IMG/VR virus record: IMGVR_UViG_3300032227_000978
Coordinates: 1 to 40,385 of that record
Direction: 5' to 3' (one strand)
Origin: a virus
Lineage: Duplodnaviria > Caudoviricetes
DNA: 40,385 nt
The translations under genes were made by a program, and so were the position numbers. Under the pieces are notes generated by a model. It did no database searches and was not told where the DNA came from. It was given only the letters and a program-made list of their open reading frames with translations. This document shows positions 1-40,385 of the stretch, piece after piece (the first letter of the stretch is position 1; each line of letters begins with the position of its first letter).

Positions 1-1
1 A

Positions 2-664
2 TTCCGAGGGGATCCAGGATCTGACAGTGTGTTTGCTTCTATAACTTCTCTTGGCGGCGGCGGCGGTGGAACTGACACCGGCGGAAATAACTTTGGTAAT
101 CCAAGTTCTCCGGGATCAGGTGGCGCCGGTGGTAGTGGTGGTGGTGGTACTGCTGCTGGTGGATCAGGTGGACTAGGCACTGCTGGGCAAGGCAACAACG
201 GTGGCCCCAATGCTAGTGGAGCCGGTATATACGCTGCTGGTGGTGGTGGTGGCGCTGGTGATGCAGGTTCAGGTGGTACAGGCAGTGGCGGCACAGGTGC
301 CGGTGGTATTGGATCACAATCATCAATAACCGGCACAGCTACATTCTATGCTGGCGGCGGAGGCGGAGCAAGTAATGGTTCTGCTCCTGCAGGTGGTACC
401 GGTGGAGGTGGTGCTGGTGGAGGAAGAAGTCCAAACACGGCAGGTATAATTGGAAGTATAAATACTGGAGGTGGCGGCGGGGGTGCGAACTCTAATTTCA
501 GCACGGACGGAGCGAATGGTGGCTCTGGTGTAGTTGTTATTGCTTATCCCGATACATATACCGCCCCTGTATCTATTAGTGGTGGTTTAGTATACGATCA
601 ACCGGCTAGATCAGGGTATAGAGTCTATAGATTTACCAGCGGAACTGGTACTATCACTTGGTAA
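2..664 (+). CDS. Glycine-rich virion fibre-like protein, 5' partial
   Basis: Frame is open from position 2 (FRGDPGSDSVFASITS), matching RGDSGSDSVFASITS inside the next gene. Gly-rich body and C-terminal GSGVVVIAYP...YRFTSGTGTITW motif are shared with the next two genes. Confidence 0.75.
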   Translation, partial: FRGDPGSDSVFASITSLGGGGGGTDTGGNNFGNPSSPGSGGAGGSGGGGTAAGGSGGLGTAGQGNNGGPNASGAGIYAAGGGGGAGDAGSGGTGSGGTGAGGIGSQSSITGTATFYAGGGGGASNGSAPAGGTGGGGAGGGRSPNTAGIIGSINTGGGGGGANSNFSTDGANGGSGVVVIAYPDTYTAPVSISGGLVYDQPARSGYRVYRFTSGTGTITW

Positions 665-692
665 GATTCATAGAAAATTAAACAGGTAAAAT

Positions 693-1772
693 ATGCCAAT
701 AACTATTACAGGTGGGCTTGTTCTAACAGGAGTTACATTTGGTGACGGTGCTATAGCACCTACAACAACTACAACTACTGCGGCACCCACAACAACTACT
801 ACTACAATAGCACCAACAACTACTACAACCACTGCAGCACCAACAACTACTACAACTACATCAACAAGTACTACAACAAGTACTACCACAGCAGGACCAA
901 CAACTACAACTACAACTTTGGCACCTAATCAAATTCCAGTTGACTACTTGGTTGTTGCTGGTGGAGGCGGCGGGGGCGGTTGGGATAATGGTGGTGGTGG
1001 TGGAGCAGGTGGGTTTAGAACTTCAACATTAGCAATAACAAAATCTACTTCTTATACAGTAACTGTTGGTGGTGGTGGTACAGGTAGAGGTTCTACTAGA
1101 ACGAGCCGAGGGGATTCAGGATCTGACAGTGTGTTTGCTAGTATAACTTCTGCTGGTGGGGGCGGTGGGGGAACCGATACCGGTTCAGGTAGCGGAGGTA
1201 ACGCAGAAGGTGGTCCCGGTGGTTCTGGAGGCGGTGCATGGTATGCTAGCCCAACTGGCGGTACTGGTAATACTCCTTCAACTTCTCCTAGTCAAGGAAA
1301 TAATGGTGGTGGCGCTCCAGGCGGAGGAAGCCAATACCCCTACTCCGGCGCTGGAGGTGGTGGCGCCGGAGCTGTTGGAGGTACTGGCGGTGGTACCGCC
1401 GGCAACGGCGGCGCTGGGTCACAATCATCAATAACTGGTACAGCTACATTTTATGCAGGCGGTGGTGGAGGAGGAAGTAATGCTACTGCACCTACAGGTG
1501 GTTCGGGAGGCGGCGCTGCTGGTGGAGGAAGATCACCTACTAACACAAATGGTGGAAATGGAACTCCAAATACCGGTGGCGGTGGCGGTGGAAATAATTA
1601 TAATGTCAGCCAGAACGGAGGAAATGGCGGATCAGGTGTAGTTATTATTGCTTATCCCGATACATATACTGCCCCGATATCTATTACCGGTGGCTTAGTA
1701 TACGATCAACCAACTAGAAGTGGGTATAGAGTCTATAGATTTACTAGCGGAACTGGTAATATTACTTGGTAA
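693..1772 (+). CDS. Glycine-rich domain protein with N-terminal Thr-rich (mucin-like) linker, putative virion fibre
   Basis: Poly-Thr/AAP tracts, then VDYLVVAGGGGG...GGSGVVIIAYP glycine-rich domain typical of phage fibre-region genes. AAACAGGT RBS-like leader. Confidence 0.75.
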   Translation: MPITITGGLVLTGVTFGDGAIAPTTTTTTAAPTTTTTTIAPTTTTTTAAPTTTTTTSTSTTTSTTTAGPTTTTTTLAPNQIPVDYLVVAGGGGGGGWDNGGGGGAGGFRTSTLAITKSTSYTVTVGGGGTGRGSTRTSRGDSGSDSVFASITSAGGGGGGTDTGSGSGGNAEGGPGGSGGGAWYASPTGGTGNTPSTSPSQGNNGGGAPGGGSQYPYSGAGGGGAGAVGGTGGGTAGNGGAGSQSSITGTATFYAGGGGGGSNATAPTGGSGGGAAGGGRSPTNTNGGNGTPNTGGGGGGNNYNVSQNGGNGGSGVVIIAYPDTYTAPISITGGLVYDQPTRSGYRVYRFTSGTGNITW

Positions 1773-1800
1773 GATCCATATAAAATCAAACAGGTAGATT

Positions 1801-3675
1801 ATGGCAATTACGTTTACGGGTGGAATTAGTATTACCGGTGGAATGACATTCAATGGTGGAGATCCACCAGTTCCACCGCCCACAATTGAAATATTAGTTG
1901 TTGCTGGGGGAGGTAGTGGTGGCTACGGTGCTTCTGGTGGAGGAGGTGCAGGTGGACTTTATTATAATGCAACACTTGCGGTTAATACAGCAGTTTCACA
2001 GTCTATCACTGTGGGGGCAGGTGGACCTGCTGTTAGTGGTACACTTGGTAATAACGGATTAAATTCCAATTTTGGATCAATCACTGCCATTGGCGGTGGA
2101 TATGGCGGTGCAGGAGCTGATGAAAATCTATCCTGGCATGCAGCAAGTGGTGGCAGTGGCGGTGGTGGTGGAGCACAGGGAGGGGGTCGAGGTTTTGCAC
2201 AACAGCCATCTTCAGCATCGGGTGGGTTTGGAAATAATGGTGGGCCTAGTAGCGGCAGTGATTGGATTGGTGGCGGAGGCGGAGGTGCAGGTGGTGCTGG
2301 TACTGGTCCAAATGGTAGTAGAGGTGGTACAGGTGGTGCAGGATTACCATACAGTATAACAGGCACATCGACATTTTATGCTGGTGGTGGTGGTGGTGGA
2401 TCAGAAGGTGGTGGTGGTGCAGGTGGTGCTGGTGGTGGAGGAAATGGTGCTTCCGGAGATCCTGCCAATGGTTTTAATGCTACAGCAAATACCGGTGGTG
2501 GCGGTGGTGGTTCACGGGGAGGTGGCACAACCAGTGGCGCTGGTGGATCAGGTGTAGTTATTATTGCTTATCCCAGCACAGGCTCGTCACTAGCTTCAAT
2601 CTCTGGTGGTTTAACATATGATCAACCTATCAGAGCTGGTTATAAAGTATACAGATTTACAGCAGGCACAGGCTCAATTAGTTGGCCAATAACCACTACA
2701 ACTACTACAACCACTGCAGCACCAACCACTTCTACTACAACTTCTACCACAACAGCAGCACCGACAACTACAACTACAACTACAACAGCGCCAACTGAAT
2801 CTAAAGCTATATTTGGATTCGGATTTAATTTTAGTGTTGGTTACTTTTCAATAACCAACTTAGTATCTAATCTTGGTGTTGTTGGTGATGACGTTACCGG
2901 TGTAGGTACTGCAAGAGGTAGTCTAGCAGCAGCAAAATATGGCGGTGGTAAAGCTATATTTGGATTTGGTAATGGTAATAGTGGTCGTACTAATATAACC
3001 AATCTAGTATCTGATCTTGGTGTTGTTGCTAGTAATACCACTGGTGTTGGTACTGCAAGGAGTGGTCTAGCAGCAGCAGGATATGGTGGTAATAAAGCTA
3101 TATTTGGATTCGGTTCGACTGCTGTTGGTGTAACATCAATAACCAACTTAGTATCTAATCTCGGTGTTGTTGCTACTGATAAAACCTTTTTTACTGGTAC
3201 TGCAAGTATTGGTCTAACAGCAGCAGGATATGGTAGTGATAAAGCTATATTTGGATTTGGTTCGACTGCTGGTGGTGTAACAGCAATAACCAATCTAGTA
3301 TCTGATCTTGGTGTTGTTGCTACTGATACTGCCGGCGTCGGTGCTGCAAGGAGTTTTCCAGCAGCAGCGGGATATGGTGGTGATAAAGCTATATTTGGAT
3401 TTGGTGCCCTAAGTAGTGGAAGTAGTACCAACATAACCAATCTAGTATCTAATCTTGGTGTTGTTGCTTCTAATACGACCTCTGCTGGCATTATAAAGCA
3501 AGCTCCAGGAGCAGCAGGATATGGTCTTGATAAAGCTATATTTGCATTTGGTTATAGTGAGCTTTATGGTAATTATATATCATTCATTAATCTAGTATCT
3601 AATACTGGAGTGGTTGCGGCAGATGAATTTGGTGCCGGTACTGCAAGAGCTTGTTATGGAACATCCTATGGTTAA
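1801..3675 (+). CDS. Glycine-rich domain + Thr linker + six-repeat beta-propeller-like domain, putative receptor-binding protein
   Basis: IEILVVAGGG Gly-rich domain, a poly-Thr linker, then six 48-49 aa repeats KAIFGFG...TNLVS.LGVVA...GTAR..LAAAGYG. Confidence 0.7.
   Translation: MAITFTGGISITGGMTFNGGDPPVPPPTIEILVVAGGGSGGYGASGGGGAGGLYYNATLAVNTAVSQSITVGAGGPAVSGTLGNNGLNSNFGSITAIGGGYGGAGADENLSWHAASGGSGGGGGAQGGGRGFAQQPSSASGGFGNNGGPSSGSDWIGGGGGGAGGAGTGPNGSRGGTGGAGLPYSITGTSTFYAGGGGGGSEGGGGAGGAGGGGNGASGDPANGFNATANTGGGGGGSRGGGTTSGAGGSGVVIIAYPSTGSSLASISGGLTYDQPIRAGYKVYRFTAGTGSISWPITTTTTTTTAAPTTSTTTSTTTAAPTTTTTTTTAPTESKAIFGFGFNFSVGYFSITNLVSNLGVVGDDVTGVGTARGSLAAAKYGGGKAIFGFGNGNSGRTNITNLVSDLGVVASNTTGVGTARSGLAAAGYGGNKAIFGFGSTAVGVTSITNLVSNLGVVATDKTFFTGTASIGLTAAGYGSDKAIFGFGSTAGGVTAITNLVSDLGVVATDTAGVGAARSFPAAAGYGGDKAIFGFGALSSGSSTNITNLVSNLGVVASNTTSAGIIKQAPGAAGYGLDKAIFAFGYSELYGNYISFINLVSNTGVVAADEFGAGTARACYGTSYG
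2803..3672 (+). repeat. Six in-frame coding tandem repeats (147/144 nt period)
   Basis: AAAGCTATATTTG recurs at 2803, 2950, 3094, 3241, 3385 and 3532, with spacings 147, 144, 147, 144, 147. Confidence 0.9.
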
Positions 3676-3706
3676 AAATATTAATAAATGATAAACAGGA
3701 AATATT

Positions 3707-3814
3707 ATGACAGTAATAGGTAGTATAACATTTAAAGGTTATAGATTGACATTTGCGCCATTAGGTGCTCCGTCAGTCTTACAGCAGGCATAGGCTCAAT
3801 TGGTTGATAAGATC
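3707..3814 (+). pseudogene. Internally deleted remnant of a Gly-rich fibre paralog
   Basis: Same AAACAGG..ATG leader as the paralogs and a 28-codon ORF MTVIGSITF... Positions 3779-3806 match 2657-2684 at 26/28 nt but in a shifted frame, with the Trp codon changed to TGA, followed by the TAAGATC tail seen after the paralogs. Confidence 0.65.
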
Positions 3815-3843
3815 TAAAGTAAGTTCTAAATGAATATTGTTTT

Positions 3844-3851
3844 GATAAATA
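3844..3851 (+). promoter_or_regulatory. T4-like late promoter candidate (GATAAATA)
   Basis: One mismatch from the T4 late promoter TATAAATA. Intergenic, and recurs upstream of several genes. Confidence 0.55.
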
Positions 3852-3915
3852 CTATAGTGAATTATGACAATAACGATAGATCTACAATTCAACAACATAA
3901 TAAGGAAAATTTCAA

Positions 3916-4134
3916 ATGATAGACAACAACATAACTCTACCTCCACCTACACCAGAGCAAATTGCAGAAGCAAGAGAAAATGCTGTCAATGCTGATCACC
4001 CAGTATCTTGGGTATGGAATGAAGAATTGATTTCATATATTCCACCAGTTGCTCCCCCCGATGATGAATTTCCATATCTTTGGAATGAAGATACAACTAG
4101 CTGGATTCCGTTTCCAAATTACCCAAGAAATTAA
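3916..4134 (+). CDS. Small Trp/Pro-rich protein, possible fibre assembly/accessory protein
   Basis: AAGGA RBS; WVWNEE..PP..P..YLWNEDTTSW pattern; lies among fibre-like genes. Confidence 0.5.
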   Translation: MIDNNITLPPPTPEQIAEARENAVNADHPVSWVWNEELISYIPPVAPPDDEFPYLWNEDTTSWIPFPNYPRN

Positions 4135-4218
4135 AATATAGTTTCTAATTGTATTTTTAAGGAAAGATTAAATCATTCCACTAGTCTGGAGAAAGGGTAT
4201 ATTTGGTACAGGTGAATT

Positions 4219-6270
4219 ATGGCAATATTGATAGATGGAGCTACAATTTCGGGCGGAGCATTAATTACTGGTACTGCAACAGATCCGTATTTCTCGTATG
4301 TCCCGCTGTTGCTAAACACAACTAGCAGCAACGGACAGCAGAACAATACGTTCTTAGATTCTTCGACTAACAACTTCAATATCACCCGCACTGGCACACC
4401 GACGCAGGGTTCTGTGACTCCTTATTGGCCTAATGGGCAGTGGAGTAATTATTTTAATGGTAGTACGGATTATTTAAGTTCTACAACTGCTTCAACTGTG
4501 TTGCAGTTTGGCACTAACCCATATACCGTTGAGGGTTGGGTATATCAAACTTCTAGGTCTGGTACGCCGTTTATTTGCGGCGGAGCGTTTTCTGGTAATG
4601 GGTTTCAAGTAGCAATAGATTCATCTGGTTTCATTTATGCCTCAATTCCGGGCGTATCAAACTTAACAGCGGCAACAATTGCAATTCCATTAAACACATG
4701 GACTCATTTTGCCTTAGTAAGAACTAGCACCTCTACTAACGGTTTTACATATTACATAAATGGGACCGCAGCGGGCACAATCACTGATGCAAATAATTAT
4801 TCTGGTACAGCAACGTCACTGAACGTTGCGACAACAAACAATAGTTCTCTTTACCTGCTTACCGGGTATTTAAGCAATCTTCGCATTGTCAAAGGCGTAG
4901 CAGTTTACACAGGCATTTTCACTCCCCCAACATCGCCGCTAGCTGCTACACAAACAGGAAATGGCGGCACAATTCAAGCAATTACTGGAACAGCCACATC
5001 AATTCTAACTTGCCAAAGCAACAGGTTTAGAGACAACAGCACCAATAACTTCGCAATTACAGTAAATGGAACCCCTAAAGTCCAAGCATTTCAGCCGCTC
5101 TTTTCGGCGGCCCCATATACCACTGCGGAGTACGGGGGAAGTAGTTATTTCAATGGCAGTACAGATTATTTGACATACAACCAAACATTTGCATTAGGAA
5201 CGAATAATTTTACTTTAGAATTTTGGTTAAATGTTCCCGTGAACCCTGTATATCCGACAAATTATTGGTTATGGGGGTGGAGAAACAACACGGATAATTG
5301 CCCTGGTATATATCTTAATTCAGTCTCTGGCGGCGGCAATACGTTGTGGTTTACTGGAAACTTAGGATTTATGTCAAATCCCAATTCAATTCCAACCAAT
5401 AGCTGGAATCACATTGCGATTGTTCGGACTGGAGTGGGCGCAAACAATCTAAAGATGTATGTAAACGGAGTGCAGGTTGCACAATCATCAAACGCTTCAA
5501 GTTTTACATATACAGGAACTCAGCCAATTGGTGCGAACCCATCTGGCAACGGTGGTTTATACCCTGCCAACGTTAATATTTCCAACTTCCGCATAGTAAA
5601 CGGCACGGCAGTCTACACCGAAGCGTTCACTCCACCGACCGCACCAGTAACGGCAATCACAAACACCAGCCTCCTGCTCAACTTCACCAATGCAGGAATA
5701 TTCGACGCCGCCGCGCAGAACTTGGTAACGACGGTTGCGAATGCTCAGGCTAGTTCAACACCTACGCCTCAATGGCCTCCTACGAGCATGAAATTCAATG
5801 GCTCGACGGATTATTTAATAGCTCCAACCATCCCAACTCTCAACGGTGCTTTTACAATTGAGTTTTGGTTTTATAGAGTTGGATCAGGAAATAATTATTG
5901 TTTTACTATTGGCGACGCATTTACTGCCACTGGAATTGAGGTTTATATTGGATCTTCTGGTACATTGTTAAAACTTTGGTCAAACAATGCAGAGAGAATA
6001 ACCTCCGGTACCACTCCAACCCCCGAAGCATGGAATTATATTGCAGCTACCAGAGACTCTAGTAACATAATAAGACTATATCTAAATGGATCTCAAGTTG
6101 GCTCAACTTACACAAGTTCTTCAGCGTTTGGCACCGTTTTAAGGTTGGGTGCGGAATATTATAATTCTGCAATAACTGGATACTGTAACGGCTCTATTCA
6201 AGACTTCCGCATTACCAACGGCATTGCCCGTACTATCACAACGCCAACAGCACCATTCTCAACACAATAA
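4219..6270 (+). CDS. Concanavalin A-like lectin/LamG triple-domain protein (tail/receptor-binding)
   Basis: Three domains, each starting FNGSTDYL and containing T(V/L/I)E.W, W.(H/Y).A..R, (Y/L)Y.NG and (L/F)RI..G.A motifs of LamG-like folds. Confidence 0.85.
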   Translation: MAILIDGATISGGALITGTATDPYFSYVPLLLNTTSSNGQQNNTFLDSSTNNFNITRTGTPTQGSVTPYWPNGQWSNYFNGSTDYLSSTTASTVLQFGTNPYTVEGWVYQTSRSGTPFICGGAFSGNGFQVAIDSSGFIYASIPGVSNLTAATIAIPLNTWTHFALVRTSTSTNGFTYYINGTAAGTITDANNYSGTATSLNVATTNNSSLYLLTGYLSNLRIVKGVAVYTGIFTPPTSPLAATQTGNGGTIQAITGTATSILTCQSNRFRDNSTNNFAITVNGTPKVQAFQPLFSAAPYTTAEYGGSSYFNGSTDYLTYNQTFALGTNNFTLEFWLNVPVNPVYPTNYWLWGWRNNTDNCPGIYLNSVSGGGNTLWFTGNLGFMSNPNSIPTNSWNHIAIVRTGVGANNLKMYVNGVQVAQSSNASSFTYTGTQPIGANPSGNGGLYPANVNISNFRIVNGTAVYTEAFTPPTAPVTAITNTSLLLNFTNAGIFDAAAQNLVTTVANAQASSTPTPQWPPTSMKFNGSTDYLIAPTIPTLNGAFTIEFWFYRVGSGNNYCFTIGDAFTATGIEVYIGSSGTLLKLWSNNAERITSGTTPTPEAWNYIAATRDSSNIIRLYLNGSQVGSTYTSSSAFGTVLRLGAEYYNSAITGYCNGSIQDFRITNGIARTITTPTAPFSTQ

Positions 6271-6353
6271 ATAATTAGTTATTGCTTTTATAAATTGACA
6301 TAAGGTACTGGTAATATCTATTGGTAAACTAAGTGTCATTCATAACAGGCTAA

Positions 6354-6361
6354 GATAAATA
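6354..6361 (+). promoter_or_regulatory. T4-like late promoter candidate (GATAAATA)
   Basis: Intergenic, 24 nt upstream of the ATG at 6386 that opens the modular-protein block. Confidence 0.6.
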
Positions 6362-6385
6362 CTTAATCTAGTACGGAATACTGTT

Positions 6386-7855
6386 ATGAAAATTAATCAA
6401 ATTATAGAATCTTCAACTACCGCTGGTTCAGTTGCTACTGTACCTTTTACAATGAATGGTATGCAAACACGAAATCCAAGTATCTATGGACAGAAAAAAG
6501 TAGGTAACTTATTCAAAGGTAAAAAAACTAGTAAACCATATGCCAATAGTCTAACTGAAGGTCGTGTCAAAGAACTTTCAATGGATCTTAAAGATTTAAC
6601 AGATGAAGAATTTCAAAAGAAATATAATCTAACTAAGAAAGAAGCTCGCAAAATGTTAACTTCTAAGCCTGAAAAAGTTAACAGAGATGATTTACAAGAA
6701 GAAGATTTAATTCTAGTTCCAGGACACGGTAGAAACTCAAGAGGCTTCATTTCTAAAGCATCAGACCGAACTGATAGAGAAGTAGAAATGGCTAAAGGCG
6801 ATCTTTATCAGTCTATCAAAAATGCAAAAATGATTTTTGATATGCTTGGTGATGTAAGCGAAGAAGATGGTATCGAAGGCTGGGTACAAGAAAAGATTAT
6901 CAAAGCCAGTGACTATTTAAACACTGTTCGTGAATACATGGAACAGCAAAGATTTGCAAATGAAATGACTGGCGGAGTCATTGGTAACGGTATGGCTGGT
7001 GAAAGTATTGAAGAAGCATATGATCCAAATGATGAATCTGATGTATGGTATCAATTTGACCCATCTAGTAAAAAGATTCTGAGAAAATTTATTAGACATA
7101 CTCAAACACATTTAGCAAAATCACACGGATGGTCAGAATCACCAGACCAAGCTATGAGAGCATATGGTTATTTTCCCAGTAAGTTCAAACCAAATCAATT
7201 TGTAAAGAAAGGTCCTGATGGTAAATGGACCAGCGTAACACCTGTATCCGAATCTAAGAAAAAAGTAAATCCATATGCTGTTGGTATGTCTCAGGCCATG
7301 AAATCATCAGGTGATAAACCACCTTTAAAAAAAAGTACAATAGTCAAAGGTCATGAAATAGCAAAAAAGATTAAAGGAGAAGACCTTGAAGAAGATTGGA
7401 GGAGTAAATTAGCTGGCGCTGCTCTTGCTGGTGCTGCTGCATTTGGTGGCGGAGGTGCTCATGCAGGTGGAATGTCATTGCCTCCCGCAGGACTGACACC
7501 AGCACAAGCTCAAGAATTTATAAACACCCAATTTGCAGGACAACAGGCAATAAATCAACATGCTGCTCAACAACGTGCAGGAAAAATTGACTATACTAAA
7601 GATGGTCCAATTACAAAAAGTTCATTAGGACATAAACTAGAATATGGTATTCCTGTCAATGCCAAAGGTGATTTTATCAATCCTAATAGATTACCGAACA
7701 TTCATGAGTTACCTAGAGATGAAATAGAGGCCATGGCTGAAGCATATCAAGCTTGGCTTAAAGACTACTTAAGTCGTTGGCCTAATGCTAAGCAACAGGC
7801 AGATGGATCAATGCAAGCACTCAAACCCGGTCTTGCACCGATGTACCCTAAATAA
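6386..7855 (+). CDS. Modular hypothetical protein, putative internal head polyprotein
   Basis: N-terminus MKINQIIES resembles the T4 capsid-targeting sequence. Segments are separated by LTE, LQE, IEE, VSE and LEE motifs. Confidence 0.55.
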   Translation: MKINQIIESSTTAGSVATVPFTMNGMQTRNPSIYGQKKVGNLFKGKKTSKPYANSLTEGRVKELSMDLKDLTDEEFQKKYNLTKKEARKMLTSKPEKVNRDDLQEEDLILVPGHGRNSRGFISKASDRTDREVEMAKGDLYQSIKNAKMIFDMLGDVSEEDGIEGWVQEKIIKASDYLNTVREYMEQQRFANEMTGGVIGNGMAGESIEEAYDPNDESDVWYQFDPSSKKILRKFIRHTQTHLAKSHGWSESPDQAMRAYGYFPSKFKPNQFVKKGPDGKWTSVTPVSESKKKVNPYAVGMSQAMKSSGDKPPLKKSTIVKGHEIAKKIKGEDLEEDWRSKLAGAALAGAAAFGGGGAHAGGMSLPPAGLTPAQAQEFINTQFAGQQAINQHAAQQRAGKIDYTKDGPITKSSLGHKLEYGIPVNAKGDFINPNRLPNIHELPRDEIEAMAEAYQAWLKDYLSRWPNAKQQADGSMQALKPGLAPMYPK

Positions 7856-7878
7856 TTAAAAATAAATGAGATAATACC

Positions 7879-10800
7879 ATGAGCAGCATTTTAAAAGGTA
7901 TTGGCAAAGGTACCGACAAGAACCTACAGGGAGATACTAGTGATTTCTATAAAAGTAATGGTTCTAATAACAGTGCTGCTAGCTTGGTTAAGCAGGTCAA
8001 AGTAGCAAGAGACTATATAGGTAAAGACTCCGAGCCAAAAAAAGAACCTGAAGAAACAAACGAATCATACTGGGGAGGACCCAGTCCAGCACAATTGCGT
8101 TTTAATCGTGCTTTAAAAAAACAACAAAATAGTCCTGAAAATAAAGCAGATAGAGAAAAGTTTCAACAAGAACTAGACCGTATCATGCCTCCGCCGAAAA
8201 AGCCTGAAGATGATACTGAAAAACAAGTAACAGAAAAAACTAGCCCAGAGATTTTTAACAGACCAAAGAATGCTCCAATCTTTAGTACCAAACCTGAAAA
8301 AATTGGCAACTATATATTTGATGCTAGTGAATTTGAAGGGTCTATGGTATATGGTAAAGATGCTAAGGGTCTAGTCGTAAAAGCATATGATCCTAAAACT
8401 ATGGATGTTATAGGATCAGCAAGTTTTGTATTAGTTCGTAAAAAAGGTAAGAACGGTGACAGTTGGTTAGAAAGTGATGAAACTAAAGTTCAAGAAAAAT
8501 ATCGTGGTAAGGGTATTGCTACAGCAATGTATCAATATGCTAAAAATCTAGGTAATGATATTAAACCAAGCCCATATAAAAGCAGTGCTGGTGGTGAAAT
8601 GTGGAAAGCTTGGGGTAGAGATGTATTTGAAGATGGTTCGTCCCCACTTAGTGGAAAAACTGACTCGGGGTACACTTGGAAGTTTGAAGCAGGGCGTGAA
8701 GTGCCTTGGAAAAGTGATGTAGCGGCAAACACATTCGTTAGAGTAACTGATCCTGCAGGCAAGACTGTTGCTGGTGTTTGGGCCGATGTAGCGGGTGATT
8801 CACTTGAAGTTGAATATTCTCAAGTGTTTGATGAAGAATTGAGAGGTCGAGGTCTTTATACAGATTTGTTAAAAAGTTTAAGTGACCATTATGATATAAC
8901 ATCAGATACAGATGCAAATAATGCCGCTGTTAACGTATATAAACGATTAGGCGCAGATCATGACACTCGCCAAGCACGGCATACACTTCGTAAGAAAGGT
9001 GTAGCGGAAGGCGGAGCCGAAACAAGTTGGTCAACCGACACTGAAAAAATTACACTGCAGGATATTTTAGAACTAACCGATCATATCAAACAAATAAATT
9101 TACCTATAAACGATAATCTAAAAAGTAAACTAATTCATTGGGACGGAAACCCAGAAGAAATAGAAAGGATTAATCAAGTAATAGTGTCTAACCAGTTTCC
9201 CATTTTAGTTATGTTAGATGAGCAAGGGCAAATACAATTTATACTTGATGGCAACCATAGACTACATAAAGCGATAAAGGCCCAAGCAAAAACAATACCT
9301 GCTAAACTTATTAAACCCGGCGACCTTAACGATAAAGCAAAGAGAATACTTCATATAAACGAGCAAGCGGTGGCGGAAGGCTCGGCACAGATTACTGAAT
9401 TGCGTGATCGTATGTATCAATACATCAAAAGTATAGTACCAATTTGGCCTGATTATGTTGTACAAGATTGGTTGTATAAAGGAAAGGGGAAAAACAAGAA
9501 TTTCAATGCCGATGGCGGGAATATCAAAGACGAAATCCTTAAAATGATCGCAGGAGCAGGATTAAGTCCCAATGTCAATCCTTGGCAACTTGTGCCCAAC
9601 ATGAAGTTTACAATGGATATGTTTGATCCAATAACTAAACAGCGATTAATCGGGCGTGCTGGTGGTAAAAGTGATTTAGGTATGGGTATACCTAAAGACA
9701 AAGAAAGACATGCTACCCAAGCACAACTAGCACAACAGCAAGGTGGTGTTAGAAAAGAACCAGTGCTACTAATAAAAACATCTGAGGGTTACGAACTGTT
9801 AGAAGGTTGGCACAGAACTATTCAACACTTTGCTAAATATCCCGAAGGTTATACAGGTCCTGCGTATGTAGCAGTTGCCCAAGGTCAGCAAGGTGTAGCG
9901 GAAGGCCGAAAAAAGAAAAAGAAAAAAACTTCAAGATCCTTAGGCAGATATTTCTTCCCGGGCTATGGCTATTATGCTAGTGGAGAATCTGGCGAAGGCG
10001 GTGGCGATGGCGGTGGAGGAGAAAGTATGGCAGAAGGCACTAATGTTGACATTGGTGGCATAAAGTTAAATGTTGCGGTTGATGGAGCTGAGGTAATCAT
10101 TCGTCCTATAGTTGATGAATATCAAGCTGGTTATGCTGTATTTGACCGTGATGGCAATACACTAGTACCTGCTGATCTTGCGATTGATGAAGAGTTTCGT
10201 GGTCAAGGAATCGCTAAAATCATTTACGATTATGTAAAAAGTCTTGGATTTAATATTCTTCGCAGCAATGATCAAACTAGAGCAGGTAAACACTTTTGGG
10301 ATAAAAATCGCGGGGAAGGTAGTCAGGTGTGGGAACACGACATGCTTGACGAAGCTTGTTGGAAAGGTTATCACAAAGAAGGTAACAAGAAAATGTTTGG
10401 TAAAACATATCCTAACTGCGTGAAGAATACTAATGAAGGCTATCAACAATGCCCCGAGTGCGGTGGCCCAATGTTTAGCGAAGAAATGATTAACGAAAAG
10501 AAAGATGCTTGCTACTATAAAGTAAAAAGCAGATATAAAGTATGGCCCAGTGCATATGCATCAGGTGCATTAGTACAATGTCGTAAGAAAGGTGCTAACA
10601 ACTGGGGAACAAAGAGTGAAAGTTCTATACTAGAAGGTATAGAACAAACTGATGAGGATTTACATAAATGGTTCAAAGAGAAATGGGTAAGATTTGGACC
10701 TGATGGCAAGATACGTGGTGCTTGCGCTAGAGGTGATGGCAGCGAAGGTAAACCAAAATGTTTACCACAAAGCAAAGCACAGAATTTAGGTAAAAAAGGT

Positions 10801-11127
10801 CGTGCTAGTGCCGCTTCACGCAAACGCAGAGAAGATCCAAATCCCGAACGTAGTGGTAAAGCTATCAATGTTGCTACTAAAAAGAAAACTACCGAAAGTT
10901 CAATTCTTCAAGGTATAAGTGAAACAAAAGGTTTACCAATGCCTGGTTCTTATGAACAAGAATACGGTCCTTTTAAAAAGAAAGGTGGTTATCGTATAAT
11001 GACTCTTACTAGTGAGCAGGAAGAATTAGATGAGAAGTGGAGCAATAAATATAAGAGAAGCATAGATTGCAATCATCCAAAAGGATTTTCACAAAAGGCT
11101 CATTGCCAAGGAAAAAAGAAAAAATGA
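7879..11127 (+). CDS. Multidomain polyprotein: three GNAT acetyltransferase-like, two ParB/Srx-like, Zn-ribbon and small Cys-rich modules
   Basis: GNAT motif A copies YRGKGIA, LRGRGLY and FRGQGIA; ParB-like ILDGNHRL and LLEGWHR; CPECGG; modules joined by GVAEG/AVAEG/MAEG/LDE linkers. Confidence 0.7.
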   Translation: MSSILKGIGKGTDKNLQGDTSDFYKSNGSNNSAASLVKQVKVARDYIGKDSEPKKEPEETNESYWGGPSPAQLRFNRALKKQQNSPENKADREKFQQELDRIMPPPKKPEDDTEKQVTEKTSPEIFNRPKNAPIFSTKPEKIGNYIFDASEFEGSMVYGKDAKGLVVKAYDPKTMDVIGSASFVLVRKKGKNGDSWLESDETKVQEKYRGKGIATAMYQYAKNLGNDIKPSPYKSSAGGEMWKAWGRDVFEDGSSPLSGKTDSGYTWKFEAGREVPWKSDVAANTFVRVTDPAGKTVAGVWADVAGDSLEVEYSQVFDEELRGRGLYTDLLKSLSDHYDITSDTDANNAAVNVYKRLGADHDTRQARHTLRKKGVAEGGAETSWSTDTEKITLQDILELTDHIKQINLPINDNLKSKLIHWDGNPEEIERINQVIVSNQFPILVMLDEQGQIQFILDGNHRLHKAIKAQAKTIPAKLIKPGDLNDKAKRILHINEQAVAEGSAQITELRDRMYQYIKSIVPIWPDYVVQDWLYKGKGKNKNFNADGGNIKDEILKMIAGAGLSPNVNPWQLVPNMKFTMDMFDPITKQRLIGRAGGKSDLGMGIPKDKERHATQAQLAQQQGGVRKEPVLLIKTSEGYELLEGWHRTIQHFAKYPEGYTGPAYVAVAQGQQGVAEGRKKKKKKTSRSLGRYFFPGYGYYASGESGEGGGDGGGGESMAEGTNVDIGGIKLNVAVDGAEVIIRPIVDEYQAGYAVFDRDGNTLVPADLAIDEEFRGQGIAKIIYDYVKSLGFNILRSNDQTRAGKHFWDKNRGEGSQVWEHDMLDEACWKGYHKEGNKKMFGKTYPNCVKNTNEGYQQCPECGGPMFSEEMINEKKDACYYKVKSRYKVWPSAYASGALVQCRKKGANNWGTKSESSILEGIEQTDEDLHKWFKEKWVRFGPDGKIRGACARGDGSEGKPKCLPQSKAQNLGKKGRASAASRKRREDPNPERSGKAINVATKKKTTESSILQGISETKGLPMPGSYEQEYGPFKKKGGYRIMTLTSEQEELDEKWSNKYKRSIDCNHPKGFSQKAHCQGKKKK
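8992..9906 (+). repeat. Dispersed ~21 nt junction repeat, 3 copies (8992-9012, 9361-9381, 9886-9906)
   Basis: AAGAAAGGTGTAGCGGAAGGC, GAGCAAGCGGTGGCGGAAGGC and CAGCAAGGTGTAGCGGAAGGC, each at a domain boundary. Confidence 0.8.
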
Positions 11128-11170
11128 AAGATTATGATTTTTATTGGAATAGAAAAGGATACCCAAAATA

Positions 11171-11611
11171 ATGTTAGCAGATAACTTAAAAACTCTATTA
11201 GGAAGTACATTTGTAGTGTACACAAAAACACACGGATTTCATTGGAATATTGAAGGTCCTGATTTTCCTCAATATCATGAATTTTTGAAAAAAATGTATG
11301 AAAATATTTATGAAACCATTGATACTATCGCTGAATATATCAGAACATTAGATAGTTATTCACCCGGAAGCCTAAGTAGAATGCTTGAACTAAGTATCAT
11401 TGAAGAACAGTATAAAATTCCACGTGCTGAACTAATGCTAGAAGAATTATTAGAAAATTCTGAAACAATGACAAGATTAGTAGTTGAAATATTTGATATT
11501 GCTACCAAACAAAATGCTCAGGGAATTGCTAACTATATGGCTGAATTGCAAGATTTGTATACAAAGAATGCTTGGATGCTACGTGCTACTTTGAAAAAAG
11601 CCCGTGCATAA
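11171..11611 (+). CDS. dps: Dps/ferritin-like DNA protection protein
   Basis: HGFHWNIEGPDFPQYHEF and DTIAEYIR ferroxidase motifs, C-terminal WML, 146 aa. Confidence 0.92.
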   Translation: MLADNLKTLLGSTFVVYTKTHGFHWNIEGPDFPQYHEFLKKMYENIYETIDTIAEYIRTLDSYSPGSLSRMLELSIIEEQYKIPRAELMLEELLENSETMTRLVVEIFDIATKQNAQGIANYMAELQDLYTKNAWMLRATLKKARA

Positions 11612-12384
11612 TGAGACTTACTGAGTTTATGGTAGATGAAGAAATAGTACAAGATGCTATTGTTAGAATACCACAATCTGATGTATCAAGCCATGGTAAG
11701 GATTATATTGATCAATTAGAACGAGCCGCTATCCCCCAAATAAGTGCGATGTTTAAGAAACTAAAGCCTGTTCCCGATGATCAGGATTTAAGATATGGTA
11801 TTATTCCAAAAGATGATGTTGGTCAATATCATGTTATCATAGTTAATAATTCCGATCAGATAATAGGTGACTTGGCATTATCTCTTGTGAAAGATTTTCC
11901 ACTACAGCCTGCATATACTGTAGAGTTCATAACTGTTACAGAAGATTATCGTGGCATGGGTATTGGTAATCTATTATACAAGATAGCACTTAGAGATCAA
12001 GGTATACAATTAATAGCAGGTGAAAGCCAAACTGTAGGTGGTCGTAGAAATTGGATCAGTTTAAGTAAAACACCTGGTGTTACTATATCAGGTTGGGGGT
12101 GGGTCAATGTAAGTGAACAGGCTAACAGTAATCCTGAACTAGTTAAAATTCAAAAGCGATTTGAAAAATCTATGACAAAAGCAGGGGCAAAAAGTTTAGG
12201 TGTTAATAAAGGACCTTCAAATACACTATCTCGTGCGATTAATAAACATTGGTATTTGTTCCCAGTACATGCCGGTGAAAAAGAATTTAAAGCAATCAAC
12301 AATGCTATAAAGATTTATTATAATGATGTATATAATTTACCATTTTTATACAAGGTTGGATTGTTAGCAAATTGGGGTAATTAA
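11611..12384 (+). CDS. GNAT-family acetyltransferase-like protein
   Basis: Start placed at the TAATG overlap with dps (MRLTEFMVDE, capsid-targeting-like). Has DYRGMGIGNLLY motif A and a QTVGGRRNW segment like the other GNAT modules. Confidence 0.7.
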   Translation: MRLTEFMVDEEIVQDAIVRIPQSDVSSHGKDYIDQLERAAIPQISAMFKKLKPVPDDQDLRYGIIPKDDVGQYHVIIVNNSDQIIGDLALSLVKDFPLQPAYTVEFITVTEDYRGMGIGNLLYKIALRDQGIQLIAGESQTVGGRRNWISLSKTPGVTISGWGWVNVSEQANSNPELVKIQKRFEKSMTKAGAKSLGVNKGPSNTLSRAINKHWYLFPVHAGEKEFKAINNAIKIYYNDVYNLPFLYKVGLLANWGN

Positions 12385-12396
12385 GCAAGAATAATA

Positions 12397-12645
12397 TTGG
12401 CAACCATGAATACTACACTAGATTTTAAAACACAGCAAATTGTTAATTCTATCATGTCGGTACTAGAATTGGCTTATAGCCAAGGACGCATAGTGACTTG
12501 GCGTACTATTTTCACGTTCTTAAATTTTCCACCTGCTTCTTGGGAAAATGATGATGATATAGACGATCCAATACAAGTTAATAATGAAAGTGATTTAGTT
12601 ATTATGCGAGCTAGTCTTAGTAGTCACTTTGCTGTAAAACATTAA
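12397..12645 (+). CDS. Hypothetical protein
   Basis: ORF fills the gap between neighbours. Start is TTG 12397 or ATG 12406. Confidence 0.55.
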   Translation: MATMNTTLDFKTQQIVNSIMSVLELAYSQGRIVTWRTIFTFLNFPPASWENDDDIDDPIQVNNESDLVIMRASLSSHFAVKH

Positions 12646-12662
12646 CTAAACTAAATAATAGT

Positions 12663-14393
12663 ATGAGAGCAATTGAGTTTATAATTGAAACCCAAGTCTT
12701 GGACGAAATAGACATGAGTCCAAGTTCATTAAAGCAGTTAGCGGCAGGCACCGGCGCCATGGCAGGTATGGAATTTGAAATGTATGTACCTGATGTTGCA
12801 GGCGGTGAAGATGAAGATTCAAGCCCAGAGCCTGATTATGATGAAGATATACCTGCAAGAAGTCTTGACCAAATATATGAATTTTTTGAAGCCGATGGTG
12901 AGTGGAATAGCCCATTTGAAGTTAGTAGATTACATAGCAAATTACAAGAAGAATATACAGAATGGGTAAGCGAAAAAATAAGTGAAGATTGGGACCATTC
13001 ACCAACCGAGCATGTATATCAATGGGCAAAAGAAAATGTTGAATACGAAGATAGAGATGAACTTGACAAAATAGTTGAAAAGGCTGTAGAAGAAGGCCAT
13101 GGTAATGAAATATATGATCAAGCAGATGAAGCTTTTAGAGAAGATATGCTCGGAGAATATATGAATGATGAATCAAATGAAAGAGAGTTTTTAAGAGATT
13201 CAGGCATTAGATCCATGAGTGATATTGAATCAGGCTATGATATTACTTGGCCATATTGGACATACCCAGAGGCTGAAGGTGAAAGAACTATAAAAGAAGT
13301 TGCCTTACAATTTATGACCGATCTTGGTCTTAATAATATAGCTATAAGTGATAGTTACCATGGTAGTTATTATATGTCAGGAGGAAGTAACGATTGGAAA
13401 CCTATTGGTCGTAGTAAACCAAATGATACTTATACTATAGAACCAGATGGTAGTCTTACTTCAAAGAAAGAACCTAGTGATTCAGGTTTAGAATTTGTAA
13501 GTAATCCATTGCCCTTAGATGAAATGATTACTAGTTTAAATGAAGTAGTTCAATGGGCTAGAACAAATAATTGTTATACTAATAGAAGTACAGGTTTACA
13601 CATGAATGTAAGTGTACCTGGGTGTAGCCGTGAAAAATTAGACTATGTAAAACTTGCGCTATTATTAGGTGATGAATATGTATTAGACCAATTTGATCGT
13701 TCAGCAAATAGTTTCGCAAAAAGTGCAATGAGTAGTCTAAAGACTAGAGCCACCTATATACAGGGTGAACCGGAGTTACTTACTTTTTTTGATGAAATGA
13801 GAAAGGGTTTAAGTGTAGAGGCAGCAAAACTTATTCATAGTGGAATTACTGGCAAATATGTTAGTATTAATGCTAAAGAAGGCTATATTGAATTTCGCAG
13901 CCCGGGTGGCGATTGGTTAAATGAAGATATACCTAAATTAGAAAATACACTATTAAGATTTGTAGTAGCATTAGATGCTGCTTGCGATCCACAAAAATAT
14001 CGCACAGAATATCTTAAAAAATTATATAAATTATTAAAACCTACAACAAAAGGTGACGCACTTGATGTTTTTGCTAAGTATTCATCTGGTCAATTACAGA
14101 AACAAGACTTAATAACTTTACTTAAAAGAGCAAGAGGCATACAAAAACCCGCAGGCCCTATTAAAGCAAAAGTAAGTGCAGGTCCTGCTGAACCTGCATT
14201 TGGTCAACCACCAAGCAGAAATAATGAATATCAAATTTATGACAGTAGAACTGGTGAAGAATATGAACTTTTTCAGGCACGGGATGATGAACAAGCATTG
14301 GCAAGATTAGATGATTATCGTCGCATGGCTAGAAATAGTGCTAGTTCACTAGATCCCAATAGGTTTGTTCTCCGTCATGTGGTGAATGCATAA
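12663..14393 (+). CDS. Putative amidoligase (COOH-NH2 ligase type 2)
   Basis: GMEFE, EPDGSL, GLEFVS, STGLHMNV, KYVSIN and IEFRSPGG motifs; N-terminus MRAIEFIIE. Confidence 0.8.
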   Translation: MRAIEFIIETQVLDEIDMSPSSLKQLAAGTGAMAGMEFEMYVPDVAGGEDEDSSPEPDYDEDIPARSLDQIYEFFEADGEWNSPFEVSRLHSKLQEEYTEWVSEKISEDWDHSPTEHVYQWAKENVEYEDRDELDKIVEKAVEEGHGNEIYDQADEAFREDMLGEYMNDESNEREFLRDSGIRSMSDIESGYDITWPYWTYPEAEGERTIKEVALQFMTDLGLNNIAISDSYHGSYYMSGGSNDWKPIGRSKPNDTYTIEPDGSLTSKKEPSDSGLEFVSNPLPLDEMITSLNEVVQWARTNNCYTNRSTGLHMNVSVPGCSREKLDYVKLALLLGDEYVLDQFDRSANSFAKSAMSSLKTRATYIQGEPELLTFFDEMRKGLSVEAAKLIHSGITGKYVSINAKEGYIEFRSPGGDWLNEDIPKLENTLLRFVVALDAACDPQKYRTEYLKKLYKLLKPTTKGDALDVFAKYSSGQLQKQDLITLLKRARGIQKPAGPIKAKVSAGPAEPAFGQPPSRNNEYQIYDSRTGEEYELFQARDDEQALARLDDYRRMARNSASSLDPNRFVLRHVVNA

Positions 14394-14968
14394 TGATATC
14401 TAAATCATTCGTGGGTGAGGCTGCGGTCATGGAGTTATATAAAAAACTTCCTAGCCTATCTAAACATAACTACAAGACCATTGATAAATTGTTACGAGCA
14501 ATTGCTAAAAAACATGACATTAATCATGATGCGTTAAATGATTTATTTGTGAAAAAATTCAATCGTAGACCTGATAGTTGGATTAAAGGTAAATTAGACG
14601 AAGACGATGCTGATTATGAGTTAGAACAAGAAGTAGAAAAATTTGTAGATTGGGCTGCTAAAAAGTTAAATCTACAAACCACTCCCAAGATTGAATTAAG
14701 CATGGATACCGAAGAAGCACAAACTAATCATCATACCGGTAGACATGTACACGGTGAAAATAGCATTTGGGTATATGCTAAAAATCGTAACTTGGTTGAT
14801 ATCCTAAGAACGGTATTTCATGAATTGGTTCACGTTAAACAAGGTGAATTGGATTTGATTAAACCAGGATCTAGTTATCCGGGTAGCCCAATTGAAGCTC
14901 AAGCAGATATGCTTGCTGGGAAATTTATTAAGATATACGGCGAACGAAATCACCATATTTTCCAATAA
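14393..14968 (+). CDS. Zincin-like metallopeptidase domain protein
   Basis: VFHELVHVKQ (HExxH) with downstream IEAQA in the C-terminal half. Confidence 0.65.
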   Translation: MISKSFVGEAAVMELYKKLPSLSKHNYKTIDKLLRAIAKKHDINHDALNDLFVKKFNRRPDSWIKGKLDEDDADYELEQEVEKFVDWAAKKLNLQTTPKIELSMDTEEAQTNHHTGRHVHGENSIWVYAKNRNLVDILRTVFHELVHVKQGELDLIKPGSSYPGSPIEAQADMLAGKFIKIYGERNHHIFQ

Positions 14969-14972
14969 CAGT

Positions 14973-15001
14973 TTGACTTAAATTCAAATCTGTGTTATCA
15001 T
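14973..15001 (+). promoter_or_regulatory. Sigma70-type promoter (probably leaderless transcript)
   Basis: TTGACT-17 nt-TATCAT with extended -10 TG. ATG follows 6 nt later with no RBS. Confidence 0.65.
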
Positions 15002-15007
15002 ACACAG

Positions 15008-15598
15008 ATGCTCAAATTACTTTTCTCATTACCAAAACAAATTACCATTGCTCTAAGTGGTGGCGTAGATAGTGTAGCTATCACTGATTTCCTAACGAAA
15101 AATCATGAGGTAACTTGTGCATTTTATCATCATGGAACAGAAAATTCTCAACGGGCATTTGAGTTCGTTGCCAAATTCTGCACTGATCGGGATCTTCCTC
15201 TCTTAGTTGGAATGCTCTACACATCCAAACCCAAAGAATTAAGCCAAGAAGAATTTTGGCGAAACGAAAGATACAAGTTTTTTGAACCACTTGGTCCTGT
15301 GGTAACCGGACATCACCTTGATGACTGTACCGAAACTTATCTTTGGTCTTGTATGCACGGTACTCCCAAAGTAATTCCAAAAACCAGAGACAACGTATTA
15401 CGTCCTTTTCTAACTACTAGAAAAAGTGAATTTGTTAATTGGTGCGAACGTAAAAATATTAGCTGGTGTGAGGATCTAAGTAATGATGACGTTCAATATA
15501 CCCGTAATTACATTAGGCATTTGATGATGCCCAATGCATTAAAAGTTAACCCAGGCTTACACACTGTGGTAAAACGTTTGATTGAAAAGCAAGACTAA
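15008..15598 (+). CDS. tilS: tRNA(Ile)-lysidine synthetase-like, catalytic domain only
   Basis: PP-loop LSGGVDS, RNERY, TGHHLDD..ET, LRPFL, EDLSN and RNYIRH. Confidence 0.85.
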   Translation: MLKLLFSLPKQITIALSGGVDSVAITDFLTKNHEVTCAFYHHGTENSQRAFEFVAKFCTDRDLPLLVGMLYTSKPKELSQEEFWRNERYKFFEPLGPVVTGHHLDDCTETYLWSCMHGTPKVIPKTRDNVLRPFLTTRKSEFVNWCERKNISWCEDLSNDDVQYTRNYIRHLMMPNALKVNPGLHTVVKRLIEKQD

Positions 15599-15602
15599 AT
15601 GA

Positions 15603-15631
15603 TTGACTTTATCCACACAAACATATATACT
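15603..15631 (+). promoter_or_regulatory. Sigma70-type promoter
   Basis: TTGACT-17 nt-TATACT upstream of an AAGGAG RBS. Confidence 0.7.
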
Positions 15632-15653
15632 ATCACACTTTAAAGGAGAACTT

Positions 15654-15914
15654 ATGTCTACACGAACTTTTAGCGCCGAAGCAAAACTTAAACTTACGCA
15701 AATGGTCAATGAAGGTATGGCAACTATGCACGAAATCGATGCCCTTACTGAAGGACTGTCGGATACCGTTAAAGCAGTAGCAGAAGAATTGGAAATTAAA
15801 CCAAGTATTCTAAAAAAAGCAATCCGAATTGCACACAAGGCTAGCTTGGGACAGACTAACAAAGAACACGAAGATTTGAACGAAATCTTAGAAACCGTTG
15901 GAAAAACTCTTTGA
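15654..15914 (+). CDS. Small dsDNA-binding protein, T4 DsbA-like
   Basis: Start after AAGGAG. An 86 aa helical protein with D.VKAVAEELEIKPSILKKAIRIAHK pattern, adjacent to the polymerase. Confidence 0.55.
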   Translation: MSTRTFSAEAKLKLTQMVNEGMATMHEIDALTEGLSDTVKAVAEELEIKPSILKKAIRIAHKASLGQTNKEHEDLNEILETVGKTL

Positions 15915-18625
15915 GTTATGTAGATGCTATCTTAGACAGAGATTCAGATAGAATTTTTGTCGTAGAACGAACTCCCGAAGGTAAACGTACTTATCGTGAG
16001 TTTCCTACTAACTATACTATGTATTTTACCGATCCAAAAGGTAAACATCGTAGTATTTATGGAGATCCTGTTAGCAAATTTTCAACTCGCAAACGTGCCG
16101 AGTTTGAAAAAGAACGTAGAATTCATTCAGGTAAAAAACTGTTCGAAAGTGACGTTAATGTCTTATTTAGGTGCTTAAGTGAAAACTACTTAAAAGTAGA
16201 TGCACCTAAACTTCATACATGCTTTTTTGACATTGAGGTTGATTTCGATCCTGAAAAGGGATTTAGTCCCACAAGCGACCCATTCAACCCAGTAACAGCT
16301 ATTAGTTGTTATTTAGATTGGCTTGATAAATGCTTTACACTGGTCATTGCTCCCAAACATATGACTGAAGAAACGGCACAAGAAATTGTAGGAGAATTTG
16401 ATAACACTATTCTATTTAAAAACGAAAAGGATATGTTTGATGTTTTCTTTCAACTGATTGAAGATGCTGATGTACTAACTGGTTGGAACTCTGAGGGATA
16501 TGATATACCTTACATGGTCAATCGTGTTACTAGGGTCATGAGTAAGGATGATACACGCAAGTTTTGCTTGATGGGTCAACTTCCCAAGCCACGTGAATAT
16601 GAAAGATTTGGTAAAAGTGAAACGACCTATGACTTGGTCGGTCGCGTTCATATGGACTATCTACAATTATATAAAAAGTATAACTATGAAAGTAGACATA
16701 GCTATAAGCTAGACTCTATCGGTGAGATGGAAGTAGGTGAAAACAAAACGCAATATGAAGGTACTCTTGACCAATTGTACAATAAAGACTTTAAACGCTT
16801 TATTGAATATAACAGGCAAGATACAATGTTGTTGGTTAAGATTCACAACAAGTTAAAATTCTTAGAATTGGCAAATCAACTGGCGCATGAGAACACTGTA
16901 TTGCTTCCAACAGTAATGGGTTCTGTGGCGATGATTGAAATGGCAATTATGAATGAAGCCCACGAACGTGGATTAGTTGTTCCTGATAAAAAACGAAAGG
17001 TTGAAAATGCAGAAGATGTCCAACAAGCGGCAGGTGCCTATGTTGCTACTCCCAAAAGAGGTATTCACGAATGGGTTGGGGCGGTCGATATCAACTCGCT
17101 CTACCCCTCAGCTATCCGCGCTCTTAACATGGCCCCAGAAACCATTGTCGCACAGGTCAGACAAACACTTACTGACCAATACATGTATGAAAAAGGTCGT
17201 CGGTTAGCCACTGAAAAGAAACGATACAAAGAAGGCGATGATGACGTAACAGGTAGTATTCTTTGGGAAAACTTGTTTGGCTCTCTGGAATATACTGCTG
17301 TTATGAATCAAGAACGTGGCACTATGCTTACACTAGACTATGAAGATGGTCGTAGTGTAGAAATGAGTGCGGCAGAAATATGGAAGTTGGTATTTGATAG
17401 CCATAAGCCATATATCATTAGCGCAAATGGTACTATCTATACTTACGAAAAAGAGGGCGTTATTCCAGGTCTACTCTCACGTTGGTACAGTGATCGTAAG
17501 GTCATGCAGAAAAAACTCAAAGAATCAACTACCGACGAAGACCGAGAGTATTGGGATAAACGTCAATTGGTTCGTAAGATTTTGCTAAACTCTGCATATG
17601 GCGCACTGCTTAATGAACATTGTCGTTTCTATGATAAGCGTATTGGTCAAAGTGTTACTCTAAGCGGTCGCCAAATTGTTCGTCATATGATGAGTACTAT
17701 CAATGAATTAGTTGAAGGTACTTATTCTCATGAGGGCAGTGCAATTGTATATGGCGATACCGATAGTTGTTATTTCACAGCATATCCTATGCTCAAAGAA
17801 CAAATTGCCAAAGGTGAGCTGGATTGGAATAAAGAAATGTGTATTAGCTTGTATGATAGCATAGCGGATCAAGCTAATGATTCGTTTCCATCTTTCATGG
17901 AACGTGCGTTTCATGCTCCAAGAAAGAACGGAGAAATCATCAAAGCTGGTCGTGAATTGATTGGTGATCGTAGTTTGTTTATCACTAAGAAACGATACGC
18001 TATCAATATCTTTGACAAAGAAGGTAAACGTAAAGACATTAATGGTAAAACAGGTGATATCAAAGCCATGGGGCTTGATTTAAAACGTGCTGATACTCCT
18101 AAATATATACAAGAATTCTTAATGGATATTCTTAAGCAAGTGCTTGCCGGTGAGCAAAGAGATCAGATTATTGAATTAATTAAACAGTTCAAGCGTCAGT
18201 TATCAGCACAGGACAGTTGGACTAAAGGATCGCCCAAGTCAGTTAATAAACTTACTATGTATGGCGACTTAGAAGCAAAAAGCAAGGTTGGTAAAGCTAA
18301 CATGCCGGGTCATGTTAGAGCCGCTCTTAATTATAACTATTTGCGTAAAGTAAACAGTGATAATTATTCAATGAAAATTGTAGATGGCATGAAAGTGGTA
18401 GTGTGTAAACTTAAACAAAATCCACTGGGGTTTACTTCAGTAGCATATCCAACAGATGAGTTGAGGTTGCCGGCATGGTTTTGTGAACTTCCATTTGATG
18501 ACGCTGAAATGGAAAGAACTCTAGTAGATGAAAAGATTGAAAATTTATTAGGTGTATTGGATTGGAATCTGCGTAGCGATACTAATACCACAACAACATT
18601 TGATGATTTATTTTCTTTTGGTTAA
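15911..18625 (+). CDS. polB: Family B DNA polymerase
   Basis: Exonuclease motifs FDIE, GWNSEGYD and YNRQD; polymerase motifs DINSLYPS, KILLNSAYG, YGDTDS and KKRYA. Confidence 0.97.
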   Translation: MSYVDAILDRDSDRIFVVERTPEGKRTYREFPTNYTMYFTDPKGKHRSIYGDPVSKFSTRKRAEFEKERRIHSGKKLFESDVNVLFRCLSENYLKVDAPKLHTCFFDIEVDFDPEKGFSPTSDPFNPVTAISCYLDWLDKCFTLVIAPKHMTEETAQEIVGEFDNTILFKNEKDMFDVFFQLIEDADVLTGWNSEGYDIPYMVNRVTRVMSKDDTRKFCLMGQLPKPREYERFGKSETTYDLVGRVHMDYLQLYKKYNYESRHSYKLDSIGEMEVGENKTQYEGTLDQLYNKDFKRFIEYNRQDTMLLVKIHNKLKFLELANQLAHENTVLLPTVMGSVAMIEMAIMNEAHERGLVVPDKKRKVENAEDVQQAAGAYVATPKRGIHEWVGAVDINSLYPSAIRALNMAPETIVAQVRQTLTDQYMYEKGRRLATEKKRYKEGDDDVTGSILWENLFGSLEYTAVMNQERGTMLTLDYEDGRSVEMSAAEIWKLVFDSHKPYIISANGTIYTYEKEGVIPGLLSRWYSDRKVMQKKLKESTTDEDREYWDKRQLVRKILLNSAYGALLNEHCRFYDKRIGQSVTLSGRQIVRHMMSTINELVEGTYSHEGSAIVYGDTDSCYFTAYPMLKEQIAKGELDWNKEMCISLYDSIADQANDSFPSFMERAFHAPRKNGEIIKAGRELIGDRSLFITKKRYAINIFDKEGKRKDINGKTGDIKAMGLDLKRADTPKYIQEFLMDILKQVLAGEQRDQIIELIKQFKRQLSAQDSWTKGSPKSVNKLTMYGDLEAKSKVGKANMPGHVRAALNYNYLRKVNSDNYSMKIVDGMKVVVCKLKQNPLGFTSVAYPTDELRLPAWFCELPFDDAEMERTLVDEKIENLLGVLDWNLRSDTNTTTTFDDLFSFG

Positions 18626-18632
18626 ATTGATG

Positions 18633-18661
18633 TTGCATTTCGCAATAAATTCCACTATAAT
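18633..18661 (+). promoter_or_regulatory. Sigma70-type promoter
   Basis: TTGCAT-17 nt-TATAAT in the intergenic gap. Confidence 0.6.
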
Positions 18662-18702
18662 ATGTACTATCGAAACCTAAATAACAGATATAAAGGAAAA
18701 AT

Positions 18703-19434
18703 ATGAAAGATAATTTAAAAGACTTGATTCAATATACACATGGATTAGGGTGTATTGACCTTATCAAAATCACAGGTACTGATACTGAAACACAGATTAA
18801 TGCTGTTGCCGAAGACAAAAGCGTTATTGTTAATGGAAAGTTTAATAGTCCCTCTGCTGATTTTATTGGTACATTTGGGATGCCTAATCTCAACAAACTC
18901 AAAACTATTCTTAGTTTTGATGACTATGATGAACGTGCCGTAATTAATGTCACTAGACAAAATAAAAACGGAGAAGATGTGCCAGTTGGCATTCACTTCG
19001 AAACAAAAGTGGGTGACTTTGTTAATGATTATCGTTTGATGGCTAAGGCTGTGATCGAAGAAAAAGTAAAGCCCCCAACATTCAAAGGTGCTCAATGGAA
19101 CGTAGAGTTTGAACCTACTGTTGCAGGTATCTTGCGTTTGAAAAAACAAGCACAGGCTAATAGCGAAGAACAAAATTTCGTTACTAAAACTGACAATGGT
19201 GATCTTAAGATTTACTTTGGTGATCCATCAACTCACTCAGGTAACTTTGTTTTTCAGCTAGATATTACTGGTACATTAAGTCGTCAATGGCAGTGGCCCG
19301 TTAAAGTTTTCTTAGCACTCATGGATCTTCCCGGTGACAAAATCGTTCGTATTTCTGATCAAGGTGTTGCTGAAATTACGGTTGACAGTGGACTCGCTAC
19401 ATATCAATATCTTCTGCCTGCTCAAGTAAAATGA
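18703..19434 (+). CDS. Probable DNA sliding clamp (gp45/PCNA-like)
   Basis: 243 aa two-domain size, alternating strand/helix pattern, C-terminal YQYLLPA, immediately downstream of polB. Inferred from pattern and synteny. Confidence 0.55.
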   Translation: MKDNLKDLIQYTHGLGCIDLIKITGTDTETQINAVAEDKSVIVNGKFNSPSADFIGTFGMPNLNKLKTILSFDDYDERAVINVTRQNKNGEDVPVGIHFETKVGDFVNDYRLMAKAVIEEKVKPPTFKGAQWNVEFEPTVAGILRLKKQAQANSEEQNFVTKTDNGDLKIYFGDPSTHSGNFVFQLDITGTLSRQWQWPVKVFLALMDLPGDKIVRISDQGVAEITVDSGLATYQYLLPAQVK

Positions 19435-19763
19435 TTAAAATTAATCATTCAGGTAGTATGCCATTTTTTCAAAATGATACTTCATATAATTTACCAAGTG
19501 TTACCGGGTCTGTTCAATGGAACGGCATGAGTAAAAAATTTCAGGTAAGTAATGGCACTGGTTGGATAGATATTGAAAATTCAATAAATTTAAATGCTGA
19601 CCATGATTATCTGATGATCTTGAGATGGGCTAGAGAAAAAATGCATGAAGAACACGAACTAGAAAAGCTAGCAAAAGAAAATACTACTCTTAAAGATTTA
19701 GTTGACCAACTCAACTACACTAAAGAGCAGATTAAAGTGGTTACTACGCTCTTAAAAGCATAA
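19431..19763 (+). CDS. Hypothetical protein
   Basis: Translationally coupled on both sides; C-terminal coiled-coil character. Confidence 0.65.
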   Translation: MIKINHSGSMPFFQNDTSYNLPSVTGSVQWNGMSKKFQVSNGTGWIDIENSINLNADHDYLMILRWAREKMHEEHELEKLAKENTTLKDLVDQLNYTKEQIKVVTTLLKA

Positions 19764-21310
19764 TGGAACAAGTAAATCTATCAGCCGCACACGATCCCAA
19801 TTGGGCACTATTCTTACCAGCAGTTAGTAGTTTCTACATTGCTGGCTTGGGTAAACAGCGCAATGGTGAAGAATATTTTGACGCTGCAAGAATCCCACAA
19901 GGGTTTGGCGGTGATGTAGAAAAACTAAACTTTCTTAATAGTAAAGAAGGACTGTACTACTATAAGTGGGGACTTTACTCTGCTGGTCACGCTAATTTGG
20001 ATACTACTAAAGTTGACTTCAACGAAAGTATTATCCGTGACCGCGAAGCAGATACTTTCATGCTAGGTGATTCAGGTGGTTTTCAAATTCTTAAAGGTCA
20101 ATGGCCCGCAGATTGGAAAGATCCCAACTGTCCCAAAGCAATGATTAAGCGTAAAGCAGTTCTAAATTGGATGGACACATACATGGACTATGGAATGTGT
20201 CTTGATATTCCTTCGCAATCTCTACGCACATTTCATTTAAAAGACCCAAAGACTGGCAAATCACTGCATGGTATCAGTACCATTCAAGAGGCTATTGATG
20301 CTACTCATATCAATAACAAATACTTTATTGAGAACCGTAATGGTAACTGCAAGTTTTTAAATGTTCTACAGGGTCTTACACATACTCAAAGTGATCAATG
20401 GTATGAAGAGATGAAAAAGTACTGTGATTCAAATATCTATCCTGAAAATCATTTCAATGGTTGGGCATTTGGCGGACAAACTAAGATCGATATTCATCTT
20501 ACACTTAAACGAATCGTGGGTATTATCCATGATGGTCTTTTACAAGAAGGTAAACATGATTTGATTCATTGTTTGGGCACAAGTATCTTAGAATATGCTG
20601 TACTTTTTTCAGATATCCAACGAGCGGTTCGTAAATATCATAATCCAAAACTACAGATTACTTTTGACTGCGCTAGTCCATTTTTCAGTGCGGCTAAAGG
20701 ACTAGCATATTTCAATACCAGTATTGAGCATAATAAGAAATGGTCCTATAGCATGGAAAAAACCGCAGAGAAAAAATCTTATGCTACAGACAATCGTAAA
20801 TTCCGTGACGGTGTATTACAAGATGGTGTCCATAAACTGTTTACAGATAGTCCAGTAACTGATAGAATGATGATTAAGGACTTGTGCTACAGAGGTCAAG
20901 GGTTCGTCGGTCAACATGGTAAAGAAACAAAAACTAGTTGGGACACACTAAGTTACACTCTACTTCAAAGTCACAATGTATATCAGCATATCTATGCGGT
21001 ACAAGAGGCTAATCGTAGATATGAGCAAGGTATCATTCCAAAGATGATTATGAATGAAACATTTGAGCGTATTCGTTTTAGTGAAATTGTAGATGAAATT
21101 TTCTCTATCAAAGACCGTCAAAAAAGTTTGGACTTGATAGATCATCATAGTAGATTTTGGATGCAAATGCAAAGTGGTAGTCAAGGATTTAGTGGTAAGA
21201 AAACAGTAAATGCCATGACTATGTTTGATCAATTATTCGCTACAGAGGAACCCGAAGAAGAAACAATTGAAGACAGTGATGATATGATGAATGAAATATT
21301 GGAGAATTAA
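19763..21310 (+). CDS. dpdA: TGT-fold guanine transglycosylase, DpdA-like (7-deazaguanine insertion into DNA)
   Basis: TGT motifs in order: DSGGFQ, LDIP, VLQG, GWAFGG, IHCLG, FDC, SHNV. No CxCxxC zinc site. Clustered with folE/queD/queE and replication genes. Confidence 0.75.
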   Translation: MEQVNLSAAHDPNWALFLPAVSSFYIAGLGKQRNGEEYFDAARIPQGFGGDVEKLNFLNSKEGLYYYKWGLYSAGHANLDTTKVDFNESIIRDREADTFMLGDSGGFQILKGQWPADWKDPNCPKAMIKRKAVLNWMDTYMDYGMCLDIPSQSLRTFHLKDPKTGKSLHGISTIQEAIDATHINNKYFIENRNGNCKFLNVLQGLTHTQSDQWYEEMKKYCDSNIYPENHFNGWAFGGQTKIDIHLTLKRIVGIIHDGLLQEGKHDLIHCLGTSILEYAVLFSDIQRAVRKYHNPKLQITFDCASPFFSAAKGLAYFNTSIEHNKKWSYSMEKTAEKKSYATDNRKFRDGVLQDGVHKLFTDSPVTDRMMIKDLCYRGQGFVGQHGKETKTSWDTLSYTLLQSHNVYQHIYAVQEANRRYEQGIIPKMIMNETFERIRFSEIVDEIFSIKDRQKSLDLIDHHSRFWMQMQSGSQGFSGKKTVNAMTMFDQLFATEEPEEETIEDSDDMMNEILEN

Positions 21311-21311
21311 T

Positions 21312-21524
21312 ATGCCATATAAATCTCAAATTAAAAATTTACAAGAAGCTTATCAAAAATTAGATACTGAAATTTTTTCATTGACAAAAAGTGAGAATAA
21401 AGACCAAGCAATGCTTCAAGACTTGATCGGTAAACGATCAAAAATTCAACTTGATATTAGAAAATTGCAGAAACTTCAATGGGAAGAAGAACATGACCGA
21501 GTCAATTTTGAGGATGACAGATAA
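21312..21524 (+). CDS. Small coiled-coil hypothetical protein
   Basis: GGAG RBS before the ATG at 21312; heptad pattern; TAATG coupling to the next gene. Confidence 0.65.
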   Translation: MPYKSQIKNLQEAYQKLDTEIFSLTKSENKDQAMLQDLIGKRSKIQLDIRKLQKLQWEEEHDRVNFEDDR

Positions 21525-21973
21525 TGGAACAAGCAGCACTCGCAAAACAAGAAAAGCGTAACCATATTAAAGAACAAGCTAAACGCATGATTTGGGTTAC
21601 TTTTCAAAAAGAAGGTATTCATTGTTATCCAGCGGCAGCAATTGATGCTGCTCTAGCAACAGGTGATGAATATGATGTAAGCTTTCTAGGAACTCCGCAT
21701 CGTCACATTTTTCATTTCAATGTGGCGATTCAAGTATTTCACAACGACAGGGATATTGAGTTTATTCAGTTTAAGCGATGGTTGGAAAACCTTTATCGTG
21801 GTACACTAGAATTGAACCATAAAAGTTGTGAAATGATTAGTGATGACTTATACTTAGCTATCGCTAATCGCTATCCCGACCGTGACATTAATATCACTGT
21901 ATCGGAAGATGGTGAGAACGGTGCCACAATTTATTACAACACAACCAAACCTTATCAACAACTTGCTATTTAA
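21524..21973 (+). CDS. dpdL: QueD-like T-fold protein, DpdL-like (putative CDG decarboxylase)
   Basis: LGTPHRHIF fits the LxxxHRHxF signature I recall for DpdL. Also DRDIEF, SCEM and VSEDGENG. A canonical QueD is encoded separately. Confidence 0.65.
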   Translation: MEQAALAKQEKRNHIKEQAKRMIWVTFQKEGIHCYPAAAIDAALATGDEYDVSFLGTPHRHIFHFNVAIQVFHNDRDIEFIQFKRWLENLYRGTLELNHKSCEMISDDLYLAIANRYPDRDINITVSEDGENGATIYYNTTKPYQQLAI

Positions 21974-21985
21974 AGGAAAAATATA

Positions 21986-22195
21986 ATGGCAAAATTCAAT
22001 TTTCAACCCAATAGCCGTGTACATGCAATTTTCGACGACCTCGAAAAGTATCGGGATTTTTGTGTAGAATATGGCTATCGTTTTAACGAAGCCGAACTCT
22101 ATAGCACTAAAAGCTATGTATATAGGCAATATACCAAACTCTTGCAGGGTAAAGCTGTCAAGAGTATGTGGGATGCTGATATGAAACCAACCTGA
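21986..22195 (+). CDS. Hypothetical protein
   Basis: AAGGA RBS; TGATG coupling to the glycosyltransferase. Confidence 0.65.
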   Translation: MAKFNFQPNSRVHAIFDDLEKYRDFCVEYGYRFNEAELYSTKSYVYRQYTKLLQGKAVKSMWDADMKPT

Positions 22196-23370
22196 TGCGT
22201 AAGCTATTTTACATGGGCTTGGAGCCCTATAAGGCTCGTTACACACTACAATTACAAGAGTGGAATGAACGTGTATTTAAACGGCGTAAGATTAATTATG
22301 TAATCGTACCTGGTGAAACACTAACTACTGACCAAGCCATCGTAACAGGTCAGGTCCTAGATGCACATGGTCGCACATACTTTGGTATGAGCCAACTAAT
22401 GAATCTAGTTAAAATGATGAAGGCAGGAGAATGTACCAATGAAGATATTATCTACTTTGAGGACATGTTTCAGCCGGGAATCGAGAGCTTACCTTATATT
22501 CTCAATCAAATCAACCCTGAGCATCGTCCTCGCATTTTTGTTCGCTGTCTTGCTCAGTCTATTGATCCAGATGATTTTGTTCATGTCTGGGGCATGTCAG
22601 AGTGGATGGGCCATTATGAAAAAATGGTTGACTCGTTCGTAGATGGTGTACTTGCTACTAACGAAGAAATGGTCATGCATATGAAGATAGCAGGTTGGAA
22701 GGCACCAATCTATAATATCTCGGGTCTTGCATTTGGTCTTGATGAAGTACAAAGCCGTGTTGAGCAAATTAAAAACTTCAACGATCGGCGTATGCGTGTG
22801 GTGTTCAGTTCACGATGGGATCAAGAAAAACAACCTGATTTTTATATGGATCTGATTGAAGCATATTATGCCTCACATCCAAATCACAATACTGAATTTG
22901 TTATCTGTAGTGGCGGTAATCTTAAGTCAAACAACCAATCTTACATGAGCAGGACTCGCAAGTTTGAAGAAAAGGGTTGGTTAACGGTTTACGAGAACTT
23001 AGAAAAAAATGCTTATTATAATATTCTTAATGATAGTCGGGTCGTCTTTAATTGCGCCCTTCAAGATTGGGTTTCCAACACAGTCAGTGAAGCAGATAGT
23101 CTTGGGTGTAATGTTTTATTCCCTGCTTATCGGTCTTTCCCTGAAACTTTTTCTAATGACCATACAAGACTTTATGTACCTTGGTCAATAGAAGATGCAC
23201 TAGCAAAACTAGAAAAATTGTTGGCCAAACCTCACAGTAATATTGGTAAGATTAGCAAGTATAATGATGGTACTATTGACCGTATTTGTGACATTTTACA
23301 AGGCAAAGGTCATAGTATGTTGAGAATGTCTACTGACTACAGGAAATATCTCAGAGAAAGTAAATATTGA
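22195..23370 (+). CDS. GT-B fold glycosyltransferase
   Basis: SSRWDQEKQP and ALQDWVSNTVSEADSLGC match the nucleotide-sugar-binding motifs of retaining GT4-like enzymes (D/E-x7-E). Confidence 0.75.
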   Translation: MRKLFYMGLEPYKARYTLQLQEWNERVFKRRKINYVIVPGETLTTDQAIVTGQVLDAHGRTYFGMSQLMNLVKMMKAGECTNEDIIYFEDMFQPGIESLPYILNQINPEHRPRIFVRCLAQSIDPDDFVHVWGMSEWMGHYEKMVDSFVDGVLATNEEMVMHMKIAGWKAPIYNISGLAFGLDEVQSRVEQIKNFNDRRMRVVFSSRWDQEKQPDFYMDLIEAYYASHPNHNTEFVICSGGNLKSNNQSYMSRTRKFEEKGWLTVYENLEKNAYYNILNDSRVVFNCALQDWVSNTVSEADSLGCNVLFPAYRSFPETFSNDHTRLYVPWSIEDALAKLEKLLAKPHSNIGKISKYNDGTIDRICDILQGKGHSMLRMSTDYRKYLRESKY

Positions 23371-23440
23371 TAAATACTAATGTCACACAACGGTGACAAA
23401 ATGTCAAAACAAAACCATCACAACGGAGGGTTATCAAATG
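23369..23440 (+). promoter_or_regulatory. folE leader: GATAAATA promoter candidate plus two hairpins with identical ACAACG loops
   Basis: TGTCAC-ACAACG-GTGACA at 23381-23398 and AACCATC-ACAACG-GAGGGTT at 23413-23432. The second hairpin contains the GGAGG RBS. Confidence 0.6.
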
Positions 23441-24112
23441 AGTTTTAATAAAACTAAAACAAGTCCTGAACTAGGACTAAGAGTACATGAACATCTAGTA
23501 AAGATGGGAGTTGAAACTCCTACTATTGCAAACGGTATTGATCGTAAAGAAAAGATTGATAAAATTGAGCATCATTTTCGTGAGATTATGAGTACTCTTG
23601 GATTGGATCTAACTGATGACAGTCTAATAGAAACACCCAATCGTGTTGCAAAAATGTATGTACAAGAAATATTTTGGGGACTTGATTATGAAGCATTCCC
23701 AAAATGTACTACAGTAGACAACAAAATGCATTACGATGAAATGGTAGTTGAACGCAATATCAATGTTCAAAGTAACTGTGAACATCATTTTGTGGTTATT
23801 GATGGATTAGCGACCGTAGCTTATGTACCAAAAAGAAAGGTATTGGGTCTTAGTAAAATTAATCGTATTGTAGAATACTTTAGTAAGAGACCACAAATTC
23901 AAGAAAGGTTGACTGAACAGATTTTCTATGCATTACAATTTATCCTTGAAACAAATGATGTTGCGGTTATGATTGATGCTAGACATTATTGTGTGGTATC
24001 AAGGGGAGTTGAGGATACCGGTAGTAGTACTGTTACTACTAGGCTTGGTGGCGGATTCAAATCTGATCCTGAAGTTCGTAATGAATTCTATCAGATTGCA
24101 AGGATGCGATAA
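23438..24112 (+). CDS. folE: GTP cyclohydrolase I
   Basis: ETPNRVAKMY, SNCEHHF, GLSKINRIV, RPQIQERLT and HYCVVSRG. Start placed after GGAGG. Confidence 0.96.
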   Translation: MSFNKTKTSPELGLRVHEHLVKMGVETPTIANGIDRKEKIDKIEHHFREIMSTLGLDLTDDSLIETPNRVAKMYVQEIFWGLDYEAFPKCTTVDNKMHYDEMVVERNINVQSNCEHHFVVIDGLATVAYVPKRKVLGLSKINRIVEYFSKRPQIQERLTEQIFYALQFILETNDVAVMIDARHYCVVSRGVEDTGSSTVTTRLGGGFKSDPEVRNEFYQIARMR

Positions 24113-24237
24113 TGTTGATAATGTTGACATTAGCTGTAATTCTTGCTATAATATATTTTTCAATCTTTAAAACTCCATCTAATCTCAATTGCAATGGAAA
24201 TTGCAATCAAGGTAGAAACTGTACATGTAAGGTATAA
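24112..24237 (+). CDS. 41 aa membrane microprotein with Cys-rich tail (not in ORF track)
   Basis: TAATG coupling to folE; MLIMLTLAVILAIIYFSIF hydrophobic helix followed by CNGNCNQGRNCTC. Confidence 0.6.
   Translation: MLIMLTLAVILAIIYFSIFKTPSNLNCNGNCNQGRNCTCKV
24124..24152 (+). promoter_or_regulatory. Perfect-consensus sigma70 promoter
   Basis: TTGACA-17 nt-TATAAT with extended -10 TG. Confidence 0.75.
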
Positions 24238-24239
24238 AG

Positions 24240-24476
24240 ATGGGCTTTAAAAAACCATTAGATTTAAATATGGTCTGTCATCAAATTAGACTAGCAGGAA
24301 GAGAGCTTCGTAGTCTATACAACGACGGATTCACTCAATGGGAAATAAAAAAAGAGTTATATCATATTAAATTTATGTTAGATGATATCATTGAAAGTTC
24401 CAGTAAGTTTACAGGTGAAGAAGAATTCTTAAAAGAAGAATCTCAAAACAGAGTGATTAATATTTTAAAAAGGTAA
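24240..24476 (+). CDS. Hypothetical protein
   Basis: AAGGT RBS; tightly packed in the operon. Confidence 0.65.
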   Translation: MGFKKPLDLNMVCHQIRLAGRELRSLYNDGFTQWEIKKELYHIKFMLDDIIESSSKFTGEEEFLKEESQNRVINILKR

Positions 24477-24480
24477 TAAA

Positions 24481-24687
24481 ATGAAAGAATTTACATTGAA
24501 AAAAGTAGCTGGCTATGAACTCAGAGTTAAAAGTAATAAATGTGTTAGTCCTAAAGATTTAAACCACATTGAATTTGTACAAGAAACAAAAAATAAAGAT
24601 GATGAAGTAGTTGATACTTCTACATATCAATTCTTTTTATCTAATGATGAAGTTAGCCTTCTTGTTAAAAGCTTGGCAACAATCTAA
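24481..24687 (+). CDS. Hypothetical protein
   Basis: AAGGT RBS; TAATG coupling to queD. Confidence 0.65.
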   Translation: MKEFTLKKVAGYELRVKSNKCVSPKDLNHIEFVQETKNKDDEVVDTSTYQFFLSNDEVSLLVKSLATI

Positions 24688-25232
24688 TGGCAAAGTTCTA
24701 TTCAACTAAAACATATGGTAATGATCGTGGATTAAGTTGCTGTTTTAGGCAATGGCGTGCTACGCATAGTCATTGTAGCACTCTACATGGTTATAGCATT
24801 GGGATCAAACTAGTATTTGAATGTGAAACACTAGATGACAAAAACTGGTGCATGGACTTTGGTGGTCTAAAAGAATTTAAAGCATGGGCAGACTATATGT
24901 TTGACCATACACTGGTTATTGCTCATGATGATCCTCATTTAGAATTTTTCAAGCAAATGGCATTAATCGATACCGATTGGACTTTACCCGAAACTGGTTT
25001 GGATGAAATGCAAGTTAATAGAGACAATTTTGAGCCGTACCAAAGAGGATCACTTTGTGACTTACGCATTGTAGAAGGTGTAGGTTGTGAAATGTTTGCT
25101 AAGTTATGTTATGACAAAATGGCCGAATTATTAGCTAGTGGTAACATGCGATATCCCATTAACCCTAATGTAAGAATTAAAAGTACCGAGGTTTTTGAGC
25201 ATGGAGCCAACTCAGCTACCTACGAGGGTTAG
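24687..25232 (+). CDS. queD: 6-carboxy-5,6,7,8-tetrahydropterin synthase
   Basis: CSTLHGY (CxxxHG), MDFG, FDH, GCE and C-terminal VFE; lies between folE and queE. Confidence 0.85.
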   Translation: MAKFYSTKTYGNDRGLSCCFRQWRATHSHCSTLHGYSIGIKLVFECETLDDKNWCMDFGGLKEFKAWADYMFDHTLVIAHDDPHLEFFKQMALIDTDWTLPETGLDEMQVNRDNFEPYQRGSLCDLRIVEGVGCEMFAKLCYDKMAELLASGNMRYPINPNVRIKSTEVFEHGANSATYEG

Positions 25233-25383
25233 AATTTGGAGATTATGGTCTAAAGCATTGGGCGAAAAGTCCGGTGCCACGGATCAGGAAAGTGACCTAA
25301 TAGCTTTGGTTAGAACCTGTATTGTGTTAACATATATAATTACAAATATGTTTATCATAGCAGGGATTATACGACATTGGTGA
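25201..25383 (+). CDS. Small membrane protein
   Basis: WRLWSKALGEK followed by a hydrophobic helix ending IIRHW. Start is uncertain and overlaps the queD end. Confidence 0.55.
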   Translation: MEPTQLPTRVRIWRLWSKALGEKSGATDQESDLIALVRTCIVLTYIITNMFIIAGIIRHW

Positions 25384-25401
25384 ATATCTTGGGAATTTTA
25401 A

Positions 25402-25590
25402 ATGAGTGATATCAGAGACCGTATGGCAGAATTAATGGAACCCATTGATCGACAAATAATGATGTGTGACAACAGAGAAGATGTGCTAATGTTAGCCTGT
25501 GCCATGCTAACTTCGGCAAGAGTTATATTTGATCAGGAACTAGGCAAGAAGGCACGAATACAACTATTCAAAGATTATACAAATGAATAA
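25402..25590 (+). CDS. Hypothetical protein
   Basis: ORF overlapping the queE start. Confidence 0.6.
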   Translation: MSDIRDRMAELMEPIDRQIMMCDNREDVLMLACAMLTSARVIFDQELGKKARIQLFKDYTNE

Positions 25591-26434
25591 AATTAAAATA
25601 AGCGAACTTTTTTACAGTATTCAAGGAGAAGGCCCTTATATGGGAGTACCAAGTGTGTTCCTTCGCACATTTGGCTGTAATTTCACTTGCGATGGATTTG
25701 GTATGTCACGTGGTGAAAAAAGTCTAGAAAGAATTCAGGTAGCATTTGCTCATGGAAATACTCCTTATAAAGACTATAAAGAACTGCCACTAGTAAGCAC
25801 AGGTTGCGACAGTTATGCCAGTTGGGATCCAGCATTTAAAGAACTGAGTCCTGTACTTACTACAGATGCTATCGTTAATCGCATTATAGAAATTCTTCCA
25901 CATAACGAATGGCGTGATGAACACCTGGTTATTACAGGTGGAGAACCTCTATTGGGTTGGCAACGTAGTTATCCTGATTTATTAAATCATCTAAAAATGC
26001 ATGGTTTAAAAGAAATTACTTTTGAAACAAATGGTACTCAAAAACTAACTCCAGAATTTAAATTAGTATTGAAAGAATGGAGAAAATGGTATAATCGTGA
26101 AATTACATTTAGTGTCAGTGCTAAACTGCCTTGTAGTGGTGAAGCATGGGATGATGCTATCAAACCCGAAGTGGTATGTGAATACGAACAATATGGAACA
26201 GCCTATCTAAAATTTGTGATAGCCACAGAACAGGACTTTGCTGATGCTGAATGCGCTATTGCCGCTTACCGTAGTGCAGGATTTAAAGGTCATGTTTATC
26301 TGATGCCAGTGGGCGGTGTTGAAAGTGTATATTCAATGAATAATCGTAATGTAGCCATGCTAGCCATGAAACATGGACTAAGATATAGTGATAGGCTTCA
26401 GGTACCTCTGTTCAAAAACCAATGGGGAACCTGA
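25583..26434 (+). CDS. queE: 7-carboxy-7-deazaguanine synthase (radical SAM)
   Basis: ELFYSIQGEG, VFLRTFGCNFTC...GCDS, ITGGEP, FETNG, SAK and LKFV. Confidence 0.9.
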   Translation: MNKIKISELFYSIQGEGPYMGVPSVFLRTFGCNFTCDGFGMSRGEKSLERIQVAFAHGNTPYKDYKELPLVSTGCDSYASWDPAFKELSPVLTTDAIVNRIIEILPHNEWRDEHLVITGGEPLLGWQRSYPDLLNHLKMHGLKEITFETNGTQKLTPEFKLVLKEWRKWYNREITFSVSAKLPCSGEAWDDAIKPEVVCEYEQYGTAYLKFVIATEQDFADAECAIAAYRSAGFKGHVYLMPVGGVESVYSMNNRNVAMLAMKHGLRYSDRLQVPLFKNQWGT

Positions 26435-27783
26435 TGAAGCATTATGAAAAACGAATCGGTTTTTTAATCAGCGATCAACATTTTATTCCACATGGTGGCA
26501 TTGGTAGTTTTGCAAAAGGCTTTACTGAAATGTGTCAGCGTATCAACTGGAAAGTTGATATTATATTAGATAAGGCCCCCACAAATGATTTTAGTGACCT
26601 TATAAAAAGCTTGGGTGCAAATATTATTTCACCAAAAGAATCTCTTAAGTATTCAGACCATACAGCTACATTTGCATTTAGCGATACTATTAATTTTGAA
26701 AAAATTGTAAATTTTAGAAAAAGCATACTACAGGGATTTGAAACTAACATTTATGATATGTTGGTATGTAATACGCAAGAAGCCATGACCGCAGCTTATG
26801 CTATAACTGTCAATCAATATATTCCTGTTGTGTTCTATACACACTTGCATAGTATGATTTTCCGTGAAAGTCAAGGTAGTGATGTATTCTTAGACAGTTA
26901 TCATAACTTCTATAACAAACATATGGAGTTTACCGATATCGTTATTGGTACACAAAGCCAAAAGAATATTGATGAACTAACTAAATATGGTGCAACAAAC
27001 TGTCGTTTGTTACCTATGCCTATGAGTGAACGTGAATTACTAGAAAGATTTAATGGTGATCGTAAAGGTGTTCTATTCATTGGTCGTTGGGAAGAAGGTA
27101 AAAACCCTGAAGCATATATTCGTGTAATGAAAGAATGTAAACTTCCTTGTAAGGTAATGACTAACAGTAATGGTGCTAAGAAGTTTGAAAAAGCATTCTC
27201 CGATGCAGGCATTACTGATTATGTGATTAAGGCAGGCATTACTGGAAAAGAAAAGGTAGATTTTATTCGCAGTAGTAGTGTATTCTTTATGCCTAGTTTG
27301 CGTGAAAATTATCCATTTGCATTCTTAGAATGTCTTGGACACATGCCATGCATAGTGTTAGATACACAAGATTGGAGTGATAACTTTGTGAGTCAATACT
27401 ATCACAAGGTAGATATAAAGAATGCTAGCGAATTGATCAAAACTATTTATGGCAGTGATCAACTAGTTTCGGCATTAGATTATGTTAAAAAATTAGATGA
27501 AGAAGTAGCTAAAGGTTGGATAGAATTTTTAGATGATTTTGTAGGTAAGCGAAGCAATACTAATGCCGCTAAAATCAATACATATGACACTGTTAAATAC
27601 CGTGATTATATTGCTGAATTGAATCGTACACATTTGGCGCGTGAAGATTTTGAAAGTGTGTTATCTAATAAGAAAAAATTTATTAATATTATCTATACAG
27701 ACAATGATACATACTTATCTAAAGACCCATCTTTCAGACCAGTTGAAGAGGTAATTGGTCTAAGTTTATTTGACGGACTATAA
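26434..27783 (+). CDS. GT-B fold glycosyltransferase (GT4-like)
   Basis: HGGIG N-terminal loop, FIGRWEEGKNP, PSLRENYPFAFLE (E-x7-E); TGATG coupling to queE. Confidence 0.85.
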   Translation: MKHYEKRIGFLISDQHFIPHGGIGSFAKGFTEMCQRINWKVDIILDKAPTNDFSDLIKSLGANIISPKESLKYSDHTATFAFSDTINFEKIVNFRKSILQGFETNIYDMLVCNTQEAMTAAYAITVNQYIPVVFYTHLHSMIFRESQGSDVFLDSYHNFYNKHMEFTDIVIGTQSQKNIDELTKYGATNCRLLPMPMSERELLERFNGDRKGVLFIGRWEEGKNPEAYIRVMKECKLPCKVMTNSNGAKKFEKAFSDAGITDYVIKAGITGKEKVDFIRSSSVFFMPSLRENYPFAFLECLGHMPCIVLDTQDWSDNFVSQYYHKVDIKNASELIKTIYGSDQLVSALDYVKKLDEEVAKGWIEFLDDFVGKRSNTNAAKINTYDTVKYRDYIAELNRTHLAREDFESVLSNKKKFINIIYTDNDTYLSKDPSFRPVEEVIGLSLFDGL

Positions 27784-28601
27784 TGAAAAAAGTATTAATA
27801 ACAGGTAATTCAGGATATATTGGTAGTCATCTTACTTCAATGTTAAAAGATGAATACGAAGTACATGGACTTGACAAAGTTGAACCACAACTAGCACCAC
27901 ATACATTTTATCACTGTGATATTACCCGTCATTTTCAATTAGAAGAAGAATTTGATGTAGTAGTACATTTAGCTGCACTGGTTAATGTAGGCGAAAGTGA
28001 AAAGCAACCTATTCAGTATTATATTACTAATCTAAATGGTACTATGAATGTTATTAATAAGATAAAAACTAAAAACTTTATTTTTGCTAGTACCGGTGCT
28101 GCTGAATCATGTGAAAGTGCATACGGTGTTAGTAAACGTGCGGCAGAGGATGTAGTTAGGTCTTATTCTGAAATGACAAGTATGGATTATACTATCTTTA
28201 GATTTTACAATGTAATTGGTAGTACAGTAGTTAAGCCTACTAATCCAGATGGATTATTTTACAATTTAATTAAAGCCCGTGAAGCAGGCAAATTTACTAT
28301 ATACGGTGGTGATTATAATACGGGTGATGGTACTTGTATTCGTGATTATGTACATGTAAATGAGATTTGCAATTCTATTAAAACAGCGATTGAAAAACCC
28401 TCTGGTCAATTAGAGTGTTTAGGGCATGGTAAAGGTTATACAGTTAAAGAAATGGTAACTATATTTGAAAGTATTAATAACTGTAAAATTGATGTAACGA
28501 TTGGGCCACGTAGAAAAGGTGATATAGAAGTTTCTGTGTTAAAGAATGTATCACCCTATATGGAAAGTTTATTTACTATTGGGCAATTACTAAAGATTTA
28601 A
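27783..28601 (+). CDS. galE: NAD-dependent UDP-sugar 4-epimerase
   Basis: TGNSGYIG, HLAA..VGES, YGVSK (YxxxK), FRFYNV, DGTCIRDYVHV and RRKGD. Confidence 0.85.
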   Translation: MKKVLITGNSGYIGSHLTSMLKDEYEVHGLDKVEPQLAPHTFYHCDITRHFQLEEEFDVVVHLAALVNVGESEKQPIQYYITNLNGTMNVINKIKTKNFIFASTGAAESCESAYGVSKRAAEDVVRSYSEMTSMDYTIFRFYNVIGSTVVKPTNPDGLFYNLIKAREAGKFTIYGGDYNTGDGTCIRDYVHVNEICNSIKTAIEKPSGQLECLGHGKGYTVKEMVTIFESINNCKIDVTIGPRRKGDIEVSVLKNVSPYMESLFTIGQLLKI

Positions 28602-29416
28602 TCTTTAGATTGTTCTTGAATTTTTCTAGCAACGATACCTTTATTCTTTATTAACTTTTCATTATCCCAACGTACTGGGTTAATCATTGGATACAGATAT
28701 TTTGTATCGTTGGCTCCGATATCAAACAGACTGCCTTGCGGAACTAGATGGTGTTTTCTGAGTTTATCAAACTTTTCAGCATCTACTACTATTGGTTCAC
28801 CAATCGTTACTTGACCAATAGCAACTGCAGGGCCATTACCAGTTCTAACGATACCAACTGTTCTACCAACATATGGTCTAAGACTGTCAGTTTTTCTAGA
28901 TTCGTATTTCTTTTTGCCGTCAACGATTAGACTGGCATAATCAGTATTGCCATCACTTCTGACATTGATACCAATAGTTGGTTTATTGTCTGTATTTTCT
29001 GTTATATTTTTTTCTGATGGCTTGACAATCTCTGCACTTGATAAATCTAATGGTCCTGCTATCCAATACTCATCAATATCATCAGATTCATACTTCCACG
29101 CATTAGGATCATAGTTAGTACTAGTCATACCCTTTGTTCGCATAAAAGTTTTATGTCCTGGTATTGGATATATTTTATTAGATATTTTATTAGCATTAAT
29201 TCTAATTAATGTATCTCCTGTCCATCTACCAATATGTTCTTTATCAGTAAAACTATTACCGGGTATCATTTTCCCTTCTGATTCTATATAGTGAGCATAA
29301 CCTCTTTTCACTGGTAATTTTTTAGAATCAATATACTTTTGAAATTGATTTCCGTCTACCCACTTATATAGATAGATGGGTACTTGAACCGACTCTAATA
29401 ACTCTTTAATACGCAT
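28598..29416 (-). CDS. Two-module protein with C-terminal ASCH/PUA-like domain
   Basis: N-terminus MRIKELLES, linker ITE, then YASLIVDGKKKYESR (GxKxxExR ASCH motif). Confidence 0.7.
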   Translation of the reverse strand: MRIKELLESVQVPIYLYKWVDGNQFQKYIDSKKLPVKRGYAHYIESEGKMIPGNSFTDKEHIGRWTGDTLIRINANKISNKIYPIPGHKTFMRTKGMTSTNYDPNAWKYESDDIDEYWIAGPLDLSSAEIVKPSEKNITENTDNKPTIGINVRSDGNTDYASLIVDGKKKYESRKTDSLRPYVGRTVGIVRTGNGPAVAIGQVTIGEPIVVDAEKFDKLRKHHLVPQGSLFDIGANDTKYLYPMINPVRWDNEKLIKNKGIVARKIQEQSKD

Positions 29417-31200
29417 TAATGCTTTAATAATAGAGTGCCTAATACACCTGGATCATTTGCCGTTAAATCAGGCTCCCCGGGGGCAACAATAACATTCCAT
29501 TTCATGGATTTATTATTTTTACCCTTAGTATTCCATTCATCATAACTTAGAATACTATTTTTGCTTATACCATACTTATCGGCTAGACGTTGTTTTAGTT
29601 CAGGTAATTCATCAGGTATTACTTGCCATTGACCTTCGGGTCCTTTAACTAAATTCTTTTTAGAATCCTTAACCAATAGGTCATAAAACAAACTACTAGG
29701 AACGATACGGCTATTCTTAGTTGTATCTAAGTTTGGATCATTTCTCTTAATTTGTTTTTCTTGGCTAGTACTTGCACCTTCACTCCAGTTGATAATAAAG
29801 TTAGCTGGTTTACCAGCCATTGCAGCAGCCGCTACTTTAGTATAAGCATAAAACTTAACATTAGGTAATGATTGAGCTAATTTAAATGCCATGTCCATAT
29901 ACTCAGGGCTAAAGAAGTCACCAGCATCATGCCAACGAATACTTACTGAGTAACCACCTTTTTGGCCTTTTGCTGCTTCTTTAGTAATTTCTGATTTTAA
30001 TTGTTCAAAGAATTCATTAGGATGATTTAAGAGATATGTAAGTATGCGACCATCACTTAACCATGGACCAGCAAATTGAACCTTACCGCCCTTCATAGCA
30101 AAGCAATCTACTTTACAACTACCAGCACCTGGACATGTATTAACAACAATTAATTCATTTGTGTTTTCATCTAGTGCGATGCCAACTAGTGCGGCGAAGC
30201 CAATATTAAAGAATTGTTCTTGTGCTCCGTCACTATGCTTCATCTTCTCATTCTTTTTGAGAAGTTTTTCAGGCTTTTGTGCTAGACCTTTTTTGATAGC
30301 ATCGGTGTCATATTTTTTGCCTTCAGCATTATAGTATCCAACTACTGAACTACGATGTACATAAGGTAAGTTATATTTGTCTGTTTTTTTCTTGTCTTGA
30401 TTACGAATACGGTCTAGATAATCTGTTAGTTCTTGACCTTTTAATTCACGGGTGCTAGCAGGTAGTGCTGTTGCTTCCGCCACACCTTGCTGACCAAAAG
30501 AATCAAAATGTTCTTGAGCTTGTTTTTTAGATTTATATCTATAAATCTCACCTGTAGGAGTTGTAACTTTCCATTCAACATGGTCAGTTGTTCTACCTGC
30601 AGGGTTTGTAGTTCTTTCAATCTTTGGGGTAGTAGTTACTACTGGTCTAATATACTTTTTGAATTTGTCTAATTCACCTTCTGCTATATGTTCGTCACCA
30701 ACTTCAGTTGCCTTGCCACCGGCTAAGTATACCAATTCTTGTATATCTCCCCAATCCTTTCGAGGAGCGACCATAGCATCACCGTGCCAGTCAATCACAT
30801 CACCAAATTTTTTCATAACTTGGTTGTAAGCGTTTTCACTATCAACTTCAAAATCTACAGTATCACCTGAGCTTTCCGCTACACCTTTCTTGCCGTACAT
30901 ATCAAGCATTTGTCCAATATAGAAAGCATAAAATTGTGGACGTTCATTATATTCCATTTCACCAAGGACTGTTTTTAATGCTGCTATAGCATCAGCCGGT
31001 GTCCCCCCATGCATTATTTGTAATGCTCTAGTAACAAGTCGGTCAACTCTTTGTGAACTTTCCGCTACCTCTTGTTCGGGTTCAGGTTCTTCACCTTGAG
31101 CAGATTTAGCAATAAACTGCTGAGGGGTCATTATTTGAATGCCTTCGGCAGCACCGGGTAATTTTGGAACAGTCCCTTCGTATAACTCTTTGAGGTTCAT
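29416..31200 (-). CDS. Modular polyprotein with C-terminal GP88-like (Cys-cluster) domain
   Basis: N-terminus MNLKELYEG; linkers EVAES, GVAES, IAEG and GVAEA; C-terminal TCPGAGSCKVDCFA, RWHDAGDFFS and FYAYTK. Confidence 0.7.
   Translation of the reverse strand: MNLKELYEGTVPKLPGAAEGIQIMTPQQFIAKSAQGEEPEPEQEVAESSQRVDRLVTRALQIMHGGTPADAIAALKTVLGEMEYNERPQFYAFYIGQMLDMYGKKGVAESSGDTVDFEVDSENAYNQVMKKFGDVIDWHGDAMVAPRKDWGDIQELVYLAGGKATEVGDEHIAEGELDKFKKYIRPVVTTTPKIERTTNPAGRTTDHVEWKVTTPTGEIYRYKSKKQAQEHFDSFGQQGVAEATALPASTRELKGQELTDYLDRIRNQDKKKTDKYNLPYVHRSSVVGYYNAEGKKYDTDAIKKGLAQKPEKLLKKNEKMKHSDGAQEQFFNIGFAALVGIALDENTNELIVVNTCPGAGSCKVDCFAMKGGKVQFAGPWLSDGRILTYLLNHPNEFFEQLKSEITKEAAKGQKGGYSVSIRWHDAGDFFSPEYMDMAFKLAQSLPNVKFYAYTKVAAAAMAGKPANFIINWSEGASTSQEKQIKRNDPNLDTTKNSRIVPSSLFYDLLVKDSKKNLVKGPEGQWQVIPDELPELKQRLADKYGISKNSILSYDEWNTKGKNNKSMKWNVIVAPGEPDLTANDPGVLGTLLLKH
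30472..31074 (-). repeat. Dispersed junction repeat, 3 copies (30472-30495, 30871-30891, 31057-31074)
   Basis: Minus-strand GGTCAGCAAGGTGTGGCGGAAGCA, AAGAAAGGTGTAGCGGAAAGC and CAAGAGGTAGCGGAAAGT; same motif as at 8992-9906. Confidence 0.8.
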
Positions 31201-31206
31201 GATTCT

Positions 31207-31887
31207 TTATTTCCTATTTCTCTGTATAAATTGTTCAGCCAACATAACCAATTCTTGTAGTTCTTCAATGCTTTCACAATTCCATCTACGCAAGCTTTTA
31301 TTTATATTGCTATTTGGGTCACGGGCTGTTTTGGCACTTGTGTTGTGTTTCTTCATACCCTTCATTCTTGCACAGAAACTCTTTCTGCGCTTGGCATCTT
31401 TACTACCTTTTTTGAGTTTGCTTGGTTTGGTAGTTACCGCTGTTTGAATCTTGCTGCCAGGATGTTCTCTACGGTATACACTAACACTTTTCTTACTCAT
31501 TCCACCAACACGTTTGTGATTGTGTTTGGCCCAAGTTTCACCTTCTACCATATTTTTTTGACCATCAGCTACCCATTTCTGTATAGCCGCTCTAATATTG
31601 GTTCGCGCTTTGTCCCAAGGTGGTGTTCCTTGGCCTTGAGTTGGCATAAGTTTAGGATCTACTGCTGATACGTTGATTGTGCCTGGCTGACCATCAGCGT
31701 TTCCATTCTGTTTATAATCTACCTTAATTAGTTGACCATTGGTCAATTTATAGTATTCTGTCATTGGATCAAATAATTCATTCAAATTTTCTGATTTTGG
31801 CTTTTTACCAGCTTTCTTCATAGCAATGGCTATGGCAGCTTGTTGTGCTGGATTACTGGCTTCGGATATGATTTCAGTTATTCTCAT
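31207..31887 (-). CDS. Modular basic hypothetical protein
   Basis: Start placed at ATG 31887 (MRITEIISEA); linkers LNE and MVEG; basic RRKSFCARM...SLRRWNC module. Confidence 0.6.
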   Translation of the reverse strand: MRITEIISEASNPAQQAAIAIAMKKAGKKPKSENLNELFDPMTEYYKLTNGQLIKVDYKQNGNADGQPGTINVSAVDPKLMPTQGQGTPPWDKARTNIRAAIQKWVADGQKNMVEGETWAKHNHKRVGGMSKKSVSVYRREHPGSKIQTAVTTKPSKLKKGSKDAKRRKSFCARMKGMKKHNTSAKTARDPNSNINKSLRRWNCESIEELQELVMLAEQFIQRNRK

Positions 31888-31904
31888 GATGTTTCCGTAT
31901 ATAG

Positions 31905-31933
31905 TTGACTTTATTGTGTAAATGTGATACACT
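31905..31933 (+). promoter_or_regulatory. Sigma70-type promoter for uvsE
   Basis: TTGACT-17 nt-TACACT with extended -10 TG. Confidence 0.55.
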
Positions 31934-31940
31934 AATTATG

Positions 31941-31948
31941 TATTTATC
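31941..31948 (-). promoter_or_regulatory. T4-like late promoter candidate (GATAAATA)
   Basis: Minus strand, upstream of the three-gene reverse operon. Confidence 0.6.
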
Positions 31949-31964
31949 ACTTTGGACTTTTAAA

Positions 31965-32996
31965 TTGACAAATCAATCTATCAAACGTATCGGCTTTGCT
32001 TGCAAATTTTCAGAAATCAACAAGAAAGGGGAAATCTCTAGCGTTGAAGGACTTAACACAGGTGGCACTACACTTACCTTTCTCAAAAAAGTAAAGCGTG
32101 AAGTAGCCGAACAAAAGATGTGGGATGTAATGGAAAAGAACATTACTAATACACACAATCTTGTTAAGCGTATTGCCACACTAGAGCCTGCTCTAAAAAT
32201 GGTCAGGCTAACTAGTGATATGATGACTGGGTATACACATAGTGATTGGGAATACTTTTACAAACAAAGTGACGTTCGTAGGCGTATGGAAGAACTTTTT
32301 GCGCCAATTGGTGAAACAGCAAGAGCAAATGATGTAAGGCTTTCTTTTCATCCAGGTCAATTTACAGTTCTTGCAAGTGCTAGTGAAGAAATCATAAATA
32401 ACTCTATAAAGGAATTTGAATATCATGTTGACATGGCTAGGTGTATGGGATACGGCAAGGAATTCCAAGACATTAAAATCAACGTACACATCTCGGGTAA
32501 ACGCGGTCCCCAAGGTATCAAAGACGTGGTTGGACGTTTATCCCCCGAAGCAAGAAATTCAATCACCATTGAAAACGACGAAATCTCATGGGGTATCGAG
32601 GCTAGCCTAGAGTTGGTAGATACTTGTGCTTTGGTCCTCGACCTACATCATCATTGGGTAAAAACAGGCGAGTATATTAACGCAAATGATCCGCGTATTC
32701 AAAAAATTATTGATTCTTGGCGTGGTGTTAGGCCTACTCTTCATTACTCTGTCAGCCGTGAAGACTATCTTATTAATCATGCCCGAGACACCCTACCCAA
32801 TTATAATGCACTAATTGAATCTGGTAGTAATAAACAAAAACTTAGGGCTCATTCCGAATATTATTGGAATGATGCGGTTAATGATTGGGCATTGACTTTC
32901 TATGATAAATTTGATATTATGTGCGAGAGCAAGGCGAAAAATCTAGCTAGTTTTAAACTACTAGATAGACACAAACAAAAGGTAAGTTATGTTTGA
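31965..32996 (+). CDS. uvsE: UV damage endonuclease (UvsE/UVDE)
   Basis: RIGFAC, RLTSD, RLSFHPGQF.VL, INVH, IENDE, VLDLHHH, HSEY and MCESKAK. Start is uncertain (TTG 31965 or ATG 31938). Confidence 0.92.
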   Translation: MTNQSIKRIGFACKFSEINKKGEISSVEGLNTGGTTLTFLKKVKREVAEQKMWDVMEKNITNTHNLVKRIATLEPALKMVRLTSDMMTGYTHSDWEYFYKQSDVRRRMEELFAPIGETARANDVRLSFHPGQFTVLASASEEIINNSIKEFEYHVDMARCMGYGKEFQDIKINVHISGKRGPQGIKDVVGRLSPEARNSITIENDEISWGIEASLELVDTCALVLDLHHHWVKTGEYINANDPRIQKIIDSWRGVRPTLHYSVSREDYLINHARDTLPNYNALIESGSNKQKLRAHSEYYWNDAVNDWALTFYDKFDIMCESKAKNLASFKLLDRHKQKVSYV

Positions 32997-33420
32997 TAAA
33001 TTAAAGAAACTGTTTCAGAAGCGACCCGAACCAACTGTTCAAGAACCTGTTAAGAAAGAACCTAAGCCTCGTGCACCTAAAGAAGAGGTTAAACTTAGTC
33101 CCAAAGAGTTAGCAACTAAAAATGGTGAGCCATATATTCATGTTGTTAGTATGGATCTTGATCCAAACAATGTGAACAACGGGGCGTTTGAATTAGATTG
33201 GAATGACAAGTTCATTTTGAACCTTATCCGAGCCGGGTATAAGAAAAAGGATGAGGATACCGAAGATGTTATTGTGGATCGGTGGTTTCAAACAGTGTGT
33301 AGGAACATTGCTTTAGAAGTCTACGAACAGCAACAGGCTGATCCCGACATGAGGGGTATGTCAGACATGCGTAACATTAGAACCAAAGATTTGGGCAACG
33401 GCCGTACAGAGGTCAGCTAA
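32989..33420 (+). CDS. Hypothetical protein
   Basis: Overlaps the uvsE stop; well-formed 143 aa ORF. Confidence 0.7.
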   Translation: MFDKLKKLFQKRPEPTVQEPVKKEPKPRAPKEEVKLSPKELATKNGEPYIHVVSMDLDPNNVNNGAFELDWNDKFILNLIRAGYKKKDEDTEDVIVDRWFQTVCRNIALEVYEQQQADPDMRGMSDMRNIRTKDLGNGRTEVS

Positions 33421-33425
33421 GAAGG

Positions 33426-33454
33426 TTGACAGCAATTCAAATTTAGTCTATTAT
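33426..33454 (+). promoter_or_regulatory. Sigma70-type promoter
   Basis: TTGACA-17 nt-TATTAT, intergenic. Confidence 0.65.
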
Positions 33455-33486
33455 AGAATCTTATCAACAACTCTACGAGAGTACGC

Positions 33487-34665
33487 ATGAAACTTCCAAT
33501 TCCAAAAGGTCAAAAAATTGACATTACTAAAATCTATAATCCTGTAGATCCTAAAAATCTTGTCAATCGCAAGCCAAAAAAGATTGAGGATCTTGTTGAA
33601 TTGTCTGAACAAAATCCCAAAATCATGGATGCAATTAACCAATTTATTGCACAGAAAGTGCAATTTAGTATCCACGATTTTGGTATTTCGGGATATACTG
33701 AACTCGGTGATATATTGTTTGACGAAATTGCTCAACGTGATTTAGTTTTATCGCACATAGCAAACACCTTACCTGTTTTTAATCCTTCATTATCAAGCCC
33801 TGTTTTTTTAGCAGATGTAAACGGCGAACTGTACGATTACGACACAATGCATGGAATTGACATGTTTGCATTGTTATGTAAACATGGCCTTATTAAGGAA
33901 GTTGATCCTAAAAATTATCTTAAAGCAAAATATCCATCATACACTATCCCTAATGCAAGTGCAGGATTGCCAGCATATAGTGCTATGACACGAAATGGGT
34001 TAGGTCAGAAAAAGTGGACTAGCATTGACCATTTAAAAACTAAAGTAGGTTTAGGACGACAATATCCAGATGCATACGGGGCAATGTTTGCAAAAGAAGT
34101 GATGTTACAAGACCTTTGCGAAAAATATGAGGCTCTTCCTGTCAGCCCGCAAAGTATTCATCACGGTAAGGCCGGGACTATCAGTCGGGTCGATGCATTA
34201 CAAAAATATGAATACTACCAAGTAGAATTTAGTTTAGAACGGCATAAAGCACACTGGCACGGCACACACTTGGATGATGCCGCATATGGTTTTTATGGAA
34301 ATATGATTGCATATAGCAAAAGTGTTGGTTGGACTAAAAAAGAGTTAGTGAAACTTTCAGACCATGTAAACGCTATTGTATTTGACTTTTTTACGGATCT
34401 CGCAGGTGCTCGTATTGAGGTTACAAATACACATGAGCGTTGGTTCAGGGCGTGTAATCCTTTGGCAAAGAAAGTTCCTAGTCCAACTGATGATTGTTTT
34501 TTGTCTATCATGCAAAAAATTTATTTGAAATTAAACGGGACTTGTCAAGTAACCAGTCATGCCTATAATTTTGTTCATAATAATAAAGATATCTATGATT
34601 ACTTGCCTGACCATATTAAAAACAAGGTAGACGGATATGTCCAAAGCAATAGCATTGACTGGTGA
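33487..34665 (+). CDS. Hypothetical protein with possible degenerate ParB/Srx-like N-terminal domain
   Basis: QRDL...HI...F...PV...YDTMH resembles the QR...DGQH pattern. Confidence 0.45.
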   Translation: MKLPIPKGQKIDITKIYNPVDPKNLVNRKPKKIEDLVELSEQNPKIMDAINQFIAQKVQFSIHDFGISGYTELGDILFDEIAQRDLVLSHIANTLPVFNPSLSSPVFLADVNGELYDYDTMHGIDMFALLCKHGLIKEVDPKNYLKAKYPSYTIPNASAGLPAYSAMTRNGLGQKKWTSIDHLKTKVGLGRQYPDAYGAMFAKEVMLQDLCEKYEALPVSPQSIHHGKAGTISRVDALQKYEYYQVEFSLERHKAHWHGTHLDDAAYGFYGNMIAYSKSVGWTKKELVKLSDHVNAIVFDFFTDLAGARIEVTNTHERWFRACNPLAKKVPSPTDDCFLSIMQKIYLKLNGTCQVTSHAYNFVHNNKDIYDYLPDHIKNKVDGYVQSNSIDW

Positions 34666-35077
34666 TTGTTCTTGGTTTTATCTGCTAGAACTATCACACA
34701 ATAATATTAAAGGGTTTGGCATTACAACCAATGAAGAGAGGCGATTAAAAAAGGGATATTGTTATCCCTCGGCATCAATTCAAACGTTTTGTAATTTATA
34801 TTATGGGAAACGGTCACAAATAGAAGCGTTAGAACGTTGGTTTAAAAATCAACATCGTAGTCAATTATTGGTTTTAATTGACAGAAAACTTGAATGGATC
34901 GACACAAATAGTGAATTAAATGATTTGCAAAAATTGGTCAGCACAATTGAAGATAGAATTGTAGTCTGCAATTATACTGAAATTTATCGGGTTAAATCAA
35001 ATCATTTGCCCTATCGTCCCAGTAAATATTTTTCAAACATTAAAAACGATCCTGATAAGTTTTTGGAAACCATTTAA
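34637..35077 (+). CDS. T5orf172/GIY-YIG-like nuclease domain protein
   Basis: FYLL...KGFGITTN..RRL, ALE and LEW pattern. Confidence 0.55.
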   Translation: MSKAIALTGDCSWFYLLELSHNNIKGFGITTNEERRLKKGYCYPSASIQTFCNLYYGKRSQIEALERWFKNQHRSQLLVLIDRKLEWIDTNSELNDLQKLVSTIEDRIVVCNYTEIYRVKSNHLPYRPSKYFSNIKNDPDKFLETI

Positions 35078-35078
35078 C

Positions 35079-35108
35079 TTGACTCTATTTTAAATAGTAG
35101 AATATAAT
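35079..35108 (+). promoter_or_regulatory. Sigma70-type promoter
   Basis: TTGACT-18 nt-TATAAT; ATG 6 nt downstream. Confidence 0.6.
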
Positions 35109-35114
35109 ACATGT

Positions 35115-35150
35115 ATGAAATACGCTCTCATTGATACCGCAAATACCTAG
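35115..35150 (+). pseudogene. Truncated duplicate of the RNase H gene start (MKYALIDTANT-stop)
   Basis: 30/33 nt identical to 35953-35985; all three differences are synonymous; TAG follows. Confidence 0.85.
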
Positions 35151-35161
35151 AGGGATTATTA

Positions 35162-35908
35162 ATGTCTAAATTAGGTAGCAAAAAAATTGATACTACCACT
35201 AAAAAAAAGTTATTGCGAACTAAACCTAAAAAAATAAATTATGATAGTCAAACTAATAAATTAAAAGAACACCTTCCTTTAATTGAATCTTTTTCGCAAC
35301 AAGATTTTTTGCAGTATGAAAATTTAATTAATAAATTTAGCTCAGGACAAGGGACAATTAATAATATGTTTCAGTACATGGATAATCAGGGAATTACAGC
35401 TGGTCCATGTAGAACACTGGCAGAGGTTAGGTTAAACAACAGATACCTACATCAAAAGCTTATTCAACAACTAAGATCAAGCTGGTATGATTATGATACC
35501 TTTTACAAAGATAAAGTAAAAAACGATTCTAATTTGTTTTGGGAAGTAATGGTCAATAAATTGTCACGGTCTCAAAAAGAAAGAAAAATTCATTTATCTG
35601 AAAAGTGGCAGGGTGATGAAGGTAAAGTAGAATTAAAAAATTTTTTAATTAAACTTTTTGAGAAACAAGAAGGTAAATGTGCCCTTAGTGGTGTCCCTAT
35701 CGTTTTAGAACTAGGAAAAAATAGACCATTACCCAATAAATGTTCACTTGATAGAATTAATAGCAATAATGGATACACACCACAAAATGTATGGTTCGTG
35801 GCATGGTGGGTTAACCAAATGAAAATGGATCAAACCATGGACGATTTTAAAGAACGGGTGCTTTTACTTGCGAAAAGTTTTAAAAAACTTGACAATAATT
35901 TAAAATAA
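35162..35908 (+). CDS. HNH/His-Me finger endonuclease, probable free-standing homing endonuclease
   Basis: QEGKCALSG...SLDRINSNNGY...NVWFV...VNQMK beta-beta-alpha-metal pattern; flanked by the duplicated gene start. Confidence 0.75.
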   Translation: MSKLGSKKIDTTTKKKLLRTKPKKINYDSQTNKLKEHLPLIESFSQQDFLQYENLINKFSSGQGTINNMFQYMDNQGITAGPCRTLAEVRLNNRYLHQKLIQQLRSSWYDYDTFYKDKVKNDSNLFWEVMVNKLSRSQKERKIHLSEKWQGDEGKVELKNFLIKLFEKQEGKCALSGVPIVLELGKNRPLPNKCSLDRINSNNGYTPQNVWFVAWWVNQMKMDQTMDDFKERVLLLAKSFKKLDNNLK

Positions 35909-35917
35909 TAGTATACT
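35889..35917 (+). promoter_or_regulatory. Sigma70-type promoter overlapping the endonuclease 3' end
   Basis: TTGACA-17 nt-TATACT upstream of the intact RNase H gene. Confidence 0.7.
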
Positions 35918-35952
35918 TTGTACGTTATGTCTAACTATATACTATCCTAATC

Positions 35953-36972
35953 ATGAAATACGCACTTATCGATACCGCAAATACCTTCTTCCGTGCTCGG
36001 CATATCGCTAGCCGCAATAGTACAGTGGAAGAAAAGGTCGGGATGGCTCTGCATCTTACATTAGCAAGTGTAAATCAGGTAGTTAAAAAATTTAAAATTG
36101 ATCACGTAGTGGTATGTCTAGAAGGCCGCAGCTGGCGTAAGGATTACTATAAGCCATATAAGGCAAATCGCAAGTTAGATGAATCCGTTATGACTGAAGC
36201 GGACATTGAAGAAAACAAAATGTTTTGGGAAACATATGATATGTTTACTAAATTTCTTCGTGAAAAAACTAATGTCAGTGTACTCAGGCATGAACGGGCT
36301 GAGGCTGATGATATCATTGCCCGTTTTATTCATTTGCATCCTAATGATACGCATTACATTATTTCTTCTGACACTGATTATATCCAACTTATTAATGAAA
36401 ACGTCAATCAGTACAACGGTATCACTAACCAACTTATCACTACAGAGGGATATCATGATGAGAAAGGAAGGTTGGTTCTAGATAAAAAAACAAAAGAACC
36501 TAAACTATTGGGTGATCCACAATTTCATCTATTTGAAAAATGTATGCGTGGTGACTCTACTGATAATGTATTCTCCGCTTATCCAGGCGTTCGCACTAAA
36601 GGCAGTAAAAATAAAGTTGGATTGATTGAAGCTTATGCGGATCGTACTAAGCAGGGATTTAATTGGAATAATATGATGCTTCAACGTTGGGTCGATCATG
36701 AGGGTGTAGAACATCGTGTTAGAGATTGCTATGAACGCAATCGTACCCTAATTGATCTGACCGCACAACCTGAAGATATTAAAACAGAAGTAGATCAGCG
36801 TATCAAATCTGAAGTTCGTATAAATACTACTCCACAAGTTGGTGTGCATTTCATGCGGTTCTGTGGAAAATATGAATTAACTAAAATCAGTGAGCAGGCT
36901 GAAACTTATGCCAAATGGCTCAACAATCCTTATAAGGGAAATATTTGTGAACAACGGAGTTTAAATGAATAA
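35953..36972 (+). CDS. rnh: T4 RNase H-like 5'-3' exonuclease / flap endonuclease
   Basis: LID, WRKDYY..YKANR, EADDII, SSDTDY.QL and GDSTDN. Confidence 0.92.
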   Translation: MKYALIDTANTFFRARHIASRNSTVEEKVGMALHLTLASVNQVVKKFKIDHVVVCLEGRSWRKDYYKPYKANRKLDESVMTEADIEENKMFWETYDMFTKFLREKTNVSVLRHERAEADDIIARFIHLHPNDTHYIISSDTDYIQLINENVNQYNGITNQLITTEGYHDEKGRLVLDKKTKEPKLLGDPQFHLFEKCMRGDSTDNVFSAYPGVRTKGSKNKVGLIEAYADRTKQGFNWNNMMLQRWVDHEGVEHRVRDCYERNRTLIDLTAQPEDIKTEVDQRIKSEVRINTTPQVGVHFMRFCGKYELTKISEQAETYAKWLNNPYKGNICEQRSLNE

Positions 36973-37423
36973 ATCATTGATTGCCAAACCGGTAATTAAG
37001 AATCAATATTGGGTAGTTACTGACGGTGAGAAAAAAGTCGGTAACGTAACGGCTGAAGAATCAGGGTATAATTTAAAACTAAATGGTAACAATCATTTTT
37101 TTAAAACTACCAACGATATTAAAAAGTATACGTTAATTGAATTTGAATCTTTAAAGACAAAAATCAAATCAGACTTGCCTTTTTATAATTTTCCAACTCC
37201 AGCTAAATTTTATAATTCTATACTAGATATTAAACGTAAATTACATTTGTTTACCAAAACTAAAAAAAGCAAATGCTTTTATGCAGCCGGCTGGTTTGTT
37301 ATCAATCAACTTCAAGAAAACGAAATAGTATTTTGTCCTAAATATATTTTTGTTCAACGGTATAAATATATAGGACCTTTTCTTACTAAAGAGGAAGCAG
37401 AAAGCTTGATAAATACCGTATGA
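36965..37423 (+). CDS. Hypothetical protein
   Basis: Overlaps the rnh stop and the next start. Confidence 0.7.
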   Translation: MNKSLIAKPVIKNQYWVVTDGEKKVGNVTAEESGYNLKLNGNNHFFKTTNDIKKYTLIEFESLKTKIKSDLPFYNFPTPAKFYNSILDIKRKLHLFTKTKKSKCFYAAGWFVINQLQENEIVFCPKYIFVQRYKYIGPFLTKEEAESLINTV

Positions 37424-37623
37424 TTCAAATTAAAAGGTTTATAGAAAAAGTTTCATTAGTTGAAAGTAAACAGAGCAGAGATGTTGTGATTCCTATCGGG
37501 GAAGCTAGAATTTTGCGTGATGAGTTAGCAAGCATCCTTGTTGACTTTTATAATAAAAGTAATGAGAAAAAAGAGGCACCAGAAGAAATTAAATTAGAAA
37601 TTAAAGGTGGCAAGTTTAAATGA
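37420..37623 (+). CDS. Hypothetical protein
   Basis: ATGA coupling; GATAAATA at 37408-37415 just upstream. Confidence 0.65.
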   Translation: MIQIKRFIEKVSLVESKQSRDVVIPIGEARILRDELASILVDFYNKSNEKKEAPEEIKLEIKGGKFK

Positions 37624-37919
37624 GTAGAACTAAACCCAAAGTACTAATGGAGATAGTAGATAAAACTACATACAAGTGTGATCAAATCGTAGAAGCATTT
37701 GGTATTTGGGCTGTATTCTATGAAAATCAACCTATTAATTTTAAATCACAACATTACTTAGACAATGAAACTACTCCCAAATACAAAAAAACAAGTTTCT
37801 CTAATCCAGGTCATGCTAGAAATTTATGTCGTAGATTAAATTCACAGTTTAAAACAGATAAGTTTACTGTGGTATTTATGAATTCAGGGACATGCGTTTA
37901 CCCAGATGCCTCCACGTAA
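37620..37919 (+). CDS. Hypothetical protein
   Basis: ATGA coupling; 99 aa. Confidence 0.7.
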   Translation: MSRTKPKVLMEIVDKTTYKCDQIVEAFGIWAVFYENQPINFKSQHYLDNETTPKYKKTSFSNPGHARNLCRRLNSQFKTDKFTVVFMNSGTCVYPDAST

Positions 37920-38322
37920 ATCTATTAAACAGTATATTACTGAAGCTGTTCTAGCAGAAATACCCAAACACTTGTTTAATGATAGTGATTTGCCAATAGA
38001 CCAATTGATATTTAAATGGTGGTTAACAGGCAGACAAGAGGGTCTTAGATTAAAAGATGAAGGTCTAGCCGCATTTCTATTAGCGGAAATTGAATACTAT
38101 GAATACGACTTGCTAGCTCCTGTAGGTAAATGGCATGAATACTTATTAGAATTAAATAAAAAAATTAAATGCCCTTACTATATTGATGCAAATAGAAAAC
38201 ATCCAACTAGTGAGCTTAATGATAAACCACGCATTAAATTGTTTGATAGCAAAATTGCAATGATGATTAGTTTATATGGCACTGTGCCAAATTATTTAGA
38301 ATCTATAAAGGTGAAAAGATGA
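37906..38322 (+). CDS. Hypothetical protein
   Basis: Overlapping operon packing; 138 aa. Confidence 0.7.
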   Translation: MPPRKSIKQYITEAVLAEIPKHLFNDSDLPIDQLIFKWWLTGRQEGLRLKDEGLAAFLLAEIEYYEYDLLAPVGKWHEYLLELNKKIKCPYYIDANRKHPTSELNDKPRIKLFDSKIAMMISLYGTVPNYLESIKVKR

Positions 38323-38465
38323 CAGAAGAAGATAAAACCAAGAAACCAAAAATTACGATGCCTCCAAAAAAGAATCAGGTATATAATCAACCTAAAGTAC
38401 CTAAGCCAAATACAAAGGGTTTTGGTGGATCTAGTGTAGTACGCAGAACTGGCCGAGGTCGTTAA
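38319..38465 (+). CDS. 48 aa basic microprotein (not in ORF track)
   Basis: ATGA coupling with AAGGTG RBS; Lys/Pro-rich, ends VRRTGRGR. Confidence 0.55.
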   Translation: MTEEDKTKKPKITMPPKKNQVYNQPKVPKPNTKGFGGSSVVRRTGRGR

Positions 38466-38950
38466 TAATAAATACCTTCATTACGCATTCTTTTAATAAA
38501 TGACAAGTATGAGCTACATATACCATAACACCTTACATGTACTGTACTGAATAGTCCTCTATCATTTATTTCAGGAAGGAAAAGAATACTGGAAGTACTT
38601 ATAGGAATGGTTCCCGGAGTAATGATTTGACCACCACTAGCAGTAGTTGGGTTGTTTTCATTAACATTGTTAAACCAAAAATAATTTGGATATAACTTAA
38701 CTGGCTGTGTAATAATCCAATCTCGCATTTCAGTATTAAGAGCGTTAATCCAAAATCTTTTACCTTGTAGATATTTTGGAGTTACTTCAATTACAGGCTG
38801 CCCAGTTCCAATGTATAGTACACCATTGATACGCCAAACATTGACCATACACGAATAACCGGCGTTAAATGCATTTGTAATTTGCTGAGGAGTGTTGGCC
38901 TTGTCAAAATTTTGACCATCGAAAACACCTTGATATGATATGTATAACAT
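38462..38950 (-). CDS. Degenerate PLC-like/GDPD phosphodiesterase-fold protein
   Basis: ISYQG..NTP..I..A...GY...VNVW aligns by eye with IxHRG..EN...A...G..ExDV, but the catalytic residues are replaced. Confidence 0.5.
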   Translation of the reverse strand: MLYISYQGVFDGQNFDKANTPQQITNAFNAGYSCMVNVWRINGVLYIGTGQPVIEVTPKYLQGKRFWINALNTEMRDWIITQPVKLYPNYFWFNNVNENNPTTASGGQIITPGTIPISTSSILFLPEINDRGLFSTVHVRCYGICSSYLSFIKRMRNEGIYY

Positions 38951-39073
38951 CTAGTATTTATGATAATAATGGGCAAAGAGTTTTTACAAACTGTCAACGG
39001 AATCTGTATCTCGCACGTTAATATATATGTAGACACAAAAATCTACGTTTCATTTTTTATAAAGGAAAACCAA

Positions 39074-39337
39074 ATGAAAACAATCGCTACTTTGATCTCT
39101 GGTCTTTTTGCTGTTACCGCTTTTGCTTCTGAGCCTGCTAAGGCACCTGCTGCTGCACCTACTGAGCTTAAGCTTCCTGCTAAGGCACCTGCTGCTGCAC
39201 CTGCTAAAGTAGATGCAGTTACCAAACAGGATAAGCATGACGTTGCAAAGCCTGCAAAAAGTGAAGACAAGGCTCCTGCCAAAGCCGACACAAAGGCTGC
39301 TGCGCCAGCTACCACAGCAGCACCGGCAGCTAAGTAA
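39074..39337 (+). CDS. Secreted Ala/Pro/Lys-rich low-complexity protein
   Basis: AAGGA RBS; signal peptide MKTIATLISGLFAVTAFA; 27 nt exact direct repeat at 39134-39160 and 39176-39202. Confidence 0.75.
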   Translation: MKTIATLISGLFAVTAFASEPAKAPAAAPTELKLPAKAPAAAPAKVDAVTKQDKHDVAKPAKSEDKAPAKADTKAAAPATTAAPAAK

Positions 39338-39509
39338 TTTTTGTTTAGATGATGATGACGACGGTACTACCATTGAAGACTTAGACTTACATGCAGGTTA
39401 CCGTCGTGATATCATTTTACCAAAAAAGGTAGTAGAATCTGAGCTTAATGATTATATTAAATTTAGATTAGAATTATCTAGGTACTTGGCACTTAGAATC
39501 TACGACACG

Positions 39510-39534
39510 AAATGGGGATAATATCCCCATTTTT
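39510..39534 (+). terminator. Hairpin, possible intrinsic terminator
   Basis: AAATGGGGAT-AAT-ATCCCCATTT followed by TT. Confidence 0.55.
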
Positions 39535-39623
39535 AGCACTCAAAATGCTGCAATGCAAAAATTAGGACTAAATAGATTAGTAGAAACCATAAGTAACTAC
39601 TATCAACAAAAAGGAAACATATA

Positions 39624-39782
39624 ATGTTTATATTATTCAATAAATTTTTCAATTTACTTGAGCGTTTTAGCAATCATCAAACAGATTTAGAGCGATTTAT
39701 TGCTGCTCATAATCCACAACACGGTGGAGATGTTGACAATCTCATTAGACGATTCACTTACGACACACGGACCGTATTATGA
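39624..39782 (+). CDS. 52 aa hypothetical protein (not in ORF track)
   Basis: AAGGA RBS; DLERFIAAHNPQHGGDVDNLIRRF helical motif. Confidence 0.6.
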   Translation: MFILFNKFFNLLERFSNHQTDLERFIAAHNPQHGGDVDNLIRRFTYDTRTVL

Positions 39783-39874
39783 AATATATTCGTAAATTTT
39801 ATGAATTTTTAGTTATGTGTGGTGAAGTTGTTTATGAATATCGCAAACACAATAAAATTCATCATTACTATTAA
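39779..39874 (+). CDS. 31 aa microprotein
   Basis: ATGA overlap with the previous ORF. Confidence 0.45.
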   Translation: MKYIRKFYEFLVMCGEVVYEYRKHNKIHHYY

Positions 39875-39875
39875 A

Positions 39876-39953
39876 ATGGACATGTTAAACTTCATCATAG
39901 CATTATGCTATTTTTTACGGTTTGATCCTAAAAACCTTGAAGTTCATCCATGA
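39876..39953 (+). CDS. 25 aa microprotein
   Basis: Starts 1 nt after the previous stop; hydrophobic N-terminal half. Confidence 0.35.
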   Translation: MDMLNFIIALCYFLRFDPKNLEVHP

Positions 39954-40015
39954 ATTGGTGGCCTGTTACAGATGAAGAATGGGAAGATTTAAATTTTCCT
40001 GAGAAATTTAAATAA
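39950..40015 (+). CDS. 21 aa microprotein
   Basis: ATGA overlap; MNWWPVTDEEWEDLNFPEKFK. Confidence 0.4.
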   Translation: MNWWPVTDEEWEDLNFPEKFK

Positions 40016-40030
40016 GATAAATATTACACT

Positions 40031-40276
40031 ATGATTAATCCCTTACTACCATGGTTCAAGCCCACAATGAATGCAGCATTTTTTATTGATGCATTTCAAG
40101 GTGTCAAACGTGATTTAACTGATAAGATTATTACAGATCCCACATTAAATCGTGCTGCTCATAATTATATCAATAGTCAAACAGAATTTGCCAAGATGCT
40201 GACCAATAATGCAGTTGATCTTGCTCACTATTCTATGGATTGTATCACGAACAGATACTTTCCAAAGAAAGACTAA
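40031..40276 (+). CDS. Amphipathic helical protein, possibly phasin-like
   Basis: All-helical pattern IDAFQ..K......Y...QTEFAK; GATAAATA at 40016-40023. Confidence 0.45.
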   Translation: MINPLLPWFKPTMNAAFFIDAFQGVKRDLTDKIITDPTLNRAAHNYINSQTEFAKMLTNNAVDLAHYSMDCITNRYFPKKD

Positions 40277-40321
40277 TCCACTTTACGGATTGACATTACA
40301 CACACACATAGGAGAAATAAA

Positions 40322-40385
40322 ATGTCAGACTACACACCAAAACTTCCCGAAGTTAAATTCAACAAGAACGGATATGAAATCCGCA
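40322..40385 (+). CDS. Hypothetical protein, 3' partial
   Basis: AGGAG RBS after an (AC)n tract; MSDYTPKLPEVKFNKNGYEIR runs off the window. Confidence 0.65.
   Translation, partial: MSDYTPKLPEVKFNKNGYEIR

Follow-up and report, generated by a model that had tools for sequence, protein, structure and literature searches.

Module joints in polyproteins of uncultured giant freshwater phages coincide with a 15-base coding motif, a likely recombination joint and predicted head-protease cut site

The window analysed here (40,385 nt) is a whole 40-kb record and represents a fragment of a large T4-like jumbo phage. Two of its genes encode chains of small modules, polyproteins 1 and 2, in which short linkers with a common nucleotide core lie between the modules:

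7879..11127, plus strand: polyprotein 1 (1082 aa; ORF list, Pfam and orthologue comparison), with the order GNAT, GNAT, ParB-like, ParB/Srx-like, short basic/Gly-rich module, GNAT, small basic modules (DUF5872)
8996..9010, plus strand: linker core copy 1, KKGVAEG, one mismatch, GTA
9010..9366, plus strand: cassette A, ParB-like by its DGNHR motif only
9365..9379, plus strand: linker core copy 2, EQAVAEG, two mismatches
9379..9891, plus strand: cassette B, predicted ParB/sulfiredoxin fold
9890..9904, plus strand: linker core copy 3, QQGVAEG, one mismatch, GTA
10022..10036, plus strand: decayed linker copy, SMAEG, with GCA here and GCG in L287 and L291
29416..31200, minus strand: polyprotein 2 (594 aa), with leader MNLKELYE, an N-terminal segment, three small cassettes and a C-terminal GP88 domain
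31059..31073, minus strand: linker core copy, EQEVAES, four mismatches
30873..30887, minus strand: linker core copy, KKGVAES, two mismatches
30678..30692, minus strand: decayed linker copy, HIAEG
30474..30488, minus strand: linker core copy, QQGVAEA, perfect core, ahead of GP88

The initial annotation had placed six copies of the motif, or close variants of it, at apparent domain boundaries of two genes on opposite strands. All six are present, in frame and at module borders of the two ORFs, and those within each gene are direct repeats; the copy at 31057 has four mismatches to the 15-nt core. The reported identities also hold, with 18 identical nt between the copies at 8992 and 30891 and 21 of 22 between those at 9883 and 30495. 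Scanning the window with AAGGTGTRGCGGAA at no more than two mismatches gave seven matches versus 0.32 expected, a number reached in none of 100 shuffles; the seventh, at 19361 in the ORF that follows the DNA polymerase, uses GTT GCT codons and looks like a chance match. The proposed module labels fared unevenly. GP88 in polyprotein 2 has a strong Pfam match, whereas the three GNAT modules have weak ones. The predicted model of cassette B, the second ParB-like module, has exclusively ParB/sulfiredoxin folds as its top matches, at E of 0.02 or weaker, and in relatives this cassette also occurs as the first module, or as a stand-alone gene, directly behind a leader MRAxEF[IL]xE. For cassette A, the first ParB-like module, Pfam and PDB searches returned no match, and its label depends on the DGNHR motif, which we take to be ParB-like. 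Contigs of an RNA run (X20) cover parts of polyprotein 2, which has no bearing on expression.

The codons of the linkers are far from ordinary. Alanine is encoded by GCG in all six window copies, as the initial annotation had noticed, versus 51 of the 590 Ala codons of the window ORFs (P about 4e-7). It had also set these copies against looser linkers with GCA; the window does have GCA there, but the GCG that orthologues (L287, L291 and L212) have at these positions shows the SMAE and HIAE linkers to be decayed copies of this very motif. An 18-nt pattern is found in an estimated 830 IMG/VR stretches, with at least 132 loci among the matches listed. As these 132 loci were chosen by DNA pattern, the codon test was redone in two ways. 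Among GVAE peptides without a seed match in the DNA-fetched loci (n=95), GGT is used in 93, GTG in 86 and GCG in 80; in 197 protein-fetched loci the corresponding numbers are 156, 132 and 140 of 161, versus backgrounds of 53%, 12% and 7%. The glycine following GVAE is mostly GGC (71, with GGT in 23 and GGA in 3; GGC background 0.20), deviations from the single consensus are mostly G-to-A, and near matches in the protein-fetched ORFs all lie on the coding strand in one frame (216/216). Furthermore, in a de novo count no 12-mer family other than that of the core had a multitude of different flanks. In a relative, the scaffold-like, core and capsid proteins never use GCG at their [ILVM]AE sites (0/7), and thus the codons are not imposed merely by a peptide of the protease type. 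Constraint on the motif as DNA, and not just as peptide, is therefore supported, in agreement with the initial annotation. The notion that peptide constraint and recent common descent account for everything, the DNA having no special role, is very improbable and already largely refuted: the peptide is under selection, but the GCG excess over background, the ordinary codons of structural-protein xAE sites and the meeting of unrelated flanks at the core alone all speak against it, and Gly and Ala, although other residues can take their place (DVAE, SVAE, GVTE, GVSE), have fixed codons. In one relative (G003:177208-177233, L141, minus strand) two copies lie 12 nt apart and encode a tandem GVAEGVAE with no module between them.

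The extent of the motif was delimited by a linkage analysis of 532 non-redundant copies, in which pairs were scored by shared upstream or downstream module. Only the upstream module is shared by 243 pairs and only the downstream one by 323, versus 13 collinear pairs sharing both. The 15-nt core, AAGGTGTGGCGGAAG, is delimited by the end of linkage to the upstream module, at −3, and the start of linkage to the downstream module, at +14. Perfect copies have a ratio of one-flank to collinear pairs, which are mutually non-independent, of 195:4. Copies with 1–2 mismatches have 114:5 and those with 3–4 have 36:9, whereas in the same ORFs the remaining [VILM]xE sites reach 961:869 and the remaining Glu residues 2532:3632. 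The motif is nevertheless not the only joint, because module changes are also numerous at ordinary LDE/ILE/VDE sites, with a one-flank partner for 400 of 1254 sites.

Alignment of orthologues likewise places gain, loss and swapping of modules at the core, as had been proposed. The slot from 9010 to the third GNAT is occupied by different cassettes in four close polyprotein 1 orthologues, and the module after linker copy 1 is not the same in L288, L289 and L291. Five full-length homologues of cassette A (80–85% identity), two of them with the same flanks, all reside in other contexts. GP88 orthologues (80 loci, 63 non-redundant) range from zero cassettes to many; L274 and L279, with GP88 DNA 84% identical, carry the same three modules (97–100% identity) in circularly permuted order, and one module recurs with 100% identity in a GP88 gene (L273), in L328 and in L008. 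For contigs of related lake strains, agreement with the window begins or breaks off at 9010, 9887, 30474-30491, 30877-30883 and 31062-31071. At linker copy 1 the match of one such contig (run X6) ends at 9010, and at copy 3 another (run X3) joins at 9887, coming from another module; in polyprotein 2, matches end at 31071 (X7) and 31062 (X4), pieces of X7 end at 30877 and begin at 30883, and the copy ahead of GP88 takes part in joints 30474-30689, 30483-30688 and 30491-31085 in other strains. Further strain joints lie away from the six copies, some of them at other xxE sites. Moreover, in 30 (non-independent) triplets of empty and filled sites, the informative empty sites read as left/right hybrids. 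At the HIAEG site, L212 is without the following cassette and has HVAE with codons GTG GCG. In total, 289 distinct motif-bounded segments with a median of 80 aa were obtained. The 15-base core is thus the point of in-frame module gain, loss and reordering, as well as of exchange between genes and between phages. Neither of the two outcomes that the initial annotation had named as speaking against its proposal, ordinary codon variation of VAE linkers across relatives and indel breakpoints between orthologues that fail to coincide with the motif, was observed.

Contigs mis-joined at a short repeat could mimic such a pattern, and contigs do often end near the motif: it lies within 500 bp of a contig end in 16 of 73 contigs versus 4.9 expected, or in 13 if the first-listed copy is used, an excess that is weak because the copy nearest the end was chosen in multi-copy contigs. 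The 524-kb record G003 (L133-L152), rated complete, also looks chimeric. It contains two diverged DnaJ/ClpB/polyprotein/Dps blocks in opposite orientation, its 176-kb motif spacing is repeated at 524 kb, and it probably consists of two related phages joined. An assembly artefact is nonetheless barely credible, as window positions 6300-12700 lie within one contig of the probable source run, swapped modules differ by 0–17% between copies and codon bias cannot come from assembly. Excised circles were not seen in assembled contigs of seven runs, a type of data that drops rare forms. One joint in X2 that goes back from 10428 to 9019, at a depth of 2.3, was considered as a circle and rejected, another module order explaining it equally well; positions 9082-9723 are uncovered in X6 and mostly uncovered in X2, which we do not count as evidence alone.

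How the modules move is best explained, in our opinion with a reasonable degree of probability, by short-homology recombination at a self-reinforcing consensus, similar to that of PeSL cassettes but coding and in frame. Modules would exchange at AAGGTGTGGCGGAAG, likely by means of the phage's own T4-type machinery. Exchange between two copies would yield hybrid sites and would need near-perfect identity, consensus-flanked modules would move and spread, decayed sites would freeze, and the rare codons might thereby be held against AT drift. Crossover intervals, in motif positions, are scattered: 2–4 (L212/window), at or before 6 (L344/L337 and L350/L322), 6–9 (L289/L288) and 9–13 (L133/L307). 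In L259 and L188 one rare variant is common to both flanks, which pairing of like with like would predict. Variants within the core rarely go together with one or the other flank (position 6: 1/15 and 2/20), so these intervals may be blurred by later mutation. Within-locus sharing of variants is weak, with none at position 6 (p 0.88) and uncorrected p of 0.02–0.07 at four others. An ORF-by-ORF Pfam scan covered the first 360 kb of the 524-kb record G003 and, within it, 287 of the 290 ORFs with 120 aa or more. The matches include RecA/UvsX (PF00154), gp32, a UvsW-like helicase, a Rad50/Mre11-like pair (gp46/47-like) and gp23; no integrase, Cas1 or transposase is among the matches listed, most ORFs being without a family. 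For T4 itself, recombination at microhomologies of 6–10 bp is described in the available part of a report (PMC9391042). Taken together, the scattered crossovers, hybrid empty sites, T4 microhomologies and PeSL circles favour homology exchange over a dedicated enzyme.

Such an enzyme, sequence-specific and of an unrecognised family, would be either a recombinase or a nickase that starts homologous exchange, making the locus an integron-like in-frame domain assembler. We consider it unlikely, and equally so its programmed version, in which single-domain cassettes would be inserted and reordered at the 15-bp site, also the code for the head-protease cut, to give interchangeable arrays of injected anti-defence proteins drawn from a clade-wide pool. 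It would account for one sharp consensus across divergent phages, a consensus that represents the sole 12-mer family with many flanks, for the abrupt linkage edges and for several crossovers near positions 2–7, and a Pfam family is lacking for well over half of the 287 ORFs scanned. Indeed, a single consensus across phages with GP88 only 65% identical is a point against short-homology recombination and is also expected from a sequence-specific protein. However, tyrosine recombinases (PF00589) were not found in any of 10 motif-bearing records, four of them rated at least 90% complete, nor were serine recombinases (PF00239), reverse transcriptases (PF00078) or IS110 transposases (PF02371) in any of five. 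The six window copies fold no better into a hairpin than shuffles do (z −1.7 to +0.3) and have no dyad by inspection, crossover intervals are not at one fixed base, and a guide or att-like non-coding copy is lacking, as two relatives (620 kb) have 15 near matches, every one of them a coding copy in frame. Integrons and shufflons are cassette arrays bounded by repeated sites, and the shufflon makes in-frame fusions. Within the records and sites searched, the phage system differs from the former in having neither an IntI tyrosine recombinase nor an attC-like hairpin, from the latter in its direct rather than inverted repeats and in the absence of the Rci and invertase families, and from IS110 bridge-RNA and reverse-transcriptase systems in the missing families and non-coding site copy. 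The integron- or shufflon-like site-specific system suggested by the initial annotation is so far not supported.

A role of the motif in RNA or translation (ribosome pause at domain borders, internal ribosome binding, G-quadruplex or tRNA-like structure), with swaps occurring only via the shared stretch, would agree with its invariable position in frame on the coding strand, its rare codons and the AGGTG and four GG pairs that it contains. We regard this role as quite improbable: there is no conserved fold, GTA breaks the second GG in four of the six window copies, and the hybrid empty sites and the decay gradient would be left unexplained. The motif has what we take to be a resemblance to a tRNA 5' end, but such an origin was rejected, as 38 phage tRNA genes gave no match with fewer than three mismatches in 12. 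A G-quadruplex formed by the four GG pairs was likewise discarded because of the GTA copies. A Chi-like host site was dismissed, as the motif is limited to a few loci per genome, unlike the genome-wide Chi, and so was duplication of a whole target site, since the upstream module carries bases −5 to −3 along with it and a variant in L362/L364 is kept by the left site only.

At the peptide level the constraint is different. Gly and Ala of GVAE are freely replaced, Val changes to Met or Leu only, and Glu rarely changes; in all four distinct cases of Glu-to-Lys (GVAK) another [LIVM]xE lies 4–7 residues on, the DNA remaining near consensus. The T4 head-protease site has the form I/L-x-E. The motif peptide fits such a cut site, as the initial annotation had supposed for a protease, and a gp21-family protease (PF03420; S77) is encoded in the relative G003 (L150:13668-14309) between portal and gp23, though not in the window fragment. 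Several window genes start with leaders ending in Glu, namely, MNLKELYE, MRIKELLE, MRITEIISE and MKINQIIE, whereas polyprotein 1 starts with MSSILKGIGK and is without a clear MxxxELxE leader. We therefore read V-A-E as a predicted head-protease cut that would free each module after packaging into the head; by analogy with T4 biology, the released modules might enter the host together with the injected DNA and counteract its defences. Adjacent leader-bearing genes (window:28598-29416 and 31207-31887) lose or replace modules at xxE sites in other strains, with joints 28983-29409 and 31545-31795, and the letters between 31545-31795 read toward a SVAE-type linker. A second recurring peptide, S[SN]IL[KEQ]G[IL]xE, starts polyprotein 1 (window:7879, degenerate) and reappears inside it at 10621-10644 and 10907-10926; L302 starts with MSNILKGLNE, and this peptide may represent another type of leader that has been put to use again within the chain.

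Repoila et al. 1994 reportedly dealt with T-even internal-protein polymorphism and could hold a precedent. Among known systems, the closest are PeSL cassettes of the T4-type phages RB49 and phi1, in which, according to the available text, short direct repeats surround small variable ORFs, repeat recombination deletes the cassette and leaves one hybrid repeat, mini-circles were demonstrated by inverse PCR and the need for a helper recombinase was left open (PMC2839356). Cassette gain or loss leaves one hybrid repeat here too. By contrast, PeSL is an intergenic promoter/stem-loop that moves whole genes, whereas the present site has 15 nt, is coding, in frame and without hairpin, and the circles demonstrated for PeSL have no counterpart among our contigs. 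The T4 internal proteins, as far as the available portions of the reports go, combine a capsid-targeting sequence with gp21 processing and resemble the present system in short N-terminal leaders ending in Glu (PMC5694885, PMC3012670, PMC9391042), the gp21-family protease (here in a relative) and diverse small cargo; T4-type head proteases cut after Glu (PMC5694885). They are, however, single small genes with one propeptide, unlike the many-module chain with DNA-fixed internal sites. Polyvalent proteins of phages and conjugative elements are similarly multi-domain and injected, include GNAT and ParB-like domains and are proposed to be cut into units, although the accessible text ascribes processing mainly to an internal metallopeptidase, and the word 'linker' is absent from its main text (PMC5512222). 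Two or more unrelated effector domains per chain, a feature of polyvalent proteins, are found here, but Pfam detects none of their typical, though not universal, MPTase or ArdC-N hub domains in either window protein. By analogy, the system appears to combine shuffling of the PeSL kind with processing as in T4 internal proteins, and it falls outside integrons, shufflons and PeSL proper. No description of such a system was found in the full-text literature available to the search (including PMC7824862 and PMC12373910, the latter not mentioning polyproteins in its available text), most subscription papers and supplements being outside its scope.

The system is real, dual-coded and placed exactly at module joints, the cut being predicted, and one 15-base string is likely both the recombination joint and the head-protease cut site. 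If this is right, a large phage clade possesses a plug-and-play library of head-packaged proteins, in which a single short string keeps the frame, permits exchange and releases each unit. The motif divides long hypothetical proteins into exact units, providing candidate injected anti-defence proteins to screen. Furthermore, the PeSL question of whether a helper enzyme is needed becomes testable, as recoding of the site can leave the peptide as it is.

The motif is widespread within one clade, uncultured giant freshwater phages. The habitats named for runs with window DNA are freshwater or lake metagenomes, relatives rated complete or near-complete have 335–364 kb, and one motif-bearing relative has a capsid protein with 62–67% identity to those of 285–470 kb jumbo phages. 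The window DNA polymerase shares 49% identity with its counterpart in Sinorhizobium phage Phosso and 47% with that in Atu_ph07; these two cultured phages have no match to the motif at up to two mismatches. In the GTDB collection a 20-mer has six matches, five of them single and in GC-rich DNA, the sixth being an AT-rich contig with three copies. A cellular source of the motif was rejected, since this contig (L374), from a Bacteroidetes MAG and with the same modules, looks like, and is likely, a mis-binned piece of phage and gives no evidence of the host. G003 encodes a two-piece tmRNA (L147:8480-8896) with the tag ANDSQFSIAA, which could help to point to a host, and 30 tRNA genes (L138-L139). 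In the window (19763-25232 and 25583-26434), GTP cyclohydrolase-, 6-pyruvoyl-tetrahydropterin-synthase- and radical-SAM-like genes, labelled from translations and Pfam matches of syntenic G003 genes, adjoin a 515-aa ORF, which suggests a putative 7-deazaguanine DNA modification. Finally, small basic modules (DUF5872, DUF6321 and phrog_727; window:10350-11124 and 31207-31600) are common to hundreds of marine cyanophages (365 records), the core genes of which are distant.
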